From IMG/VR virus record IMGVR_UViG_3300015203_000001, positions 1 through 64,000 of that record: a stretch of 64,000 bases of DNA; one strand, written 5' to 3'. Positions 1 through 64,000 of the stretch are shown one piece after another. Origin of the DNA: a virus. How positions within the stretch are numbered: position 1 is the stretch's first letter; each line of letters begins with the position of its first letter. The notes beneath the pieces were generated by a model that did no database searches, had not been told where the DNA came from, and saw only the letters and a list, made by a program, of their open reading frames with translations. The position numbers and the translations under genes were made by a program.

Positions 1-2203
1 TCTGTACTTCTGTCTTTCTTCTTTCAGTCTCCTTCAATACAACCATCTCCTTATCATGATCCCATTGCTCTCTTTGTAGAGTATCTTGTCTCATTTCAGT
101 ATCTTTTTGTGCCTGCACTTTATCCTTCTCTGAAGCCTGCTCTTGCTCTATTCTCTTTTGTTCAGATACTTCTAATAGCTCTTCAGCTTCATTTATATTA
201 TTACTCTTAATAATCTTAATAATATCTGTAAGTGTAGCCTGTTGGTTCTGCATTGCAGCCTGTCCTAATTGCTTAATAGCCTGTAGAGCATCATCAGCCT
301 TTGAAGAATTAGATACAAATAAGCCAATAGTATCTCCATCTAACATACCCTGATCTAGTTTTAATAATTTAAAACTCATATCATCTAATACATATGAGAG
401 AGTCTTAGTATTAGACTGAGAATATGCTACTTTAGCTGTTTCAATTAGAGCCTGTAATACATTAGCCTTAACTACATTATGAGACTCAAAGTATGGCTTT
501 ATTATATGTGAGCTTTGAATCAGATTCTGTTTAGTATTAGTTACAGCTTCATCAGCTGCAATTTGAGCTTCCATTTGAGGGGTTACACCTACTGAATTAC
601 CACACTCTCTCTTAATAAACTCTGCAAATTGTATGTATTTACTAATATCACTAGCTAAACTCATATCTATCTCCTTAACCATATTAGTTACATCTCCACC
701 TCCTCTATTCCCTTCTTCAGTAGGATTAAACCAAGCTATCTTATTAGCCTCCATAAAATACATGAACTTATTCACATTAATACCTGCTGATTTAGGTAGT
801 CCTTTTATATTAGCTGCCAATATTTTCCCCTTATCAGAAGCCATTAGAAGTTCAATTCTATAAAGAATCACATTATAATAGTACTGATAAGCCTTCATTC
901 TATCCATTGGAGCAGTTGTAACTGAATTAAGAGAGTCACAAGCCATCCCATAGTAAGGCAATTTACAGTCAAATAGGTTCTCTAAGTCCTTATTTTGACC
1001 TGCTACTGGCCCTGCATGGACATAAATATCATTTAATATCTTCCAACACTCATGTGATTGAGGAACCCACTCCCATTGTAGCTCAATATCTCCTCCTTCT
1101 TTATCTAATTTGTAGTTCTCATCTACTAAATCCATCTCTTCTTTCCCATCTTGCCCTGTATATATCAGAAATCCAACCTTCATAAGAGATTTCCATGTAC
1201 AGTGCTTTACTCTTATAGTATTTATATTAGTAACTTCATTCTGAAATGTAAAATCTGCTGTTGATGGACTACTATTATGCTCATATATCCTATCTATCTC
1301 GTCATCTGTAAGTTCATCTCCATGATCTGCTATAACTTGTGAGGGAGTCATTCTATATTCAGCTACAGCCCATTCTCCATCCTCTATTCCATCTAAATCA
1401 GGTGACTTATCATACTCAAATAAGAGACTATTCACTACCCTAACTCCGGGTTTACCCCTAAATATCCCAACATGATACACTTCTGTTCCACTTATAAGAG
1501 AATGCTTCCAACCTTTATTAAATTTCTGTGCTATTTTCTCTTTCAGCAGTAGATACTCTAAAATCTGCTGATGCATAACCTCTGAAGGGTCCTGATGCTC
1601 TCTAGTCATGTACCTTCTAACTTCATCTGGAGTCTGTGTCTGTATCTGACTCTGTATATCCTCCTGTATTTTCTGTTTTTCTTCAGGTGTTAACTTCTGC
1701 CCCTTAGTTTGCTCTGCACTTTGCTGCTGTATCTGTTGTTTTATAGGGTTCATTATCTCTCCTATAACAAAATCCTTAATCCTACCATACTCCTCCTGCT
1801 CTTTCCTAGTAGTAGCTTCCTCATTAGTAGCTATAACTTTCCATGAGAAAGGCATACTCATTTCCATCCCTAATAAAACCTTAATTTTTCCGGAAGTGAT
1901 GTCTCTATTGGTAAATTTAGCTGGTAATTCCCCTGCTTCAGCACCAAATGGCCTACATACATAGAGAAAATCATTATGATTGATAATATTATTGAATAAA
2001 TCATAATTAACCTTCTTCCTCATAAATTCAGAAACACCACCAAAGGAAATGAGGCTGGTATTAGAGCCATGTGAGTGATTATCAAGGAGATCAGCCATAT
2101 CCTTATACCACTGTTTCTTATTGGCATCCTTCTTCCTTTGAGTAATCCTATGCCTGTTGGTGTCACTTATATTAAATAAGTCTGGCTGACTGTCATTATT
2201 CAT
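1..2203 (-). CDS. portal protein (candidate); C-terminal end cut by window edge
   Basis: Hand translation: ATG at 2203-2201 (MNNDSQPDLFNISDTNRH...) stays open in one frame down to base 2. I checked every in-frame + strand triplet for tta/cta/tca. It is absent from the ORF track only because no stop lies in the window. More than 730 codons, starting 29 nt after the TerL stop; TerL-portal adjacency as in crAss-like phages. No motif-level proof. Confidence 0.6.
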   Translation of the reverse strand, partial: MNNDSQPDLFNISDTNRHRITQRKKDANKKQWYKDMADLLDNHSHGSNTSLISFGGVSEFMRKKVNYDLFNNIINHNDFLYVCRPFGAEAGELPAKFTNRDITSGKIKVLLGMEMSMPFSWKVIATNEEATTRKEQEEYGRIKDFVIGEIMNPIKQQIQQQSAEQTKGQKLTPEEKQKIQEDIQSQIQTQTPDEVRRYMTREHQDPSEVMHQQILEYLLLKEKIAQKFNKGWKHSLISGTEVYHVGIFRGKPGVRVVNSLLFEYDKSPDLDGIEDGEWAVAEYRMTPSQVIADHGDELTDDEIDRIYEHNSSPSTADFTFQNEVTNINTIRVKHCTWKSLMKVGFLIYTGQDGKEEMDLVDENYKLDKEGGDIELQWEWVPQSHECWKILNDIYVHAGPVAGQNKDLENLFDCKLPYYGMACDSLNSVTTAPMDRMKAYQYYYNVILYRIELLMASDKGKILAANIKGLPKSAGINVNKFMYFMEANKIAWFNPTEEGNRGGGDVTNMVKEIDMSLASDISKYIQFAEFIKRECGNSVGVTPQMEAQIAADEAVTNTKQNLIQSSHIIKPYFESHNVVKANVLQALIETAKVAYSQSNTKTLSYVLDDMSFKLLKLDQGMLDGDTIGLFVSNSSKADDALQAIKQLGQAAMQNQQATLTDIIKIIKSNNINEAEELLEVSEQKRIEQEQASEKDKVQAQKDTEMRQDTLQREQWDHDKEMVVLKETERRKTEVQ

Positions 2204-2232
2204 ACATATATATTATGGTGTGGTTTTCTGAA

Positions 2233-4431
2233 TTAGGCTGCATTTGAAAACTGATTATTTGCTAAATCTACAAAATCTTTTTCAAGACTACTATAAGTAT
2301 TTTCCTGTTTCTCTAATTCAGGTTCATCTTCAGCAATTTGGAACATTACCATCATTAAAGCCATGACTCTATCAAAGTTACCAGCCTTCCTATTATATAA
2401 CATTAGTTCCTCTAATAGTGCAGGGTCATATATAGTGTCTAGGTTATAAATAGGGTCTCCATGTTCATCATAATCTCTTATAGTTAATAACCAGTCCTTA
2501 ATGTACTTCTCTCCAGCATCCTTTAGTTGTTCAGTCATATGACACCCATATATCCTTGCTACCTTAGATGCTTTAATATTCTTACTAATCACCTTATCTG
2601 GTTGTGCTGCTAATAGGTGTAGTTTTTTCCTGTTCTCAAAGTATGTTTTAACGTGTGTAACTTCATTCTCATACATCCCCTCTGTATTATACAGCTCAAT
2701 CAGCATCTCAAATATCTTATTTACAGTATCGGGACTGTAAGGTCTACCTATATATTGAGCTACTATTATATTTCTAGTATAGTCACCCTTCATCATTGTT
2801 TTGTACACATAGATTGCAGCTAGTGAAGTTCCATCTACCTGTCTATAAGGGTCAAATCCTATCTTATATAACCCTTTAGGTGCATTATAAACTGGATGCT
2901 CATATATTACTACTGATCCCTTTAAATCCTTAGTCTTAGGCTTATAAGTCCATAGTGGTTCTAATATTCTATCTAAGTCAACAGTAACTTTAATCTGTCT
3001 CTTACTTTCAGTTACAGTATTATCATCATTTACAGTCTTACCTCCTACTGGTGTTAGGTAGCAAGGCTGACCCATCTTTAGATGTAATGCCTCTCTAACT
3101 ACAATATTATATTGTTTCCTTAATTCTACTATTGGGAAGTCATTAGTTGATACAGTAAGGAATGCCTCACTAGGACTCATAGGATACTCCTGTACTCTAG
3201 TTTGTATTACATTACTAGAGGTACTGGCCCTAATCAGCTTAGCTCTAACTCCCATCTCATACTCCTTAGCAGCCTTTATATCACTATTCCCCTGCCTATC
3301 ATAGTAACCCTCCATATTTAAATATACAGGATGGAAGAAACCACAGTAAGTATTCTCTGCATTTACATCCCATATATTTATAAATGGCATTAATCCAAAC
3401 TGGATTGGGTTGTAGAACATTTCAGCAAAGTCTGCTGTTCCACTCTCCATATCTCCACCTGTTCCAAATATCAATATCTGTCCAGTTATATATTTACCTG
3501 CTGTTAAACCAGGTTGAGTAGCTTGATATGCAGCTTTAAGATTAGGGAATGCTCCAGCTTCCTCTAACAGCACATACTTAGCATCCTTACCTCTAGCTGC
3601 TGCTGGATTATCCTTGAAGGTTAATGCCATTATATCTGACATATAACCCTCCTCTACTACAATACCTTCCTTCATCTCCTTAAATGAAGCCCTCTTATGC
3701 TCTTGCTTATCTACATACTCTCTAGCCTTACCCCATGCAGTATTCTTATTAATGAATGAGAGATATGAAGAAGCCATACCCATAGTACCCTCTGGGTAGA
3801 GATACTTCTTATCAAATGCCCCAATTAGTGTTAGAGATTTTGGGATTGTGTTGTAAATATTCTTACATATATCTGCATTCTTATAACTATAGCCCTTCCT
3901 TCTACTCTTTCCAATAATCATATGATTACCACCATCTAGAAAGTCTGGATGTGGTTTAACCTTCAGAGCTAGTCTATCTAATACCTTCTGCTTCTCTATA
4001 TCCTGCTGTTCTTTAGGATACATCTTATACACACTCTTCTCTAACTCATTAGTAGCAAGTGCCTCCTTAGTAAACAACCCATTCTTAGCTATATCTAAAC
4101 ACCAGTAGTAATCATAGTCTCCATCCCAGAAGTCTGGACATTTAGTTTCCTTAGTAGCTACTATCTCTCCATCTTCATTAGCTTCTACTATGTCTATTTC
4201 AGAGAAGTTTAAGAAGGAATAATGATGTCCTGTTACCTTATGCTTCCCAACTTGATAACCTTTCTTACATCTATCTAATTGAGTATTCCAATACTCTAAA
4301 TGAGAAGGACTACCATAAGGTTCAGTACAGTAATTCTTATTTAGATTAAATTTAATACCCTCCTCCCTAAATACATCACTATTTAGCCAGAATCCATCTT
4401 CTGTTCTTATACTATCTAATACTTCAGACAT
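2233..4431 (-). CDS. terL: terminase large subunit
   Basis: 732 aa. ATPase part: GKSRRKGYS (Walker A-like), KYVLLEEAG (Walker B plus catalytic Glu), IFGTGGD. Nuclease part: YKIGFDPY (first catalytic Asp). Size and layout of a large terminase. Confidence 0.8.
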   Translation of the reverse strand: MSEVLDSIRTEDGFWLNSDVFREEGIKFNLNKNYCTEPYGSPSHLEYWNTQLDRCKKGYQVGKHKVTGHHYSFLNFSEIDIVEANEDGEIVATKETKCPDFWDGDYDYYWCLDIAKNGLFTKEALATNELEKSVYKMYPKEQQDIEKQKVLDRLALKVKPHPDFLDGGNHMIIGKSRRKGYSYKNADICKNIYNTIPKSLTLIGAFDKKYLYPEGTMGMASSYLSFINKNTAWGKAREYVDKQEHKRASFKEMKEGIVVEEGYMSDIMALTFKDNPAAARGKDAKYVLLEEAGAFPNLKAAYQATQPGLTAGKYITGQILIFGTGGDMESGTADFAEMFYNPIQFGLMPFINIWDVNAENTYCGFFHPVYLNMEGYYDRQGNSDIKAAKEYEMGVRAKLIRASTSSNVIQTRVQEYPMSPSEAFLTVSTNDFPIVELRKQYNIVVREALHLKMGQPCYLTPVGGKTVNDDNTVTESKRQIKVTVDLDRILEPLWTYKPKTKDLKGSVVIYEHPVYNAPKGLYKIGFDPYRQVDGTSLAAIYVYKTMMKGDYTRNIIVAQYIGRPYSPDTVNKIFEMLIELYNTEGMYENEVTHVKTYFENRKKLHLLAAQPDKVISKNIKASKVARIYGCHMTEQLKDAGEKYIKDWLLTIRDYDEHGDPIYNLDTIYDPALLEELMLYNRKAGNFDRVMALMMVMFQIAEDEPELEKQENTYSSLEKDFVDLANNQFSNAA

Positions 4432-4461
4432 ACCTTAAATGATAAAGGGTCTTGTTAGACC

Positions 4462-4701
4462 CTATTCTTTATTAAATCCTATATTCTTTGTTTTTATATC
4501 AACAACAGCTCTAAACTCTTGTGGAGAACACCACACAAATTTATATTCTTCACCTATATAATACTTAATTTTATATATTACACTAGTAAATTCTATAGAT
4601 ATAGCTACAATCATACCTTTTATACTACCTATTTTCATTTCTACTATAACTCCACATGCTAATACTTCCATATCATTTATATATTGTATTCCTATTGCCA
4701 T
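4462..4701 (-). CDS. hypothetical protein (79 aa)
   Basis: ORF track; co-directional, ends 30 nt before the TerL start; no motif recognised. Confidence 0.5.
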   Translation of the reverse strand: MAIGIQYINDMEVLACGVIVEMKIGSIKGMIVAISIEFTSVIYKIKYYIGEEYKFVWCSPQEFRAVVDIKTKNIGFNKE

Positions 4702-4708
4702 ATTCTAT

Positions 4709-4981
4709 CTATTTTATATTATTTATTTGTAATAATATATCTTTCCACTTATTCTCACAAATTTCTAATCCATTTTCAAGTGTATAACATGGTAATTTAC
4801 CATATTTAATTTGAGTTTTTCTATCCCCATCTAATCCTAAATAAATATATTCCATCATTGCGTTACCAGATACAGCCTCATATACTTTAAAATCTCCTAG
4901 TGGTGTAGTTAATTTATATTTCTGCCTATTAACAGGTTTTCCATTATACTTAAATGATGAAGTTTCAAATACCCAATTCAT
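4709..4981 (-). CDS. hypothetical protein (90 aa)
   Basis: ORF track; tightly packed, 4-nt overlap with the upstream ORF. Confidence 0.55.
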   Translation of the reverse strand: MNWVFETSSFKYNGKPVNRQKYKLTTPLGDFKVYEAVSGNAMMEYIYLGLDGDRKTQIKYGKLPCYTLENGLEICENKWKDILLQINNIK

Positions 4982-5319
4982 TTAAATACAATTTGTCCGT
5001 TTAATATCCTCTCTAGTCTAATTACTATATTCCCATGTATATATCTTGCTACTTTAGCATCAGATTTAAGATAATCTTCCATCTCTTTAATATTCTCTAA
5101 TATAATATCACAATCTGCAACCACTTTCTTAGAATTATTAATCATAACTCTTAATTGTGATCTAATAAATTCATTCTCTAACTCTGCATATGTAGGTTTC
5201 TTAGGTTTAGGAGGTAGTGGTGGCTTATATTCATATCCACCTCTCTCTATCTCTATTAAAGAGCAAACATTATCCCAAATCTGTTGTCCTTCTGGTGTTA
5301 ATTCTACTTCTTCTGGCAT
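4978..5319 (-). CDS. hypothetical protein (113 aa), Pro/Lys linker PPLPPKPKKP
   Basis: ORF track; co-directional; no catalytic motif. Confidence 0.55.
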   Translation of the reverse strand: MPEEVELTPEGQQIWDNVCSLIEIERGGYEYKPPLPPKPKKPTYAELENEFIRSQLRVMINNSKKVVADCDIILENIKEMEDYLKSDAKVARYIHGNIVIRLERILNGQIVFK

Positions 5320-5406
5320 GTATTCTTTATAGTTTTAATAATATTCTTCAAATATTCCATGTGCCTTGTAAATTAGATATGCCCCACTTCTATAAATCTC
5401 AATTGG

Positions 5407-5976
5407 TTAAGGCTCATCATAGAATCTCTTAACTCTCTCCTCCTCATTCTCCTCTATTGGTTCATATGTAGGTTCATCATCCATATATACACTCTCATAT
5501 TTCTTTTGTCTTAAATGTCCTTCTGTAGTTAGCTCATATGTCTGAAATTCATTAACTAATACTAGTATTAGATTCTCCCACCATCTTTCAAACTCTATTC
5601 TCCTATTTACTAAAGATACAGTACTAGTTTTAGGTACATCCATCCCATATTTATTCTTAATATTATCTACATCATCTGCAAATTCTGATTCAGTTTTGAT
5701 ATGAATAAACTCTTCAGGGTAAGCATATCTATATCCAGTCTGATGCTTCTTAACTATAGTCCTTAAATCAGCCTCATACACTAACTCTCCCCAATCTTGA
5801 TACTCCTCTAATAAATTATTCTTCCTAGTAGCCCAAGGCATACTAACTTCCTGCTTAATATTCACTTTTTCATTTATAACTTCAGGTATGATATTGTCCT
5901 GATTAGATGTGGTAGACCTAGACCTTGTGATATTAAGCCCCAACTTCAAATCCTTTATTATCTTTTTAAGACTCAT
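5407..5976 (-). CDS. hypothetical protein (189 aa), acidic C-terminus
   Basis: ORF track; co-directional; C-terminal DDEPTYEPIEENEEE tail. Confidence 0.6.
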   Translation of the reverse strand: MSLKKIIKDLKLGLNITRSRSTTSNQDNIIPEVINEKVNIKQEVSMPWATRKNNLLEEYQDWGELVYEADLRTIVKKHQTGYRYAYPEEFIHIKTESEFADDVDNIKNKYGMDVPKTSTVSLVNRRIEFERWWENLILVLVNEFQTYELTTEGHLRQKKYESVYMDDEPTYEPIEENEEERVKRFYDEP

Positions 5977-6046
5977 GCTTTGCTGTTTTAATAATAACTA
6001 TATCTACTATTATTCCTACTATAATTATCCATAATAAGTATTCCAT
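5966..6046 (-). CDS. micro-ORF, 26 aa single-pass membrane peptide (MEYLLWIIIVGIIVDIVIIKTAKHES)
   Basis: Hand translation; below the ORF-track size cutoff; hydrophobic core plus charged tail; overlaps the start of 5407-5976; lies in the gap downstream of the endolysin operon segment. Confidence 0.25.
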   Translation of the reverse strand: MEYLLWIIIVGIIVDIVIIKTAKHES

Positions 6047-6062
6047 ACAGCAAATTTTAGAA

Positions 6063-6152
6063 CTAAATACAAATAGATAAAATTACTCCAAATATTACTA
6101 GTAATAGTATATATAATACTAACTCAAACCACCAATCTTCTCTAAATCTCAT
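6063..6152 (-). CDS. micro-ORF, 29 aa single-pass membrane peptide (MRFREDWWFELVLYILLLVIFGVILSICI)
   Basis: Hand translation; ATG 11 nt after the stop of 6164-6730; charged N-terminus followed by a hydrophobic stretch. Confidence 0.25.
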   Translation of the reverse strand: MRFREDWWFELVLYILLLVIFGVILSICI

Positions 6153-6163
6153 ATATACTAGAG

Positions 6164-6730
6164 TTAAGGTCTTTCAAAAAAGCCTATTGTCCTTTGATTT
6201 CTAGTCTTAGTACTATCATTAAGTTCCCCCTGTATCTTATCTCTATAAGTCTGTACAGTTCTATCAGCATCAGGTAGTGAATTAATAGCATTAGTTATAT
6301 CTCTAGGTTTAATTACCATAGCTCCACCATTTGATCTCTCATCTAATTGGAAGGTATCTAGGAAATGTCTTATTTTATCTAAAGCCTTAGATGCACTTAC
6401 CCATAGTATGTATGATTGTGATGAATTAGCTAGTAGTTCTCTATATTTAAGAGTAGCATACATTATACTACTAATAGTTTCAGGTTCTAATTGGGGTTTT
6501 TCATCCCCAAATATTTCCTTCTTAACCTTCTTAGGTCTATCTTCTTCTGAATATCCAGCAAATGGGTTAGATTTCTTAGGGGAACATAATAATTCTACAT
6601 AAGAGAGTATCTTAGTAGCTTCAGATTTGTGTTTAGAAGTATCATTCTCCCATATAGACTTAAAAGGCTCTATAGTAAGAGCATGAGTTGAAGGAATAAT
6701 CCTATTATTTTGTAATTCAAATAAGTCCAT
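6164..6730 (-). CDS. hypothetical protein (188 aa)
   Basis: ORF track; starts 4 nt after the endolysin stop; no motif recognised. Confidence 0.6.
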   Translation of the reverse strand: MDLFELQNNRIIPSTHALTIEPFKSIWENDTSKHKSEATKILSYVELLCSPKKSNPFAGYSEEDRPKKVKKEIFGDEKPQLEPETISSIMYATLKYRELLANSSQSYILWVSASKALDKIRHFLDTFQLDERSNGGAMVIKPRDITNAINSLPDADRTVQTYRDKIQGELNDSTKTRNQRTIGFFERP

Positions 6731-6734
6731 TGTT

Positions 6735-7307
6735 CTAAGATTGATCTTCTATTTGAAAGTGTAGGTAAAATTTAGCTAAATCAGTATCATAATTATTCTG
6801 TCTATAATTAGGGCCATTATAGTGCTCTGCAAATACAACCCAATTCTTTTCTCTTAGTGCTTTATCTATTATAGAGTTGGCTTTAATAAATTTAATACCT
6901 ATCTCTACCTGATTATATTCACTCTCCTTTCCAAAATCCCACATTGCATTTACAGTTGGAAACCCTAAGTCTTTATAGTGAACTCCCATAACTTGCATCA
7001 TGCCTATAGAAGTAGACTTCATAGCTGCATCAGGGTCAATCTTGAAAGCATCATTGAATGCTAACCATTCTAATGTCTGATTTGATACCTTATTCTGATA
7101 CCATATATGTCCTACTATATTATCAGTCCATACTGGGCTTAGTCTTTTAAAGTATGAGGGTTCAAATTGGATTATAATTTTACTAGTAGTAGTATCAAAT
7201 CCATGTCCACTACTCTCTTTAGCTATTACAGCTTTAAGAGCTGGATATTCATATCCATAATTGGAGGCTAGTTGTTTAATTTGATCTTGTGATAAATATT
7301 TATCCAT
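6735..7307 (-). CDS. endolysin, N-acetylmuramidase family (PF11860-like)
   Basis: 190 aa with KESSGHGF, FEPSYFKR, IGMMQVMG and FAEHYNGPNYRQNNYDTDLAKFY. These match the signature strings of the phage N-acetylmuramidase family as I remember it. Confidence 0.75.
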   Translation of the reverse strand: MDKYLSQDQIKQLASNYGYEYPALKAVIAKESSGHGFDTTTSKIIIQFEPSYFKRLSPVWTDNIVGHIWYQNKVSNQTLEWLAFNDAFKIDPDAAMKSTSIGMMQVMGVHYKDLGFPTVNAMWDFGKESEYNQVEIGIKFIKANSIIDKALREKNWVVFAEHYNGPNYRQNNYDTDLAKFYLHFQIEDQS

Positions 7308-7318
7308 TTAGTTTTAGT

Positions 7319-7633
7319 TTAGGTAGTCACAGTTGATTCAAATGATAATTGCTGTGTTAATTCATGTAGAGTTCCATCCTCATTTAGTGTAGCATATTTA
7401 ACTTGTACAATTTTGATAGTAGTATAGGGAGTTCCTCTTAGGTGTGTAGGAGTAGATTGTGGAGTGTAGTGAACTACTATCTCTCTATTAGTTTGATCAT
7501 TAAATGCTATAGAGCAACCACATGGAGCTACTATATCCATTATTAGACTTATATCATTAGTATATGGATATTGTAATCTAATCTCTTTATATGGAGTTAC
7601 TACTCCTAACTCAATGTGTGTTTTGTTGAACAT
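7319..7633 (-). CDS. hypothetical protein (104 aa), PCGCS motif (DUF1573-like beta-sandwich?)
   Basis: ORF track; the APCGCSIAF string resembles the CGCT motif of Bacteroidota DUF1573 proteins; weak. Confidence 0.5.
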   Translation of the reverse strand: MFNKTHIELGVVTPYKEIRLQYPYTNDISLIMDIVAPCGCSIAFNDQTNREIVVHYTPQSTPTHLRGTPYTTIKIVQVKYATLNEDGTLHELTQQLSFESTVTT

Positions 7634-8030
7634 ATCCTACACCTGTCTTTTTTAATATTATTAATTTGTTAGTCTCCTTCTGGTAGAACCAGTAGTATTC
7701 ACCATACTCAATTGCCTTGTAATTAAAGCTATACTCATGCCACTTATATTTAGAAACAATAGGAGGGTACTCATATCCATCACAGGGTTTATTAGCCATT
7801 TGTAGATGTGTAGTTTGACATCCACATATTATACATTGACCCTTAGAGTAGCACTCCTGATTCATTCTCCTAATTCTATAATCTATCTGTTCTCTTATAT
7901 GCTTTCTAATTAACCACTTCCAGTTGATTGAATAGTAAAGTTTGTATCTAATATTCCCTTGTATATAAGAGTATATATCTTTTAGGGGATTAGCACTATT
8001 CATCAACAATCTCCATACTTGTTTGTTCAT
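7611..8030 (-). CDS. hypothetical Cys-rich protein (139 aa)
   Basis: ORF track; cluster ECYSKGQCIICGCQTTHLQMANKPCDG suggests metal binding. Confidence 0.55.
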   Translation of the reverse strand: MNKQVWRLLMNSANPLKDIYSYIQGNIRYKLYYSINWKWLIRKHIREQIDYRIRRMNQECYSKGQCIICGCQTTHLQMANKPCDGYEYPPIVSKYKWHEYSFNYKAIEYGEYYWFYQKETNKLIILKKTGVGYVQQNTH

Positions 8031-8343
8031 CTTTCTCTACTCTTTTTAATATGTCCTTATATATTAAGTCTCTCTCCATGTGTTTATTAGGAGTAATCCA
8101 ACGTAATTCAAGTTGAGTATCATTTTGCCTAATAGCAGTTCTAAGAGTACGTGAAACTACTTTAAAAGTTCCAAATTCACAAACTTGAATTTGAGGTAAT
8201 TCCGGTTTAGACATCTGAAGTCTGATGAAGTGAAAGGGAGACTTACATATTCTCTCAAATGTATCATAGTCTAAATTGGGATGTTCATGTTTTATCTTCT
8301 CCCAATACTCCTGTATTACTCTTTCTATTGTTAGTAATGCCAT
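7996..8343 (-). CDS. hypothetical protein (115 aa)
   Basis: ORF track; co-directional. Confidence 0.55.
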   Translation of the reverse strand: MALLTIERVIQEYWEKIKHEHPNLDYDTFERICKSPFHFIRLQMSKPELPQIQVCEFGTFKVVSRTLRTAIRQNDTQLELRWITPNKHMERDLIYKDILKRVEKDEQTSMEIVDE

Positions 8344-8521
8344 CTTCTATATCTTCTTTAGTTAACTGTCTTATACCTCCCATCCTATCAGGTATTCTCA
8401 TTAATTCATATATCTTCATAATACAGTATTCATACATCATCTGATATGCTGCCATTTGATCTAATAGACTTAAATCTATAGGTTCTATTTCTTTATTCGT
8501 TGATGGTGGGAGTAGTTTCAT
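8285..8521 (-). CDS. hypothetical protein (78 aa)
   Basis: ORF track; 59-nt overlap with the downstream ORF lowers confidence. Confidence 0.4.
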   Translation of the reverse strand: MKLLPPSTNKEIEPIDLSLLDQMAAYQMMYEYCIMKIYELMRIPDRMGGIRQLTKEDIEDGITNNRKSNTGVLGEDKT

Positions 8522-8762
8522 TATCTGTATTTATAATCTCAACTTCCTTCTTAGTAGTTCTAAAATCTATTCTACTTAAAGCTCTCTTACAATACTCCTT
8601 ATATTGTTCCTCATTTAAGTATGGTTGTCCCTCTTTCCTTATATACATATTATAGTGGTAGAGAGGAGAATTCCTATTTTGAGTTAGATGCTGGTATCTA
8701 TCCTGATTCATTTGAGAACTTACAGCAGTAATAGGATTCTTATCCTTCTTTGGCTTTATCAT
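8493..8762 (-). CDS. hypothetical protein (89 aa)
   Basis: ORF track; co-directional. Confidence 0.5.
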   Translation of the reverse strand: MIKPKKDKNPITAVSSQMNQDRYQHLTQNRNSPLYHYNMYIRKEGQPYLNEEQYKEYCKRALSRIDFRTTKKEVEIINTDNETTPTINE

Positions 8763-9063
8763 TTTGCTTTAGAATTAAGTTTGCATATTCACTCTCAAGA
8801 TAATCTCTTTCTTCTCTTAAATAATAATTTATAGCTTCCTCCTTCTTATTAGCTTTAGTAACTACTCTAATTCCATTACCATCTATTCTATCTCTAATAT
8901 CCCATGCCTTAATATTAAAATCATACTTATAATATAATATTGTCCTATTAGGAAATACTCTTTCTCTAAATCCATTAGTCTTTATATAATCTTCTGTCTT
9001 ACCATAGAATATATCATACATACCCTGTTCTATAATATCATGCGTTAAATCTTTATACTCCAT
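8740..9063 (-). CDS. hypothetical protein (107 aa)
   Basis: ORF track; co-directional. Confidence 0.55.
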   Translation of the reverse strand: MEYKDLTHDIIEQGMYDIFYGKTEDYIKTNGFRERVFPNRTILYYKYDFNIKAWDIRDRIDGNGIRVVTKANKKEEAINYYLREERDYLESEYANLILKQNDKAKEG

Positions 9064-9646
9064 TTGGTATGTTTAATAACTTCATTATATAATCAAATGT
9101 ATTTATATCTTTACAATTTCCTCTGAATATGCATCTCTCATTATCTTTAGTCTTTCCATTAGCATATAATTTTAAAACTTTTAAACCAAAGTGATATACT
9201 AAATCTATTATAATATTCTCTCCCCACATCTCTATTCTTCTAGCACTATATAATTCAGGCTTAGTTCTTTCCCATTCCGCTAATCCAGAATTATTTTTAT
9301 ATAACCATCCTCTACTCTCTATTTGTTCTTTAGTTAGATATAGTACTCTAATATTTTGATTAAATATTAAAGACTCCCAATCATATTCTAAATCATACTG
9401 CCTTTGTATGATTTGTTTATTCCAACTACCATCTTTCATCTTAACTTCATACTCATACCTAACTCTAATATCTTCTATTGAGGGAGTATAATATTTCTGT
9501 TCTTCTATTTCTTTATCCATATAAACTCTGTTAGCAAACATTTTTAATTCTTCTAATAATGCTTTATCAAATATCTTATCTTCATCCCCACCAAGAATAT
9601 ATCTATCTATATACTCTTTACATGCTTCTGTAAAAGGATTATCCAT
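9053..9646 (-). CDS. hypothetical protein (197 aa)
   Basis: ORF track; co-directional. Confidence 0.6.
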   Translation of the reverse strand: MDNPFTEACKEYIDRYILGGDEDKIFDKALLEELKMFANRVYMDKEIEEQKYYTPSIEDIRVRYEYEVKMKDGSWNKQIIQRQYDLEYDWESLIFNQNIRVLYLTKEQIESRGWLYKNNSGLAEWERTKPELYSARRIEMWGENIIIDLVYHFGLKVLKLYANGKTKDNERCIFRGNCKDINTFDYIMKLLNIPNGV

Positions 9647-9647
9647 A

Positions 9648-9956
9648 TTAGTTAATTTTAATTAACCACTCATATATTCTATCTGCATTAGATAATAGAT
9701 TATCTAGTTCATCTAATTGTTTAGCTTGAACATATGATATTCCCTGTTCCCTTACAGATTTTAAATACTTATCCACATTTATATCTTCACTTCTAGGTAC
9801 TTTACTCATATCTACTGTAAAGATGGGTTCTCTACTTAGTAGTAATTTAATAGACTGTTCTAAAGCTATTTGTCTACAATTTCTCTTGTAGTCTATATCT
9901 CTATAATCAGAATCTGTATCTTTAGGAGATTTTAGTTGTTCTTCTAGTTCACTCAT
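9648..9956 (-). CDS. hypothetical protein (102 aa)
   Basis: ORF track; 1-nt spacing to the next ORF. Confidence 0.55.
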   Translation of the reverse strand: MSELEEQLKSPKDTDSDYRDIDYKRNCRQIALEQSIKLLLSREPIFTVDMSKVPRSEDINVDKYLKSVREQGISYVQAKQLDELDNLLSNADRIYEWLIKIN

Positions 9957-10341
9957 TAGTAGTAGTATTTAAATTAGTATTAACAATCTTAAACATATAT
10001 ACCTGTTGATCTTTCTCTGGAAATAGTATAGGTGCTATTGTGATAATATCTCCAGTCCTTAGTATCAATCTCTTTCTGAATAGAGAGCCACTAGTTCCTA
10101 TGTAGTTAGAGAGTGAGGAGTCAGATAGATTCAACTTCTCCTTCACAATTTTCTTACCAGACCTTCCAAATCTATGTGAGGAAAGATCACCATTAAGAGA
10201 CATAAATGCAGCTAATACTTCCATCTCTTTATCCATCATCCTATTTTCAGTGGGGAGTATACAGTTGATGAATGAGAGATGGGTATAATAATATTGGGAT
10301 TCTGATAACTCTAGTTTCTTTTTTATTTCAGGCATTATCAT
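9949..10341 (-). CDS. hypothetical protein (130 aa)
   Basis: ORF track; co-directional. Confidence 0.55.
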   Translation of the reverse strand: MIMPEIKKKLELSESQYYYTHLSFINCILPTENRMMDKEMEVLAAFMSLNGDLSSHRFGRSGKKIVKEKLNLSDSSLSNYIGTSGSLFRKRLILRTGDIITIAPILFPEKDQQVYMFKIVNTNLNTTTNE

Positions 10342-10357
10342 TTGTTCTATCTGTGTT

Positions 10358-10639
10358 TTAATTTATCTTAATCCCCAATCTTTCACATCTAGCTCTCATC
10401 TTAGTAACTCCTTCTAGTCCACCTATAAATCTAACTTCACACCAACTAGCATTTCCTAATGTACATAGTAATTTAAATTCATTATCTGATAGTGATGGAT
10501 AATCATGTGCTGCATATTCGTATATAGGCTTTTGAGGTTTGTAATTTTTAAACACCTCCTCTAATTCTTTAGCTAGATTAAAGTTTGTAGGATCATATGT
10601 GATCTTATTATCTTGTAACTGTTCTAGTATACTTTTCAT
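10358..10639 (-). CDS. hypothetical protein (93 aa)
   Basis: ORF track; 4-nt overlap with the upstream ORF. Confidence 0.55.
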   Translation of the reverse strand: MKSILEQLQDNKITYDPTNFNLAKELEEVFKNYKPQKPIYEYAAHDYPSLSDNEFKLLCTLGNASWCEVRFIGGLEGVTKMRARCERLGIKIN

Positions 10640-11019
10640 CTAATCCTCTGTATTGTTAATCTACTCTTATTGACTATAACTTCAGTCCATGTAGATGATA
10701 ATAGATCATCTCTATCTTTCACACCTACAAATGTTATATGATGTTCACTGGCTAGTCTCTTTAATACTCTATCAAATAGAAACTCATTAGCTCTCCTATC
10801 AGCCCCATTTTGGTAGTGATCTCTTACTAGTATAATAGTATCTGTAGTAAATAGAAGTTGGATAATACTATCTATTAAACGAGTAGTATTACCCATCCTT
10901 CTATTCTGACTTATCCACTCTTCCCTAAGTATTAAATTAAATTGTGTTCCTCCAACTCCTGGCCTATCTTCTATAGGAGTCAAAGAAGTATTAGAAGTCT
11001 GAAGTTTTAATTCTGACAT
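10636..11019 (-). CDS. hypothetical protein (127 aa)
   Basis: ORF track; co-directional. Confidence 0.55.
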   Translation of the reverse strand: MSELKLQTSNTSLTPIEDRPGVGGTQFNLILREEWISQNRRMGNTTRLIDSIIQLLFTTDTIILVRDHYQNGADRRANEFLFDRVLKRLASEHHITFVGVKDRDDLLSSTWTEVIVNKSRLTIQRIR

Positions 11020-11039
11020 TAGTATGTATGTGTTATAGA

Positions 11040-11252
11040 TTACTGTATAGAATATTGGAATGGAGTCTTATCAGACTCAATAGCACATTCTAGATTACCT
11101 AATCCATTTATGATTAGATACCTTCCTTTAGATAGTAATATTCTTAACTGCCCATCTTTAGTTAAGTGAGAATCAACTTCAGCCTGTCTAAGAACATCAG
11201 GAACTCCCTGAGTATCAATAGGAGTATGATATTTTTCCTGTAAATGTAGCAT
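11040..11252 (-). CDS. hypothetical protein (70 aa), first gene of the leftward block
   Basis: ORF track; preceded by AAGGAGG 8 nt upstream and by a host-type promoter. Confidence 0.5.
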   Translation of the reverse strand: MLHLQEKYHTPIDTQGVPDVLRQAEVDSHLTKDGQLRILLSKGRYLIINGLGNLECAIESDKTPFQYSIQ

Positions 11253-11260
11253 AACTAATT

Positions 11261-11265
11261 CCTCC
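11261..11265 (-). promoter_or_regulatory. Shine-Dalgarno-like GGAGG, 8 nt before the ATG at 11252
   Basis: The + strand reads cctcc at 11261-11265; the minus strand reads aaaaaaGGAGGaattagttATG. Confidence 0.5.
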
Positions 11266-11279
11266 TTTTTTCATTTTTA

Positions 11280-11425
11280 TTTGAACTAATTTCAGTTTGA
11301 ACTGAAGTTTCTACAGCCTGACTGGGAGAAGTTCAGATACAAATGTACTATTGTTGAAGGAGAATTTCAAATTTATTTGAAGTTTGTTCAGAAATATTTG
11401 AACTTTATTTAGTTCTAACTGAACT
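11280..11425. repeat. cluster of TGAACT-family sites (operator-like) flanking the leftward promoter
   Basis: TTTGAACT at 11280, 11296 and 11397; cTGAACT at 11419; inverted AGTTCA at 11330 and GTTCA at 11386. 16-bp palindrome TTCAGTT-tg-AACTGAA at 11291-11306; tAGTTctAACTG at 11410-11421. Confidence 0.6.
11340..11371 (-). promoter_or_regulatory. Bacteroidota-type sigma-A promoter facing left (TTTG-N20-TAcaTTTG)
   Basis: The minus strand reads TTTG (11371-11368), 20 nt, then TACATTTG (11347-11340). This is an exact fit to the published -33 TTTG / -7 TAnnTTTG consensus and spacing. Confidence 0.6.
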
Positions 11426-11444
11426 TAGTTAAAATTTTTTTGAA

Positions 11445-11543
11445 ATTTTTAGGAGAGATGTAGATACTTGGAGTAATGAAAATAAAATTTTTAGGGAAAG
11501 TATGTATTTAAATTATTATAAAATTATTTTTAGGAAGAATGTA
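11445..11543 (+). repeat. three iteron-like direct repeats ATTTTTAGG-N4-6-ATGTA
   Basis: 11445-11462 ATTTTTAGGAGAGATGTA; 11487-11506 ATTTTTAGGGAAAGTATGTA; 11526-11543 ATTTTTAGGAAGAATGTA. Start-to-start spacing is 42 and 39 nt. Confidence 0.6.
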
Positions 11544-11567
11544 AGAAGATAAACTACCCCACTTACA

Positions 11568-11587
11568 ACCTCCACCAATAATTGATA
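11568..11587 (+). promoter_or_regulatory. conserved box A: ACCTCCACCAAT-aat-TGATA
   Basis: One of five same-strand copies; intergenic; followed by a hairpin-rich, ORF-poor stretch. Confidence 0.5.
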
Positions 11588-11715
11588 ACTAATAGTCCCC
11601 CGGCATTAGTTAGTGAGATAGAATGCTTTGGGCTGGATATATAATAGAGTATGACTACGTACACTGCAAAGTGTTAGAATAGCTCTCAACTTCTGAACAC
11701 AGAAGGCTCTATTAT
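11586..11715 (+). repeat. nested inverted repeats (structured element 1)
   Basis: Hairpin TAACTAAT/ATTAGTTA (11586-11612). 9-bp arms ATAATAGAG (11641-11649) / CTCTATTAT (11707-11715) enclose CTTCTG-aaca-CAGAAG (11690-11705). Confidence 0.55.
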
Positions 11716-11724
11716 TATCCACCC

Positions 11725-11744
11725 ACCTCCACCAATTTCTGATA
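11725..11744 (+). promoter_or_regulatory. conserved box B: ACCTCCACCAAT-ttc-TGATA
   Basis: Identical 12-nt core; preceded by the DnaA-box-like TTATCCACC (11715-11723). Confidence 0.5.
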
Positions 11745-11769
11745 GTTGAGTTAATAATAGTAGGATTAA

Positions 11770-11907
11770 ATGACAAAATGGAGAGGATTTATAACACATC
11801 TAATCGAAATAGATGAGTTAGGCTTTGATAGTTACTGGTATGTAAAGCAAAAAGGGTCATGTAGTGTTTGTGATAATGTATATCTTAGGACAACATTGAT
11901 AGCTTAG
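11770..11907 (+). CDS. possible 45-aa micro-ORF (MTKWRGFITHLIEIDELGFDSYWYVKQKGSCSVCDNVYLRTTLIA)
   Basis: Hand translation; AGGA 4 nt upstream. The start codon lies in the outer stem arm and the ORF body in the inner stem arm, so this may be a non-coding structure instead. Confidence 0.25.
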   Translation: MTKWRGFITHLIEIDELGFDSYWYVKQKGSCSVCDNVYLRTTLIA

Positions 11908-11945
11908 ACCACATACCAGTAACTATTCTACAGTCATTTTGTCAT
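11770..11945 (+). repeat. nested long-range inverted repeats (structured element 2)
   Basis: Outer 11-bp perfect arms ATGACAAAATG (11770-11780) / CATTTTGTCAT (11935-11945). Inner 16-bp perfect arms ATAGTTACTGGTATGT (11828-11843) / ACATACCAGTAACTAT (11911-11926). Confidence 0.7.
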
Positions 11946-12009
11946 GACATCCAATCAGGTCACAAAACTATAGCCTCAATATTCTTCATAAGTCAGTATT
12001 AACCAATCA

Positions 12010-12029
12010 ACCTCCACCAATTCTTGATA
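12010..12029 (+). promoter_or_regulatory. conserved box C: ACCTCCACCAAT-tct-TGATA
   Basis: Ends 38 nt before the ATG at 12068. Confidence 0.55.
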
Positions 12030-12052
12030 GTATTATAATTATAAATCACTTA

Positions 12053-12063
12053 TTAAACTAAAT
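12053..12063 (+). promoter_or_regulatory. leader motif TTAAACTAAAT (copy 1 of 7)
   Basis: Ends 4 nt before the ATG at 12068. Confidence 0.5.
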
Positions 12064-12067
12064 CGTT

Positions 12068-12352
12068 ATGACCATCAATCAAATTAAATCAGAGCTTTCA
12101 TTAAAGAATGACACTCAAATTGTAGCTCTCAACATGGTTCAGCAGTTAGATGCTGATAAGCTGCCTACAGAGTGGGTTAGCCACTGGGATAATGCTAAGA
12201 GGTTGAGAATAGTAATGCATCAAGACCTATTTGCATTAGTATTAGCTAATCCTGCAATGTCCACATTAGCTTACAAGACAGAGGTTGTAAGTGACAAGAA
12301 CTACACTCGCTATGTGGTTATCAATCCTAAGGGATTAGTTGGCTCGATCTAA
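12068..12352 (+). CDS. hypothetical early protein (94 aa)
   Basis: ORF track; first gene of the rightward block; preceded by box C and the leader motif, followed by a terminator; visibly more G+C than its neighbours. Confidence 0.7.
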   Translation: MTINQIKSELSLKNDTQIVALNMVQQLDADKLPTEWVSHWDNAKRLRIVMHQDLFALVLANPAMSTLAYKTEVVSDKNYTRYVVINPKGLVGSI

Positions 12353-12362
12353 TCAACAACAG

Positions 12363-12403
12363 ACAATACTACTCAATTATGGGTAGTATTGTTTTATTTA
12401 TTT
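12363..12403 (+). terminator. intrinsic terminator
   Basis: 10-bp stem ACAATACTAC/GTAGTATTGT (12363-12372 / 12383-12392) followed by TTTATTTATTT. Confidence 0.65.
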
Positions 12404-12420
12404 ATACACACATCCTAACA

Positions 12421-12440
12421 ACCTCCACCAATCTTTGATA
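12421..12440 (+). promoter_or_regulatory. conserved box D: ACCTCCACCAAT-ctt-TGATA
   Basis: Ends 31 nt before the ATG at 12472. Confidence 0.55.
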
Positions 12441-12457
12441 TTATCCCATTCACTCTT

Positions 12458-12468
12458 ATAAACTAAAT
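12458..12468 (+). promoter_or_regulatory. leader motif aTAAACTAAAT (copy 2)
   Basis: Ends 3 nt before the ATG at 12472. Confidence 0.5.
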
Positions 12469-12471
12469 CAC

Positions 12472-12534
12472 ATGACAGTCCTTATTATCAATTCAAATGA
12501 TTCTGTAACAACAATAGAAGATTATTTAGATTGA
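12472..12534 (+). CDS. possible 20-codon leader ORF (MTVLIINSNDSVTTIEDYLD)
   Basis: Hand translation. It has the same box-plus-leader context as the real gene at 12068, but is very short. Confidence 0.25.
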   Translation: MTVLIINSNDSVTTIEDYLD

Positions 12535-12564
12535 GATTATCAATAAATTCTTATCTTTGAACTT

Positions 12565-12643
12565 AATAACTATTATTCATAGACAATGCTAAGTTATTGC
12601 ACCCACTGTATAAAGAGTGGAAATCTATATAGTAATAGTTATT
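12565..12643 (+). repeat. inverted repeat (structured element 3)
   Basis: 11-bp arms AATAACTATTA (12565-12575) / TAATAGTTATT (12633-12643) enclosing CCACT-gtataaag-AGTGG. A TTTGAACT copy sits at 12556-12563. Confidence 0.55.
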
Positions 12644-12650
12644 TATAAAT

Positions 12651-12685
12651 CTCCGTATATGTATTGTCATTTGACATATGTGGAG
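12651..12685 (+). other. 12-bp hairpin that needs two G-U pairs (RNA-level structure)
   Basis: CTCCGTATATGT (12651-12662) pairs with ACATATGTGGAG (12674-12685). Positions 5 and 6 pair only as G-U / U-G. Confidence 0.5.
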
Positions 12686-12801
12686 TATAATTGAATGACC
12701 ATTAGCATAAGATGAACAACAATGCATTAAATACATCATTATATCATATTTATAGTTCTCCCTGATATATGGTATGACAACATGTGATAGAGATGTATAA
12801 C

Positions 12802-12840
12802 AAACACTGGATGAAGTATAGTAACCAGTGTTTTATTTTG
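12802..12840 (+). terminator. intrinsic terminator
   Basis: 9-bp stem AAACACTGG/CCAGTGTTT (12802-12810 / 12825-12833) running into TTTTATTTT. Confidence 0.6.
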
Positions 12841-12882
12841 ATTATAATAACTAAAGATAATAAGGTATTAGTCTGTATACCC

Positions 12883-12910
12883 TGAACTTGTAGGAACAGT
12901 TGCAACTGTT
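12883..12910. promoter_or_regulatory. TGAACT plus perfect 16-bp palindrome AACAGTTgcAACTGTT
   Basis: TGAACT at 12883-12888; palindrome at 12895-12910. It shares the core CAGTTnnAACTG with 11293-11304. Confidence 0.55.
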
Positions 12911-13009
12911 AATCTAAACCAAACAGATATAGATATAAATAGAAGATCAGTTATAGACCTACATTGGAGTACTACACTTTAACTGATTTTATTTTTATTC
13001 AATCACCAA

Positions 13010-13020
13010 TTAAACTAAAT
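13010..13020 (+). promoter_or_regulatory. leader motif TTAAACTAAAT (copy 3)
   Basis: Ends 5 nt before the ATG at 13026; preceded by CACCAAT, which is the 3' half of the conserved box. Confidence 0.5.
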
Positions 13021-13025
13021 CAATT

Positions 13026-13187
13026 ATGTCAGTTTCAAGTTGTATTACAGATTGCATTAAATGTGGAGAACAGTTTAATTATAGTCAATATAATAACTGT
13101 CCTAATTGTGGGGCATCATTACCAAAAGAAGATACAGACGATGAAGAATATGATATATTAGACGTAGACTATAATGAAGAAGATTAA
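13026..13187 (+). CDS. 53-aa zinc-ribbon protein with acidic tail
   Basis: Hand translation: MSVSSCITDCIKCGEQFNYSQYNNCPNCGASLPKEDTDDEEYDILDVDYNEED. CxxxCxxC...CxxC pattern, leader motif upstream and hairpin downstream. Preferred over the TTG-start track ORF 12964-13161 in another frame. Confidence 0.5.
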   Translation: MSVSSCITDCIKCGEQFNYSQYNNCPNCGASLPKEDTDDEEYDILDVDYNEED

Positions 13188-13191
13188 CATT

Positions 13192-13225
13192 GATAAGCTG
13201 TATCTCATTAGACATACAGCTTATC
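13192..13225 (+). terminator. 12-bp hairpin after the zinc-ribbon ORF (weak T tract)
   Basis: GATAAGCTGTAT (13192-13203) / ATACAGCTTATC (13214-13225). Confidence 0.4.
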
Positions 13226-13332
13226 TCTTACAATTTGTAAACAACTACTAGATATATGCGTTACTAAATTAAACAGATGGATTTAATAAGAGGAATATAT
13301 CTATATACCTCACAATTAAAATTAATACCTAA

Positions 13333-13349
13333 TTAAACTAAAACTAAAT
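13333..13349 (+). promoter_or_regulatory. leader motif, tandem form TTAAACTAAAACTAAAT (copy 4)
   Basis: Ends 4 nt before the ATG at 13354. Confidence 0.5.
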
Positions 13350-13353
13350 ACAA

Positions 13354-13563
13354 ATGTCAACACATAAACAACACAAGCAATTAGTAAATAGAATATTAGA
13401 AGAACAGAAATCTAAGCCTAAGCCATTAGTTGTAATTGAAACTAATAAGGCAATAGTTATACCTATTATAGAGAGTAAACCTGTAATATATCAACCAGTA
13501 AATTACTCAAACTATTTAGATAAGTTATACTATTTAAATAAACAAAATAGAAAATCTACATGA
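13354..13563 (+). CDS. hypothetical early protein (69 aa), basic
   Basis: ORF track; leader motif upstream. Confidence 0.6.
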   Translation: MSTHKQHKQLVNRILEEQKSKPKPLVVIETNKAIVIPIIESKPVIYQPVNYSNYLDKLYYLNKQNRKST

Positions 13564-13639
13564 TGAGGATGGTTGGGATGAAATGATGAGTAATAAGTTT
13601 GGAGGTATGTATGATTAAGTATCCAGAGTAATTAATACA

Positions 13640-13750
13640 AATAATAAAGAGAGAGTTTAGTTTCAAAGATAAAAAAAAATACTTGATAGCCTAGGTTAAT
13701 ATCAAGAGATGGAGGTATAACGTAATAATCCTCCAACTCTCTTTATTATT
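13640..13750 (+). repeat. nested inverted repeats (structured element 4) containing an A9 tract
   Basis: Arms AATAATAAAGAGAGAGTT (13640-13657) / AACTCTCTTTATTATT (13735-13750): 14 contiguous bp, a 2-nt bulge, then 2 bp. Inner hairpins CTTGATA/TATCAAG (13682-13706) and GGAGG/CCTCC (13711-13734). A9 at 13671-13679. Confidence 0.55.
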
Positions 13751-13840
13751 TCAAAGTATATAAAATAATCAGGTTCTCCAATATCTTCCATTAGTAGGAA
13801 GGCTTTTGCTGAAACTCAAGCCCAGCAAGGCTTTCAGAGG

Positions 13841-13849
13841 TTATCCACA
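13841..13849 (+). promoter_or_regulatory. perfect DnaA-box consensus TTATCCACA
   Basis: Exact 9-mer in an intergenic, locally G+C-richer segment. A single copy could be chance. Confidence 0.35.
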
Positions 13850-13920
13850 ACACAAATTTTGTACGAGAATCCAGAAAAATACATAATATTTACATTTTTA
13901 AATACTCTTTTACAAATTTC

Positions 13921-13947
13921 TTGTGTAAATATCTTATATTTACACAA
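13921..13947. promoter_or_regulatory. 27-bp palindromic operator-like site
   Basis: TTGTGTAAATAT-ctt-ATATTTACACAA, perfect 12-bp arms. Extra half-site ATATTTACA at 13886-13894. TTGCATGCAA palindrome spans the ATG at 13960. Confidence 0.6.
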
Positions 13948-13959
13948 ATATTGTATTGC

Positions 13960-14427
13960 ATGCAATTAAACAAGCTGATTAACCCTTTTATCAATAATTT
14001 AAGAGTTCCATACATAGAAATTATTAAGAAGATACCAGATACTTATGGAGGTGAACCTGAAGCATATAAAGTAGAAGCAGAGAGTTATTTTAGAGTGTAT
14101 TCATCTAAACATATAAGAGTATTTCTATATAAAGAGTTAAATATGTGGGCTAGAGATATGTTTACAGCAATACAGTATTTTACTAACAGTGATTATAAGT
14201 ATGTAATTATCTCTTACGAGAAGATAGTTGAATTATATGGAGAGGATTATGGAAAGAGAAGATATGATGATACTATAAGAGAACTAATAAGGTTTAGTAT
14301 AATAGATATAAAGGATAGAGCAGAAAATGAATATTGGTATAATCCAGCATATTTTAGCCCTACAACTAGAATAACACTATTTGAAGAGTGTCTTTATAAA
14401 GTTAAAACAGTATATAAACAATATTAA
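13960..14427 (+). CDS. hypothetical protein (155 aa), possible winged-helix DNA-binding or initiator-like protein
   Basis: Track ORF 13921-14427 starts at TTG inside the palindrome; the first in-frame ATG is 13960 (MQLNKLINPF...). The segment ISYEKIVELYGEDYGKRRYDDTIRELIRFSIID looks wHTH-like; weak. Confidence 0.6.
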   Translation: MQLNKLINPFINNLRVPYIEIIKKIPDTYGGEPEAYKVEAESYFRVYSSKHIRVFLYKELNMWARDMFTAIQYFTNSDYKYVIISYEKIVELYGEDYGKRRYDDTIRELIRFSIIDIKDRAENEYWYNPAYFSPTTRITLFEECLYKVKTVYKQY

Positions 14428-14436
14428 TCAAATTAT

Positions 14437-14610
14437 ATGAATAATGCAATAGAAATACTTAAAAGATTAATAGAAATGAAGTATGAGCTATTTGATGAAT
14501 ATATGATTAATAATAAAGCTGGAATAGAAGCACCACAAAATATTAAATTAGCTAAGCTAATAAAAGATGCAGAGGATGAAATAGAACTTAATAGAATTAG
14601 ATCAAACTGA
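14437..14610 (+). CDS. hypothetical protein (57 aa, helical)
   Basis: Hand translation MNNAIEILKRLIEMKYELFDEYMINNKAGIEAPQNIKLAKLIKDAEDEIELNRIRSN; starts 9 nt after the previous stop; below the track cutoff. Confidence 0.45.
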   Translation: MNNAIEILKRLIEMKYELFDEYMINNKAGIEAPQNIKLAKLIKDAEDEIELNRIRSN

Positions 14611-14666
14611 ATAAACTTAAATGTATATGTTAATAATAACCCATCTATTATTAATTAATGAATAAC

Positions 14667-14692
14667 AATGTCCTAACTGGACATTTTTTATT
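14667..14692 (+). terminator. intrinsic terminator
   Basis: AATGTCC-taact-GGACATT followed by a T run (14684-14689). Confidence 0.6.
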
Positions 14693-14708
14693 TAAACTCC
14701 ACCTATCC

Positions 14709-14728
14709 ACCTCCACCAATCTTTGATA
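14709..14728 (+). promoter_or_regulatory. conserved box E: ACCTCCACCAAT-ctt-TGATA
   Basis: Directly after a terminator; followed by a 77-nt leader and a strong terminator hairpin before the gene at 14867. Confidence 0.5.
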
Positions 14729-14805
14729 ATACTCTCATTATATGTAACGTTAGTATTAGATTAATAGCCATATAATTGAAGTATTTGGATATGATTTATA
14801 CGGGT

Positions 14806-14847
14806 AAACTGGTTATTATAGAGATGTAATAACCAGTTTTATTTTAT
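14806..14847 (+). terminator. intrinsic terminator / possible attenuator in the leader of 14867
   Basis: 13-bp perfect stem AAACTGGTTATTA (14806-14818) / TAATAACCAGTTT (14827-14839), followed by TATTTTAT. Confidence 0.6.
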
Positions 14848-14852
14848 ACTAA

Positions 14853-14862
14853 TTAAACTAAA
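14853..14862 (+). promoter_or_regulatory. leader motif TTAAACTAAA (copy 5)
   Basis: Ends 4 nt before the ATG at 14867. Confidence 0.5.
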
Positions 14863-14866
14863 CAAC

Positions 14867-15310
14867 ATGAAAACATATAAGTATCCAATTACTAAATTAA
14901 AACCAAATCAAATATTTGTATTTGGGTCAAATACACAAGGTAAACATAGAAGTGGTGCAGCTAGATTTGCTATAGAAGATGCTGGAGCTATATATGGTCA
15001 AGCAGCAGGATTACAGGGTAATAGTTTTGCTATTATTACTAAGGATTTAACTAAGAAGATACATCCATCAGTAAGTAAAGACAAGATAATATGGCAAATA
15101 CAAACATTATATTTATTTGCTCAAACTGTATATGGGAAAACAAAAGAATGGTTAGTAGCATATAATGGAGATGGAGTATATTTAAGTGGATTTACACCTA
15201 AAGAGATGGCTACAATGTTTTCATTAGCAGCCACACATATAGTGACTAGAGAGAATAAAGGAATACCAGATAATATTATATTTGAAGAAGAATTTGCTAA
15301 ATTATTATAA
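14867..15310 (+). CDS. SLOG/LOG-DprA-like Rossmann protein (resembles the 'A1S_2505 family phage non-structural protein')
   Basis: 147 aa. N-terminal IFVFGSNTQGKHRSGAARFAIEDAGAIYGQAAGLQGNSFAIITK matches the FGSN..G.H..GAA...GA..G...G..G.S.AI.TK pattern I recall for that family. Needs an HMM check. Confidence 0.4.
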   Translation: MKTYKYPITKLKPNQIFVFGSNTQGKHRSGAARFAIEDAGAIYGQAAGLQGNSFAIITKDLTKKIHPSVSKDKIIWQIQTLYLFAQTVYGKTKEWLVAYNGDGVYLSGFTPKEMATMFSLAATHIVTRENKGIPDNIIFEEEFAKLL

Positions 15311-15319
15311 ACAATTAAA

Positions 15320-15329
15320 TTAAACTAAA
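15320..15329 (+). promoter_or_regulatory. leader motif TTAAACTAAA (copy 6)
   Basis: Abuts the ATG at 15330. Confidence 0.5.
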
Positions 15330-15620
15330 ATGAAAATTACAACACTATTATTAATGTTAGTATCACTATTATTCTTATGGGTATTAGGTGATGAATTAAA
15401 AGTAATAGAACATAAGATAGATAATAATATCTCATTATCTATAAATAGAGATACACTAATCAATATTCTATACCCAACTACTGGTAGTGCTAAACGAGAC
15501 TATCAGATTGAATGTGACGATGACAGTATGGTCATCTATGATGGGAATAAGAAGATAGGAGTAATAGATTATGCAGATGACTCTAAATTATCTAATTTAA
15601 TATTAAAAGATAATCAATAA
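15330..15620 (+). CDS. small membrane or secreted protein (96 aa)
   Basis: N-terminal hydrophobic segment MKITTLLLMLVSLLFLWVLG; leader motif upstream. Confidence 0.6.
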   Translation: MKITTLLLMLVSLLFLWVLGDELKVIEHKIDNNISLSINRDTLINILYPTTGSAKRDYQIECDDDSMVIYDGNKKIGVIDYADDSKLSNLILKDNQ

Positions 15621-15627
15621 AGATAAA

Positions 15628-15690
15628 GAAACTATACTTAGTAATACTTAACTTTAAATCACCTAGTATGAGGAGTATAGTTTCGTTTTT
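15628..15690 (+). terminator. terminator-like hairpin
   Basis: 11-bp arms GAAACTATACT (15628-15638) / AGTATAGTTTC (15674-15684), followed by GTTTTT. The 35-nt loop is large. Confidence 0.45.
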
Positions 15691-15756
15691 AATACAAACT
15701 AACATTTAGTTTAAACCCAATATCATTATTTAGAATGTGAGGGTTTAAACTATTAT

Positions 15757-15766
15757 TTAAACTAAA
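15757..15766 (+). promoter_or_regulatory. leader motif TTAAACTAAA (copy 7)
   Basis: 16 nt before the ATG at 15783; preceded by the 10-bp hairpin GTTTAAACCC/GGGTTTAAAC. Confidence 0.45.
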
Positions 15767-15782
15767 AATTAAACAAATTAAA

Positions 15783-16070
15783 ATGATAAGTAAAGATCAA
15801 TTTTTCAAAGCATTAGCTATAATATTAGCAATATTAGCACTATTATCTGGATTGAGTTATGCTCAATCAGTTAAATTAGATGCCAGTGGAAATTATGTGG
15901 CTCTTAAATCAACAAGGCACATTGATACCATAAAGAATAACACTGGAAAGACATATACTGATAGTAAGGGTATTAAATATCCTGTATATATTACAGCTAC
16001 AGATAAATTATATGTAATTAGAGTAAGTAAGAATACTGGTAAGAGTTATAAATATTATTTGAGGTTATGA
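15783..16070 (+). CDS. small secreted protein (95 aa)
   Basis: Signal-peptide-like ALAIILAILALLSGLSYAQS followed by a Lys/Tyr-rich beta-type domain. Confidence 0.6.
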   Translation: MISKDQFFKALAIILAILALLSGLSYAQSVKLDASGNYVALKSTRHIDTIKNNTGKTYTDSKGIKYPVYITATDKLYVIRVSKNTGKSYKYYLRL

Positions 16071-16093
16071 GAAGGCATATTTAAAACCACAAG

Positions 16094-16140
16094 GCACAGT
16101 GAATATTGAATAATATTATTCAGAACTTCACTTGTGCTTT
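16094..16140 (+). terminator. long imperfect hairpin after 15783-16070
   Basis: GCACAGTGAA (16094-16103) pairs with TTCACTTGTGC (16127-16137) with a 1-nt bulge. The inner palindrome GAATAATATTATTC extends the stem; short T run. Confidence 0.4.
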
Positions 16141-16174
16141 AGGTTTTAAGATTATCTCTTATAAAATTTTAATT

Positions 16175-16360
16175 ATGAAAACAGCACATGAATGGTATTT
16201 GAAGATGAATAGTTATGCTAATCCTGATAAAATCCATGCTATTGAAAGAGGGTGGATTGAAAAAATTATCTGTGATATTCAAAAAGATGCTATCAAATAT
16301 GCTATTGATAATTATATAGAATTATGTCAGAAACAGATAGATGAAAATACAGATCATTAA
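16175..16360 (+). CDS. hypothetical protein (61 aa)
   Basis: Track ORF 16106-16360 starts at TTG inside the preceding hairpin; the first in-frame ATG is 16175 (MKTAHEWYLK...). Confidence 0.5.
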   Translation: MKTAHEWYLKMNSYANPDKIHAIERGWIEKIICDIQKDAIKYAIDNYIELCQKQIDENTDH

Positions 16361-16557
16361 TACAAATAAGATTAATAACCTGATAAATAGCACTAGATCA
16401 GCTATAAATAGGGTAGTACAATGACTAGATAGTACTTGGATAGACTTATAAGATATGTAAAACACACAAACATAATTAAATGAGTTTCCAGATGTATATA
16501 TGATAATATGTACATTGAAATAAAATTATTGTAGTTATAATAAGGCAGGTTGGGGTT

Positions 16558-16595
16558 AGCCTCTATATGTAAAAGTGTAGGGGCTTTTTATTTTA
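16558..16595 (+). terminator. intrinsic terminator
   Basis: AGCCTCTA (16558-16565) / TAGGGGCT (16578-16585), 8 bp including one U-G pair, followed by TTTTTATTTTATT. Confidence 0.55.
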
Positions 16596-16616
16596 TTCAA
16601 TATTAAATCAATAGTT

Positions 16617-16781
16617 ATGCATAGTATACTAACAATACAAAGATATAAAGTGAATCCACTAATACTAAAGAAAACACCAACTGAAAAATTGATACTCAAA
16701 AATTTGGTTAAGCAGGTAGAAAACATTAATTTTATGTATAAAATTAATAATTTAAGAGAAATTAAATCTATAGCAGTATGA
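16617..16781 (+). CDS. hypothetical protein (54 aa)
   Basis: Hand translation MHSILTIQRYKVNPLILKKTPTEKLILKNLVKQVENINFMYKINNLREIKSIAV. Its TGA overlaps the next ATG (gtATGA). Confidence 0.4.
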   Translation: MHSILTIQRYKVNPLILKKTPTEKLILKNLVKQVENINFMYKINNLREIKSIAV

Positions 16782-17140
16782 GCCTAAGTAAGAAAGTATG
16801 TGTTATTAATAAAAAGACTAATATGATAGTTAGAGTTAGTAGATTAGCAGCACTATCACTAATTAATAATGGATATAGTTACACTAATAAAGCTGCATTA
16901 CATAAATTTCTGAAAAGAGATGTGAGATTGAGTAAAAATCTAAAGACATTTGATAGGGCTTTAGATCATAAGAATTATAGAGGGAAGAAGAAAAATTTAG
17001 CATTAGTTACATTAGAGCATCATAAACCTGCTATTAGTAAAATGTACCCTGAAAATAAGTATTTTAAGAAAGAGATACTTAGAAAGAGAGCTAGATATTT
17101 TGGAGGTAATACATATCAACAGATGTTATTAACAGATTAA
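16778..17140 (+). CDS. hypothetical basic protein (120 aa)
   Basis: ORF track; Lys/Arg-rich. Confidence 0.6.
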   Translation: MSLSKKVCVINKKTNMIVRVSRLAALSLINNGYSYTNKAALHKFLKRDVRLSKNLKTFDRALDHKNYRGKKKNLALVTLEHHKPAISKMYPENKYFKKEILRKRARYFGGNTYQQMLLTD

Positions 17141-17206
17141 ATAGAAATAATTACAATTAGTTTTTATTAAATAAACAAATTAAAACACACAATTAATACA
17201 CAGATT

Positions 17207-17866
17207 ATGACAACTAAAACAGTAGAAGTTGGAAATGTAAAGCATGTAACAACTTCAAATCCAATTAAATTGGATGAATTAAGAGTAGGAGAAAGACAGA
17301 AAAAGAATACAAAAACTGCACAAATCAGACAGATACTTGAAACATTATCATATTATCCTTCAATTAAAACTGAAAACAGTATGAAAGGTGGATTGGTATC
17401 AATAGATAAATTTGATGCACCTGCACAAATATTTCCATCAACAGAAAATAGAGTAGCATTTGTACTTGTTCCTGATACTTATACAGAAGATCAGGTGAAT
17501 AAATTATTAGTGGATGCTAATACTAAAGGTGCAGTTGTTTATAAAACTTTATCTAATAAGCCTATATTAGATGAAGATCAGAAAGCAGCTATTAATTTAG
17601 GACTTACAACTGTAGATATTATTGCTAATAAACAAATAGCAAGATTTCCTAAAGGAACTATAGATAGGATAACTAAGGAAGATGTATCTGATCAGTTAGT
17701 AATAGATAAGAAAACAGGTAAAGTACAATACAGGAGAACTGATTTTTGGCCTACATTTAGAGAAGATGTAGATTTGAGAACCAGTGATGAAACAGATCAG
17801 TATTTAACACCTGAAATTGAAGCTGAATTAAAGGGAGCTTCAGTAATGTTAGGTCAGAAGATTTAA
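17207..17866 (+). CDS. hypothetical protein (219 aa)
   Basis: ORF track. It shares the 12-nt leader TTAAAACACACA with the SSB candidate gene at 27764. Confidence 0.65.
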   Translation: MTTKTVEVGNVKHVTTSNPIKLDELRVGERQKKNTKTAQIRQILETLSYYPSIKTENSMKGGLVSIDKFDAPAQIFPSTENRVAFVLVPDTYTEDQVNKLLVDANTKGAVVYKTLSNKPILDEDQKAAINLGLTTVDIIANKQIARFPKGTIDRITKEDVSDQLVIDKKTGKVQYRRTDFWPTFREDVDLRTSDETDQYLTPEIEAELKGASVMLGQKI

Positions 17867-17899
17867 AATTTCACATAAAAATTAATTGTAGAATAGAAG

Positions 17900-17940
17900 A
17901 TATAAGTTGAGAGATAAAACTCTTAACTTATATTTTTTAT
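17900..17940 (+). terminator. intrinsic terminator
   Basis: 14-bp stem ATATAAGTTGAGAG (17900-17913) / CTCTTAACTTATAT (17920-17933) with one G-U pair, followed by TTTTTTA. Confidence 0.65.
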
Positions 17941-17970
17941 TTACTTTACAACAAATAGAGGAAATATGAT

Positions 17971-19302
17971 ATGCAATTAACAGAACATCAACAAATAGCA
18001 CATGATTTAGTTATTAAACTATTAAAAGAGGGGAAGAAAAGGATAATTATTAAAGGATCAGCTGGAACTGGTAAGACATCAATGGTAGTTGAAATATTAA
18101 AAACCATTAAGAAAGATAAAACTATAGTTACAGGATACAATAATGGACATATGTATGTAACTGCACCTACTAATAAAGCATTATCTGTATTACAAAAGAA
18201 AATAGACATAGAAGTAGATTTTAAAACTATACATTCAGCTTGTAGATTAGCATTATATATAGATAGAAAAACAGGAGGAGCTACATTTGTTAGACAGAAA
18301 TTCTTTGGCAAAAGAAAAGGAGATGAATTTGATTTCTGTAAAATTGCTATAGTAGATGAAGTTTCTATGTTGAACAGTGATTTTTTAGGAAGATGGGGAG
18401 TAGATGATTTAGGAAGAAAGATATATAAGCAAGGATATTTAGATGATTTTAAATTTCCTATTATTTATCTAGGAGATCCATGTCAACTTTCACCAGTTGG
18501 AGAAAGTATATCTCCAATATGGATTAAAGATTATCCAGTTGTAGAATTGACTGAAATTATTAGGCAAGGTAAAGGGAATCCTATAATAGAATTAAGTAGA
18601 GACTTAGATTTAATATATTTTAAATCACCTAAATTAATAGAAAGGAAAGGTTATATATATTCAGATAATAGACAAGAGATAATATCAGACTTAGCTGAAG
18701 TAAATGGTACAGATGCACTTAAATATTTAGCATATACTAATAAAGAAGTAGATGCTATTAATACTGCTGTTAGAGTTAAGAGGTATGGACAGGAAGTAAA
18801 GAGAATAGAGAAAGATGAAACTATAGTATTTAATACTCCAATGGGTTCATATTACACTAATAAAGAAGTGAAAGTTGAAAAGGTGGAAATAGTAATAGAT
18901 TATGTATTTATACCAACTTATGAAACTAGATATGATCAGAGTTATCAGCCATTAGGAAATTTAGATAAAATTAAGATGAAGTATTATAGGATTAATAATT
19001 CATTTAATGTAGTACATGAGGATAGTATATTTATTTATAATAGTATATATAATACTTTAAAGGAAAATAATAAGAAATATAATTGGGATGGGAGAGGTTA
19101 TCATTATTTCTCAGGATTATTTGCTGATATTACCTACAATCATGCACTTAGCATACACAAAAGCCAAGGCAGTACTTACAAAGAAGCAATCATAAACATA
19201 GAGAATACCAATTACTGTAGAGATACTGAAGAAAAACAGAGACTTTTGTACACTGCAATTACCCGCAGTAGTGATTTAATTATACTAAACAATGTAAAAT
19301 GA
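17971..19302 (+). CDS. SF1B DNA helicase (Dda/RecD/Pif1-like)
   Basis: 443 aa: GSAGTGKT (Walker A), IVDEVSM (Walker B), LGDPCQLSPV, SIHKSQGSTY, YTAITRS. Confidence 0.8.
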   Translation: MQLTEHQQIAHDLVIKLLKEGKKRIIIKGSAGTGKTSMVVEILKTIKKDKTIVTGYNNGHMYVTAPTNKALSVLQKKIDIEVDFKTIHSACRLALYIDRKTGGATFVRQKFFGKRKGDEFDFCKIAIVDEVSMLNSDFLGRWGVDDLGRKIYKQGYLDDFKFPIIYLGDPCQLSPVGESISPIWIKDYPVVELTEIIRQGKGNPIIELSRDLDLIYFKSPKLIERKGYIYSDNRQEIISDLAEVNGTDALKYLAYTNKEVDAINTAVRVKRYGQEVKRIEKDETIVFNTPMGSYYTNKEVKVEKVEIVIDYVFIPTYETRYDQSYQPLGNLDKIKMKYYRINNSFNVVHEDSIFIYNSIYNTLKENNKKYNWDGRGYHYFSGLFADITYNHALSIHKSQGSTYKEAIINIENTNYCRDTEEKQRLLYTAITRSSDLIILNNVK

Positions 19303-19622
19303 AAATTAAAAATTATCTATTAAAATCACATGAAGAAGAACCTTCAGATAAAACCCTAATAGTATTTGTACCTGAAGGTTCTTTATTAAGAAGGGTAGGA
19401 ATATTACCAGATGGTATATATTTATGGTATGAGATACCAGAGATGCAAATGGTGGGAGCTAATAGGCCAGATAAATATATAATATTAGGAGCTAACGCTA
19501 GTATTCCTCCAAATGGAGAATACATAGATATATTAGAACACTATATATTATTCCCGCTTAAAGAAGGAGAGACACAACAACAGAATGGATTATTAATTTA
19601 TCCAATTTATAAAATTAAATAG
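19299..19622 (+). CDS. hypothetical protein (107 aa)
   Basis: ORF track; ATGA overlap with the helicase stop. Confidence 0.6.
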   Translation: MKIKNYLLKSHEEEPSDKTLIVFVPEGSLLRRVGILPDGIYLWYEIPEMQMVGANRPDKYIILGANASIPPNGEYIDILEHYILFPLKEGETQQQNGLLIYPIYKIK

Positions 19623-19625
19623 ATT

Positions 19626-20030
19626 ATGATTAAGACAACAATAGTATTTATACTATCATTAGTACTACTAGGTATAGTAGCATACGTATTTGTGCCTAAT
19701 AGAATTAATAGACTAAAACCTAAAGCATCAATAGATAAAATAATTGCAGTATATATTAAGAAGGATAGTTCTAGGCAATTAGATATATTATGGAGACAGA
19801 TAAATGTAGATTCATTTAAATCTGATGATAAATATGTATATAGAATAGATACATTATGGGGTTATCCTGAATATAAACCAATTACAGACTCATTAGGTAG
19901 ACCTAAATTAGATAGTATTACTAAAGTACCATTATACAGTGCATCTATATTAGGATATAAGTTAATTAATAAAGATAGTGTTAATTGGAGAATAGAGGGA
20001 ATACCATTAGGTAAATTATTAAGTAAATAA
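19626..20030 (+). CDS. hypothetical membrane-anchored protein (134 aa)
   Basis: N-terminal TM segment IVFILSLVLLGIVAYVFV. Confidence 0.6.
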   Translation: MIKTTIVFILSLVLLGIVAYVFVPNRINRLKPKASIDKIIAVYIKKDSSRQLDILWRQINVDSFKSDDKYVYRIDTLWGYPEYKPITDSLGRPKLDSITKVPLYSASILGYKLINKDSVNWRIEGIPLGKLLSK

Positions 20031-20040
20031 ATTATATTTT

Positions 20041-20331
20041 ATGGAAACTGGACTCAAAAGATGTGGAGGATTAAATACTAGAGGAGAGGTAAGTAATAAG
20101 AGTATATGGAGAGGTAGAGTAATAGATACACTCTCTCAATTTACCAAACCTATGAGTGGTAAAGAGATATATGAATTTATTTTGGTAAAATATGCATTTA
20201 AAGACAATAAGAATAGATATTTAAGTGTAATATCAGCATTAAGTGTATTAAATAAGAAGAATAAATTAGAGATTAGTTTTGATCATAGAAGGAAACATAT
20301 TCCAACACTTTATAAATTGAGAGAGGTATGA
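20041..20331 (+). CDS. small winged-helix-like protein (96 aa)
   Basis: ORF track; segment GKEIYEFILVKY...RYLSVISALSVLNKKNKL...LYKL parallels the next ORF. Confidence 0.55.
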   Translation: METGLKRCGGLNTRGEVSNKSIWRGRVIDTLSQFTKPMSGKEIYEFILVKYAFKDNKNRYLSVISALSVLNKKNKLEISFDHRRKHIPTLYKLREV

Positions 20332-20591
20332 CTTATAAACAAATGATATTATTAATATTTAATAATGTAGATAACCCAAATCCAACTTTTACATGCCAAC
20401 AAATGTGTAAGAAGTTAATAGAGTTAGGTTATGTTCCTTTAAATAAAAGAACATATCTATCAGGAGCTATTAGTACTATATTAAGAAAAATGGTTAAAGA
20501 TAAAATACTATGTTATAGTAGTACATTAAATGGACCAAAGGGAGGATTAGTATATCAATTAAAAGGAGAAAATGATGACTATTATATGTGA
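20328..20591 (+). CDS. small winged-helix-like protein (87 aa), paralogue of 20041-20331
   Basis: CQQMCKKLIELGY...TYLSGAISTILRKMVKDKIL...LVYQL shows the same helix-wing pattern as the neighbour. Confidence 0.55.
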   Translation: MTYKQMILLIFNNVDNPNPTFTCQQMCKKLIELGYVPLNKRTYLSGAISTILRKMVKDKILCYSSTLNGPKGGLVYQLKGENDDYYM

Positions 20592-22563
20592 TTTAGAATC
20601 GGATGGGCTTTTAGATACAGTTACAAAAATACATTGCTTATGTTATTATGATATAGATACCAAATTAAGTGGGAGTCTCACAGAATATGATTCTATGAGA
20701 TGGCTTCTAACTACAAAAGATTTAACTATAGTAGGCCATAATTTTCAATTATTTGACAAGAGATTAGTAAAAAAGATATTAGGAATAGATATTAAAGCAA
20801 GAATATGGGATAGTTTAGGTATATCATGGTATTTATATCCTAATAGAGAAGTACATGGGTTGGAGTCATGGGGCCATGAGTTTGGTATTAACAAACCTGA
20901 TATATTTAATTGGAAGAATGGTAGTATTGAGTCTTATATTTACAGGTGTTCAGAGGATGTAAAAATTAATACCAAATTATATGAATTACAACTAGATTAT
21001 CTAAATAGAATATATAAGAATGATATATTAAATAGAGATAGATTAGTTGGATACTTAGGATATAAATTAGATTGTGCTGCTGAACAGGAAGAAATTAAAT
21101 GGAGATTAGATATAGATAAGACTAAAGAGAATTTAATAAAATTAGAAGCAGCTAAAGAACCTAAAGCCTCTGCTCTCCAAAATTCTATCCCAAATAAGAT
21201 CATTTTTGAGGATAAAATCCGTCCTAAGATAATGTTCAAGAAAAACGGAGAAGTTTCAGCCTTGGGGCAGAAATGGCTGGACTTTCTTAAAATTCAGGGC
21301 TTGCCTGAATATCATAATGGGAGTGTAAAAATTATTAAAGCTACAGAACCCGGAAATGTTTATTCTCACCAACAAAGGAAAGATTGGCTATTTGCACTTG
21401 GATGGATACCTACCACATTTAAATTTGTAAAGGATAAGAATACACCTTATGATAAGAAAACTCCACCTAGGAAGATACCTCAATTAGTTAAGATTGATAG
21501 GAGTGGACTATGTGATAGTGTGAGATTATTATTTGAGAAGAATCCAGTATTAGAGAATTTAGAGGGATTATTTCAGATTGAGCATAGGATTAGTATTCTA
21601 CAAGGATTTTTAGAAAATGTGGATAGTGAGGGATTTGTAAAAGCTGAAATTAGTGGGTTCACTAATACTCTTAGAATGACACATAGGATAGTTGTAAATT
21701 TGCCTACTGTATTTGTACCTTGGGGAAAAGAGTGTAGAGAGTGTTTGATAGCTCCAGATGATGATCATTTATTATGTGGTTCGGACATATCAGGTTTAGA
21801 AGATCAAACTAAGAGACACTATATTTGGAAATATGACCCTGAATATATAAAGGAAATGATGACACTTGGATTTGACCCACATCTTGATATAGCTAAACAG
21901 GGAGGATTAATAAGTCCAGAAGAAGAACAATACTATAAGTGGTATAATTTTATTAAAGGAGATATTGAGAAGGGATTATCTACATATGAATTTCAACCAT
22001 TTGAGACAATCAAATTTAAGGAAATAGGTAAATTAAGAAAAGATGGTAAGCAAGGTAACTTCAGTTGCACCTATGGAGCTGGGCCAGAGAAGATGGTTAT
22101 AGCATCTGGAATGACACTAAATACAGCCAGAATAGTTCATACTGCATTTTGGAAAAGAAATTGGTCATTAAAAGCTATAGAGAAAGAATATTTTTATAAA
22201 AATCAGAATAACCAAATAGTTCTCACTAATAAAATTAGAGTTATTAATAATCAAATGTGGCTTTGGAATCCAGTATCTCAATTTTGGTACTCATTAAGAT
22301 ACACTAAAGATGTTTTCAGCACCCTTAATCAGAGTACAGCTAGTTATGTATTTGATACTTGGATTAGGAAGATTAGAAATAAGAGTATTAAGATATGTGG
22401 ACAATTTCATGATGAGAAAATATCACCTGTACTTAAAACTAAGACTGAAGAGAGAAGGCAAGCACTATTAGATGCTATGGATGAAACTAATGAGGAATTA
22501 AAGTTAAATGTAAAAATTGGTATTAGTGTAGCATTTGGACACTCTTATGCTGATATACATTGA
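20572..22563 (+). CDS. family A DNA polymerase with 3'-5' exonuclease
   Basis: 663 aa. Exo I CDLESDG, Exo II GHNFQLFD, Exo III YRCSEDV. Pol motif A CGSDISGLEDQ, motif B RKDGKQGNFSCTYGAG, motif C GQFHDE. Confidence 0.85.
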   Translation: MMTIICDLESDGLLDTVTKIHCLCYYDIDTKLSGSLTEYDSMRWLLTTKDLTIVGHNFQLFDKRLVKKILGIDIKARIWDSLGISWYLYPNREVHGLESWGHEFGINKPDIFNWKNGSIESYIYRCSEDVKINTKLYELQLDYLNRIYKNDILNRDRLVGYLGYKLDCAAEQEEIKWRLDIDKTKENLIKLEAAKEPKASALQNSIPNKIIFEDKIRPKIMFKKNGEVSALGQKWLDFLKIQGLPEYHNGSVKIIKATEPGNVYSHQQRKDWLFALGWIPTTFKFVKDKNTPYDKKTPPRKIPQLVKIDRSGLCDSVRLLFEKNPVLENLEGLFQIEHRISILQGFLENVDSEGFVKAEISGFTNTLRMTHRIVVNLPTVFVPWGKECRECLIAPDDDHLLCGSDISGLEDQTKRHYIWKYDPEYIKEMMTLGFDPHLDIAKQGGLISPEEEQYYKWYNFIKGDIEKGLSTYEFQPFETIKFKEIGKLRKDGKQGNFSCTYGAGPEKMVIASGMTLNTARIVHTAFWKRNWSLKAIEKEYFYKNQNNQIVLTNKIRVINNQMWLWNPVSQFWYSLRYTKDVFSTLNQSTASYVFDTWIRKIRNKSIKICGQFHDEKISPVLKTKTEERRQALLDAMDETNEELKLNVKIGISVAFGHSYADIH

Positions 22564-22581
22564 TAAATTAATAATTATAAT

Positions 22582-22944
22582 ATGAATATACAAGACTGTC
22601 AAAATAGAGTAAGTTTATGGCTGAATTATTGTTTTGGTAGAGAAATAGCACAAGATAAGACAGAAAGGAATCATAGATTTTTAGAAGAATCACTAGAATT
22701 GACTCAATCTCTTGGATGTACTAAATCTGAAGCACATCAATTAGTAGACTATGTATTTGATAGACCAATAGGAGAACCTATACAAGAATTAGGAGGTACT
22801 TTAATTACATTATTAGCATTATGTTATCCTAATGGACTTAATGCTAATGAAGCATTTAAAAGAGAATTAAAAAGAGTATGGAAAAAGGCAGATGCCATAA
22901 GAGAAAAGCATAATAATAAACCTAAACATTCTCCACTACCATGA
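22582..22944 (+). CDS. MazG-like all-alpha NTP pyrophosphohydrolase (candidate)
   Basis: 120 aa; RFLEESLELTQS...EAHQLVDYVFDRPIGEPIQELGGTLITLLAL fits the EExxE...E..D pattern of the MazG/DUF550 type. Confidence 0.5.
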   Translation: MNIQDCQNRVSLWLNYCFGREIAQDKTERNHRFLEESLELTQSLGCTKSEAHQLVDYVFDRPIGEPIQELGGTLITLLALCYPNGLNANEAFKRELKRVWKKADAIREKHNNKPKHSPLP

Positions 22945-24254
22945 CAAAAGAGATATTATTAGAGACATTAGACAGATTATTAGGAGATCATTCTTTATTA
23001 TTAGCTCATATAGATAACATACATAATGTAAGAAGCCATTTAAGAGATTTACTAACACCAGAAGAAGATTTAGCTATTACTAATAGAATTAAAGATAAAT
23101 TTCAGAAAGAAGCTAATAAAGCTATAGATGATAATAAAGGGAATGGGTTAATAGTAGCTGGAACTGGAAGTGGTAAGAGTAAGATAGCTATAAAAAGAAT
23201 AACTGATGTATTAAATAATAATACTAAAATTCTATTAGTAGTACCAACAGAGAAATTAAGAGATAAAGGATGGAAGGATGAATTTGAGAAATGGGGGGCA
23301 GGTTATAATAATATTACAGCTATTTGTTATGCTTCTCTCCATACTCTTATTGATACTCAATGGAATATAGTAATAATGGATGAAGCACACAACTTGAGTG
23401 AAGCAAATTCAAAATTTTTTGAACTTAATTCAATTAAATCTGTAATTGGTTTAACTGCAACTGAACCTAGAGACAGGCAAAAGATAAAAATCTTAGAATC
23501 AATTGGTTGTAAGAAGATTTATGAGCTAACTTTAGATCAATCTATCAAATTAGGCATAGTTGCACCCTATGATATTACTGTAGTTACTTTGAGTTTAGAT
23601 AATAAGGATAGATATATTAAAGCTGGAAGTAAAGCTAAACCATTTATGACTACTGAATTTGGACAATATGCTTATCTAACTAGATTAGATTTAAATAATC
23701 CTACTAAGTGGACTAAGTTGAATAGATATAAATTTTTCTGTAATTGTAAGACTAAAACTGAAGCTGCTATTAAAATACTACAATATATAATACCAGAAGA
23801 TAAGAGAACTTTAATATTTTGTGGCTCAAAAGATCAAGCTAATAGGCTTAATCCTTATAGATTTTATAGTAAGCCTAAGAAGAAAGATAACCCTAATTAT
23901 GAAAAGCAGATAGCAGAATATCAGGGAGATAGTAGTCTTAATCTATTTTTAGAAGGAAAAATTAATAGGTTATCATGTGTAAATGCACTCAATGAGGGTC
24001 ATAACTTAGGTACTGATCTTGATTGTGCATTTATGCCTCAAATTGATTCAAATCCATTATCCCTAATACAACGTGCAGGAAGAATTTTGCGCTGGAGGCA
24101 AGGACATACTGGTAAGATTATTATATTAACAGTTAAAGATACAGTAGATTTAGAGTGGACTAATAAAGTATTGAGAGGACTTAATTCAGCTAAAGTAAGT
24201 GTAGTTGATATAGAAAAATTAAGATCAGGAGAAGAAATAATTAAATTTAATTAA
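22941..24254 (+). CDS. SF2 DNA helicase (DEAH/SNF2-like)
   Basis: 437 aa: AGTGSGKS, IVIMDEAHN, GLTATEPR, QRAGRILR. Confidence 0.8.
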   Translation: MTKEILLETLDRLLGDHSLLLAHIDNIHNVRSHLRDLLTPEEDLAITNRIKDKFQKEANKAIDDNKGNGLIVAGTGSGKSKIAIKRITDVLNNNTKILLVVPTEKLRDKGWKDEFEKWGAGYNNITAICYASLHTLIDTQWNIVIMDEAHNLSEANSKFFELNSIKSVIGLTATEPRDRQKIKILESIGCKKIYELTLDQSIKLGIVAPYDITVVTLSLDNKDRYIKAGSKAKPFMTTEFGQYAYLTRLDLNNPTKWTKLNRYKFFCNCKTKTEAAIKILQYIIPEDKRTLIFCGSKDQANRLNPYRFYSKPKKKDNPNYEKQIAEYQGDSSLNLFLEGKINRLSCVNALNEGHNLGTDLDCAFMPQIDSNPLSLIQRAGRILRWRQGHTGKIIILTVKDTVDLEWTNKVLRGLNSAKVSVVDIEKLRSGEEIIKFN

Positions 24255-24255
24255 T

Positions 24256-24471
24256 ATGGATACTATAGATTTATTAAATATTGAAGAAGAATTGATAAGA
24301 TTTGGTAGGAGATTAAAGAACGCTATTGATAAGGCTAAGAATACTACTGGAATACAACTTAAAGATGGAACTTTACTTGGAGTAGGAGATATTACTGGTA
24401 GTAAGGAAAGTGCAGCTTTAAAAAGATCAGCTTTAGATTTAAAAAAATTATTAACTGAAAAACTTAAATAA
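24256..24471 (+). CDS. hypothetical protein (71 aa)
   Basis: ORF track; 1-nt spacing. Confidence 0.55.
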   Translation: MDTIDLLNIEEELIRFGRRLKNAIDKAKNTTGIQLKDGTLLGVGDITGSKESAALKRSALDLKKLLTEKLK

Positions 24472-24477
24472 TTAGAT

Positions 24478-24630
24478 ATGGAAATAACAATAATATTAGT
24501 AGGGTTAGGGATTGTATTAGGATTAATTAATATTGGGGGAGCAATTAGAGAGCAAACTCAATATATGAAAGATGAAGATAGGAGATATGAAGAAGGAGAT
24601 GATAATGATGGAATTGAACAGAATAATTAA
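24478..24630 (+). CDS. 50-aa membrane peptide with acidic tail
   Basis: Hand translation MEITIILVGLGIVLGLINIGGAIREQTQYMKDEDRRYEEGDDNDGIEQNN; fills an otherwise empty gap. Confidence 0.4.
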   Translation: MEITIILVGLGIVLGLINIGGAIREQTQYMKDEDRRYEEGDDNDGIEQNN

Positions 24631-24643
24631 TAAATAAATTTAT

Positions 24644-24898
24644 ATGCTAAGAGAAAATCTAAAAAGAGCTAATGAATTGAGTAAGGAGATAGAACAGCAT
24701 GAGAGTAGAATAAAGAATTGGGAGAATAGTAAATCATTTACAGGAAGTAGAGGTTTATATGCAGTAGGAAATCTCTTAAATCAACAGTTTTTTGTTGAAA
24801 TAGATAGTAATCTATTTGATTCAATTAAATTATCAAGTATAGCATCTTTCAGAATAAAGCTACAAGAATTAGAAGATGAACTACTAAAACTAGAATAA
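24644..24898 (+). CDS. hypothetical coiled-coil protein (84 aa)
   Basis: ORF track. Confidence 0.55.
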   Translation: MLRENLKRANELSKEIEQHESRIKNWENSKSFTGSRGLYAVGNLLNQQFFVEIDSNLFDSIKLSSIASFRIKLQELEDELLKLE

Positions 24899-25411
24899 AT
24901 GGAAATAAACAAAGAGATAGTACAAATATTAAAGGATAATAAAATAGACAAAGATGCAGGTGTATTAGTATTATTAGGTATATATTTTAAGTTAGATGTA
25001 GATACTGTATGTCCTGAAGAAGTGGTTAAAGCAGTTAATATTACTAAGATAGTAGAGAAGGATTATAAAGTAGGAGTTATTAAATGGAATATACCATTAT
25101 TTGTAGGGCAGGAAGTTAATTGGAGTTGGGTTAAAGAGTGGAATGATAATTATGCTAAGACAAATCCTAGTAGGAAGGGAGCACTATCAGATGTTACTAA
25201 GAGGATGCAAGAATTTTTTGGAAAATATCCACAGTATAGGAAAGATGATGTATATAAAGCTACAAGTATGTATATGCAAATCACTCAATCTGAATATTTA
25301 AAGAGTAGTGAAAGATTTATATTTGATGGAGCTGGAGCCATGAAGAAGTCTATCTTATTAAGCTGGTGTGAGAAATTAAAAGATAAACCAAAAAGTGAGG
25401 ATGTAATATGA
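24899..25411 (+). CDS. hypothetical protein (170 aa), upstream partner of the DnaB-like helicase
   Basis: ORF track; ATGA overlap with the helicase start. A loader or organiser role is a guess from position only. Confidence 0.6.
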   Translation: MEINKEIVQILKDNKIDKDAGVLVLLGIYFKLDVDTVCPEEVVKAVNITKIVEKDYKVGVIKWNIPLFVGQEVNWSWVKEWNDNYAKTNPSRKGALSDVTKRMQEFFGKYPQYRKDDVYKATSMYMQITQSEYLKSSERFIFDGAGAMKKSILLSWCEKLKDKPKSEDVI

Positions 25412-26583
25412 AATTCAATAGTATATATAGTGAACTGTCTCAAAATAAGGATAATCATAATAATGGATACTTTAATTGTATCCCATTTGTGGGGATGAAT
25501 AGATTAGAGAGTTACTTACCGGGGATAGAACAAAGTATATACTATTTAATTACAGCTAACTCTGGTATAGGTAAGTCAAAATTGACTAGATACTTATTTA
25601 TACATAATCCATACCAGTTTCTTAAAGATTACCCTAATAGTGGTATAGAGCTATCTATTAAATATTTTTCTTTAGAGGAGAGTAAGAAGAAGGTAATATA
25701 CTCTGAAATCTGTAAATATCTATTTGCAAAGCATAATCTAATAGTTTCTATAAAACAATTACAATCCATAGGAAGATTAAATACTATATCAAGTGATATA
25801 CTGTTAAAAGTTAAGGAGGCAGAAGAATATATAAATGAATTTTTAGAGACAGTTGAGATAATAGATAATATTAGGAATCCTACAGGTATATATAAGTATG
25901 TTAGAGATTATGCACTTACAGTGGGTACTTATTATGACAAAGATGGAATTGCACTTACAAAAGAAGAGATAGTAAGAATTACTAAGGGAGAAGGAGATGC
26001 CTATAAGAGAGTATCATATTATAAGAAGAATAATCCTAAGCACTATATTATTATAGTTTTAGATCATTTAGGGCTACTAAATACTGAAGCTGGATTAACA
26101 CAATGGCAAACTATATCTAAATATTCATCTGAATATTGTTTATATATGAGAGATAAGTTTGGATTTATACCAGTTAATGTACAACAGCAAGCATCAGCTA
26201 AAGAACAAATAGAGTATAATTTTAAAGGTAGATCAATAGAAGAAAAATTAGAGCCTAGTTTAGATGGATTAGGGGATAATAAAACTACTCAAAGAGATGC
26301 TAATGTGGTATTAGGATTATTTGCACCTGATAGATATAGTATTACTAATCATAATGAGTATGATATAACCTTTTTTAGAGATATGTACAGAAGTATGAGT
26401 ATATTGAAGGACAGAGATGGAATATCAAATAAGAAATTACCCTTGTTTTTTAATGGAGCTATAGATTACTTTAAAGAATTACCTAAATCAGATGATAAGG
26501 AGGGGATGAAGAAGGTAGTTAGTTATATTAGTAATATAAGAGTAATTGAACAACCTACTTATGGGTATGAGGATGATTGTTAA
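25408..26583 (+). CDS. DnaB-like (SF4/RecA-fold) replicative helicase
   Basis: 391 aa: TANSGIGKSK (Walker A), YIIIVLDHLGLL (Walker B), QQQASAKEQ, ILKDRDG. Ends in YGYEDDC. Confidence 0.7.
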   Translation: MKFNSIYSELSQNKDNHNNGYFNCIPFVGMNRLESYLPGIEQSIYYLITANSGIGKSKLTRYLFIHNPYQFLKDYPNSGIELSIKYFSLEESKKKVIYSEICKYLFAKHNLIVSIKQLQSIGRLNTISSDILLKVKEAEEYINEFLETVEIIDNIRNPTGIYKYVRDYALTVGTYYDKDGIALTKEEIVRITKGEGDAYKRVSYYKKNNPKHYIIIVLDHLGLLNTEAGLTQWQTISKYSSEYCLYMRDKFGFIPVNVQQQASAKEQIEYNFKGRSIEEKLEPSLDGLGDNKTTQRDANVVLGLFAPDRYSITNHNEYDITFFRDMYRSMSILKDRDGISNKKLPLFFNGAIDYFKELPKSDDKEGMKKVVSYISNIRVIEQPTYGYEDDC

Positions 26584-26606
26584 TACACCAATTTAAAATT
26601 TAAAAT

Positions 26607-27350
26607 ATGTCAAGAATATTATGTTTAGCTCCAAGTGGATTTGGAAAAACTACAGGAGTAGGTAAGATAAATATACCAGAGAAAGGTATTAACTTTGAGG
26701 GATTAAGTACAGATAATAGTTATATACTATCAGTTACAACTAAGCCTTTACCTTATGAGAATAGTTCTAATATATGGCCTATAACTACTCTAAATAAGAT
26801 AAAAGAGGGTAGGAGAATAATCACTAAAACTCCTACTGATGTAGTAAATACACTAGTAGTATTATTAGCAGCACCAATTAGAAATATAGTGTTAGATGAT
26901 TTTAATTATCTAATGCAAGATTGGTATATGGCTAATGCACTTAGGACAGGATGGGATGCACCTAAGACTATAGGTTATAATATGGGTAAAGTATTTGATA
27001 TGATAGAGAAGTTTGAGGGTACTAGTAAGAATATTATAGTATTAGCACATGGAGAAGAACAAAAGAAGCCAGATGGGAGGATATACCTAAAGTTAAAGAC
27101 TACAGGTAAGATGGTAGATGAATATGTAACACCAGAGGGTAAGTTTGATGTAACACTTGTAGGAGAAAGTAGATATGATACAGGATTAAAAAGAGTAGTT
27201 AAGGAATATATAACTAATGAAAATGAGTTTTATTCCTCACCCAAAAGTCCATTAGGAATGTTTAAAGACCTAACAATTACTAATGATCTTGGGTTCATAG
27301 TCAAAACTGTGGATAAATATTATGGGTATATAGATAAAAATAAACCATAA
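26607..27350 (+). CDS. Sak4-like / AAA_24 RecA-fold ATPase
   Basis: 247 aa: LAPSGFGKTT, IVLDDFNY, VLAHGEE; followed by the SSB candidate, as in Sak4-SSB modules. Confidence 0.55.
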   Translation: MSRILCLAPSGFGKTTGVGKINIPEKGINFEGLSTDNSYILSVTTKPLPYENSSNIWPITTLNKIKEGRRIITKTPTDVVNTLVVLLAAPIRNIVLDDFNYLMQDWYMANALRTGWDAPKTIGYNMGKVFDMIEKFEGTSKNIIVLAHGEEQKKPDGRIYLKLKTTGKMVDEYVTPEGKFDVTLVGESRYDTGLKRVVKEYITNENEFYSSPKSPLGMFKDLTITNDLGFIVKTVDKYYGYIDKNKP

Positions 27351-27354
27351 AATA

Positions 27355-27386
27355 TTTGGTAGTAAGAAAAGTTGTATGTATATTTG
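27355..27386 (+). promoter_or_regulatory. Bacteroidota-type sigma-A promoter (TTTG-N20-TAtaTTTG)
   Basis: TTTG at 27355-27358, 20 nt, then TATATTTG at 27379-27386; 51 nt before the ATG at 27438. Confidence 0.6.
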
Positions 27387-27437
27387 TCATGGAATAACAT
27401 TCAATTATTAATAACAATTAAAATTAAAACTTAAAAC

Positions 27438-27728
27438 ATGAGTGCAGAAGCAAAACAAAAGATCACAGTTGACATCAAAGATGTTAAAGCTAAATTGAAA
27501 GAGGGTATAAGCAGGGAAGCAATTTTTAAACATTATGGGCTTAATAAGTCTGAAGGGAAAAAATTGTTTATGGATTCCCGTTTAAAGGGTTTAAAGACCT
27601 TTAAAGAAAGAGGTAAGAAAGAAGTGCCATTTGAGATAGTGGACAGTACTGCTGATGGTGAAGTTAAAGATAGTGAAGCAACTAAAGTTGCAGAACCAGT
27701 AGCAGCAGGGGTATCAGATAATTGGTAA
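27438..27728 (+). CDS. hypothetical protein (96 aa), acidic tail ending in Trp
   Basis: ORF track; ends ...EPVAAGVSDNW. Confidence 0.6.
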   Translation: MSAEAKQKITVDIKDVKAKLKEGISREAIFKHYGLNKSEGKKLFMDSRLKGLKTFKERGKKEVPFEIVDSTADGEVKDSEATKVAEPVAAGVSDNW

Positions 27729-27763
27729 AATTCTATTTCTTAATTTAAAACACACACAGAATT

Positions 27764-28585
27764 ATGGCAGATGAAAATGTAGCTAGTTATGGCTACGAAG
27801 ATGATGAGGTCAAGGTTAGTCTATTTAACTTTGGCCTCAATGCAGGTAAAACATACCTGAAAGAATTTAAGTATACACCAAATGGAGGTAAAGATGGAGC
27901 TGAACAGGATGCACTTGAGATTATTTTTACTATTAATGGACAGGATAAAGGTTATAGGCAATTTCCTGTAACTAAAGCATTTCTGAAGGATAATAAGGGA
28001 GAAACTACAGACCCTACTACACCTGAATTTAAAGCAGCAGTTACAAGTGCAGGTGCAATTATTACTCATATAGTATCTTGTTTTCTAGATAGAGAGACTT
28101 ATAAGTCAGCTACTAGTAAGAGGTTTGTAAATTGGAAGGATTTTATAGATACTGTAACTAATTTACTACCTAAGAACTTCAGTTCTATCCCATTAGATAT
28201 TTTTATGCAATGGCAGTATCAGATTAGTCCGGGGCAGAATAGGACATATCTAGATATACCTAAGAATATGAAAGGTGGGTATTGGTTGAGTAAAGCTCAA
28301 GAAGGAGATTGGAAGGAAGTATTAGTAAGTAAGACTCCTAAAGATAATGATGAAGATGTATTTTTCTATTATGATGCTTCTAAGGGTAAAAAAGATGAGA
28401 GTAAGGGAGATGTGGCATCTAATTTTGTTAGTGTACATCCATTTACTAGGAGAGGCTATTTTGTAAATAGTAAGAATTTTACTCAACAAGTAGAAGCAGG
28501 TTCTACATCTGAAGGTAATATTCCACCAAGTAATGGAACTACAGATGGAGCACCAGTAGAGAATAAACCAGCAGCAGTTTGGTAA
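27764..28585 (+). CDS. single-stranded DNA-binding protein (candidate)
   Basis: 273 aa. Called from its position after the Sak4-like ATPase and before the primase, a strong leader and terminator, a flexible Gly/Pro/acidic C-terminal region ending in ...AAVW, and YGYEDD at the N-terminus. No OB-fold motif recognised by eye. Confidence 0.35.
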   Translation: MADENVASYGYEDDEVKVSLFNFGLNAGKTYLKEFKYTPNGGKDGAEQDALEIIFTINGQDKGYRQFPVTKAFLKDNKGETTDPTTPEFKAAVTSAGAIITHIVSCFLDRETYKSATSKRFVNWKDFIDTVTNLLPKNFSSIPLDIFMQWQYQISPGQNRTYLDIPKNMKGGYWLSKAQEGDWKEVLVSKTPKDNDEDVFFYYDASKGKKDESKGDVASNFVSVHPFTRRGYFVNSKNFTQQVEAGSTSEGNIPPSNGTTDGAPVENKPAAVW

Positions 28586-28642
28586 TATAGGTCAGATCGG
28601 GCTTTTTCATGGATTTATCATTTGGATAAAAGGGGGAGATTA

Positions 28643-28676
28643 GGAGAGATACTTAATTCTCTCCCTTTTTTATTTT
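28643..28676 (+). terminator. intrinsic terminator
   Basis: GGAGAGA-tacttaat-TCTCTCC followed by CTTTTTTATTTT. Confidence 0.6.
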
Positions 28677-28686
28677 AACTAAAATT

Positions 28687-29694
28687 ATGTATGGACTATA
28701 TGAGTATACAAACATAACACCTGAACAATTACTACAAAAGATAACAAGAGAACAGATATTTGAATTTGTACTTAATCAGAAAATAGATTTAAATAGAAGA
28801 TATAGATCACCATTTAGAGAAGATAAAAATGCAGGGTGCTTCTTTTCATTAGTTAGTGGAGCATTAGTATTTGTAGACTATGCAGATAGAGAAAATAAGA
28901 AGAGAAGATCATGTTTTGGAATGGTAATGGATTTATATAAAGTAGATTTAGGTGGTGCATTAAATATGATATGTGACCATTTTGGATTATCTAAAAACAA
29001 TATAGATTATGAGAGGACAAAAGAAACTTACACTAAAACAACAGAAGAGTCTGATGTATTGGATACTATTATCACCTATGATAAGAAAGAATATACCAAA
29101 AAAGACAAACTCCACTGGTCACAATGGCTAATTATAATAGATCAATTAGAGGAAGATAATGTATTCTCTACTAATAGATTTAAGATTATTAAACCTTCAG
29201 GCACTAAGATAATAACTCCATATAGCTACTGTTATACTATAGATTTCATACATCATGTTAAGATACTCCAACCCTATAGTCAATATAAGTGGATTACTAA
29301 TTGTGATGAAGATGATATAGGTAATATAGATAACCTACCACCTACAGGAGAATACCTAATTATACAGAAGTCATATAAGGATTGTAGAGTATTAAGGAAT
29401 AATGAGTATTTGAATACAATATGGTTTATGAATGAAGGAGTAATACCATCAGAGTATATACTGAAGAATTTACTATCAAGATTTAAGAGAGTTATAATAT
29501 TCTATGATAATGATATACATGGTATTAGGTCAGCTTATAGACTATACTTAATTCTCAAAGCACTCTCAAACCCTTTTAATACTATAGAGATTAAGTATTT
29601 ACCTATTAGTTATAGTAGTAAAGATGTAGGAGAATATATTAATAGGAGAGGTAGGATAGAATTATTAAAAATTTTAAATAAAATGAAGATATGA
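28687..29694 (+). CDS. DnaG-like primase (Toprim) with degenerate zinc-binding region
   Basis: 335 aa. SPFREDKNAGCFF...RRSCFGMV aligns to the CPFH..E.TPS...CFGCG primase zinc-finger strings but keeps only one of the four ligand residues. Toprim-like IIFYDNDIHG. Confidence 0.55.
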   Translation: MYGLYEYTNITPEQLLQKITREQIFEFVLNQKIDLNRRYRSPFREDKNAGCFFSLVSGALVFVDYADRENKKRRSCFGMVMDLYKVDLGGALNMICDHFGLSKNNIDYERTKETYTKTTEESDVLDTIITYDKKEYTKKDKLHWSQWLIIIDQLEEDNVFSTNRFKIIKPSGTKIITPYSYCYTIDFIHHVKILQPYSQYKWITNCDEDDIGNIDNLPPTGEYLIIQKSYKDCRVLRNNEYLNTIWFMNEGVIPSEYILKNLLSRFKRVIIFYDNDIHGIRSAYRLYLILKALSNPFNTIEIKYLPISYSSKDVGEYINRRGRIELLKILNKMKI

Positions 29695-29852
29695 CAGACA
29701 AAGAATTAGATAATATGATAGAAGAAATAGAATTTGCTAAAGATGTATGTCCTCAACTTAATCCATATTGGTGTATATCATTAGATGTATTAAACACTAT
29801 ATTATCTAAATATATACCAAATTATTTTACTAAATTTAAAGAAGAAGTATGA
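29691..29852 (+). CDS. hypothetical protein (53 aa)
   Basis: Hand translation MTDKELDNMIEEIEFAKDVCPQLNPYWCISLDVLNTILSKYIPNYFTKFKEEV; ATGA overlaps at both ends. Confidence 0.45.
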   Translation: MTDKELDNMIEEIEFAKDVCPQLNPYWCISLDVLNTILSKYIPNYFTKFKEEV

Positions 29853-30040
29853 CTAAAGAAGAAAGAGAAAGATTAATAATATTATCCCAAGATGTTATCT
29901 TGCATACTGAAAATGATATAAAAGAATTTGAAGGTAAACCTTTTAATGGTAGAACAGTAGCAGAACTATTTGGCAATATATCAGCAGGTATTTGTGCATT
30001 AACAACAGTATTAATTAAAATTTTGGAGGATGAAACATAA
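29849..30040 (+). CDS. hypothetical protein (63 aa)
   Basis: ORF track. Confidence 0.55.
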   Translation: MTKEERERLIILSQDVILHTENDIKEFEGKPFNGRTVAELFGNISAGICALTTVLIKILEDET

Positions 30041-30188
30041 AATAGTTAGAGTAATACTTCAAGTAAGAGAAGATTATACTATAGAAGATATAAAAAGATT
30101 AGTAGAATTTGGTATTAGTGGTGAGAATATTAAGCTAATAACAATTAAACAGATAAAGAATGAATCAGATACCACCACAAATACATGA
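30030..30188 (+). CDS. hypothetical protein (52 aa)
   Basis: Hand translation MKHKIVRVILQVREDYTIEDIKRLVEFGISGENIKLITIKQIKNESDTTTNT; GGAGG abuts the ATG; overlaps the UDG start by 29 nt. Confidence 0.35.
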   Translation: MKHKIVRVILQVREDYTIEDIKRLVEFGISGENIKLITIKQIKNESDTTTNT

Positions 30189-30921
30189 ATCTTGGAATAA
30201 ATATTTACAGCCATTATTTGATAATCCTAAGATGCAAATGATTAAAGAGACTATTAAGGGAGGTTATTATCCTAGTGTAGAGAATGTGTTTAGAGTATTT
30301 AGTATGCCAATTGGAGATATTAAGGTTGTAATATGTGGGATGGACCCATACCCTAATGGAGAGGGAATTGGATTAGCATTTGCAGTTAATATGGGCACTA
30401 AAATTCCACCATCTTTGAAAATAATAAAGGAAGAAGTTAATAGGACAGAGAGTAGAATGAGTTTCTTTATGAGAAATACAGTAGATGAAAATTTTCATAT
30501 TAATAGAGAGAATCAAGATCAATGGAGAACATTACAACACTGGGTAGATCAAGGAGTATTTCTATTAAATACAGCATTAACTGTAGAACCTAAAAATTCA
30601 GGTAGTCATATAGGATATTGGTTATGGTTTACTAGAGTTGTAATAGAGACTATTAGTATAGTAGCTAAACCTGTATGGTTATTATGGGGTAATAAGGCTC
30701 AATCATTTAAGAGTAATATACATAATTTTATTGAATTTAAAGGTAATATTACTAAAGATATTATTGGAGATAGTGTAAGTAATCAAACAAATTATATACT
30801 AACAGCACCACATCCAGCAGCAGAGAAGTATAGTAATAAAGATAAATTTACAGGCTCAAATCATTTTAATCTATGTAATGAGATATTAAAATTGAAAGGA
30901 GAAAAATTAATAAATTGGTAG
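30160..30921 (+). CDS. ung: uracil-DNA glycosylase (family 1)
   Basis: 253 aa: VVICGMDPYPNG (GQDPYH motif), GVFLLNTALTVE (LLLNTVLTV), SHIGYW, TAPHPAAE (HPSPLS). Confidence 0.8.
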   Translation: MNQIPPQIHESWNKYLQPLFDNPKMQMIKETIKGGYYPSVENVFRVFSMPIGDIKVVICGMDPYPNGEGIGLAFAVNMGTKIPPSLKIIKEEVNRTESRMSFFMRNTVDENFHINRENQDQWRTLQHWVDQGVFLLNTALTVEPKNSGSHIGYWLWFTRVVIETISIVAKPVWLLWGNKAQSFKSNIHNFIEFKGNITKDIIGDSVSNQTNYILTAPHPAAEKYSNKDKFTGSNHFNLCNEILKLKGEKLINW

Positions 30922-30924
30922 ATT

Positions 30925-31200
30925 ATGAAGAAAAAATATCAAATATGGATAGGACAATACAATTTAGGACAAGGATATGGAGATCAACTTAAAGAACCTT
31001 TCTTAGCAGGTACTATTGAAGCATACACTTTTAAAATTGCTTGCTGTATACATGAACATGAACAGGCCCTAAAATTTCTTAGAGATAAGATGGTAGAAGA
31101 TATACATTTTGGAGTTTGGTATTATAATCCTAATACAAACAGTAACAGTTGGACTGGTAAATATTTTGAAACTAGAGAGGAAGCACTAAAAACATTTTAG
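30925..31200 (+). CDS. hypothetical protein (91 aa)
   Basis: ORF track. Confidence 0.6.
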   Translation: MKKKYQIWIGQYNLGQGYGDQLKEPFLAGTIEAYTFKIACCIHEHEQALKFLRDKMVEDIHFGVWYYNPNTNSNSWTGKYFETREEALKTF

Positions 31201-31202
31201 AT

Positions 31203-31382
31203 ATGGAAGATAAATTTTTAAATTATTTAGATTCTATAATAGAATGGAGTGAAAGTGATATATTTATAGGTACCACTCCTGAAGAACAAATGCAAATTAA
31301 AGTACTAAAGCAAGTTAGAGAGAAGTATTTAAAAATTAGATCAGAGAATATAAATACTGCTTTTGAAAAATTAAAGAAATAA
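31203..31382 (+). CDS. hypothetical protein (59 aa)
   Basis: Hand translation MEDKFLNYLDSIIEWSESDIFIGTTPEEQMQIKVLKQVREKYLKIRSENINTAFEKLKK. Co-directional and fills the gap; preferred over the antisense track ORF 31223-31444. Confidence 0.5.
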   Translation: MEDKFLNYLDSIIEWSESDIFIGTTPEEQMQIKVLKQVREKYLKIRSENINTAFEKLKK

Positions 31383-31384
31383 AT

Positions 31385-31579
31385 ATGATAGTAAATATTG
31401 AAATAGAATGTGAAACTATTGATGAATTTGGTACACATCTTCATGTTATATTAACTACTTTAAACAAAAAAGCAAAAAGAGCAAAATTAAACTTTTATCA
31501 AGATGAAATACCAATAAGTATGGATTTAAATGATGATAATTGCTATGGTTCACATACAGTAACTATAAAATCAGAATAA
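31385..31579 (+). CDS. hypothetical protein (64 aa)
   Basis: ORF track; 2-3 nt spacing on both sides. Confidence 0.55.
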   Translation: MIVNIEIECETIDEFGTHLHVILTTLNKKAKRAKLNFYQDEIPISMDLNDDNCYGSHTVTIKSE

Positions 31580-31582
31580 AAT

Positions 31583-33877
31583 ATGATATTAGAACAATTA
31601 AAAGTATTAGATATACAGAGAGTAGGAGATTTAAATGATGGAATACAAGCAGGAATTACAGAAGAAAGTTTACCTTTTATATTTGAATTAGTTTCTAAAC
31701 AGTTATATTCTAATCCTATAGGTTCAGTGATTAGAGAAATTGTCTCAAATTGTTTTGATAGTCATATAGAAGCAGGTGTAAGTGATCCAGTTATAGTCAG
31801 TAAGACTTATCATTCAGAGGAGGGCTATTCAATAGAGTTTAAGGATGTAGGAGTGGGGCTAAGTCCAGAGAGAGTATCTACTATTTATATGAATTACTTT
31901 AGTTCTACTAAGAGACATACTAACACACTAATCGGGAGCTTCGGAATTGGGTCAAAAACACCACTTGCATATGCAGACCTATTCTATATTACTACTATAT
32001 ATGATAGTATTAAGTATGAATATATATTTCATAAGGGAGAGAATAAGCCTACTTTAGAATTATTAAATCAGGAACTAACTACAGAAAGGAATGGAACTAC
32101 TATTAAGATTAATATAGATTACGATAGGAATAAGTATTATAGTAGCATGAGTGGAGGGAATGATTTAGATAAATTCACAAGAGAGTTAAGATTTCAGTTA
32201 GCTTATTTTGATGATGTATATTTTAAAGATTGGAGTATTAGTAATGACTATGATATTTATGAAGGTAAATATTTTAAGTTTAGATCAGATATAGATCAGT
32301 ATAATACTCAAATCCACTTATGTATAGGGAAGGTTAGATATGCTATTGATTTTACTAAAGTAGATATAAATAAACACTTTCATAAATTACCAATAGCAGT
32401 TAAATTTGAGATAGGTGAATTGAAGATTACTCCATCAAGAGAAGCTCTTAGATATGATGAAGAAGGAATTAAGAAAATTAAAGAGAGGATAGATTTAGCT
32501 ACTAATGAGATAATAGATATATTTAATAAGCAAAATCCAGAGATAGAAGATTTAGAAGTTTTTGATAAATTAGTTAAGAGTAATAAGCCTAAAATTACAT
32601 TTGATGTAGATAAAAAGCATGATTTATATTTATGGAGTAATAGTGGAGTATCTAAGAATTATAGATTTAAACCTCTAAGTGGAATAAATATTAAGAAGAA
32701 TCCTACTCATCTATTTTTCATGTGGGAAATAGTAGGTCAGATTAGAGATGGAATATATATTCCATCTAAGTGGAATCAGGAGGTAGGTAATGATCTTATA
32801 ATATCTAAGAGATATTTAATTTTAGGAAAGGAAGATAGGATTTCTGTGTATACTGGTAAATATATAGAGGAGAGAATAGGTAATACTACAATTATTAAGA
32901 GGAAATCTATTAAATTTGAGAGTGCTTGTAAAGAGTTAGGATTGAATACTGGTAATGAATTAGGTAAATCTAGGGCCATTATTCAGTATATGAAAGTTAT
33001 GAATGGAATAGTTAGAGAGAGAGGAGGATTATATTCAGATTTTAGACCTACTGATGAATGGATTAATGAGTATAAGAGATCAATAATAGAAAGTAGTGCC
33101 GCATGGAAAAGGAAGAATGAGCAGAAAATATTTGTAAGAGATGCTTTAGATAGTTTTAGGGGTAGTGAGATTAAAGTAGTAGATTTACAAAAAAGAACAG
33201 GTATATTGGTATATGGATTTAAAGAGGATAAGAATTTATTAAATCATATATGGAATACAGTATATACCTGCTGTACTACTAAAGGAATACAAAGAGAGAA
33301 GGCATTTAAAGTAATACAAATTAGTAGATCAGTAGAGAATAGTGTAACTGGAGGTCTAACTGGGCCTGAAAAGACTATATATTGTAGAGACTTTTTGAGA
33401 ACTAAATTTATTAGAAAGATGGAGACTGCAAAGTATATAGAGAAATCCTTCAAACTTATAGAGTATAATTTGAAAGATTTTAAGAGGCAGTTTATTAGAG
33501 ATTTTCAAGAATATTATGTAAGTGTAGTAAGTTCATATCAACAGTATTGTAAAGGTAGTGGAAATTATTATTTAGATTATGAAGATGATATGACTAAAAA
33601 CTATATACCTGAGATGTTAATACCATTAGAGAAGTTTAAATCCAAATTTACTAATGTACAAATTCCCGCTTTAATTCCATATCTAACTATTCCATCTAGA
33701 GAATCTATAGAAGCAAGAAAAGAGTATATAGATTATTTAAAGTCTAAGAGAGTAAAATTAAGAACAAAGCATTATTTAAGAGAGTATCCTGATTATTTTG
33801 ATAGGATAGCTCATTATAAATTATTAAATGAAGAAGAATTATTATTAATTATAAATCAAATAGAAAATGTCAACTAA
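31583..33877 (+). CDS. rIIA: rIIA-like protein (GHKL ATPase N-terminal domain)
   Basis: 764 aa. LYSNPIGSVIREIVSNCFDSH (N box), FKDVGVGLS (G1), NYFSSTKRHTNTLIGSFGIGSKTPLAY (G2) and ITPSREALRYDE closely parallel the T4 rIIA strings as I remember them ([29 protein letters not shown]...IGGFGLGSKSPFSY, IAPSREALSLDD). Confidence 0.75.
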   Translation: MILEQLKVLDIQRVGDLNDGIQAGITEESLPFIFELVSKQLYSNPIGSVIREIVSNCFDSHIEAGVSDPVIVSKTYHSEEGYSIEFKDVGVGLSPERVSTIYMNYFSSTKRHTNTLIGSFGIGSKTPLAYADLFYITTIYDSIKYEYIFHKGENKPTLELLNQELTTERNGTTIKINIDYDRNKYYSSMSGGNDLDKFTRELRFQLAYFDDVYFKDWSISNDYDIYEGKYFKFRSDIDQYNTQIHLCIGKVRYAIDFTKVDINKHFHKLPIAVKFEIGELKITPSREALRYDEEGIKKIKERIDLATNEIIDIFNKQNPEIEDLEVFDKLVKSNKPKITFDVDKKHDLYLWSNSGVSKNYRFKPLSGINIKKNPTHLFFMWEIVGQIRDGIYIPSKWNQEVGNDLIISKRYLILGKEDRISVYTGKYIEERIGNTTIIKRKSIKFESACKELGLNTGNELGKSRAIIQYMKVMNGIVRERGGLYSDFRPTDEWINEYKRSIIESSAAWKRKNEQKIFVRDALDSFRGSEIKVVDLQKRTGILVYGFKEDKNLLNHIWNTVYTCCTTKGIQREKAFKVIQISRSVENSVTGGLTGPEKTIYCRDFLRTKFIRKMETAKYIEKSFKLIEYNLKDFKRQFIRDFQEYYVSVVSSYQQYCKGSGNYYLDYEDDMTKNYIPEMLIPLEKFKSKFTNVQIPALIPYLTIPSRESIEARKEYIDYLKSKRVKLRTKHYLREYPDYFDRIAHYKLLNEEELLLIINQIENVN

Positions 33878-34367
33878 AAAAGTAGTAAAAGAAGTTGTAG
33901 AATTTAATCCAGAAGATAAATTTGCAGCTAAAAAAGTAGGCAGTAATGCAATAGCTACCATAGGTAAAGAAAGATTTGCCAGAAAAGTAACAAAAGAAGA
34001 ATGGGAAACCATATCTAAGAAGATAGGTTTGTATAATAAAAGACCATCTGAAAACAGTAAGAAGGCTTTAATTAAATTATTAACTCCTGAAGCAGCTAAA
34101 GTTAAAGAGGAGAAAGAGAAAGTAGAAGCTAAGGTTAAAGGGTTGAAACAACAAGTTAAGAAAGAGATTAAGAAAGAGAAAGGAAATAAAGATAAAGTAG
34201 AACAGAAAGATTTATTAGGTCAATTAGAAGATTTATTGATTTCAGATGAAACAGCAGTACCTAAGTTACAAGCTCTGTTAGATAAATTTAAGAAAGTTGA
34301 GGAGAAAGCTCCAGCAGCAAAAGAAAGTCCTAAGCCTAGGAGTGGAGAGTATTACGGAAATTATTAA
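33867..34367 (+). CDS. Lys-rich protein (166 aa) in the rIIB position
   Basis: ORF track; start overlaps the rIIA-like stop by 11 nt; KEEKEKVEAKVKGLKQQVKKEIKKEK. No recognisable rIIB similarity. Confidence 0.6.
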   Translation: MSTKKVVKEVVEFNPEDKFAAKKVGSNAIATIGKERFARKVTKEEWETISKKIGLYNKRPSENSKKALIKLLTPEAAKVKEEKEKVEAKVKGLKQQVKKEIKKEKGNKDKVEQKDLLGQLEDLLISDETAVPKLQALLDKFKKVEEKAPAAKESPKPRSGEYYGNY

Positions 34368-34370
34368 TCT

Positions 34371-35153
34371 ATGTTACCCAATGAACTATTAGAGGAGCTG
34401 AAAAATGCTCCTCTACTTTTACTTACAGTTAAAGATAAAGAGACTATAGATTATTTTAATAATTTAATACCTTATAGTACAGGATTTGAGATAGAATGTA
34501 ATTGGAATGAGAGTTATAATAAAGATAACTTTTTAGCTATACCTGATTTAATGGAATTAAAGAGTGATAATTATGAGCAGAGATATAGAATACCTAATGG
34601 AATAAGAGGGATGATATGTCTATATCATATATCTATACAACTAAAATATAATTTATTACTTAACTTAGGTTCAGGTATTCATTATCAAATAGATTGCACT
34701 GATTCTGATTCTTATAACCAACTTTATAGAAAACAAATATTAGAAAAAAATAAGAATTGGATATTAACTGAACTAGATGCTTGGGGTATCCCCGGCAAAG
34801 GAACTATGAGAGAGGTAGGTTATTGGTTTAGATATAATAGTAGTCATAATACTATAGAATATAGAGTAGGAGAAATGACTTTTGATTATAGGATTTTATT
34901 AAAAAGAATTATACATTGTAACTCTATTACTAGTAGATTGAAACTTCAATTAGATGGTATTAAAGAACCAGTATTTGAAGAACCAGATGTTAGAAAGATA
35001 TTAGAATATGGTAAACATAGTATTAGTAATTTATCTAATTATCAGATTAAGATAGCAGCCTTAAATAGAAAGATAGAAGAATTGAATAAAGCTACAATAA
35101 CTCCTACAGTAGAAGTACCCATAATTAGAAATAGAACACATAAAATTAATTAG
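34371..35153 (+). CDS. amidoligase-like (glutamine-synthetase-fold carboxylate-amine ligase) candidate
   Basis: 260 aa. STGFEIECNW, GSGIHYQIDC and NTIEYRVGEM resemble the E.E / H / E.R strand motifs of Amidoligase_2-type proteins; weak. Confidence 0.35.
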   Translation: MLPNELLEELKNAPLLLLTVKDKETIDYFNNLIPYSTGFEIECNWNESYNKDNFLAIPDLMELKSDNYEQRYRIPNGIRGMICLYHISIQLKYNLLLNLGSGIHYQIDCTDSDSYNQLYRKQILEKNKNWILTELDAWGIPGKGTMREVGYWFRYNSSHNTIEYRVGEMTFDYRILLKRIIHCNSITSRLKLQLDGIKEPVFEEPDVRKILEYGKHSISNLSNYQIKIAALNRKIEELNKATITPTVEVPIIRNRTHKIN

Positions 35154-35549
35154 ATGGAATCAATGATCTGGATACCGGGGCATATACCCTCTAGTAAAAA
35201 TAATCAGATAATGACCTCACATGGGCCAGTGGTATCTAAAAAGGTTAGAGAATGGAGAAAGTTAACTAATGAATATTGGTTAGATAATTTAAGTAAGTTT
35301 ATAGTATTAACTGCACATAGTCCTAATCCACTATTTATCCATATGACATTTGTAAGAAAAGGAGAACATTTATTTGATTATATTAATGTAGCTCAAGTAG
35401 TACAAGATGAAATGGTAGCACAAGGATGGATAAATGATGATAATGCTTATCAGTTAGTAACTGTATTTGGTAAATTTAGGATAGATAAAAATAATCCAGG
35501 AGTTGAGATAAGAGTATTAAAGAGTAAACCTAAATATGAATTTTTATGA
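35154..35549 (+). CDS. rusA: RusA-like Holliday junction resolvase
   Basis: 131 aa. IPGHIPSSKNNQIM aligns with RusA LPWPPSNNRYY. LFDYINVAQVVQDEMVAQGWINDDN aligns with RusA [26 protein letters not shown]. Confidence 0.6.
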   Translation: MESMIWIPGHIPSSKNNQIMTSHGPVVSKKVREWRKLTNEYWLDNLSKFIVLTAHSPNPLFIHMTFVRKGEHLFDYINVAQVVQDEMVAQGWINDDNAYQLVTVFGKFRIDKNNPGVEIRVLKSKPKYEFL

Positions 35550-35710
35550 AGATATTAAAGAATAAGACATATAAAAAATTAATACAAGATTTAGAGTATT
35601 ATCAAAATAAATATAATGCAGCAGTTAAAGAGAATCTTAATTACTTAGAACAGCAGATTCAGATTGAAAAATTATTAAAATCACATAGAGAAGCAAAAAA
35701 TGGAAAATGA
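35546..35710 (+). CDS. hypothetical coiled-coil protein (54 aa)
   Basis: Hand translation MKILKNKTYKKLIQDLEYYQNKYNAAVKENLNYLEQQIQIEKLLKSHREAKNGK; ATGA overlap with the RusA-like stop. Confidence 0.45.
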   Translation: MKILKNKTYKKLIQDLEYYQNKYNAAVKENLNYLEQQIQIEKLLKSHREAKNGK

Positions 35711-35963
35711 AACACCAGATAATGATGAATTACAATTATTAAGAGATGCACTATGGAAAACTACATGGGATGAAGATACTAGAGAAGAAATGTATAAATT
35801 AATAAATAATTGTACTGACTATCCTAGATATGAGGGATTAAAATGGTTAATAGAAGATGCAACTCAAAATATAGATTTTGTAATTAATCCTAGTCAGGGA
35901 GATATTAACAAGCATTTAAGAAAATTTATAAAGCCAGAGAAGAATGAAGATACAAGTAGGTGA
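35700..35963 (+). CDS. hypothetical protein (87 aa)
   Basis: ORF track. Confidence 0.55.
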   Translation: MENETPDNDELQLLRDALWKTTWDEDTREEMYKLINNCTDYPRYEGLKWLIEDATQNIDFVINPSQGDINKHLRKFIKPEKNEDTSR

Positions 35964-36558
35964 GATATATATGGATAAGGTAACAAATAAACCATTTTTA
36001 TATCCAAATAAGAGTAGGAAGTATTTGTTACCTTGTCTAAAAGATTATGGAGAGGTATTCATGAATAAATTAGATAATGTATTTAAGATAGCAGTAGGAG
36101 TTGGAGATATAGTAGTTAGTAATAGGGGTATTAAATATGAGAAACATATATTTATATTATTAAATAGTGTATTCCTACCTAAATTTTTTATAGATTTTAT
36201 AGATTGGATAAGAGAACAACCAATGTATGCAGATGATTATGTATTTCATAATATTCAAAAGAGTGAATCTCATATGGTAGTATTGAAAATACCAGAGAAG
36301 TTTTATAGTTCAATGGAGAAATTTAAGTTGGGAGAGTATAGTAAGATGTATAACACTAAAGAATTAAATCAGTACTTTAGAAATAATCCAGATATTTATA
36401 AAACATTTATTAAAGACCATAACTATAAATTAGTATTCGTAGATAAGATGAATAAAGAGTTTAATAGTCAAGTAGAATCTAAAGAGTATAATGGAGAGTT
36501 AGATTTTCCTCCAAAACCAAGTAATGAAATATTTAATTATCACCTCAAAAAGAAATAA
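35944..36558 (+). CDS. hypothetical protein (204 aa)
   Basis: ORF track. Confidence 0.6.
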   Translation: MKIQVGEIYMDKVTNKPFLYPNKSRKYLLPCLKDYGEVFMNKLDNVFKIAVGVGDIVVSNRGIKYEKHIFILLNSVFLPKFFIDFIDWIREQPMYADDYVFHNIQKSESHMVVLKIPEKFYSSMEKFKLGEYSKMYNTKELNQYFRNNPDIYKTFIKDHNYKLVFVDKMNKEFNSQVESKEYNGELDFPPKPSNEIFNYHLKKK

Positions 36559-36806
36559 TGGACATAGAAGAAATAACAAATGGAGAAATCTGTGATTTAC
36601 TAATAAATAGAGGACTTACAGTAGAGAAAGTTATAGATGCTATTGTAGACTTAAATGGTATAATAGGGGTAGGATTAATCTCTCTAGGAGAAACCCTTAA
36701 AATATATACTATCCATAATAAAGAATTAAGAAAGAGAGATTTAACTAGAGAGGAAGTTGAAGCAATAGTAAATGGTAGGATAAATAAACAAGCTAATGGA
36801 AACTAA
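36558..36806 (+). CDS. hypothetical protein (82 aa)
   Basis: ORF track. Confidence 0.55.
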   Translation: MDIEEITNGEICDLLINRGLTVEKVIDAIVDLNGIIGVGLISLGETLKIYTIHNKELRKRDLTREEVEAIVNGRINKQANGN

Positions 36807-37224
36807 AGAGTATTTAGAGTTACAGAATGTTATGCATGATGGAGCTATTATTTCTAATGTAGAAGTTAGAAATAATAGGACTTATTTTGAGATAGATGGG
36901 AAAATATTTCATACTTATGCTAATCATGTAGATCATAAAGATAGTCCACTATTTGATCATCCTTTTGCAGATTTTATGGCTAAGAGACATAATACAGCAG
37001 AAGGAATAGAGAAAGAAAGACAGAGTTCAGAGGAACTAGATAAAGAAATGGATTTATGGGATAAACATAAAAATTCTCTTTATAAACAGATATTTATAAG
37101 AGCATTAGATTTATTTACTAAGAAAGGAGAAAATGCTTTTATAGAGTATATAGATTATCACTTTGATGTAATGGAGAATGGTGATAATTGTAAAGAATTA
37201 ATTAAATTATTAGAAGAAAAATAG
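36796..37224 (+). CDS. hypothetical protein (142 aa)
   Basis: ORF track. Confidence 0.6.
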   Translation: METKEYLELQNVMHDGAIISNVEVRNNRTYFEIDGKIFHTYANHVDHKDSPLFDHPFADFMAKRHNTAEGIEKERQSSEELDKEMDLWDKHKNSLYKQIFIRALDLFTKKGENAFIEYIDYHFDVMENGDNCKELIKLLEEK

Positions 37225-37229
37225 ATAAA

Positions 37230-37328
37230 ATGAAACAGAACAGTCAAATAAATAATTTTAAATTTAACTTATTAGTAGCTATTATATTATTTATAATAGG
37301 TATAACAATTAAAAGTTGTATGATATGA
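37230..37328 (+). CDS. possible 32-aa membrane peptide
   Basis: Hand translation MKQNSQINNFKFNLLVAIILFIIGITIKSCMI; its TGA overlaps the ATG at 37325 (ATGA). Confidence 0.3.
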   Translation: MKQNSQINNFKFNLLVAIILFIIGITIKSCMI

Positions 37329-38077
37329 TATTAGGATTATCAGGAAAGAAAGGTAGTGGGAAAGACTTAACTGCAAAGATAATACAATTTCTTACTTGTG
37401 GTATAGATTATAATAAAAACAGATTTGAAGAAGCACTATTATATTGGGAAGATGGACTACAAGGAAAAAAGAGATGGGATTCTGTATGGCAAACTAAATC
37501 TTTTGCTTCTAAACTGAAGCAGATAGTATGCTTACTAACAGGATGTACTATAGAGCAATTAGAAGATCGGGAATTTAAAGAAAGTTATCTACCAGAAGAA
37601 TGGAATAGAGCTGTACCATTTCCTTTTCCAAGTAGAGGATTTAAGATAGTAGGTACTACATATAGAGATTTAATGAAACTGTTAGGTAAAGAAGTAGGTA
37701 GAAATATTAATAGAGATGTATGGGTTAATAGTTTGATGAAAGAATATATAAAAGCATGGACTCAAGAACATAAAGATATAGGTACTATAACAGAAATATT
37801 TAATCCTATTCTAGATAAAGGTAGAGAACATCTTTATCCATACCCTAATTGGATTATCACAGATTGTAGATTTCTAAATGAAGTTAAAGCTATAGAAGAT
37901 AGAGATGGAGTAATAATTAGAATAAATAGACCATCTATACCTTCCACAGATACTCATGAATCAGAAGTTGCATTGGATTTGTATCCTTTTAAGTATATAC
38001 TTGAGAATGATTCTAGTATAGATAGCTTAATATCTAAGGTAAAAGATTTACTAATTGAATTAAAAATAATCCAATGA
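37325..38077 (+). CDS. deoxynucleoside monophosphate kinase (T4 gp1-like P-loop kinase)
   Basis: The track ORF starts at TTG 37316; the first in-frame ATG, 37325, gives MILGLSGKKGSGKD..., the N-terminal P-loop typical of phage dNMP kinases. Confidence 0.6.
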   Translation: MILGLSGKKGSGKDLTAKIIQFLTCGIDYNKNRFEEALLYWEDGLQGKKRWDSVWQTKSFASKLKQIVCLLTGCTIEQLEDREFKESYLPEEWNRAVPFPFPSRGFKIVGTTYRDLMKLLGKEVGRNINRDVWVNSLMKEYIKAWTQEHKDIGTITEIFNPILDKGREHLYPYPNWIITDCRFLNEVKAIEDRDGVIIRINRPSIPSTDTHESEVALDLYPFKYILENDSSIDSLISKVKDLLIELKIIQ

Positions 38078-38376
38078 AACAGATAGAAGCAGTAGTTAGA
38101 ATTACACTATATGAAGATGAAGAGGGTAAGAATAGTAGTAAGATAGATATAGAGAATCCATATTGTATACCTGAAGCTATTATATTAGCTATGTGTAGGC
38201 ATGTTGGAGATTCAATATCTAAGAAGATGAGGAAAGAATTAATAGATATTACTGCACCTTCTAATAATTTAAAAGACTATGTAAATAGATTAGGAGATAG
38301 TGGAGAAGCTATGCTTAGTACAGATTTAATGAAGGTAGAACAAATATTTAAAAATATAAAACCATTAGAAGGATGA
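38074..38376 (+). CDS. hypothetical protein (100 aa)
   Basis: ORF track; ATGA overlap. Confidence 0.55.
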   Translation: MKQIEAVVRITLYEDEEGKNSSKIDIENPYCIPEAIILAMCRHVGDSISKKMRKELIDITAPSNNLKDYVNRLGDSGEAMLSTDLMKVEQIFKNIKPLEG

Positions 38377-38939
38377 TAGTAAATAATAAATATAAAGTAT
38401 ATTGGGTACATACTCCACTATTTAAAGAAGTACCTGTAGAGTATGTAGGTACTAAAGTTACAAAGACTAGTACAGAGTATAGTGGATATAATAGAGCATT
38501 TTCTGATTGTATTATTACTTATGAAGAATCTAGTAGTATAGTAGCTAAAGATGGAACTAGAGAGATGGCTACTAAAATATTAACTCAAGGTAGAGCAGTA
38601 GTACATCCTCCAGTGAAAGAATTAAATAATAAAGAGATAGAGATTATAGAAAAGTTTATAGATAAATTTAAAAAAGATACAGGAAAAGATATAGTATTTA
38701 GCACAGTTAAAGGAGATACTTTTGATAGAAAGAAGGGAGTATATTATTCTTTTAAAAATGCTATGCTAAATATATCAAGCAGAGAATTAAGAAAGCAATT
38801 TTGGAAGGAATATTGGAGGATTAGAGAAGCTAAGCCCGTAATAATCATATATGGTACAAAAGGGGAATTAGAGATTAACCAAAATTTTGAAGAAATATAT
38901 AAACAACCTTTAGATAGTATAGAAGATAAAATAGACTAA
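38373..38939 (+). CDS. hypothetical protein (188 aa)
   Basis: ORF track; ATGA overlap. Confidence 0.6.
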   Translation: MIVNNKYKVYWVHTPLFKEVPVEYVGTKVTKTSTEYSGYNRAFSDCIITYEESSSIVAKDGTREMATKILTQGRAVVHPPVKELNNKEIEIIEKFIDKFKKDTGKDIVFSTVKGDTFDRKKGVYYSFKNAMLNISSRELRKQFWKEYWRIREAKPVIIIYGTKGELEINQNFEEIYKQPLDSIEDKID

Positions 38940-38940
38940 T

Positions 38941-39261
38941 ATGTCAGGTATAAAACCTCATTCTTCTAAAGATATAGATGTATTTTTAAGTGAAGTAGCT
39001 GAACAAGTTATAAATGAGATAAAGAGATTTGATGTTTTTCCAAAAACTACTTATATATTGAGAAGAAATATTACTAATAGAGAAATATATAGATTTACTA
39101 CTACTATAAGAACAGATGAAGAAGCTACAGAAATATTGAAAGCTAAAATAAAGAAGCTACCCTATGACTCTTATAGTATACATAAAACCATTAATGGAAT
39201 AACAACCATGTTTAAGAAGATAAAAAACTATGACAGACAAGGAAAAATTAGAAAAAATTAG
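38941..39261 (+). CDS. hypothetical protein (106 aa)
   Basis: ORF track. Confidence 0.55.
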   Translation: MSGIKPHSSKDIDVFLSEVAEQVINEIKRFDVFPKTTYILRRNITNREIYRFTTTIRTDEEATEILKAKIKKLPYDSYSIHKTINGITTMFKKIKNYDRQGKIRKN

Positions 39262-39640
39262 TTTATTAGTTAGAAAAATATATGAGTATAATTTAGAGAT
39301 TTCTATGATATTAGGAAATACACATGAGAAATCTCTAAAATCTAATCCTGAATTTATAATAAGAATAGTAGAAGATGTATTTAAAATTAATATTTCTGTA
39401 AGACAAGATAATGGCAAGCTATCTAGAAATTTTAAAGTAGCAGAGGCTAGACATGCAGCTAGATATTTACTTAATAGATATAGGATATTAAATAATACAG
39501 AAATAGCTTTATATACAGGAGGTACTGAACATTCAGTGGTAAATTGGAGTATTAGGAAAGTTAGAGAAGGACTAGAGACTAATGAAGATTTTAAAAAGAA
39601 AGTTATAAAATGTATAGAGAAAATAGAAATAATTCAGTAA
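39230..39640 (+). CDS. DnaA domain IV-like DNA-binding protein
   Basis: 136 aa. VAEARHAARYLLNRYRILNNTEIALYTGGTEHSVVNWSIRKV parallels the DnaA C-terminal string ..aRqiAMYL.R.lt..S...IG..fG.rDHtTVlha..k. Confidence 0.6.
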   Translation: MTDKEKLEKISLLVRKIYEYNLEISMILGNTHEKSLKSNPEFIIRIVEDVFKINISVRQDNGKLSRNFKVAEARHAARYLLNRYRILNNTEIALYTGGTEHSVVNWSIRKVREGLETNEDFKKKVIKCIEKIEIIQ

Positions 39641-39650
39641 ATTTACTAAT

Positions 39651-39995
39651 ATGGAAGAAGAGATAATTAGAGTATCACATGAGGTTAGTATTAAAGAGTT
39701 CTTTAATAAATTACCTGAATTTAAAACTTGGATAGAACAAACACAATTATTTAATGTAATTAAACAAGAGAGTAATCCTGCAACTAGAGCATATACAGGT
39801 ATAGCTCCTAAACTTGTATCTGATAAGATACAGTTACAACTAAGAGAGGGGGTTATAATTACTAAAGCAGAAGATTTACCTGTAGAGATGATAATGGTAT
39901 TCTATGAAAACTCACCTTATACCAGCCCTACTTATAGATATAGTACAAATAAAATAAAATTAATAGAGAATGACACTAATAAAGAAGCCACTTGA
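39651..39995 (+). CDS. hypothetical protein (114 aa)
   Basis: ORF track. Confidence 0.55.
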   Translation: MEEEIIRVSHEVSIKEFFNKLPEFKTWIEQTQLFNVIKQESNPATRAYTGIAPKLVSDKIQLQLREGVIITKAEDLPVEMIMVFYENSPYTSPTYRYSTNKIKLIENDTNKEAT

Positions 39996-40731
39996 AAGTG
40001 AGCCTATAGCTCCTAGGCCACCTACTAATCCTAATATCTATAAAGTAATAATAGGAGCATTAATAATATTTGCTATTATAATGGAGATTAGAGACTGTAG
40101 AAATAATAGTTCAGATAAGACTGGTATAAATTTAATCAATGCTCTACAGGATACTCTTGTTACTTTGAAGAATAAAGACTCCTCTTCTAGATCAATAATC
40201 TCTATACTACAATTAGAAAAAGCTAAAGATTTTAAAGAGATTAAGAGTAGTGATACTATAATTAGAGAGTTACAAGCTGAAGTTGAGAGAAACGAGAGTA
40301 AATTGAAAGCTGGTAGTTCAGTTACTAAAATTAAGACAGTTACAGTATTTAGAGAAAGTGCTCCTACTGTGGTAGTATATTATGATACTATCAAAGAGGC
40401 TAATACAGATATATATCCTACCTATAAGAATGAAGTTAAGAATAAGTGGATAGAGTATAGTGCTACTACTAATAAGGACAGTACTAACTTTGATCTTAAA
40501 GTATATGATGATCTTAGTTTAGTGATAGGATATATTAAAGGTAAGCCATACTCTGATGTGACTAACTATAATCCATACTCTGCAACTAAGACATTAAGAA
40601 CATTTCAGGTTAGTATGCCTAAACCTAAAAGATGGGGTATAGGAGTTAGTACTGGTGTTACTTTAGGTAAGAAATTAAGTGCTAAGTATTATTTAGGAAT
40701 TGGGATACAATATTCAATTTTTAATTTTTAA
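39970..40731 (+). CDS. membrane-anchored envelope protein (253 aa)
   Basis: N-terminal TM IYKVIIGALIIFAIIMEI, a coiled-coil stretch (ELQAEVERNESKLKAG), and a C-terminus ...YYLGIGIQYSIFNF ending in an aromatic residue like an outer-membrane beta signal. Confidence 0.55.
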   Translation: MTLIKKPLESEPIAPRPPTNPNIYKVIIGALIIFAIIMEIRDCRNNSSDKTGINLINALQDTLVTLKNKDSSSRSIISILQLEKAKDFKEIKSSDTIIRELQAEVERNESKLKAGSSVTKIKTVTVFRESAPTVVVYYDTIKEANTDIYPTYKNEVKNKWIEYSATTNKDSTNFDLKVYDDLSLVIGYIKGKPYSDVTNYNPYSATKTLRTFQVSMPKPKRWGIGVSTGVTLGKKLSAKYYLGIGIQYSIFNF

Positions 40732-40742
40732 AATAAACAATC

Positions 40743-41429
40743 ATGAAGAAGATACTTTTATTAGTATATATAGGTTTATTAATCTACGGATGCAAAAAAC
40801 AAGATGTAAATATACTAAGAACTTATAGACCTGAAAAGGTAGATATGATACTACTTAATGAATATATTGACTACAGTATGGCAGTAGAAAGAAAGGCTTT
40901 ATGGAATAAATCTATAACAATACATCCAACACTAGAAGAGTTTAATAGAATGATTGATAATTTCTTAGTTAATGATAGAATTAATTTAAGACATAGATTA
41001 AGTATGATAACCCCAACTAATGACCCTGTAAATGGAGGTTGCTTTGATGGAGATTCAGAAATTCCTATACCTTGTCCTAATGGTAATCCGACAGGTATTA
41101 ATAATTCAATAAGTTGTACAGGTAGTTTCCAAGATTATAATACTGTAAACACTGTTCTATTTACAGCAACTTTAAATAGTTATAATACTGAAATCACCAG
41201 TGATGCTTTTGCTTTTGGTGGTGTAAGTGGTACATGGACAGTAATAGGCCCTATTAATCAACAGCTTTATGATGGCACAATAACATATAAACAGTACTAT
41301 CAGGAGAGTTATGCTATTCCATATTCAGGTGGCCTAGTAGAAAATCAATTATATTTACTTTATGGAAGTATACAGGGTGGTACTTGTACTGTATATGGTA
41401 TGCAAGTACCAAAACCAGTGAGTAATTAA
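40743..41429 (+). CDS. lipoprotein (228 aa)
   Basis: MKKILLLVYIGLLIYGC: signal peptide with a lipobox-like Cys. Confidence 0.6.
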   Translation: MKKILLLVYIGLLIYGCKKQDVNILRTYRPEKVDMILLNEYIDYSMAVERKALWNKSITIHPTLEEFNRMIDNFLVNDRINLRHRLSMITPTNDPVNGGCFDGDSEIPIPCPNGNPTGINNSISCTGSFQDYNTVNTVLFTATLNSYNTEITSDAFAFGGVSGTWTVIGPINQQLYDGTITYKQYYQESYAIPYSGGLVENQLYLLYGSIQGGTCTVYGMQVPKPVSN

Positions 41430-41446
41430 TAAAAATCATAAAGAAT

Positions 41447-41671
41447 ATGCAATTTCAGAAAGTAGAGGATGTAAAACCACCACTTAATTTAGAGGTATTG
41501 GGGTATAATAAAGAATGGATAGATGGAGACTATAATCCTGATGGGATAAATATATGTTTTCTGGATGAAAATGGTTGGGTTACAGCTTATTGGAGTTATC
41601 ACAAGGATAGATATACAAATAGCTATCATATGAAACCCACACATTGGATACATAAACCTAAATTTAATTAA
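41447..41671 (+). CDS. DUF551-like small protein (74 aa)
   Basis: VEDVKPP...EVLGY...GWVTAYW...PTHWIHKP resembles the DUF551 pattern; weak. Confidence 0.45.
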   Translation: MQFQKVEDVKPPLNLEVLGYNKEWIDGDYNPDGINICFLDENGWVTAYWSYHKDRYTNSYHMKPTHWIHKPKFN

Positions 41672-41672
41672 T

Positions 41673-41924
41673 ATGAATGATATAGATACAGACAATAGAT
41701 TAAAAAAGATGATGGAAGATAATCCTGTAGTTTTCTTTTATGTCAATATAGTAAATCATCTCACTAAAGAGCAAATAGAGATACTCATTAAGAAATTAAT
41801 AGATAAAACTAGTAAAAATAATGGACAAATACTAATGGATGCAGTTAAGAAAGTAGATAATGCAAGAAATAAAAAGATACCTGAAAGTGATAAAAAATAT
41901 TTTAAGAAAACATGGGAAAAATAA
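41673..41924 (+). CDS. hypothetical protein (83 aa)
   Basis: ORF track. Confidence 0.55.
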   Translation: MNDIDTDNRLKKMMEDNPVVFFYVNIVNHLTKEQIEILIKKLIDKTSKNNGQILMDAVKKVDNARNKKIPESDKKYFKKTWEK

Positions 41925-42547
41925 GATTATTAACTAAACACCAATTTTTAGAGGGGTCATTTGGAGATAGACCATTTAAATTACTTGATGTAGGAGCAGG
42001 AAATCATTCAGCAAGTAAAACAGTTAAGAGATTTCCTAATTGTAGTTATTATGGCATTGATAAAACATCAAGCTATAATAATACAGTTAAGGATATACAA
42101 GCAATGAGTAATTTTTATTGTCTTAACTTAGATAATCTTGATTTTGATATGATACCTAATGATTATTTTGATGGGTTATGGATGGTTCATGTAATTGAAC
42201 ATTTGGATTATGGGGAAGAAGTTCTTAGAGGATTACTACCAAAATTAAAAAAGGGGGCATATATCTATATAGAAACACCATTAAGAAGCAGTCTTAAAAT
42301 GCCAGGTTCTTTAAGTTTCTGGGATGATGGTACTCATACAAGAATTTATGAGAGAGAGGATACTTGTGCTATATTAAAGGCTAATGGCTGTGGTATAATT
42401 AAGTCAGGAGTAAGAAGAAATATATTCTTTATACTTGCAATGCCTATTAGGGTAATTTGGTTTGCTATAAGAGGTAAAAGATTAATAGCCAATATATTTA
42501 TGGATATAGCTGGATATGCAGGATATGTGTATGCACGTAAATATTAA
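41912..42547 (+). CDS. class I SAM-dependent methyltransferase
   Basis: 211 aa: LLDVGAGNHSAS (motif I), YYGID, LWMVHVIEHL. Substrate unknown. Confidence 0.55.
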   Translation: MGKIRLLTKHQFLEGSFGDRPFKLLDVGAGNHSASKTVKRFPNCSYYGIDKTSSYNNTVKDIQAMSNFYCLNLDNLDFDMIPNDYFDGLWMVHVIEHLDYGEEVLRGLLPKLKKGAYIYIETPLRSSLKMPGSLSFWDDGTHTRIYEREDTCAILKANGCGIIKSGVRRNIFFILAMPIRVIWFAIRGKRLIANIFMDIAGYAGYVYARKY

Positions 42548-42559
42548 AAATAAATAACA

Positions 42560-43180
42560 ATGGATGAAATAAAACAAGCACTTAAAGAAGAAGGGTTTAA
42601 TGGTATAGAGAAACCTGATAAGAAACAGCTTACAGATAAGTTTAGTATGTGTCCAGTATGTGGAGTTACACTTGATGGTGGGGATGCGTATAATGAATTA
42701 GCTAAATTAGGTATTAATACTAATAAATCTCATGAAGAAATATTACAATTAGCTTCTCAGTATGGATGGACTCCTACTAATAAAGTAAGATTTACTAGAT
42801 TAATAGTACAAGATATAAATGGAATAGTATTATATAAATGTCCTAGTATTAGATGTAGTACTGTATTTGGAGGTAAGAATTTATTTGCTTATGAATCTAC
42901 ACAAGATGCATTAGAAAATATACCACTAATAGATAATCCTAAAGATATTGAGAAGCATTTTAAAGGAGTAAGGGACATAGATAATATTGAGATAGAAGGA
43001 GAGAAAGCTGTGTCTGATATGACTGATGATGAAATTAGAGAGTTAATAGAAAGAATAATAGTTAAATATAGAACTACTATTGGATTAGATGCAAGAAGAA
43101 GATTAAAAAGAGATTATTTAGAATTAGCTGCATGGTATAATGAAGAATTTGGCGTAGAAGTATTTAAAATGAGTTTATGA
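42560..43180 (+). CDS. hypothetical protein (206 aa) with zinc-ribbon-like Cys pairs
   Basis: CPVCG ... KCPSIRC. Confidence 0.55.
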   Translation: MDEIKQALKEEGFNGIEKPDKKQLTDKFSMCPVCGVTLDGGDAYNELAKLGINTNKSHEEILQLASQYGWTPTNKVRFTRLIVQDINGIVLYKCPSIRCSTVFGGKNLFAYESTQDALENIPLIDNPKDIEKHFKGVRDIDNIEIEGEKAVSDMTDDEIRELIERIIVKYRTTIGLDARRRLKRDYLELAAWYNEEFGVEVFKMSL

Positions 43181-43362
43181 CACATAACGAAGAGAAAATA
43201 ATAGCTTTAATAGAGATGTTTGGCATGATAGATGGAGCACATCATAAACAATGGTTATTAGATAAGATAGTTAGGATTATACAACCTAATTATGATAATT
43301 GGATCAAAGAATTTAATGAAGATAAAGAACACGAAGAATGGGATATTGGTATTGCACCATAA
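43177..43362 (+). CDS. hypothetical protein (61 aa)
   Basis: ORF track; ATGA overlap. Confidence 0.5.
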   Translation: MTHNEEKIIALIEMFGMIDGAHHKQWLLDKIVRIIQPNYDNWIKEFNEDKEHEEWDIGIAP

Positions 43363-43531
43363 ATAATTTAAGAATTTAATAACAAATTGTTAAAATTTTA
43401 TCACTATCTTTAGCTTCCTTATGCGATTTGATATTTACATTCATAGAATAGAAAAGAGAAAAAAACATAAGCACAGAACACAGCTCATTTTTACAACAAT
43501 CATTAATAATTACAAAATTAAAATTTTAGCC

Positions 43532-43885
43532 ATGACATTAAACACAAAAGAGTTTGTAGATTCAGTCTTAGCATTAGAAGATAGTGATACTAAACAATCT
43601 ATTTCAGCTACCTTTGCTAATATAGTATTAACTAGTTCAGACCCAAGTATCTTTACCGCAGATACAGATGTTAATGCTGATGGTACTATTGATATTGTTG
43701 GTGTATCTACTGGTTTAGCATCTTTAAATGTAAAAGCAGATGCAACTTATACAGATAGTAATACTGGAAAAGAGGTGACTGCATCTAAAGAAGCTAATAT
43801 TGATATTACAGTTAGTGAACCAGCCCCCGGAGCTGAAAATACTGATTTAGTTGTTTCATTTAGTGACCCTAAATCAGTCTCTTAA
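43532..43885 (+). CDS. Ig-like (BIG2-type) domain protein (117 aa)
   Basis: The track ORF 43421-43885 has an implausible basic N-terminal extension; the ATG at 43532 gives MTLNTKEF.... VLTSSDPSIFTADTDVNADGTIDIVGVSTGLASLNVKA resembles bacterial Ig-like group 2 domains. Confidence 0.5.
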   Translation: MTLNTKEFVDSVLALEDSDTKQSISATFANIVLTSSDPSIFTADTDVNADGTIDIVGVSTGLASLNVKADATYTDSNTGKEVTASKEANIDITVSEPAPGAENTDLVVSFSDPKSVS

Positions 43886-43925
43886 TAAAATTTTAGGTAG
43901 CACTAGTGTTCTTTTCTTAAAAATT

Positions 43926-43966
43926 AAAGAGTTATAACTAAAAATTATGGCTCTTTTAATTTTTTG
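43926..43966 (+). terminator. intrinsic terminator ending the rightward block
   Basis: 12-bp stem AAAGAGTTATAA (43926-43937) / TTATGGCTCTTT (43945-43956) with two U-G pairs, followed by TAATTTTTT. Confidence 0.6.
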
Positions 43967-44002
43967 CTTTACCTTTGATACGATTTATTTAGAGTTTTTC
44001 TC

Positions 44003-44043
44003 ATAATTTTTAAAAGATCAAAGGGAAGTTTCTACTTCCCTTT
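44003..44043 (-). terminator. terminator ending the leftward giant-gene block
   Basis: 10-bp perfect stem (44020-44029 / 44034-44043) that includes the stop codon of the 1589-aa ORF; U/A-rich tract downstream on the minus strand. Confidence 0.5.
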
Positions 44044-47000
44044 CTTATATTCATCTTCATATTCCTTCTTAGTTAACCCCAACTTCTTTAATTTAGCTTG
44101 TGTAGGTATCTCCTCATCTAATTCTTCTTTAATTACCTTCTTCCTTTCATCATCATCTGGATACTCTTGCTTAGTAAACTTATTCTCTAAATCCAACTTC
44201 CTCTCTGCTCTCTCTCTCTTAATTTCAATCTTCTCTTTAGCCTCATCTGATTTAAAGTAGTAATCAAATGGTGATTGTTGTTGTTGAGATTGCATCTGTG
44301 TACCAAATCCTCCACTTTCTATAGATTTAAATATGCCCGGTACTAGAGTCTTTTTAGTTTGTGACCACAAATGAGATTTACCTGCATTAACTCCACTCTG
44401 TACTGTATCTCTACCTTGTAATGCTTCATCTATAGCATCTATCTCCTTACCTAAATCAGTCATATACTGTATTACTCCATTACTTCCTATAGTAGATTTA
44501 TATATATCTGAAGGATTTACATACATTCCAGCTTGTGAAGCTAATTGCATTATCCTATTTACTAATAGATTATGAGCTTTCCTCTCTGTACTATCACTTT
44601 TACCCTTATCATCCCAAAATAGAGATTTAACCATTAACATTAATCCTAATAACATTAACTGATTAGCTATATCAGCCATATTAGATTTTAAAGCATTAGC
44701 ATCCTGTCTTGTAAACTTACCTTCTTTTATCCAATTATCAAATTGTTTCCCACTACTATCTATCAACTTCCTCCCAGCTATAGTATTAATAGGCATTCCT
44801 ACCATCTTCTTAATAAGAACTAGAGTACTAGTCATAGTTTCTCTTAATAATCCAACTCCACTATCAGTACCATATGTCTTACCTAAAGCTAAACCTGCTA
44901 TAGCTCCTACTGCTGCTCCTATAGGCCCAAATGTAAATGCTCCTACTGCTGCTCCATGTAATGCTGCTGAACCTGCTCCATAACTTCTATATTTACCCTT
45001 AAATCCCCTATTTCCAGACTGTAAATCATCTTGTTCTATTGCAAATCTCCAATATAACTGTTGAGGTAGCCATGTTTTAAACATTAATCCAGCCTTACCT
45101 AATACTGTAGATTTAGCCATCATACCTCTCATTTCATCATAGTTACCATGAGCTAGTACTAATGCTTTACTTAACTTCTGTTCAAATGTTTTATAATCAT
45201 CCCCCTGTAAATCTTCCCAATTCTTTATGTTTTCTTCTGTCCTAAATTCATCTTTCAGATTTCCATTATTGTCATAAGCATCCCATAATGATGAAATATT
45301 CCCATCCTTATCTTTAATAGTATGATCTTGATCTCTACTACTCCTAAGCATAGCATTAAATAATGCTCCTTGGTTATTATATTCTACTCTCTCATTAATA
45401 GCATGAGGATGTATCCATTCTAATTTATCTGAAAATGTCTTTTCAGTACTTTCCTGTAACTGATTAGCAGTATTCATTACTACTTTAAACTTATCCATCA
45501 AAGCTCTCTGCTTCTTAGAAGTACCTGGTTCCCACTTACCATATGATATATTCTTCCAGAATGAACTATATGTAGTAGCATACCCTCTATATATCATATT
45601 AGGGTCAAAATACTCTCCTGTAGCTGCAATTATCATATTAGACATCCATCCCTCTATATAGTTAGTTACACCTGATGATAAGTTAAATCCTAACCTCATA
45701 GTTCTAATCCATGCTAATAAATTATTAAAGGCTGCTGTAGTAGTTCTAGTTTTACCTAAATTATTTCTTATATTTAATAAGTTAGTTTTAGTTTTATCAT
45801 CTGTTTCCTTAGATATTAAGTCTGTCAATTGATTATACTTCTCCCTATCTTCAGTAGAATAAATTTTCCTACCTATTAATGCCCCCTCTTTAGTACTGCC
45901 AAATATACCTGTATGTCTTAGTCCATAATCATCTAATACTACTCTCTCATACCAATCTTCTATTTGTTTCTTAGCATTATCTCTCTCTCCTTTAGTTGCA
46001 TTTTTATTACCGGGAATATTAAATAGTTGCTTAGATACATTATTTAATTTAGGATTTTTAATACTCTCATAATCATTCTTCATTATATCTATCACAGGTT
46101 TAGCTTTAACTCTTGCACTATACATAGCAGCAGCATAAGTACCATGCTTAATTAATTTAGCAAGGTCAAATGAATATGCTTGGACTACTGTATGAGTACT
46201 GAAATCCCTGATGATTCTACCAATCTCTACACTGTCTCCTGTTATTTTCTTAATACTAGCTACATCCTTACTCCTAGCTTGCTGTACAGTTAGTGGTACT
46301 CCTAAATATTCAGCTAATATTAATAAACTATCAGCATCCATTTTACTCAACTGTAAATTAGTATATCTAGTTATCTTATCTAATTTACCTCCTTTCAATC
46401 CTCCATTATAAGCCTGTAAAAATCTAGCTGCTTCTATAGTCATTCTCTCACTTATAGCCCTTTGATTATTAGCTATAAAACTATCATTTACCCTTCTCTC
46501 TGATTCTCCAGTAATGGCATTTTCCTCTGAATAATCATTTTGACTCTGTTCTACTACTCCAAAAGATAATCTTATTTGTTCCCATATGTGTCTAATTGAT
46601 TCAAATAGATTCCTTAATATATTAGTAGTATTAGTTCCATCTGCTAATAATTCAGTACTATTCTTAAACATAGCAGGGAGACTATTAGTAGAGAAGGATA
46701 ATTGTTTATCATAAGGTAAACATTCTCTTACAAATTGATTACTTGCTACTAATAGATCATGGAATTTACCTAATACTGAATCATTCTCTATATACTTCTC
46801 ATAAGTGTCATTATAATATCCAGTTGGAGTATTTGTATCTTTAAAAGTATAATTATACCCCTTCTCATCCTTCCCTAATTCTACAGTATTCCTTCTAGGT
46901 ATAAATGTATTATATTTCCCATAATTATCTATGTGATTATCAAATATAACTTTAGAGAAATCTGTAACTCCATAGAAAGGACTATTCTGTTTATCCCAAT

Positions 47001-48801
47001 TCTCTAATTGATACCATGCATTATTAGATAAATCTTTAGTCTCTAATACATCTTCAGTGTCCATCAATGTATCTATATAGCTTTGTCTATCATCAGCATA
47101 TTCTCTTAATAATTTCTTCTGCTTTTCAACTTGTTTACTATACTCTTTCTCTCCTAGTAGTGCTACCAATTCCTTCCTATGTCCATCAGACTTTAGAGAA
47201 TTAAACTGTCCTGTAAACTCCTTAAATTCTTCATCTCCAATAATTTCAGGTATAGCTCCTACATCCATTATAGTAGTATTCTTCCTTCTCCAATCTCTTA
47301 ACTTCCTATATGTATCTTTGATTAATACATTCTTAGTCTCTCTGTCTACTGGAGCTACTTTAGCTTTATTATATGAACTCCAGAATACATTCTTAGCTTT
47401 AGCTTCTTCATTCACAAATTCAGGTGTAAATTTAGTTACAAAATTACCTGTCTCATGTCCATCTTTAGTTTTCTCCTTAAATATTTGATATGTCACTGCA
47501 TTAGACCCTAATATTCCCAGTTTCTTCAACTCTTGATTTAATTCTTTAAGTCTCTTTATTACATCAGGATTTAATCTGTCTGTCTCCTCTGCAACTTCTC
47601 TAGCTCCTCTTACATCATCAGCTATAGAACCTTGTAGAGTAGAAAACATTACCTGTGGTAATATGCCATTCTTAGAGAATATCCCCTGTGTTGGGTCCAT
47701 ACTCCACATACTAAACCAGTCAGTATCTCCTAATCCTGTTAACTCATTAGTTACTTCTCCATGAGTAAACTCTTTATCTCCATAAGTATTTTTAACTGAA
47801 GGATCACTATTCACCTGTGCTACAGTTACTTCCTTAATTTTATTAGCCAACTGTTCTTTATAACTAGTAGCTTGATCTGCCCATTCTTTAAACTTATCTC
47901 TTATTTCTTTACTCAATAAAAACTCTCCTGTAGACTTGCCATTATTATCAGTCTGAAATATTTCATCAGTTAAAAAGAAGGGATTTGCTACATCACTTCT
48001 AAATATTCCAGCTTGCTCATAGAAATCTACTAATGCTTTAGCATCTTCTAAATCAGCTACACTACTACTGTCTACTAATCTATCTATTCTATCCAAGTCC
48101 TTCATTACATAAGCTCCTATTGCAAGTGTTGTACTATTATTCTCTATCCTCAATATTTCATCTTCTAATCCCTCTTTATCTCTATTCTTATTCCCCACAT
48201 GAATACCCTCTATCTCCTCTCTTAATCTCCTCTTCTCAATGTTGGCTTTTACTCTCTCATCACTACTAGTTTGAGTACTATTAATCTTTTTATTAATATC
48301 ATTTAGTTTCTGTCTAGCAGATTTAAGTAAATCCTTCTTTAGTTGTAGAAATTTAGGTAGATAGCCTATAGTTATAGTATCTTCTATAGGATTACTACCT
48401 AACTGCTCAAAGCTATTAGGCCCAGTGTTACTATTAACCATATCCTGTTCTTCTTCCTCACTTGCACTATGAAACTCTTGTTTAGTATCAGTTTGATCTT
48501 TAGGGTCTAACTTACCATATTCATAATCTATATATCTAGGATTAACTCTAAATCTAATAGTTATAGGATCATATACAGATATTTGATTTATCTCTCCTCT
48601 AATATTCCCCTTAAATGACTTACTAGCTCTATCTATTAATGATTGAGCTATGGCATGAGCCTGTTCTTTACTCTTAGCCTTACCAGTATTAGTAATCTGT
48701 ATAGTATCTTCAGCTATTCTATTAAAAGTATATCTACCTTCAGTTAACTCACTAAAAGCCTTATCTAGTATAGCCTTATTTAAATCTGCCCTACAACTCA
48801 T
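44032..48801 (-). CDS. large virion / ejection (cargo) protein candidate, 1589 aa
   Basis: ORF track; long helical regions plus the glycine-zipper hydrophobic segment GAGSAALHGAAVGAFTFGPIGAAVGAIAGLALG (about 44876-44990). It follows the RNAP-containing giant gene. Confidence 0.7.
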   Translation of the reverse strand: MSCRADLNKAILDKAFSELTEGRYTFNRIAEDTIQITNTGKAKSKEQAHAIAQSLIDRASKSFKGNIRGEINQISVYDPITIRFRVNPRYIDYEYGKLDPKDQTDTKQEFHSASEEEEQDMVNSNTGPNSFEQLGSNPIEDTITIGYLPKFLQLKKDLLKSARQKLNDINKKINSTQTSSDERVKANIEKRRLREEIEGIHVGNKNRDKEGLEDEILRIENNSTTLAIGAYVMKDLDRIDRLVDSSSVADLEDAKALVDFYEQAGIFRSDVANPFFLTDEIFQTDNNGKSTGEFLLSKEIRDKFKEWADQATSYKEQLANKIKEVTVAQVNSDPSVKNTYGDKEFTHGEVTNELTGLGDTDWFSMWSMDPTQGIFSKNGILPQVMFSTLQGSIADDVRGAREVAEETDRLNPDVIKRLKELNQELKKLGILGSNAVTYQIFKEKTKDGHETGNFVTKFTPEFVNEEAKAKNVFWSSYNKAKVAPVDRETKNVLIKDTYRKLRDWRRKNTTIMDVGAIPEIIGDEEFKEFTGQFNSLKSDGHRKELVALLGEKEYSKQVEKQKKLLREYADDRQSYIDTLMDTEDVLETKDLSNNAWYQLENWDKQNSPFYGVTDFSKVIFDNHIDNYGKYNTFIPRRNTVELGKDEKGYNYTFKDTNTPTGYYNDTYEKYIENDSVLGKFHDLLVASNQFVRECLPYDKQLSFSTNSLPAMFKNSTELLADGTNTTNILRNLFESIRHIWEQIRLSFGVVEQSQNDYSEENAITGESERRVNDSFIANNQRAISERMTIEAARFLQAYNGGLKGGKLDKITRYTNLQLSKMDADSLLILAEYLGVPLTVQQARSKDVASIKKITGDSVEIGRIIRDFSTHTVVQAYSFDLAKLIKHGTYAAAMYSARVKAKPVIDIMKNDYESIKNPKLNNVSKQLFNIPGNKNATKGERDNAKKQIEDWYERVVLDDYGLRHTGIFGSTKEGALIGRKIYSTEDREKYNQLTDLISKETDDKTKTNLLNIRNNLGKTRTTTAAFNNLLAWIRTMRLGFNLSSGVTNYIEGWMSNMIIAATGEYFDPNMIYRGYATTYSSFWKNISYGKWEPGTSKKQRALMDKFKVVMNTANQLQESTEKTFSDKLEWIHPHAINERVEYNNQGALFNAMLRSSRDQDHTIKDKDGNISSLWDAYDNNGNLKDEFRTEENIKNWEDLQGDDYKTFEQKLSKALVLAHGNYDEMRGMMAKSTVLGKAGLMFKTWLPQQLYWRFAIEQDDLQSGNRGFKGKYRSYGAGSAALHGAAVGAFTFGPIGAAVGAIAGLALGKTYGTDSGVGLLRETMTSTLVLIKKMVGMPINTIAGRKLIDSSGKQFDNWIKEGKFTRQDANALKSNMADIANQLMLLGLMLMVKSLFWDDKGKSDSTERKAHNLLVNRIMQLASQAGMYVNPSDIYKSTIGSNGVIQYMTDLGKEIDAIDEALQGRDTVQSGVNAGKSHLWSQTKKTLVPGIFKSIESGGFGTQMQSQQQQSPFDYYFKSDEAKEKIEIKRERAERKLDLENKFTKQEYPDDDERKKVIKEELDEEIPTQAKLKKLGLTKKEYEDEYKKGK

Positions 48802-48805
48802 ATTA

Positions 48806-49249
48806 TTAAGTTAAGTTCTCTAATTTATATATTACGTGTGCTACTGTCTCTATTATATTATCTGTCAACTGTTGTATATATCCACTAGTAATATTCTCTC
48901 TATTAGTTTCTATCTCTTTCATCATAGCTTTAATATAAGGTATAGGTTCTAAATTATTCTGCATAGGCATATCCTTATATTTGTCCATTATACCTACCTT
49001 AGCATAAGATTTCTCTACTAATTCATCATTTAAGTCCCCTAATGCATCATAGAAAGCTCCAAGTGCATTATGTATCTCAAATGACTTATGTACAGCTTGT
49101 AAATGAGTTATATGCATTTGTATTTCTGCATTAAATAAACATTGAGATATATTTTGTATAGCTTGTTTCTCTGTAGTATTTTTACCATTACTAGTACTAC
49201 TTCTAGAAGTACCATACCTATCTGCTAGTGATGATCCTGTAATACTCAT
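48806..49249 (-). CDS. Dps/ferritin-like four-helix-bundle protein (candidate)
   Basis: 147 aa. HITHLQAVHKSFEIHNALGAFYDALGDLNDELVEK parallels the Dps string ..yHW.v.G..F..lH..l...y.......D.iAER. His60-Asp75-Glu79 have Dps-like spacing; His49-His60 is one residue short. Confidence 0.45.
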   Translation of the reverse strand: MSITGSSLADRYGTSRSSTSNGKNTTEKQAIQNISQCLFNAEIQMHITHLQAVHKSFEIHNALGAFYDALGDLNDELVEKSYAKVGIMDKYKDMPMQNNLEPIPYIKAMMKEIETNRENITSGYIQQLTDNIIETVAHVIYKLENLT

Positions 49250-49264
49250 AATATTTAGTTTTAA

Positions 49265-52200
49265 TTATTTACATTTTTCATTTCTAATATCTAATTCTTT
49301 ATTTGGAAATTCTTCAGTAGGAGATAGTGTACCTAATACATCTCCACCTGTATCATCAGGGTCAAATGGTGGTAAGTCATAATTACTACCTTCATCATAG
49401 TAATTATTAAATTCATCTATATCACTCTCCTTCTTAGTCTCCTTATCTATAAATTCAAATATACTATCTATAGCTTGTACTGCTGCACTATCAGCTTTTA
49501 AATCTAACCCTAAATCTCTTAATATATTAAATATGAACTCTTTAAATACTTGCAATCTAGTTTTACCTGATTGCTTAAATTGATCTTTATTTAAATACTC
49601 CTGAAATGCTTTATTAGATATACTTCTAGCTAAGAACTCATATATATTAGATACACTGTAGTGTAATAATTCCTCTGGAGTTAGTCCTTGATCTTTAGCC
49701 TTTTTATCAGCTATAGATTTTAATATATTAGGGTCTGACTTACTCCTAACATCATTATATAATCTAACTATATCACTAACATAACTAGGAGAATTATTTC
49801 TTACATCTACACTTCCATCTGTATTCTGTGTGATATACTGCTGTATTCTACTAGCTGTAAGCATATGTACTACTTCTTCTAGTATTACACTTGCTAATTG
49901 TTCATTCTTTAGTACACCTATAGTATCTGGATTTATTCTAATATCATTATGTCCTATATTATAGGAACCATAGAATGCACTCTCTCCTGCCCATGTTACA
50001 TTATTATAACTTATATCAATATCTTTACTCACATAAGGTAATAATTCTTTAGCTAATGCTGAATAGCTCCCTAATTGATTATCAACAATTTTCTGTAAAG
50101 AATTAATAGCTTTCCCACTTTGAACATCAAAAATGTCAGCTTTTAGACTTTCTGGCAGGGGAATATTCTGTTTTAAAGCCTTCGTAGGTGAGATATTCCG
50201 GGGCTTAGTCTTATTCAAAATGGATAAGCCAACGTCAGAGCCTTTAGAATATTCATCCATACCAAAAGTTCCTAAGATTGGGATTTCAGAGTATTTTTCA
50301 CCATCAAATTTATATAATCTGATCTTTTTCTTAGTACTAACTGATCTATCATATACACTTACAAATGGATTAATACCTGCTAGTATATCTATATATGTTC
50401 CATCTTTCTGTTTCTTAAATCTCTTATTAAAATCATCTAATTTGAACTTATTCTTATTAGACACCATAGATTCAGGAGTATGCTGAATATATTGAGTAGT
50501 AAATGGAGATACTAAATGTTTTTCTCCATCTTCTTTATTTGCTTTAATACCTAACATATCTAATCCTTTCATAGTAGGAAGTCTATCATTCATTACTCTC
50601 ATTGTATATGCATATCCTATTTCAGTTAAATATCCTACTGAAGTATATTTAGTAAATTGTATAGCTTCCTGTTTAGCATTACCTAAGAATGAGTATGATA
50701 TAAGAGCTTGTGCTAGTGTATTTAAAGTATATTCTTTATTACCTATCTTTGGTAATTTAATGTCTATACTATTACCCTCCTTATCTTTCTTCTTAACTTC
50801 CAACATGGAAACTAGAGAATTATATAAGTAAGATTCATCATAACTCTCTCCTATAGCATTATTATATTTAATTAATGAGGGTTCACCAATTTTACTAGGT
50901 ACGTATTCTAATTTATTTAATAGTGGATTAGTCCTAATATATTTAATAACATTTCCTATTTTAATTTTTTCTTGTTTTTCTTCTTCAGTTAACTCTTTAG
51001 TTTCTTCATTTTTACTTCCTTTTATATCATATAACTGCTGCATATAGTATGCTAATGAAGTATTTTCATCTGTATCTATATACAACTCCTTCCTTAAACT
51101 GTTAGCAGTCTCATTATTTCCAAACATACCTGCCATTTCAAATGTAGCTAAGTACTTCTTTAATTCAGCAAATATATCTTGCTTTAATTCTATCTGTCTA
51201 GTAATATTATCACTATCATCTTGCTCTATTAGAGGAAGTATTTCATCAAATATAGCATTCATACTTACACTGTCATAAGGAAGATACTTATTCCATAGAT
51301 TATATGCTGTATTTACTGCTACTACATTAAATGCTCCTACTAATGTAGTAGGTTTAATCATCTGATCTCCTACTTCATAATATCCATCTTCTCTTAATTT
51401 CTGCCTTCCACTTTCTGATTGAGGTTTATCTTCATAATCTCCTATTAAACTATCTACATTTTCTATTTTAGCATTACCCTTACCCATCTCATTAAGAGCA
51501 TCTCTCTTAGCTATCACATTAAAATAAGACTTATCTAACCCCTTACTCTCTACATTTAATCCAGTTTGGATAGCTCTAATAGCTAATCCATACTTTTCCA
51601 TATCTAAAAATCTTAATAAAACAGCAGCCTGTAATTCTCCGTCTGCTCCACTATCTTTAATAGCTTTAAGCATATTAACTGAAGTCATTCTAGGAGATAC
51701 CCTATTATGATTATAATCTTCTTCTAATGCACCTACAAAATACTTAGTTATTAACTCATTTTTAATTCTTTCTTTAGCAGCCTTACCATTCTCAAAATTA
51801 GATAGTCTACCTACATTGGAAGTAGCATTAGATAATTTATTTACATACTCTCTAATTATAGGTTGAGACATAAATCTCATAGCTAAACTACCACCATCAG
51901 TTCCTTTAAATAGTCCAGTTAGATTAAATATTTTCTGCACATCCAAAGTATATTTATTAAGATTTACTCTATTCATAATCTGTAACTTCTCATGATCTAC
52001 TCCAGTTTGAGCCACTTCATCTAATACATTAGATATATCTCTATCTCCTTCTTTACCATTTACATCCATAGTTCTAGAACTCCCCAACTCAAAGTGACTT
52101 TCTATATCTCCAAATTTCCATATCTTATTATGTGCTTTACCTTCACTATCTACCCATATTAATTTTAAAGGTTTACCTTGTGCTTTAGCTTGTTGAGCTT

Positions 52201-55200
52201 GTGCATGAAAAGTTACATCCATACTATATGCCCCTTTGCCTAGACCTCCTGTTGCACCTCCTATTAACTTCTGTTTCTGATATTCTCCACTTAATGCTGT
52301 CCAATAAGTATCATTTTTAGGTGTAGCTTTCTCTATTATATCAGCTTGATCTTCTGTAAACTTAGTATTAAGTACAGAATTTATTTTAGCCTGTAATTTT
52401 TTATTTGGATTTGAATATACAGATTGATATATTTCTATTATCTTATTTTGTGTTAATTGATCTTCTAATTTAGCTTGAGCATCTATAAGAGAATCTTGTT
52501 GTTCTATTTCATTATCTGTATAATCTTCTATCTCTTCAGATTTAAGTACACTATCTATTAGCTTATCAGCACTTTCAAGTCTTAGTCTATTATTCTTAAA
52601 GTCAGCATCATGCTTAGATAGTATCCTAGATTTATGATTTGAACTTAACTTCTCTATCTTACCATCTTCATTCTGATAATGATAATAAGCATAAGTATTC
52701 TCTTTATCCACATCAAAGTCTAATCCCTTAATCTTAGTGTAGATACTAGGAAGTATCATTAAATCTCCTTGTTGTGCAGGTAAAAATCCTGCAATCTCTA
52801 TACTACTTCCACTACCTAATCCAGTTGTAGGTATTCTAAATCCTATTAATTGTAGTAACTCTTTATCAAACATTTCAGGTCTAATATGATAACTCTTATC
52901 TTCAGATTGAGTTATATATTTACCACTTCCATCTTCATTCTTCTCAAATAGATTTATTAATTTACCATTATTATCTTTAAATTTAGAAGTTACAAATACT
53001 TGTGATTTACTTATTTTACCTACCTTACTTAGCTTATTTTTACTAACATATTCTTTTAGTTCTGCTTCGGTATTAAATTGCTTAGAAGTACCATCTTTTA
53101 AATTAACCCACCATTCATCTTCTTTTTCTCCTTTAGGATCAGGTACTGCTCCTGCAAAAACTATTTTACTACTATTTTCATCATATATGGCTTGTAATTC
53201 AGAGCCATTCCAAGCAGAAGTATATATAATCTTAGATTGATCTACTCCTTTTAAATCAGCTTGTAACTTAAATCCTTCAGGACTTCCAGCTACAAATGAA
53301 TTACCATGAAACTTTAACTTAGCTATCCTATTAGTAACTATTGAGTTCATTAAAGCCTCAAACTTATTACTATTAATACTACTCCATATAGGTAATACAA
53401 ATTCATTAATAATATTACCATCAGGGTCTTTCCTAAAATCTAATCCTTTAGTAGTCTGTACTGGTAATCCTCTATTATTAGCCTCTTTTAATAGTAGCTT
53501 CTGTAACTTCTTAATTGCCCTATCTTTATCTACAGGTACTCCATGTTTATCTAATCCTAATTCATTATATAATTGTTCTTTCTTACTCTGTATTAATTTA
53601 ATATGTAAATCATTATATTCTTTATGTAACCACTCTCCAGTTCTCTTTTCTCCTTGATAATTAAAACCATCAAAGGACATCACATCATTACCAAACAGTA
53701 GTTTCATTAATTGAGTCCCATAACTAACAAAATCAAATCCCTGTTTACTAGATTTAAATGGCACTTCCTGTTGTATTCTAAAATTCTTTCTGTCTAATAT
53801 TAGTCCACTAGCTCCTAAATTCTCTTCTTTAGTAGTAGTACTATCTGGTATTACCAAATTATCCATTGAACCTTCTATAAATCTACCATCTCTATCCCAT
53901 ATAGTTCTAGCATTCTTTAATGCTCCTACTTTATTAGCTGATTGATATGAAGCTCTTACTCCCATCCCCTTATATTTATCTGAACTCTCTAATGCTTCCA
54001 TCTTCAACCTTAACTTATCAATCTCCATTCCAGCAGTTAATTGAGGAATGAGTGGAAATGCAGAAGATTTAATATAAATATCTCTCATTACATCTTGTGC
54101 TTCATCAAATTGCTGTCCAGTATATACAGGCTTCATAGGTTGCATTATCTTACCTATTAACTTCTGTTGTCTATCTGTTAGTTGTTCTTTAGTGGTTTTA
54201 GAAGAAAATAAATCCCTAGCCTCCTGTATTTCAGCAGCAGTTATATCTATGATAATTTCAGGCATCTTGCCTAATTTCTCCATTAGATTTAAATGCTCTG
54301 TCCATGTAGTATATTCTTGTGCATCTGAAGCCTCTATATCAAAGAATCCACTACTGTTAGGATATTTTTCTTTAAGTCTATCTATATTCTCTCCTTTCTG
54401 TAACTGCTCATACTCTCCATCACTCATCTCTTTACCATCATTTATTCTAGTAGAGAACTTCATAAATGCTTTATCTGCTATACTACTTCTATCTTTAATA
54501 AATAACTGTATATATTTCTCATTCTCACTTTCAGCAGGTGAAGTTCCCGGAGCTATCTGATTAGCTAATCTCTTACCTATATTAATGAAGGTATCCTTAG
54601 CCATCTGTATATAATCTTCCTTCTCATCACTTTTAAACTTCAAAGCAGGGTCACCTGCAAATAGCATAAATGAATTAGCTAATGAAATCATTTGATTTGT
54701 AACTAAATCTAATGCAGCCATATTAGCCTTTTCATCTAAAGAACCACTGAATTTCTTAGGTTCATCTATATAATCAGTACTTATAAAATTAATACTACTA
54801 ATAGTTCCATCTGCATTAGTATCTACTATTTTATTATTCTTCCAATTAGTTAATTTCTCCTCTTTAAGACTATTAATATTATCTCTAATAGCCTGATTAA
54901 TCCTACTCATTAAATCTTCATTCTTCTCTATTTCCTCTATTGTGATAGTATCAGGCTCATTCTTAATAGCATCTTTCAGATACACTCCATTCCCATAATC
55001 TAATGTATTAAGACTAGGCATCATTAAAAATAATGAAGCTCCTTCATCATAACCTTTAATATTAGTAGCTTTAACTATAGAATGAAACATGCTCATTCTT
55101 TCTAGTTCAGGTTTGACCACTTGAGTATACACCAATTTTATAACCTCATCTGATAACTTCTGCCCATTACCTAAATCTTTATTCTTAAAATTTAATACTG

Positions 55201-58200
55201 GTACAGTTAGTGGGATAGCTATATGTTTATCAGACATAGTTGGCCCTAGCATAGTAGCCCATCTCATATCTATACTAGTACCGGGATAATCTCTATGTAC
55301 TACTCCTTTATCATCTTTAAATACTACTTCCCCCTTAGTCATATCAAAGAACATATTATTAGAAGCAGTCTCATAATCTAAATCTCCTAACTTATCTATT
55401 CCTTTATCAGATTTAAATTTATTACCTAATATATCTAGTGCTGTAAATCCTATATGACTAACATCAAACTTACTCCTAAAATCTTCATCATCCATTAGAT
55501 TCAACCACATAGAATTTCTAGAGAATGAAATTTTCTTCAACTGCCCTCTTAGTGGAGAAATATCACTCTTTAACTCTAAAGCTCTAGTAGTGACAAATTT
55601 TCTTGCAGTAATAGCAAAATATGACTTACCATTATCTCTACCTCCATAGGGGATATGTGTAGTATCATATTTAGTCTGTAAACTAGCTAATGTCTTTATT
55701 ATAGTCTGGTTAATAGGAATATCACTACTTTTCTTAAATGAGTGATCTTCAGGTTCATCAATTAATGACTTTAATTTAGATGATAGTATTCCAAATAATC
55801 CACTAGTCTCATTAAATAATTTCTCCCAACTATGCTTCTTATAATTATGATAAAACTTACCAGCCCTAAGATCATCCATAGTTTTATCACTAACTATAAT
55901 GCCAAACTTAGATAACCACTCTTGCATTTGGTGATTAGTAGCTATAATCTTATTATAATTCTTAGAATCTCTAAATTTAGTACTAAAATCATCTACTAAT
56001 ATTTGAGCTTTCTTCTTATTGAGTACAAGATTATTCTCTGCATCTGTCTCTTTAAATACTAAGTCACTAATAGTAAATCTACTCACCCAATCTTTCATTA
56101 TAGCATCTGCTACTCCTCCCTTACCAGTATCCCATAATGATGCCTTAAATATAGCTGGCTTATTTCCGTAAGCAGGTGTATACTCTATCATAGTAAACTT
56201 CATCCTAAGTGGAGACATAGACATTAATGAAGTAAACTGATATTTTATTTGTTGATTAGCTCCACTTAATTTAGTCACTAATCTATCTTTCCAAGACTGT
56301 TCATTTAACTTATTCTTAATACCTTCTAATAAATCATCAAATCTACAAGGTATATCTGCTAGTGTGGGCTGTAATACTTGAATTATTTTACTAGAATCTT
56401 CATAAGTATCTAATCCAAACACTCCTTTCTTACCTGTAGGTATAGCTTTTAAGAATATTCTGACAGCACTACTAACTCCATTTTCAGGATTTCTAGTTAG
56501 AGATTCATCAGCCCACTGATTATCATGTTCATCATCTGTGCTGTCATTTATATCCCTATCATTATCATCACTACTCTCCTCTTTCTGTCTAACTAAATCT
56601 ACTCCATTTACTTTCTCTATTTCAGCTATAGCTTTGTCTATTAATGGTTGTATATTATTCTTAACTCTATTAATCCTATCTATCTTCTTGATTATAGTAG
56701 CTACTAAATTAGGAATATTACCTGCTGTTTTTTGTTCAGGATGTTCATTTAACCAATTATTCCAAAAGATTACTTCTCCCTTATATACCTCTATAGCAGG
56801 CTCTATAGCTTCTTTAAATATTCTCTTAGTATTCTCCTCTACTTTAGACTTTAAGATTACTCCTCCATCATCTTCAAATGCCTGAAACATTTGGTTAGTA
56901 AAATAACTTACTATTTCACTCTCTTCTATCTCGTTTAAATCTCCTATTCTATTTAACTCACTAGTCACTTGAACCCTCTCTCCTGTATTTAACTCTCTAG
57001 GTGATTGAAGATCATCTATACTCTCAATATTAAAATCTAATCCCAATTCCTTCAACTTATTCATCCTCTCTCTAAGTAGAACTTCCACATCTGTTTCAGG
57101 TTGTGGTTTAATCTCATCTAATTCTTTTTTAACCTCATCTACTTTCTCTTTAATCTCCTCTGGTTTAGTTAATACTTGTGCCTCTTGTTCTTCCTTCTGG
57201 CTACTCAACTTATAGCTAACCATATTATCACTACTCACATACTTAGGCTTCTCTTTAGTACCTATATTTACACTTCTTATATTAGTAGTGTAATTCTTTA
57301 ATATATAATCTCTATAACTATCAGCAGCATTACTAACTTTTCCCTGTTCATCTATATATACTATAGGTCTATCTTCTTGAGAACCTCTAATATCATAGTT
57401 CATCTTATGGCTCCCTAATATAGATACTTTACCATTTGGAGTAGTAATTTGAGATTTTAGTATATTATTTAATATAGATGTAACTGTTTTAAGTTTATCT
57501 CTTGTACTTGTATCATTTCTAGTCACTCCGGGTTTAGGCTCTCCAATACTACTACTAAGATCATAATTAAAAGTAGTATTATGTTGACCAAATAACACTC
57601 CACTACCTCCTTGAAGGAAAGTCACAAATCCGGTTATAGGTTGTACTCTATTATTACCATTAGCATCTACACCTCCTTTTCTTACTCTATTATCTGATTT
57701 AGTTTTAATCTGATTTAATGCAGCTTGCTTATTAGTAGCTTTTATTAATCTAATATCATTAATATATAAACTAATAAATCTCTGTATATCAGTTGCATCA
57801 GTAATATCTAATTTAGTAGCTTCTTGTATATCATCTTTAGTTTTCTTATATAACTTTTCAAAATCAGGATGAAATCTATTAATAAATATCTTCAGAGCTT
57901 GAAATATAGTAGTCTGTATCTCTTTAGTTATGGGTTGAGGACTAACTTCCATAGCTGTCCAAATCTTTCTGCCATCACTATGAGTACCAGTTCTATATAA
58001 AGCATATGATAATCCTATCTTATAAGGATTTTCTTTTATATCCCTTAATATTATATTTTCATTTGGATTTCCTAGTCTATCTTTAGTAAATGCATCTTTA
58101 TTATTAATGGTTAATTCACTAGTATCTTCAGCTATTGCAAATACAACTTCAGGATTAGCTTCAGAGAAGGGAATAAACTCATACATAGGTTTACCATCTG

Positions 58201-61200
58201 GTAGTTTACCTATTACTTTAGTCTTAAAAGGATCAAATGTAGTTGGTCTATTCTCTGTTATCTGGATAACCTCTTTTCCATTATTAGCTAATGCAGCTTT
58301 CCTAATAGCCATAGTATTATCTATAGCCATTTTCATCTCCTCTGGATTACCTTCATTAAATCTGTATTCATGATACCATCCAATATCATGCACAAATCCT
58401 AATCCTTTCTCTCCTTCTTTAGCTCCTTTATCATATACTATAATAGGTATCTTACTTATATATTCATCAGATTTAGGGTCTTTACCTACTTTCCATTCTC
58501 CCCATGTTACAGCCTTCCCCTTACTACCATCTGCATTATAGATAGGTATAATTATACTATCTACATTCTCTGGTATTCTAATATCTAATTGAGTACCTAC
58601 CCCATAATTATCATAATCTAGTATCTTAAATGGATTAATATTATCCCCCTCTTTTAATTCATCACTAGTATAATCATAAGAGATAGTAACAGTACCATCA
58701 TCATTAAGAGTAGTAAGCATATCTGCTGATCTAACAGATTTAGCTATCTTAGGATTAGGATTATTAGTTACTTTAGATTTATATTGTATCTTTCCACTTA
58801 ATACTGGTTGATTATCATTATCAAATTCTACAGGATTACCTGACTTCTCTATAGTATCCTTTTCACTTTGATTATTATTTACAGTAACTATTTCATCATC
58901 TTTCTGTTTACCATCTAATAATACTTTATTTAGAATCTGGTCAAATATAGCTTTAGGAGTGGCATCTAATAGTCTCTTTTTAATGTCATCAAAGTCTGCT
59001 GTTTTATTATTTAATTGCCACCCTAACTTTAATGTATCATATGCTGTCCTTACATATTTATCTCCATAATTACTAATTAATCCTTTCACTAAATCCTCAA
59101 AATTAGTGCCATGCCCTAATTCATTAGCCATATCTGATACTGCATTCTTTAATTGACTTTTTTCATCATCAGATAGAGTACTAGGATTTACTTCTATAGG
59201 TGATTGCAGATTAACTAATCCTCTAGTTTCTATAGTTTCATAGTTCTGTTTATTCTGGTTTTCAGCTCCCTTTAATAAATCAAAAGCTAATCTAGGAGCA
59301 TTTAATTTATTAGCTACTTCATATCCTACATTTCCTAGATTCTGTAGCCATGATATATAGTTTGGATTTGTACTTGCATCTATTTTAGGTACTTTATAAA
59401 CCTCTGCTGCATAATCTAGTAGTTGTTGTGTAGCAGCAGTATCTACTCTATGTTGTTCATTTGGTAAGTCAATTCTTTTAAGCTCACTATTTTGTGGTAC
59501 AGTAGAAGTAGATTTAGTCATAGGTAATACAACTTTAGCTACTAATTGTTGTACTGTATTAAATCCCTTTAATACTTCAGGATTATTCTTAGGTTGCTCT
59601 ATTTCCTCTGTCTGTTGTTGTTCAGGATTAACTATCTCATTAGTCTCTTGTACAGCTTGATTCTGCTGTTGAGCTTCATTCTTAATTCCATCAGCTATAT
59701 CTTTAGCTTTTAAAGCATCTTGCTTATCTTTAGCTATTTTCTTAGTAGTATTATCTAATACTGATTGTATTTGCTCATTAGTTCTAGCATTTTTAATTGC
59801 TTTCTCTTTCTGTGTTTGTATAAATTCAGGGTTATTCCATTGAGCTAATCTCTTTCTTTGTAAACTAATAGCATCATTAAGTACTGCTTTCTTAATAATA
59901 GCCTTTTGATATAAATAATTCTTACTATCTATATTACCTCTAATTATATCATTATCCTTAGCTCTTACTTCAGGATCAATAGTATCATCTGCTTCTATTT
60001 CATCAAGTCTATTCTTAATCTTAGTAGCCTTAGTCTGATTTTCGTCTATTAGTTTATTAATATTTTCTTTCTCATATGCATCTTCAGTTTGTGCATACTG
60101 CTCCTTTAACCTTTCAATCTGCACTTGATGTGCATACAACTCATATTCAGTATCATATTTCTCCTTACCTACTGGACTCAATAAAGTATATTGATCTAAT
60201 GTAGGTCTAATCTGATTAATATTAAGTTCATTCTTACCTTGTTCATCTAACCATGTATTTAGATTATAGTGTTGCCTAGTTATAAGAGGTACAAAATTTC
60301 TAGTATGTCTACTAGCCACTTTAGTGTAACTATCCTTTATTCTATTAGCATCATCTATATAAGTCTGAAATTCTCTCTTAACTTGCTCTACCTGTTCAGG
60401 TTTAACATCTCCGTATAAATCCTTAATATTATCATAATTCCCACTATTAACTTGGTCTAAAGTAGACTTTAGAAAATTAAGATGTGAGTTTGCTATATCT
60501 CCTTTATTAGCCTGACTATCTAACTGTAACCCATCTAGTAATTTAGAAGTAAAGAAATTCCTTCTAACTGCAAATGCATCATCTGTTTTTCCTTGTTTAT
60601 CTAACTCCTTTAATCCATTAATAGTACTATCATGCATAGTAACTACATTCTTCAAGTAATCATCATATCTCTCATTAAATGCAGCTATTTTATTCTTATT
60701 AACAAAATCTTGAGTAGCCTTCATAGCAGGTCCAATTAATAGTGAACCTAGAAATCCAGAAGCTACCATATTAGCAAATTCAGGGGATTGTATATCTTTA
60801 CTTACTCTCTCTAAAACATTAGTATCATCCTTCTCTAACCCTCCTAATACCATAGCATGATGTTCACCTTCATTCTGAAATATAGGTATTCCACCAGCTT
60901 CTATAGCCTCTATTCCACTACCCAATCCTTTAGTAGTAGCCCATCCAGCAGCTTTACCTAATTTACTTTCTCCAAATGCTCCTGCTAAATGTTCTAATCC
61001 TTTCTCTAATTCCCCTTCAGCTACTCCAGCTATTGGATTAAATACCATAGCTCTAAATGCTAATATATCTAGTGGTAGTTGTGCTAGTGTTAATCCAAAA
61101 TCTACTCTAGCCCCTGCACTAGCTAGGTGCTGTTTTTCTTCTTCTGTAAATGGAGTTCCATCTGGATGTTTAGAATTACTTAACTTCTCATAAGTATTTT

Positions 61201-61975
61201 TAAAATTATTTTGAGCTTCAAATCTAGCCTCTGAATATCTAGCTAAACTGGCATATACAGTAGCAGCCCCCTTCATTCCCTTAGCTAAATCTAATCCTCC
61301 CATTACAACTTCTGCTGCATTCTTAGCTCCCCATAAATTCTTAATATTCTTAGCTAAATTAGCTGCTGCAACTGCTGTACCTGTACCTCCAGTACTAGCC
61401 TCTATTAATGCTGTAGTACCTAATGCTGCTAATCCAGTTCCTACTAATGTACCTAATTGTGGTAACATTTCATTAGCCCACCATCCTACATCTCCTGGAC
61501 TAAAACTACCTTTATCTTTCTCAAATATTTGATTATTCTTAGCTACATTAGTACTCCAATTCATTAAATCTTTAGTATGCACACCCATAAATGATGAATC
61601 AAAATCATCATCACTACCAGTAATAAAGCCTTTAGCTGTATTAGCTGCACCTACTAAATCAAAGGTACTAAGTAGAGATTGCCCAAATGAGGATGCTAGA
61701 TTAGCTCCTCCAACTAATAATCCTCTACCTACTTTACTCCAATTAGATTGAGCTTTAGCTGATAATTCATCTACTCCTGTAGTAAATGGAGTAGGATTCT
61801 TTATATATTCATAATAAGGATTAGAAGGATCAAATTGGTAGTTTGATGTAGTTGAAGAAGCAGTATTTCTTGATTGTGGAGCAATAGGAGCTACTGCAAT
61901 ATTATCTGCAATACTATCTAACAAGTCTGGAACTTGTATTGGAGTTTGTGATTGACCTCTTTTTGAAGTAGACAT
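49265..61975 (-). CDS. giant virion protein (4236 aa) containing a two-DPBB RNA polymerase module (crAss-like vRNAP)
   Basis: GFRIPTTGLGSGSSIEIAGFLPAQQGDLMILPSIYTKIKGLDFDVDKEN parallels beta-prime NRAPTLHRLGIQAFEP...HPL...NADFDGD. The upstream KLKFHGNSFVAGS resembles the beta-subunit RHGNKGV. The N-terminus has Gly/Ala-rich hydrophobic segments. Confidence 0.8.
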   Translation of the reverse strand: MSTSKRGQSQTPIQVPDLLDSIADNIAVAPIAPQSRNTASSTTSNYQFDPSNPYYEYIKNPTPFTTGVDELSAKAQSNWSKVGRGLLVGGANLASSFGQSLLSTFDLVGAANTAKGFITGSDDDFDSSFMGVHTKDLMNWSTNVAKNNQIFEKDKGSFSPGDVGWWANEMLPQLGTLVGTGLAALGTTALIEASTGGTGTAVAAANLAKNIKNLWGAKNAAEVVMGGLDLAKGMKGAATVYASLARYSEARFEAQNNFKNTYEKLSNSKHPDGTPFTEEEKQHLASAGARVDFGLTLAQLPLDILAFRAMVFNPIAGVAEGELEKGLEHLAGAFGESKLGKAAGWATTKGLGSGIEAIEAGGIPIFQNEGEHHAMVLGGLEKDDTNVLERVSKDIQSPEFANMVASGFLGSLLIGPAMKATQDFVNKNKIAAFNERYDDYLKNVVTMHDSTINGLKELDKQGKTDDAFAVRRNFFTSKLLDGLQLDSQANKGDIANSHLNFLKSTLDQVNSGNYDNIKDLYGDVKPEQVEQVKREFQTYIDDANRIKDSYTKVASRHTRNFVPLITRQHYNLNTWLDEQGKNELNINQIRPTLDQYTLLSPVGKEKYDTEYELYAHQVQIERLKEQYAQTEDAYEKENINKLIDENQTKATKIKNRLDEIEADDTIDPEVRAKDNDIIRGNIDSKNYLYQKAIIKKAVLNDAISLQRKRLAQWNNPEFIQTQKEKAIKNARTNEQIQSVLDNTTKKIAKDKQDALKAKDIADGIKNEAQQQNQAVQETNEIVNPEQQQTEEIEQPKNNPEVLKGFNTVQQLVAKVVLPMTKSTSTVPQNSELKRIDLPNEQHRVDTAATQQLLDYAAEVYKVPKIDASTNPNYISWLQNLGNVGYEVANKLNAPRLAFDLLKGAENQNKQNYETIETRGLVNLQSPIEVNPSTLSDDEKSQLKNAVSDMANELGHGTNFEDLVKGLISNYGDKYVRTAYDTLKLGWQLNNKTADFDDIKKRLLDATPKAIFDQILNKVLLDGKQKDDEIVTVNNNQSEKDTIEKSGNPVEFDNDNQPVLSGKIQYKSKVTNNPNPKIAKSVRSADMLTTLNDDGTVTISYDYTSDELKEGDNINPFKILDYDNYGVGTQLDIRIPENVDSIIIPIYNADGSKGKAVTWGEWKVGKDPKSDEYISKIPIIVYDKGAKEGEKGLGFVHDIGWYHEYRFNEGNPEEMKMAIDNTMAIRKAALANNGKEVIQITENRPTTFDPFKTKVIGKLPDGKPMYEFIPFSEANPEVVFAIAEDTSELTINNKDAFTKDRLGNPNENIILRDIKENPYKIGLSYALYRTGTHSDGRKIWTAMEVSPQPITKEIQTTIFQALKIFINRFHPDFEKLYKKTKDDIQEATKLDITDATDIQRFISLYINDIRLIKATNKQAALNQIKTKSDNRVRKGGVDANGNNRVQPITGFVTFLQGGSGVLFGQHNTTFNYDLSSSIGEPKPGVTRNDTSTRDKLKTVTSILNNILKSQITTPNGKVSILGSHKMNYDIRGSQEDRPIVYIDEQGKVSNAADSYRDYILKNYTTNIRSVNIGTKEKPKYVSSDNMVSYKLSSQKEEQEAQVLTKPEEIKEKVDEVKKELDEIKPQPETDVEVLLRERMNKLKELGLDFNIESIDDLQSPRELNTGERVQVTSELNRIGDLNEIEESEIVSYFTNQMFQAFEDDGGVILKSKVEENTKRIFKEAIEPAIEVYKGEVIFWNNWLNEHPEQKTAGNIPNLVATIIKKIDRINRVKNNIQPLIDKAIAEIEKVNGVDLVRQKEESSDDNDRDINDSTDDEHDNQWADESLTRNPENGVSSAVRIFLKAIPTGKKGVFGLDTYEDSSKIIQVLQPTLADIPCRFDDLLEGIKNKLNEQSWKDRLVTKLSGANQQIKYQFTSLMSMSPLRMKFTMIEYTPAYGNKPAIFKASLWDTGKGGVADAIMKDWVSRFTISDLVFKETDAENNLVLNKKKAQILVDDFSTKFRDSKNYNKIIATNHQMQEWLSKFGIIVSDKTMDDLRAGKFYHNYKKHSWEKLFNETSGLFGILSSKLKSLIDEPEDHSFKKSSDIPINQTIIKTLASLQTKYDTTHIPYGGRDNGKSYFAITARKFVTTRALELKSDISPLRGQLKKISFSRNSMWLNLMDDEDFRSKFDVSHIGFTALDILGNKFKSDKGIDKLGDLDYETASNNMFFDMTKGEVVFKDDKGVVHRDYPGTSIDMRWATMLGPTMSDKHIAIPLTVPVLNFKNKDLGNGQKLSDEVIKLVYTQVVKPELERMSMFHSIVKATNIKGYDEGASLFLMMPSLNTLDYGNGVYLKDAIKNEPDTITIEEIEKNEDLMSRINQAIRDNINSLKEEKLTNWKNNKIVDTNADGTISSINFISTDYIDEPKKFSGSLDEKANMAALDLVTNQMISLANSFMLFAGDPALKFKSDEKEDYIQMAKDTFINIGKRLANQIAPGTSPAESENEKYIQLFIKDRSSIADKAFMKFSTRINDGKEMSDGEYEQLQKGENIDRLKEKYPNSSGFFDIEASDAQEYTTWTEHLNLMEKLGKMPEIIIDITAAEIQEARDLFSSKTTKEQLTDRQQKLIGKIMQPMKPVYTGQQFDEAQDVMRDIYIKSSAFPLIPQLTAGMEIDKLRLKMEALESSDKYKGMGVRASYQSANKVGALKNARTIWDRDGRFIEGSMDNLVIPDSTTTKEENLGASGLILDRKNFRIQQEVPFKSSKQGFDFVSYGTQLMKLLFGNDVMSFDGFNYQGEKRTGEWLHKEYNDLHIKLIQSKKEQLYNELGLDKHGVPVDKDRAIKKLQKLLLKEANNRGLPVQTTKGLDFRKDPDGNIINEFVLPIWSSINSNKFEALMNSIVTNRIAKLKFHGNSFVAGSPEGFKLQADLKGVDQSKIIYTSAWNGSELQAIYDENSSKIVFAGAVPDPKGEKEDEWWVNLKDGTSKQFNTEAELKEYVSKNKLSKVGKISKSQVFVTSKFKDNNGKLINLFEKNEDGSGKYITQSEDKSYHIRPEMFDKELLQLIGFRIPTTGLGSGSSIEIAGFLPAQQGDLMILPSIYTKIKGLDFDVDKENTYAYYHYQNEDGKIEKLSSNHKSRILSKHDADFKNNRLRLESADKLIDSVLKSEEIEDYTDNEIEQQDSLIDAQAKLEDQLTQNKIIEIYQSVYSNPNKKLQAKINSVLNTKFTEDQADIIEKATPKNDTYWTALSGEYQKQKLIGGATGGLGKGAYSMDVTFHAQAQQAKAQGKPLKLIWVDSEGKAHNKIWKFGDIESHFELGSSRTMDVNGKEGDRDISNVLDEVAQTGVDHEKLQIMNRVNLNKYTLDVQKIFNLTGLFKGTDGGSLAMRFMSQPIIREYVNKLSNATSNVGRLSNFENGKAAKERIKNELITKYFVGALEEDYNHNRVSPRMTSVNMLKAIKDSGADGELQAAVLLRFLDMEKYGLAIRAIQTGLNVESKGLDKSYFNVIAKRDALNEMGKGNAKIENVDSLIGDYEDKPQSESGRQKLREDGYYEVGDQMIKPTTLVGAFNVVAVNTAYNLWNKYLPYDSVSMNAIFDEILPLIEQDDSDNITRQIELKQDIFAELKKYLATFEMAGMFGNNETANSLRKELYIDTDENTSLAYYMQQLYDIKGSKNEETKELTEEEKQEKIKIGNVIKYIRTNPLLNKLEYVPSKIGEPSLIKYNNAIGESYDESYLYNSLVSMLEVKKKDKEGNSIDIKLPKIGNKEYTLNTLAQALISYSFLGNAKQEAIQFTKYTSVGYLTEIGYAYTMRVMNDRLPTMKGLDMLGIKANKEDGEKHLVSPFTTQYIQHTPESMVSNKNKFKLDDFNKRFKKQKDGTYIDILAGINPFVSVYDRSVSTKKKIRLYKFDGEKYSEIPILGTFGMDEYSKGSDVGLSILNKTKPRNISPTKALKQNIPLPESLKADIFDVQSGKAINSLQKIVDNQLGSYSALAKELLPYVSKDIDISYNNVTWAGESAFYGSYNIGHNDIRINPDTIGVLKNEQLASVILEEVVHMLTASRIQQYITQNTDGSVDVRNNSPSYVSDIVRLYNDVRSKSDPNILKSIADKKAKDQGLTPEELLHYSVSNIYEFLARSISNKAFQEYLNKDQFKQSGKTRLQVFKEFIFNILRDLGLDLKADSAAVQAIDSIFEFIDKETKKESDIDEFNNYYDEGSNYDLPPFDPDDTGGDVLGTLSPTEEFPNKELDIRNEKCK
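52706..52720 (-). other. DxDxD metal-binding motif (DFDVD, residues 3086-3090)
   Basis: Minus strand gac ttt gat gtg gat; coordinates checked against the ORF frame. Confidence 0.7.
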
Positions 61976-61976
61976 A

Positions 61977-64000
61977 TCATTTTTTATCCGTAAACTTCTT
62001 ATTTAATTGCTCTAATTGATTAATTATATCTGTATCACTATTAAATGTACTACCTATTGGTTTTAATTTATCATCAGTTTTAGGTAGTGTGGCCCATGTA
62101 CCATCTTTCATTTTTAATTTAACCTGATAACCTGCATTATCAGCCATTCTAGTTACCTTAATCTCACTTTGATTATCCCCTAATTTAACTGTCTTATATA
62201 TAGGTGCTGATGTTCCAGTAGGTAAATTACTGCTCTGATTAATCTCTGTTACTGCATCTTTAACTGGATTATAAAAAGAACTATTCATAGTAGTAGCTAA
62301 TGTCTTAACATCTGGTTTCTTAGAACTAGCCCAACTAGATACTAATTTCTCTCTAACTATATCTGCTGTAGGCCCAACTGGTACTATATCTCTATTTGCT
62401 ACTTTTCCATCTTTATCTGTTATCTGTACATGAATAGGTATATTCTTTCCAGCTCCTAATCCAGCACTTGGCCCACTACCTAATATTCGTAGATTATCAC
62501 TATAAGGGTCTAAAGCTCCATTCTGTAAACTTAAATTTAAATCTTCAGCTCCAGTTTGTGGGTCTACAACTTTAAATGCAGCAGGACTACTAGCCATTGA
62601 TCTCCTTAGAAAATCATCTTGTTCATTAGTAGTTTCTATTATAGGTGCTCCATTAGTAGTTTCTTTAGTAGCTTTTATTAATTGATTCTTATATTCATCA
62701 TTTACTGCTGATTGATAATATTGCATTTTATTATAATCAGCTATAGTCTTTTCCCTATTAGCATATTCAGGAGAGTCTATCATCTGCTGATAAAAACTAG
62801 GAGTACTAGCCTTCATACTAGATATATGCTGTAATGCATTATACCTCTTAGTTACTTCATTTGCATTATTGTATAAATCCCTAGCCTCTTTATTTGGTAA
62901 AGCCAAATTCATAGCAGTCTCTTTAGCCTTAGCATCCCTATCTTTAAGTGTGGATTGCTGTGCAGATACTTCAGCCATTCTATTAGCTTCATATTCTGCC
63001 ATATCAGTATCCCCTTGATCTTGATATTGTTTAATTGAATTATGCAATTGCTCAATAGCCTTATCTCCTGTAGATAATGAAGTTTGTAAATTTTTAACTA
63101 TATTATCCTTATCATTAGCTAAATAAGCATAAGGAGTAGCTTCTTTATTACTTAGTACACTAGGTTCACTTACACTCTTAACTACACCTTTCTTTAATCC
63201 TTTTCCATTATTAGCCTTTAAACTAGCAGCTAATCTGATTTCATCCTCCTTATAACCTGCATTTACACCTGCCATATGCTCTGCAAATGCATCTTTAGTT
63301 CCTAATCTACTATCTTCCTTCCCTTGTGTATAATATAGATTACTCCTAGTAGCTGCTATCTGCTGCCCCTGATTAAATAAACTATTATTTCTATATTTAT
63401 TCTTATCTGAAGTAGTTGCTCCACTATATTTAGCTAATGCACTTTGTAGAAATGGAGTTAAATAACTATCTTCATTCCAGTTTATAGCATTTCCACTTTT
63501 ATACTCCTTAATATGACTATCTAATTCAGCTTGCTGTTCTTTAGCTTTTACAGGGTCTCTCTCCTTTAGTAAATTAATCCTATTCTGTTCCTGATCTAAA
63601 AACTGCTGTTGTTGTGGATTAATAGTATTAGGCTTAGTAGTAAATGGACTAGTAATATCCTTATTAATATATCCTATTTGTCTAGCCTGTTGTAAATTAC
63701 CTACTATAGTTGGATCACCCATTATCCTATTCATGGCAGTACTAAGTATCTTATCTTGTGGTATTCCTTTCCATGAATGACTTTCATCATCAAAGTAAGC
63801 TCCCTTACCTATCATTTGAGTAAATTCCTTAGTATTCTCATCCTTAGTTATTTTAGATAGAGTATCATCTAATGTCTTATTTAGGTCTATATTATCCCCT
63901 AATGGATTAGATTTAAATGTATTAATACTTCCATCAGGATTCTTTGTTCCTTTGAAGTTATTAAGAGAGTATTGTTTCCATAATTGAGCTTTCAGTGGAT
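61977..64000 (-). CDS. large virion protein; N-terminus cut by window edge (more than 674 aa)
   Basis: The track lists 61977-63815 from an internal Met. I checked that the frame stays open from 63816 to 64000. The stop lies 1 nt before the ATG of the giant ORF. Confidence 0.7.
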   Translation of the reverse strand, partial: PLKAQLWKQYSLNNFKGTKNPDGSINTFKSNPLGDNIDLNKTLDDTLSKITKDENTKEFTQMIGKGAYFDDESHSWKGIPQDKILSTAMNRIMGDPTIVGNLQQARQIGYINKDITSPFTTKPNTINPQQQQFLDQEQNRINLLKERDPVKAKEQQAELDSHIKEYKSGNAINWNEDSYLTPFLQSALAKYSGATTSDKNKYRNNSLFNQGQQIAATRSNLYYTQGKEDSRLGTKDAFAEHMAGVNAGYKEDEIRLAASLKANNGKGLKKGVVKSVSEPSVLSNKEATPYAYLANDKDNIVKNLQTSLSTGDKAIEQLHNSIKQYQDQGDTDMAEYEANRMAEVSAQQSTLKDRDAKAKETAMNLALPNKEARDLYNNANEVTKRYNALQHISSMKASTPSFYQQMIDSPEYANREKTIADYNKMQYYQSAVNDEYKNQLIKATKETTNGAPIIETTNEQDDFLRRSMASSPAAFKVVDPQTGAEDLNLSLQNGALDPYSDNLRILGSGPSAGLGAGKNIPIHVQITDKDGKVANRDIVPVGPTADIVREKLVSSWASSKKPDVKTLATTMNSSFYNPVKDAVTEINQSSNLPTGTSAPIYKTVKLGDNQSEIKVTRMADNAGYQVKLKMKDGTWATLPKTDDKLKPIGSTFNSDTDIINQLEQLNKKFTDKK

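Follow-up and report, generated by a model that had tools for sequence, protein, structure and literature searches.

The window, i.e., the whole 64-kb stretch of viral DNA analysed here, has a G+C content of 30.2%, in keeping with its earlier description as AT-rich. A rightward block opens with five copies of a 20-nt box (A to E), lying among small ORFs, structured stretches, and terminator-like hairpins, and the gene for a giant virion protein is located elsewhere on the opposite strand. The features were as follows.

11340–11371, − strand: match to the host-type Bacteroidota promoter TTTG-N-TAnnTTTG, facing the leftward operon, in contrast to the boxes
11568–11587, + strand: box A, exact match, first box of the rightward block; candidate start purine G11584
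11588–11724, + strand: structured, ORF-poor stretch that separates box A from box B, candidate early non-coding RNA
11725–11744, + strand: box B, exact match; candidate start G11741
11745–12009, + strand: structured, ORF-poor stretch that separates box B from box C (fold z = −3.15 for 11740–12009)
12010–12029, + strand: box C, exact match; candidate start G12026; 38 nt from its end to the ATG at 12068
12068–12352, + strand: early ORF of 94 aa predicted from the sequence, directly downstream of box C
12361–12404, + strand: intrinsic-terminator-like hairpin (15 pairs, 12361–12394) and T-rich tail, closing the 94-aa ORF unit before box D
12421–12440, + strand: box D, exact match; candidate start G12437; ends 31 nt before the ORF at 12472–12534
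12441–13025, + strand: stretch after box D, with a 20-codon ORF (12472–12534) and then ~490 nt of hairpin-rich, ORF-poor DNA (z = −2.0)
14667–14695, + strand: terminator-like hairpin (14667–14685) and T run, directly upstream of box E
14695–14706: degenerate half-copy AACTCCACCTAT, adjoining box E
14709–14728, + strand: box E, exact match; candidate start G14725
14729–14848, + strand: short structured stretch after box E, with a terminator at its end (fold z = −3.09 for 14724–14848)
14806–14849, + strand: terminator-like hairpin and T run that would end a ~120-nt transcript begun at box E
27355–27386: TTTG-N-TAnnTTTG match, host-type promoter match
49265–61975, − strand: giant virion protein of 4236 aa with a crAss-type RNA polymerase module, candidate reader of the boxes

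Boxes in the early region

The box, ACCTCCACCAAT-N3-TGATA, was found five times with 0 mismatches, on the + strand only, over a span of 3.2 kb where the rightward block begins, against a mean of 0.24 matches (maximum 2) in shuffles of the window. With up to 3 mismatches allowed, no further match appeared on the two strands of the 64-kb window, coding DNA included, and ACCTCCACCAAT was also its 12-mer with the highest repeat count. All five copies were intergenic. The positions, strand, identical core, and non-coding setting had been given correctly in an earlier sequence-only reading, and the confinement to the early region that it claimed holds within the 64-kb window, the scope of our check. 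Its 20-nt extent was right for the core, but the conserved part runs ~13 nt further upstream (in box A as an extension without G that begins at 11549), and of TGATA, relatives retain only the purine (G), at a fixed distance, and not the remaining letters. The box is non-palindromic, with a single strict orientation. No secondary structure was predicted in the boxes and their flanks on either strand (minimum free energy ~0), and an N4-type hairpin promoter was rejected on this ground.

The distances from boxes C and D to the ATGs at 12068 and 12472 agreed with the earlier description, the second ATG opening an ORF of only 20 codons. The stretches after boxes A, B, and E, described there as hairpin-rich and ORF-poor, folded better than shuffled controls (z = −4.0, −3.15, and −3.1, respectively) and contained no long ORF, even with TAG or TGA read through. 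For the 137-nt stretch directly after box A, the z value was −3.98 (11583–11724; 0 of 200 shuffles folded as well), and Rfam gave no match for 11588–11724; in 11745–12009, no long ORF was found under three genetic codes. The upstream flank of box B pairs inside a hairpin of the structured stretch before it. Terminator-like hairpins with T runs end 16–25 nt upstream of boxes D and E, so near that there is no room for a separate promoter, and no T-run terminator was found between boxes A, B, and C. The 94-aa ORF had no family match, and no sigma-like, helix-turn-helix, or other DNA-binding domain was detected in ten early proteins. The replication genes in the window come after several terminators and lack a box.

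Related boxes in other phages

Relatives were collected via their helicase, and the box was not used in the selection. Every lineage at 38–57% helicase identity had related boxes upstream of the helicase and on its strand; these took the form (T)TCAAAACCC(C/T)CACT(A/T)AT or CTAnCAACCCC(C/A)ACTAAT and lay in intergenic gaps, often right behind a terminator. In 60 non-redundant related loci (522 kb), the 12-nt pattern occurred 28 times on the helicase strand (1.1 expected), and 24 of these copies were outside ORFs, which covered 75% of the DNA. At least two copies of TCAARACCCYCACTWAT per contig were present in 21 IMG/VR contigs, and all 55 copies were co-oriented within their contigs. Conservation extended beyond the search pattern, with T at +11 (29/36), a purine at +15 (36/36), and G at +16 (29/36); in the first set, the purine at a fixed distance (5 nt after AT) was found in 38 of 38 boxes. 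The positions CC..AC.AT were invariant across variants. Copies within a genome were near-identical (identical in 5/5, 4/4, 4/4, and 3/3 cases), while variants differed between genomes and the flank type (CTAnCAA or TTCAAAA) followed helicase relatedness. Some boxes lay 19–60 nt ahead of an early ORF, and others preceded structured ORF-poor stretches; no conservation of the surrounding sequence was found, and thus no larger RNA motif.

The cultured Flavobacterium phage Fpv1 (complete genome, 89 kb) carries 4 copies on the early strand of its early region and 0 elsewhere, in a layout resembling that of the window: a box, a non-coding stretch, a box, a small ORF, a terminator, a box, and an ORF-poor stretch. 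Neither crAss001 nor the first 25 kb of phi14:2 contained the box, and no description of such a motif was found in the literature searched. The window box is a local variant of a ~30-base element common to many related Bacteroidota phages. An identity as iterons was rejected.

Candidate polymerase and comparable systems

The giant protein carries DFDVD at residue 3086, within a GLDFDVDK that lines up with the catalytic motif GSDFDIDK of phi14:2 gp66 (E = 3e-13), a match that bears out the earlier assignment of a virion-type RNA polymerase to this ORF. It also matches phrog_16227 and is 35% identical to the giant protein of the Fpv phage. This crAss-type virion enzyme was the sole phage polymerase detected: Pfam RNA_pol matched neither the giant proteins nor 20 other window proteins, and a tblastn search with T7 RNA polymerase found nothing in the complete Fpv1 genome or the window (best E-value 0.13).

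The N4 virion RNA polymerase is a giant, host-independent enzyme injected from the virion, and the few early promoters that it uses, located where the early region begins, are DNA hairpins with a 5–7 bp stem and a 3-nt loop. The boxes are similarly few and similarly placed, and N4 likewise injects a giant polymerase; however, the boxes have no predicted structure, and the N4 enzyme is T7-like, whereas that of the window is a two-barrel enzyme. Another single-polypeptide two-barrel polymerase fused to a giant virion protein is that of Thermus phage P23-45, which also has a two-barrel non-virion polymerase and for which promoter motifs were derived from mapped start sites (PMC10770324), although that phage lineage and host are unrelated and its start sites are experimental, while ours are candidates read from the sequence.

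Among crAss-like phages, early 5' ends have been mapped only for phi14:2, in which the virion enzyme gp66 transcribes the early genes and abundant early non-coding RNAs; early transcription is rifampicin-resistant, and that of the replication genes likewise (Drobysheva et al., bioRxiv 10.1101/2020.03.07.982082). The same authors found no common motif upstream of these ends, and the only DNA that recombinant gp66 transcribed in vitro was single-stranded or denatured. The window resembles phi14:2 in its homologous polymerase family (DFDVD aligned with DFDID), in its rightward early block, which in phi14:2 contains long, highly transcribed ORF-free stretches, and in a similar A-rich TTAAA(A)CTAAA context ahead of early start codons. 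It differs in that phi14:2 has neither the box nor a shared motif at its early 5' ends, and the polymerase modules are only 22% identical.

Assignment of the boxes

The strand bias, intergenic location, placement behind terminators, syntenic early-region conservation, within-genome likeness, and invariant purine point to a phage-specific transcription start signal. The sequence-only reading had named comparable box frequencies on the opposite strand or inside coding DNA, and a lack of conservation in relatives, as observations that would speak against promoters; the box had no such matches and was conserved in the syntenic early regions of relatives chosen independently of it. On balance, the five boxes appear to be immediate-early promoters of a crAss-like phage, probably read by the virion polymerase. 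This enzyme is the most likely reader because no other phage polymerase or sigma factor was found, the host motifs do not match, and phi14:2 offers an analogy. The earlier proposal of promoters for the phage's own polymerase is thus partly supported: the comparisons favour a start signal, while its choice of enzyme we can only infer. In phi14:2 itself, neither the box nor a common early motif was found. Two further points count against or limit this assignment: sequence-specific initiation on duplex DNA would go beyond what gp66, of this enzyme class, did in vitro, and the boxes cannot be the whole story, since the phi14:2 replication genes are rifampicin-resistant and those of the window are box-free.

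It is rather unlikely that the boxes are promoters for the host RNA polymerase, whether aided by an alternative sigma factor of the host or by a factor that the phage delivers or makes early. In the latter form, the factor would bind the AACCCYCAC part and sigma the A/T-rich part ending in TTG. Some boxes do resemble Bacteroidota sigma-A (−33 TTTG, −7 TAnnTTTG) or SM5 promoters in an A/T-rich 3' part with TTG or TTTG at about the −7-box distance: in boxes D and E, the 3' half (AATCTTTG) agrees with TAnnTTTG at 7 of 8 positions, and several relatives' boxes (TAATTTGT) fit SM5, a likeness that counts against the virion polymerase. Moreover, the middle and late promoters of crAss-like phages are read by the host polymerase (bioRxiv 10.1101/2020.03.07.982082). 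The window box nevertheless matched none of the F. psychrophilum motifs (sigma-A TAnnTTTG, SM5 TAnnTTGY, sigma-54, and ECF; PMC9723704), in line with the earlier remark that it is unlike the Bacteroidota promoter, of which matches do occur elsewhere (11340–11371 on the − strand and 27355–27386). The TTTG at −33 is missing, many variants are TTG-free (e.g., TCCGAT, CCAGCA, and TATAAG), and the invariant positions are CC..AC.AT rather than the TA and TTTG of the host motif; a host sigma-A promoter was rejected as the conserved C-rich part is missing from host motifs. It is unusual for sigma-dependent promoters to be uniform in each genome yet to differ from genome to genome, the ten early proteins offered no sigma-like or helix-turn-helix candidate, and a scan of bacterial genomes gave single scattered matches in unrelated phyla, with no multi-copy contig among the at least 120 matches listed.

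Operator-type sites for an early regulator or other DNA-binding protein, overlapping or beside less conserved promoters, are distinctly unlikely. Such a protein could act to silence early transcription or to tether the end of the entering DNA, and a long, exactly repeated motif restricted to the early control region would suit it, as would the transcriptional regulator among the crAss001 early genes. Operators, however, are usually symmetric and indifferent to orientation, whereas the boxes are non-palindromic and co-oriented in 55 of 55 copies; their fixed purine and conserved downstream bases resemble a start site, the upstream terminators leave no space for another promoter, and the early ORFs lack a detectable DNA-binding domain. 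It is very doubtful that the box acts in RNA, as a processing site transcribed from upstream, a leader, or an anti-Shine-Dalgarno-like element, although boxes A, B, and C may share one read-through transcript given the missing terminators between them, and the flank of box B pairs in the preceding RNA hairpin. The CCUCC on which the anti-Shine-Dalgarno idea of the sequence-only reading relied is not conserved, with relatives having CCCCC or CCCUC (ACCCCCAC or ACCCTCAC in place of CCTCC), which speaks against that idea; in addition, the box region is predicted to be unstructured, its surroundings are unconserved, and boxes D and E, like many in relatives, stand directly behind a terminator. Promoters for an undetected T7-like single-subunit RNA polymerase are extremely improbable, despite a similarity to T3. 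In T3, each of the 14 annotated promoters has ACCCTCACTAA or a close variant of it, and several relatives' boxes (AAAACCCTCACTAAT) agree with the core of the T3 promoter in AACCCTCACTAA (12 of 12 bases). Like T3 promoters (AATTAACCCTCACTAAAGGGAGA), the boxes are contiguous conserved signals of ~23–30 bp on one strand, before transcription units and often just behind a terminator. They are also organized as in the T7 group: A/T-rich upstream, then C-rich in the part that sets specificity, with CAC-T as the core and, at the start (putative in the boxes), a purine and conserved first transcribed bases. Nevertheless, the searches described above found no T7-like polymerase gene in Fpv1 or the window; the +1 G of T3 follows CACTAA by 2 nt, whereas the conserved purine of the boxes follows by 6 nt, with T at the equivalent position, so that the putative start of the boxes is 4 nt more distant from the core. 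The window variant (CCTCCACCAAT) departs from T3 at several core positions, and T7-group promoters are genome-wide, while the boxes are limited to a few kb of the early region.

If the boxes are immediate-early promoters, the signal would be ~30 bp long, consisting of a ~13-nt G-free stretch, A-CC-Y-C-M-AC-Y-AAT, 4 nt, and a purine, and transcription would start at or beside that purine, the G of TGATA (11584, 11741, 12026, 12437, and 14725). Boxes A and B would then produce two structured non-coding RNAs, box C an mRNA for the 94-aa ORF closed by its terminator, box D a unit comprising a micro-ORF and further structured RNA, and box E an RNA of ~120 nt ending at the terminator, with read-through into the replication genes. 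The reader would be a phage-specified enzyme available from time zero, and the two-barrel RNA polymerase packaged in the virion (49265–61975) is the likeliest one; later operons would use host sigma-A-type promoters. Should the virion polymerase indeed read the box, its promoter would be clade-specific, given the absence of the box from phi14:2 and crAss001. Overall, of all candidates to date for the promoter of the injected giant RNA polymerase, these boxes are the strongest.

Boxes in the early region of the window

The pattern ACCTCCACCAATNNNTGATA matched the window at 11568, 11725, 12010, 12421, and 14709, without mismatch and on the + strand in 5/5 cases, exactly as the sequence-only reading had described. 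Shuffled sequences averaged 0.24 matches with a maximum of 2, and a scan of both strands allowing up to three mismatches detected nothing beyond the five; the copy number is real and far beyond chance. The 12-nt core, ACCTCCACCAAT in all five boxes, was the most repeated 12-mer in the window, the G+C content of which (30%) agreed with the AT-richness noted before. All boxes were intergenic and outside ORFs, as claimed, with boxes C and D ending 38 and 31 nt 5' of the ATGs at 12068 and 12472, respectively; the ORF beginning at the latter comprised only 20 codons. The spacings were 157, 285, 411, and 2288 nt, and genes and terminators intervened.

Features of the window
11568-11587, + strand: box A
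11725-11744, + strand: box B
12010-12029, + strand: box C
12361-12394: terminator-like hairpin with T run, directly before box D
12421-12440, + strand: box D
14667-14685: terminator-like hairpin with T run, directly before box E
14709-14728, + strand: box E
14806-14839: terminator-like hairpin with T run, ~110 nt after box E
12053-12062, 12458-12467, 13010-13019, 13333-13342, 14853-14862, 15320-15329, 15757-15766, + strand: copies of the second motif, (A)TTAAACTAAA
49265-61975, - strand: giant virion ORF, 4236 aa, with a single DFDVD at residue 3086

The stretches following boxes A, B, and E were hairpin-rich, with fold z-scores of -4.0, -3.15, and -3.1 relative to shuffled controls, while the value after box D was -2.0. 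The description of the stretches after A, B, and E as ORF-poor also held, no long ORF appearing in any of the four stretches even with TAG or TGA read-through. Rfam searches of the early region and the whole window gave no match, and a tRNA search of the window found none. Immediately upstream of box E, AACTCCACCTAT (14695-14706) forms a degenerate half-copy that departs from the core at 2 positions, and a CCACCC precedes box B; CCAC-type repeats were frequent in the upstream flanks of the nearest relatives. Between the divergent operons, an 86-nt C-free stretch (11468-11553) directly precedes box A and is the second longest on that strand of the window.

The second motif, (A)TTAAACTAAA, occurred in six exact and one near-exact copies on the + strand, 8-20 nt before early-ORF ATGs, including that of the 20-codon ORF after box D. 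A similar TAAAACTAAA was found before some leftward genes (7307, 49254), and g003 of phage phi14:2 was preceded by TTAAAACTAAAG. Bacteroidota do without Shine-Dalgarno pairing, and the motif is probably their A-rich translation-initiation context. The 20-codon ORF (12472-12534; MTVLIINSNDSVTTIEDYLD) shares its upstream context with the remaining early ORFs and may encode either a genuine micro-protein or a leader peptide; Flavobacterium phage Fpv1 carries a 27-codon ORF at the equivalent place. An exact-protein look-up with the 94-aa ORF directly after box C (12068-12352, +) returned no record.

Phage identity and virion polymerase

The large terminase was 50% identical to those of Flavobacterium psychrophilum phages of the Fpv/FpV4 group, with crAss-like phages as remoter matches, and the product of the giant ORF shared 35% identity with the giant virion protein of Fpv phages. 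A tblastn search with the same product matched phi14:2 g066, annotated as 'Catalytic RNA polymerase subunit', and pairwise BLASTP against gp66, the virion RNA polymerase of phi14:2 (E = 3e-13), aligned GLDFDVDK with the catalytic GSDFDIDK. On the strength of this alignment and the g066 match, the window encodes a two-barrel virion polymerase of the crAss type; the homology to gp66 and the DFDxD motif, in which the fourth residue is I or V, uphold the virion-type RNA polymerase suggested earlier for 49265-61975. A candidate cognate polymerase for a phage-specific promoter is present in the window in the form of this ORF; its polymerase module would cover about residues 2000-4236, the equivalent protein in Fpv1 being gp33. 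NCBIfam and PDB sequence searches with the giant proteins returned nothing.

Past the boxes, the rightward block consisted of small ORFs of unknown function, followed by helicases, a family A DNA polymerase, a primase, and UDG. A 764-aa protein in this block (31583-33877) showed an RIIA-like lysis-inhibitor match (phrog_612, E = 3e-60). Further terminators (16558-16585 and 17894-17939) precede the replication genes, which have no box and need read-through or another signal. No sigma factor or helix-turn-helix protein was found among the early proteins.

Conservation of the box among relatives

A near-identity DNA search with 11300-15000 against GenBank phages gave no match, and an exact-box scan of IMG/VR returned 28 contigs with one chance match each and none with several, indicating that a close relative is absent there. 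Because the collections contained no close relative of the window, the anchor was not the box but the Dda-like helicase, which is encoded 6 kb further downstream (17971-19302), and 10 kb on either side of it were fetched from IMG/VR and metagenomes. Upstream of the helicase in these loci (designated by L-numbers), the 12-mers with the most copies were box relatives.

Box relatives upstream of the helicase
ACCCCCACTAATTTG: four copies in L031, three copies in L032
AACCCCCACTAATT: three copies in L067
CAACCCCCACTAATC: two copies in L066
CCCCAACTAATTATTG: two copies in L065
ACCCCAACTAAT: one copy in L030

When 38 distinct boxes, representing about 25 lineages, were aligned, a T-rich, often terminator-bearing flank was followed by the consensus c-t-T-C-A-A-A-A-C-C-C-Y-C-A-C-T-A-A-T-T. 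Within it, A-CC..AC.A-T was invariant, G was absent from about -13 to +14, and the fifth base after AAT was a purine in 38/38 boxes. A count of the pattern ACC[CT][CT][CA]AC[CT][AT]AT over 522 kb (60 non-redundant loci, not including the window) gave 28 copies on the helicase strand versus 1.1 expected (Markov simulations, maximum 4), and 7 versus 2.0 on the opposite strand. Although ORFs of at least 70 aa cover 75% of this DNA, 24 of the 28 copies were outside them. In the window and its relatives, copies either preceded ATGs by 19-60 nt or stood in front of structured stretches, often with terminators directly upstream. The non-coding sequence surrounding the boxes was not conserved: when the non-coding early stretches of the window were compared by blastn with every related locus, the box alone showed meaningful conservation. 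The early regions of phi14:2 and crAss001 had neither the box nor a comparable repeated 12-mer. Just upstream of a box in L031 lies a tRNA (8112-8188) whose CTA anticodon would make it a TAG suppressor, which suggests stop-codon recoding in that genome.

A wider scan of IMG/VR with TCAARACCCYCACTWAT yielded 86 stretches, of which single matches were near chance level. Two to four copies each (55 in total) were found in 21 contigs, many of them 83-98 kb long, and all copies were on one strand per contig in 21/21. Contigs carrying the box came from freshwater, soil, and marine samples, with Ga0070751_1000069 and IMGVR_UViG_3300030105_002498 as examples. Among the 36 distinct boxes of these multi-copy contigs, counted at positions outside the search pattern, +11 was T in 29, +15 was a purine in all 36 (26 A, 10 G), and +16 was G in 29, while +17 was never G. 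With conserved positions extending beyond the search pattern, the element is ~30 nt long and ends in a purine-purine step, resembling a start site whose first transcribed bases are conserved; the window equivalent of this step is the G-A of TGATA. A scan of bacterial genomes gave scattered single matches among the at least 120 listed, which is weak evidence against a host regulon.

The core was identical among the copies of one genome, including the window (5/5 ACCTCCACCAAT), Fpv1 (4/4 ACCCTCACTTAT), L031 and L112 (4/4 ACCCCCACTAAT), and L067 (3/3), and differed between genomes at core positions 4, 5, 6, 9, and 10. One exception, L098, combined ACCCCCACTAAT and ACCCTCACTTAT in one early region (3544, 4255). 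The upstream flank was CTAnCAA-like in the lineages nearest the window (helicase 54-57% identical) and TTCAAAA in more distant ones (38-43%). A site that evolves together with its reader, a factor of the same genome, would be expected to vary in this way.

The box in cultured Flavobacterium phages

In the complete 88,994-bp genome of Flavobacterium phage Fpv1 (NC_031914), TCAAAACCCTCACTTAT occurred four times, at record positions 273, 14, 88531, and 86141, all on the early-gene strand and none elsewhere; a weaker fifth copy, AAAACCCCCACTCAT, was located just upstream. Joined across the record ends, the layout of Fpv1 parallels that of the window.

Early layout of Fpv1
Box, about 150 nt, 27-codon ORF
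Box 20 nt before gp80, terminator
Box, about 690 nt without annotated gene, gp79-gp76, terminator
Box, 2.3 kb without annotated gene, helicase

The 2.3-kb stretch after the last box harbored a tmRNA gene (Rfam RF00023; 4200-4614 of the Fpv1 locus, L070), as did the equivalent ORF-poor early region of L031 (6696-7143). The scores were 58 and 99 bits, respectively, and ARAGORN called neither; the ORF-poor stretches of the window, unlike those of these relatives, matched nothing in Rfam. The box was also present in other cultured F. psychrophilum phages (Fpv3 and FpV4-type). The taxonomy line of NC_031914 assigns Fpv1 to Fipvunavirus, outside Crassvirales; its terminase and 4401-aa virion protein are nevertheless clearly homologous to the crAss-type proteins of the window.

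Alternative readings of the box

That the box element is a conserved cis-signal is a near certainty. Reading of the boxes by the host polymerase is a live alternative, given that the 3' ends of some box variants resemble the -7 or SM5 box. A Bacteroidota sigma-A promoter (-7 TAnnTTTG, with -33 TTTG ~19 nt upstream) was rejected, as no box was among the TAnnTTTG or bipartite matches in the window, in line with the dissimilarity asserted beforehand; the best partial sigma-A match of a box reached 7/8, with a G-free upstream part, and invariance is confined to the C-rich positions of the box. The boxes matched none of the motifs established by experiment in F. psychrophilum, namely sigma-A, SM5 TAnnTTGY, sigma-54, and an ECF-type CGT box (PMC9723704). 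Full matches to the host-type TTTG-N17-22-TAnnTTTG do exist where they had been reported, at 11340-11371 (-), facing the leftward operon, and at 27355-27386 (+), correctly oriented for the ORF at 27438, both being intergenic; the bipartite matches in the window numbered 5 versus 2.2 by chance, not significantly above. A generic sigma-70 scan, uninformative for Bacteroidota hosts, found fewer sites than in shuffled sequence.

Several known signal types were also compared. The promoter of the N4 virion polymerase is a short DNA hairpin with a 5-7 bp stem and a 3-nt loop; both strands of the five boxes with their flanks gave 0 to -2.6 kcal/mol, no better than shuffled controls, which argues against an N4-type hairpin. 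In a comparison with the 14 annotated promoters of T3 (NC_003298), AACCCTCACTAA was common to the T3 RNA polymerase promoter and the boxes of several relatives (AAAACCCTCACTAAT) at 12/12 bases, and this core was found in L105, L107, L113, L123, and IMG/VR loci. A T7/T3-type promoter failed on purine distance and on the window core, however: the +1 G of T3 lies 2 nt after CACTAA, whereas the conserved purine of the boxes lies 6 nt after it (i.e., 4 nt further downstream), and the window core CCTCCACCAAT differs from the T7/T3-type core ...CTCACTA(A/T)A.... A tblastn search of the complete Fpv1 genome and the window with the T7 gene 1 protein gave a best E of 0.13, and no Pfam RNA_pol domain was detected in the giant proteins or 20 other window proteins. 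We attribute the T3 resemblance to convergence or to coincidence in an alphabet that lacks G. Replication-origin iterons are at odds with the irregular, wide spacing and the genes in between, and a mobile repeat with the unrelated flanks. The suggestion that the transcribed boxes act as CCUCC (anti-Shine-Dalgarno-like) RNA elements fell with the relatives that lack CCTCC. A template-strand G-quadruplex was dropped because the G-free tracts at the boxes (29-45 nt, ranking 33rd to 194th by length in the window) are not unusual in a genome of 30% G+C.

Proposed function

The boxes share the hallmarks of phage-polymerase promoters, namely a long multi-copy motif that is co-oriented with genes, intergenic, and immediately upstream of units, and the +15 purine (38/38 and 36/36) seems to point to a start site. 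We consider with good confidence that the element is a promoter. The boxes would serve as immediate-early promoters with initiation at or beside the conserved purine, driving short, terminator-insulated units, several of which would code for structured RNAs rather than proteins. The injected virion polymerase would read them during DNA entry and so produce structured early non-coding RNAs in a burst, which in relatives would include the phage tmRNA.

At time zero of infection, no polymerase other than those of the host and the virion is present. Since the host motifs fit poorly, the box is lineage-dependent, and the searches found neither a sigma factor of the phage nor a second polymerase, the likeliest reader is the virion polymerase, a view that we hold by a modest margin over even chance. 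The early block of phi14:2 has two long intergenic regions with very high transcription from the earliest time point (bioRxiv 10.1101/2020.03.07.982082), which the short structured early units of the window match, and its early transcription is rifampicin-resistant and was assigned to injected gp66 (bioRxiv 10.1101/2020.03.07.982082). Against the virion polymerase as reader, the early 5' ends of phi14:2 showed no common motif in the one study that mapped such ends, purified gp66 worked only on single-stranded DNA in vitro (bioRxiv 10.1101/2020.03.07.982082), and the box is absent from phi14:2 and crAss001. Thus, of the initial proposal that the boxes are promoters for the phage's own RNA polymerase, the conserved, intergenic, co-oriented signal stands, while its reading by the virion polymerase is inferred.

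To our knowledge, all crAss-like phages inject a giant RNA polymerase, and we know of no defined promoters for crAss-type virion polymerases, polymerase-specific phage promoters as such being a known kind. In our incomplete coverage of the literature on early promoters of crAss-like phages (Crassvirales) and on Flavobacterium phage transcription, the motif was not described, and the word 'promoter' is absent from a 2023 review of the Crassvirales order. We tentatively propose, at somewhat less than even confidence, that the box family may be the first sequence-defined promoter class of a crAss-type two-barrel virion RNA polymerase: clade-specific, unstructured, ~30 nt long, C-rich on the non-template strand, and with transcription starting at a purine, converging in some lineages on the T3 core despite an unrelated enzyme, and driving structured early non-coding RNAs. 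The box is sharply defined, conserved over dozens of lineages, and testable in cultured F. psychrophilum phages. If confirmed, it would allow early transcription units and early non-coding RNAs to be annotated in many environmental Bacteroidota phage genomes, would provide an orthogonal pair of promoter and polymerase for Bacteroidota, and, through its T3-like core, would represent a case of promoter convergence between unrelated polymerase families.

Follow-up and report, generated by a model that had tools for sequence, protein, structure and literature searches.

A divergent fused member of the giant virion RNA polymerase proteins of crAss-like and Flavobacterium FpV4-like phages

In Cellulophaga phage phi14:2, the genes are ordered gp68, gp67 (1797 aa), gp66 (2180 aa) and gp65 (1421 aa), and gp66 is a two-barrel RNA polymerase (PDB 6VR4) which, according to the paper on its crystal structure, is packaged and then translocated for transcription of the early genes, with a zincin domain residing on gp65. 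The Connector of the enzyme was defined in the same paper as gp66 residues 1095-1238. Phage crAss001 packs three RNA polymerase-associated cargo proteins, which must partly unfold to exit the capsid. Fused polyproteins have already been described in the gp66 paper and in further literature, and the cultured phage FpV4 carries a fused homologue of 4287 aa, gp32 (YP_009594088.1), annotated as 'virion structural protein', for which a literature search for FpV4 virion proteomics yielded nothing usable. Polymerase and zincin-like metallopeptidase are also combined in one very large multi-domain virion protein among the polyvalent phage proteins (Iyer et al. 2017, PMC5512222), which include the virion RNA polymerase (vRNAP) gp50 of coliphage N4.

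Here we describe a 4236-aa protein with a calculated mass of 476.8 kDa, which is encoded on 64,000 nucleotides of viral DNA (positions 1 to 64,000 of IMG/VR record IMGVR_UViG_3300015203_000001; the window in the following). Since it has the fused form that is normal for the giant virion RNA polymerase protein in crAss-like and Flavobacterium FpV4-like phages, this giant protein does not represent a new kind of protein; it adds a divergent member to a known family, with the closest identity found amounting to 44-50% and being limited to the polymerase core. It very probably unites in one chain three units that are separate and neighbouring in phi14:2, and would serve as a packaged, ejected and early-transcribing polymerase. 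Module A (aa 1 to ~1640) would hold the position of gp67, module B (aa ~1640-3915) would be the two-barrel DNA-dependent RNA polymerase equivalent to gp66 with the catalytic motif DFDVD, and module C (aa ~3950-4200) would represent the zincin-like metallopeptidase domain found at the N-terminus of gp65. The order of the modules is the order of the phi14:2 genes; where phi14:2 has three separate genes, the gp67-like part, the gp66-like part and the zincin part of gp65 are here in one chain.

The giant gene and its neighbourhood

The giant gene is a single uninterrupted frame with an ATG start, in agreement with the preliminary description of this DNA (Table 1). Nothing significant was retrieved with the whole protein from Pfam and NCBIfam and, as phmmer with the whole protein gave no match in the PDB, profiles were required. 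In the window, ORFs of 612, 4236, 147 and 1589 aa follow each other, all on the minus strand, and this order is collinear with gp31-gp33 of FpV4 and g068-g065 of phi14:2. Similarity of the 612-aa upstream ORF to phi14:2 gp68 was not found. The 1589-aa ORF, which is of the same type as the downstream gene gp33 of FpV4, shows weak, collinear similarity to gp65 residues 958-1217 (E 0.004) and is devoid of HExxH; by position, it would be the rest of a gp65-like protein minus the zincin domain. The 147-aa gene that follows the giant gene here has no counterpart at this place in FpV4. TerL is located on the minus strand at 2233-4431, ~40 kb from the giant gene at the opposite end of the window.

A sigma-70 promoter scan, the consensus of which excludes Bacteroidetes-type promoters, returned fewer promoter-like sites than shuffled sequence, and a scan of the giant gene returned no meaningful internal terminator, so that an internal promoter at the module borders is unsupported within the reach of this consensus.

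FpV4 gp32 is of nearly equal length and has the same module order as the giant protein. The two proteins are collinear with ~30% identity over aa 1522-4179 and match weakly over aa 1108-1407, whereas the N-terminal 1100 aa are without detectable pairwise similarity. FpV4 possesses the motifs DYDID and HEVIH where the giant protein has DFDVD and EEVVH, and the beta-prime-like barrel of the giant protein contains ~48 extra residues (~aa 2940-2990) compared with FpV4.

Table 1. Coordinates of the giant gene, its predicted modules and motifs, and the neighbouring genes in the window (DPBB, double-psi beta-barrel)
Feature	Position	Strand	Basis
Whole giant ORF (modules A+B+C)	49265..61975	-	phrog_16227 'virion structural protein', E 2.8e-239 (PHROGs)
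Module A, N-terminal conserved Gly/Ala-rich all-helical domain, aa 60-620	60116..61798	-	alignment A3, HMMER, AlphaFold2
Module A, K/E/Q-rich poorly conserved stretch, aa ~600-930	59186..60178	-	composition, 16-sequence alignment
Module A, second half, aa 925-1640	57056..59203	-	alignment A7; clade-only conservation
Module B, crAss-type two-barrel virion RNA polymerase, aa ~1640-3915	50231..57058	-	profiles A8/A5 vs 6VR4_A; BLASTP to gp66
Putative beta-like DPBB, aa ~2600-2735 (QPMK2615, YIK2636, ANK2682VGA)	53771..54178	-	directly before Connector equivalent
Connector equivalent, aa ~2733-2885	53321..53779	-	alignment to gp66 1098 to ~1230
Beta-prime-like DPBB, aa 2886 to ~3100, starting at KLKFHGNSF	52676..53320	-	alignments to gp66, FpV4
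Catalytic DxDxD motif DFDVD, aa 3086-3090	52706..52720	-	aligns with gp66 DFDID (1361-1365), FpV4 DYDID
Module C, zincin / SprT-like metallopeptidase-like domain, aa ~3950-4200	49376..50128	-	alignment A2, hhalign, Pfam, PDB profile matches
Variant zincin motif EEVVH, aa 4033-4037	49865..49879	-	HExxH in most relatives
147-aa ORF between giant gene and next large gene	48806..49249	-	phrog_858 'starvation-inducible transcriptional regulator', E 1.9e-15
1589-aa ORF, FpV4 gp33 homologue	44032..48801	-	BLASTP to FpV4 gp33 E 3e-43; phrog_14721

Modules of the giant protein

As read from the alignments, the module borders are marked by relatives with split genes. In one of them (L029), the equivalent of giant aa 98-1635 is encoded by its own 1473-aa ORF and the polymerase by a 2698-aa ORF, and in another (L023) the zincin region (giant aa 3984-4181) is found on a separate downstream ORF; the RNA polymerase ORF, which is separate in both, corresponds to giant aa 1767-3914 in L023 and to aa 1967-3837 in L029. 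The earlier proposal that the polymerase is fused to further modules holds, as modules A and C flank module B. The accompanying figure of ~2800 aa of unknown modules is to be reduced, since aa ~1640-2880 (~1240 residues) are the polymerase's own N-terminal part, and it is aa 1 to ~1640 that are extra.

The polymerase is the best characterized of the modules. Profiles A8 (aa 1638-2568) and A5, both built without phi14:2, matched 6VR4_A over chain residues 110-933 (E 2.8e-44) and 880-1775 (E 1.1e-140), jointly covering chain residues 110-1775 with aa 1638-3454 of the giant protein, and pairwise BLASTP to gp66 (E 9e-13) aligned both motifs. Homology of module B to gp66 extends over gp66 ~96 to 1761, and spans both barrels, the Connector, the DxDxD motif and the trigger-loop region of the solved enzyme, which substantiates the crAss-type two-barrel virion RNA polymerase recognized in the preliminary description. 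Similarity of the giant protein to the last ~400 residues of gp66 is not detectable, and the profile of aa 3440-3960 found no match in the PDB including 6VR4. It had also been stated correctly that in gp66 the catalytic motif sits much nearer to the N-terminus (DFDID at 1361) in a protein of about half the size (2180 aa). A T7-like single-subunit polymerase core was not found upon searching the whole protein with Pfam, PHROGs and NCBIfam, and the N4 polymerase chain is absent from the PDB sequence and profile matches of the whole protein and of modules A, B and C.

Across 27 aligned relatives, the three aspartates D3086, D3088 and D3090 of the catalytic motif, which lies exactly where it had been placed, are all invariant. 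G2891, R3047, P3049, S3055, P3066 and G3084 are likewise invariant, H2890 is not among the conserved columns, and the motifs are, to judge from this alignment, not chance occurrences. The two best-conserved 50-residue segments of the protein are aa 3051-3100 (identity 0.56) and aa 2601-2650 (0.55). The beta-like barrel would be located at aa ~2600-2735, before the Connector equivalent, with K2682 invariant and K2615, K2636 and G2684 nearly invariant; in the Connector equivalent, FRIQQEVP at giant 2733 aligns with WKLQQDLP at gp66 1098. KLKFHGNSF had previously been considered as the marker of the beta-like barrel, and its position (residues 2886-2894, DNA 53294-53320, with H2890 196 residues before D3086) is confirmed, but the assignment was rejected: the motif aligns with KLKTNGGSF of gp66 (~1231-1239) at the end of the Connector, which puts it at the margin of the beta-prime-like barrel. 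An AlphaFold2 model of aa 2530-3450, calculated with too few full-coverage sequences as input, had a mean pLDDT of 53 with the Connector stretch modelled best, and Foldseek of this model against the PDB yielded noise only, with no match at E <= 0.001.

Module A starts with a helical domain for which exhaustive searching with HMMER gave 72 cluster representatives. In full-length matches, this domain begins within the first ~210 residues, in giants of 3667-6106 aa and in proteins of 1000-1800 aa alike, and its invariant residues include Q76, D106, G179, G199, E249, E356 and E359 (alignment A3). The AlphaFold2 model (pLDDT 76.5) is entirely alpha-helical; Foldseek returned N-terminal pieces of crAss-like structural and RNA polymerase-associated proteins from BFVD, and neither the model by Foldseek nor the profile found a match in the PDB. 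The previous characterization of the N-terminus as Gly/Ala-rich and moderately hydrophobic is appropriate: Gly+Ala amount to 20% in aa 1-200 and 27% in aa 201-400 versus 7-17% elsewhere in the giant protein, and small-xxx-small-xxx-small motifs are 3.7 times as dense in aa 1-450 as in the remainder. Within the whole protein, 19-residue windows with a Kyte-Doolittle value >1.2 start only at aa 173-175, 293-301 and 400-403, and they peak at 1.3-1.4, under the usual transmembrane cut-off.

Profile comparisons point to a probable relationship between the helical domain and the gp67 N-terminus of phi14:2. Directly compared by hhalign, the domain profile matched gp67 residues 626-670 weakly but collinearly (77.5% over 45 columns), in the K/E/Q-rich stretch of aa ~600-930; the ORF upstream of the polymerase in a further relative (L082) matches gp67 with E 4e-13, and its same region matches the domain profile with 89.5% and E 2e-6 (hhalign). 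It is this N-terminal domain alone through which gp67 can be linked to module A, with moderate probability. The adjacent stretch of aa ~600-930, in which K+E+Q reach up to 35% (aa 601-800), shows low conservation and frequent gaps in a 16-sequence alignment. In the profile comparisons, aa 925-1640 is conserved only inside the clade and is without a known relative, as the respective profile (A7) matched neither gp67 (0.5% probability) nor PDB sequences; in the split relatives L029 and L023 this region closes a separate upstream ORF. A homologue search with aa 1-1550 against a word-based index, apparently consisting mostly of fragments, returned nothing.

Module C escaped the preliminary description, which reported no HExxH in the first 2800 aa and missed the C-terminal domain, where the motif is EEVVH. 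Profile A2 of this domain matches gp65 residues 209-356 (hhalign 97.3%, E 1.6e-11), and Pfam SprT-like (PF10263) is found in 12 of 18 members (best E 5.1e-6), the giant protein itself giving E 0.21. By these comparisons module C is homologous to the zincin domain, with an incomplete canonical metal site: the first His of HExxH is replaced by Glu, the GAA codon of which is two base changes away from CAY, and E4034 (the catalytic residue), H4037 and E4113 further downstream are all kept (alignment A2). As the replaced residue is the first zinc-binding His, activity of the zincin-like domain is uncertain. EExxH is found in 6 of the 28 giants in which the motif was located and, as the remaining domain is conserved in them, its recurrence could point to a retained but altered function.

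Beyond the family, the module C profile matches an internal stretch of podovirus ejection proteins of the T7 gp16 class, namely Pectobacterium phage PhiM1 gp48 (PDB 8VB2, E 3.6e-5) and an 'internal virion protein' (9SFN chain G, E 4.4e-5). The 9SFN match covers HExxH and the downstream 'EF' helix, and the 8VB2 match only the region of the 'EF' helix; both are short (51-143 profile positions) and weak, and the rest of these proteins is unrelated to the giant protein. The T7 gp16 class possesses a lytic transglycosylase domain, whereas none was found in the giant protein. The layout of N4 vRNAP, with an N-terminal putative membrane-active part, the polymerase and a C-terminal domain, matches that of the giant protein. 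The N4 polymerase, however, is a T7-like single-subunit enzyme with a fold unrelated to the two-barrel enzyme, and sequence similarity between N4 and the giant protein was not found; the likeness is a design analogy and not family membership.

Frequency of the fusion and fate of the chain

A scan of IMG/VR with the single sequence found no relative, and the related loci were recovered by an alignment-based scan. Searching for contigs that encode the exact protein gave no record. Among 80 such viral contigs, 48 encode a fused protein, with the catalytic motif more than 2500 aa into an ORF of 3600-5900 aa, and 42 of the 72 cluster representatives of the N-terminal domain are at least 3600 aa long. 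Fusion is neither unusual nor exceptional, but the commonest arrangement among the relatives, with FpV4 and the literature providing further cases. The separate neighbouring genes in phi14:2 and in 5 of the 80 related loci could raise the suspicion that the long ORF is an artefact, with two or three genes having been merged through the loss of a stop codon or through a mistake in sequencing or assembly. Such an origin has a practically negligible probability and was rejected, as the same continuous ORF occurs in the 48 independent contigs and in cultured FpV4 with the motif at a similar distance from the start, an identical 4236-aa protein is present on a record from a 95.9-kb contig, and alignments to the relatives L003, L007 and L011 are collinear over the full length.

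With the fusion being genuine, the question arises whether the chain is cut. The giant protein could be a true polyprotein, cleaved after packaging or ejection at the A/B (~aa 1600-1700) and B/C (~aa 3915-3950) borders, either by the zincin-like domain it carries or by a different protease, to free a ~2300-aa gp66-like polymerase, a serious possibility to which we give somewhat less than even chances. The gp66 paper calls fused forms 'likely cleaved into individual components', and zincin peptidases have been proposed as processors of polyvalent virion proteins (PMC5512222); in addition, the module borders are gene borders in the split relatives, the A/B border falls within an E/K-rich stretch (aa 1594-1650), and the zincin motif keeps its catalytic Glu together with the second His and the distal Glu. 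On the other hand, the first zinc ligand being Glu instead of His makes self-processing doubtful, and the literature covered describes neither a cleavage site nor cleavage of any fused homologue. Alternatively, though this appears rather unlikely, the chain might remain uncut as a single membrane-tethered enzyme, with an N-terminal inner-membrane anchor, a cytoplasmic polymerase and a non-proteolytic regulatory or binding zincin-like domain, having converged with N4 gp50. The arrangement of N-terminal domain, polymerase and C-terminal domain described for N4 vRNAP, which is likewise joined to a zincin domain (PMC5512222), the EExxH variant in an otherwise conserved domain, and the retention of the fusion by most relatives are consistent with an uncut chain, but the split relatives show that the modules are able to work as separate proteins, the hydrophobic segments are weak, and no sequence similarity to N4 gp50 emerged when the PDB was searched with profile A2. 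Clearly improbable, finally, is a scenario in which the His-to-Glu change has abolished self-cleavage in this lineage, so that the 477-kDa chain is ejected and works uncut and membrane-tethered, as a convergent two-barrel equivalent of N4 gp50 whose former peptidase domain is reused for regulation or binding.

Proposed role in infection and significance

As a packaged, ejected and early-transcribing polymerase that unites three units in one chain, the giant protein would be located in the virion, to extrapolate from phi14:2, crAss001 and N4. It would be packed inside the capsid as cargo and threaded at least partly unfolded through the tail, either preceding the DNA or accompanying it. Passage across, or anchoring at, the cell envelope may be aided by the amphipathic N-terminal module, and the polymerase would refold in the cytoplasm and subsequently transcribe the early genes. 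The zincin-like domain may cut the chain into modules or act on another substrate.

Current understanding is not overturned by these findings. Their weight is modest: the giant virion polymerase proteins found in FpV4-like and crAss-like phages gain one divergent member, and the recurrence of EExxH is a minor oddity open to testing. The design parallels that of N4 vRNAP in joining a polymerase to a zincin-like domain and to an N-terminus that is putatively membrane-active, and exactly this relationship to N4 vRNAP has been flagged by a 2026 paper as needing investigation. Taken together, fused and split relatives provide a residue-level map of three modules, which could guide the design of constructs for expression and structural work on the two uncharacterised modules.

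A divergent member of a family of giant virion proteins

The 4236-aa protein (hereafter the giant, whose residue numbering is used throughout) belongs, as an ordinary but divergent member, to a known family of giant virion proteins. The single reading frame of the preliminary description holds, with an ATG start and no interruption, and the calculated mass of the product is 476.8 kDa. It matches the 4401-position PHROGs profile phrog_16227, 'virion structural protein' (E 2.8e-239), and an identical protein is recorded from one contig of 95,884 bp. Strong matches among GenBank phages are restricted to Flavobacterium psychrophilum phages of the FpV4 group (31% identity over aa 2610-4179, 27% over aa 1522-2573). 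As FpV4 gp32, annotated 'virion structural protein', has 4287 aa and is followed by gp33 of 1596 aa, the same fused architecture is present in a cultured phage; the 1589-aa ORF of the window is homologous to gp33 (E 3e-43).

The window covers much of a phage genome and includes a large terminase subunit gene; its final 20 kb form a minus-strand block with ORFs of 612, 4236, 147 and 1589 aa. A 764-aa protein matches RIIA lysis-inhibitor families (E 3e-60). The 147-aa ORF, which separates the giant gene from the 1589-aa gene, has its match in phrog_858, 'starvation-inducible transcriptional regulator' (E 1.9e-15), while FpV4 has no gene at this place. Where the minus-strand block switches to a plus-strand block, the 1589-aa ORF ends within a perfect 10-bp hairpin that has a T-rich tail on either strand and looks like a bidirectional terminator.

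Coordinates of features in the window and in the giant
Feature	Window positions	Strand	Giant residues
Large terminase subunit	2233-4431	-	
Family A DNA polymerase, helicases, RIIA-like protein		+	
764-aa protein, RIIA families	31583-33877	+	
Hairpin	44020-44043		
Stop codon of 1589-aa ORF	44032-44034		
147-aa ORF	48806-49249	-	
Giant ORF	49265-61975	-	1-4236
Zincin-like motif EEVVH	49865-49879	-	4033-4037
Catalytic motif DFDVD	52706-52720	-	3086-3090
Insertion relative to FpV4 gp32	~53006-53155	-	~2940-2990
KLKFHGNSF	53294-53320	-	2886-2894
Module A, helical N-domain first			1 to ~1640
Module B, RNA polymerase			~1640-3915
Module C, zincin-like			~3950-4200

A two-barrel RNA polymerase within the chain

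The earlier assignment of a double-psi beta-barrel RNA polymerase is right, as is the location of its DFDVD motif. By BLASTP, giant aa 2328-3091 align with residues 778-1366 of gp66, the virion RNA polymerase of Cellulophaga phage phi14:2 (E 9e-13), pairing KLKFHGNSF with KLKTNGGSF and GLDFDVDK with GSDFDIDK. A core profile of 27 sequences built without phi14:2 (giant aa 2564-3454) matches residues 880-1775 of PDB 6VR4 chain A at E 1.1e-140, and a profile of aa 1638-2568 (21 sequences) matches residues 110-933 of the same chain at E 2.8e-44, which places the start of the polymerase module near aa 1600-1690. Thus, ~1240 of the 'about 2800 aa of unknown modules' are polymerase, while the remainder indeed lies outside it. 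With 2180 aa and DFDID at 1361, gp66 carries its catalytic motif nearer the N-terminus in a protein about half the giant's size, as had been stated. The profile of aa 3440-3960 has no PDB match; this region falls in the polymerase ORF of the split relative L023. The AlphaFold2 model of aa 2530-3450 reached a pLDDT of 53, and its Foldseek output was noise.

KLKFHGNSF is found where it was described, but does not belong to the beta-like barrel. The Connector between the two barrels comprises gp66 residues 1095-1238 (gp66 paper) and KLKTNGGSF lies at ~residues 1231-1239, so that KLKFHGNSF marks the boundary between the Connector and the beta-prime-like barrel. As WKLQQDLP at gp66 1098 pairs with FRIQQEVP at giant 2733, the Connector equivalent starts at ~aa 2733 and the beta-like barrel must come before, at ~aa 2600-2735. 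Conservation along the giant peaks in this region and around DFDVD (identity 0.55 for aa 2601-2650 and 0.56 for aa 3051-3100, respectively). In the 27-sequence alignment, K2682 (in ANKVGA) and G2891 are invariant and K2615, K2636 and G2684 nearly so, with H2890 outside the conserved columns. By pairwise alignment, the gp66 trigger loop (1598-1636) would correspond to giant ~aa 3313-3351. The beta-prime-like barrel contains a ~48-aa insertion compared with FpV4 gp32, in the core stretch where relatives are most gapped.

On a contig of 303,242 bp (L083:10001-14530; ena:ERZ25067879:ctg72840), a protein of 1509 aa, P0002, is homologous to the polymerase core. It shows 37% identity across 98% of giant aa 2530-3450 with ANKVGA and DFDID intact, and lacks the N-terminal module and the zincin domain. 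It stands alone among bacterial housekeeping genes (pyruvate:ferredoxin oxidoreductase, FKBP, ABC permease, MutS-like, amidohydrolase, aconitase); it could be what is left of a phage, or a two-barrel polymerase that a bacterial chromosome has captured.

The flanking modules

The N-terminus is Gly/Ala-rich as described (Gly+Ala 20-27% in aa 1-400 versus 7-17% elsewhere), and small-xxx-small-xxx-small motifs are 3.7x denser there than elsewhere. Its hydrophobicity is borne out in part: moderately hydrophobic 19-residue windows occur in the whole protein only with starts at aa 173-175, 293-301 and 400-403, but the Kyte-Doolittle maximum of 1.3-1.4 is under the usual transmembrane threshold. In aa 601-800, K+E+Q reach up to 35%. 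Giant aa 1-746 share 36% identity with the related loci L003 and L007, and eight more relatives align; invariant residues include Q76, D106, G179, G199, E249, E356 and E359. When aa 60-620 were searched exhaustively with HMMER, 72 cluster representatives were found, 42 of at least 3600 aa (3667-6106), 10 of 1000-1800 aa and 20 shorter (many fragments), and in full-length matches the domain is N-terminal, starting within the first ~210 residues. The AlphaFold2 model is all-helical (pLDDT 76.5) and retrieved nothing from the PDB with Foldseek; in BFVD its matches, with E 1.5e-4 to 5e-3 and low TM-scores, were the N-terminal parts of 'structural proteins' from crAss-like phages, of large polyvalent proteins and of a 'putative RNAP associated protein fused to zincin protease'.

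A relationship of module A to phi14:2 gp67 is suggested indirectly. The ORF directly upstream of the polymerase in the related locus L082 matches gp67 (E 4e-13), and the N-domain profile matches the same region of this ORF (89.5%, E 2e-6), compared with 77.5% over 45 columns for gp67 directly. For residues 925-1640, conservation is seen inside the clade, with no match to gp67 or to PDB sequences.

Zincins combine an HExxH helix with a Glu on a later helix (PMC5512222), the pattern that is seen in module C, where E4034 (second motif residue), H4037, Y4106, E4113 and F4114 are invariant among 18 sequences. The module C profile matches phi14:2 gp65 residues 209-356 (97.3% probability, E 1.6e-11), Pfam SprT-like matches 12 of the 18 alignment members, and the PDB matches are 9sfn_G, 'internal virion protein' (E 3.6e-5), and 8vb2_A (E 4.4e-5), which is gp48 of phage PhiM1, a tetrameric ejection protein and the counterpart of T7 gp16. 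The giant has EEVVH where FpV4 gp32 has HEVIH. This His-to-Glu replacement, two base changes from CAY to GAA, is found in six of 28 giants with a motif found by regular expression; the other five (P0027, P0033, P0038, P0053, P0057) are divergent, the rest of the domain is conserved, and by similarity rank the six are interspersed with HExxH forms. As the downstream 1589-aa ORF has no HExxH and weakly matches the later part of gp65, the zincin domain of this clade is located on the polymerase chain and not on the gp65-like protein.

Fused and split arrangements and the proposed route into the host

An alignment-based scan of IMG/VR gave 485 relatives, 80 loci of which were fetched; they allow the comparison of fused and split forms that the preliminary description had called for. 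The catalytic motif lies >2500 aa into the ORF in 48 of the 80 (uninterrupted ones 3873-5366 aa), while in five the polymerase has an ORF of its own, 2200-2700 aa long, in which the motif is at ~position 1350-1530. In another five (L050, L051, L058, L060, L075) the fusion partner of the polymerase is the downstream, not the upstream, protein, with ORFs of ~4300-4450 aa, the motif at ~residue 1620 and DFDVDS in place of the DxDxDK of most relatives. One locus is intermediate, seven are cut by the contig end, and 14 from gut metagenomes (L040-L042, L046-L048, L053, L070-L072, L077, L078, L080, L081) are fragmented, with the motif in ORFs of <1000 aa under the standard bacterial code, which fits the stop-codon reassignment and interrupted polymerase genes published for some crAss-like groups. 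Module borders follow from split relatives: in L029, giant aa 98-1635 correspond to an own 1473-aa ORF with the polymerase separate, and in L023, aa 934-1655, 1767-3914 and 3984-4181 are on three different ORFs. Together with the tally, these borders show that the fusion is real, common and evolutionarily labile.

The cargo of phage crAss001 includes three RNAP-associated proteins that need partial unfolding to leave the capsid. In every case the N4 virion RNA polymerase carries a fused zincin peptidase, for which a role in processing the chain has been proposed (PMC5512222), and a 2026 N4 paper raises the question of the relationship between the three crassvirus proteins and the three N4 vRNAP domains. 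What we show here are homologies and module borders; inferred from phi14:2, crAss001 and N4, the most likely course would be that the giant is packaged as capsid cargo and ejected at least partly unfolded, that the amphipathic N-terminal module helps the chain to cross the envelope or to be anchored there, and that the zincin-like domain possibly, though uncertainly, processes the chain, while the polymerase would refold and transcribe the early genes.
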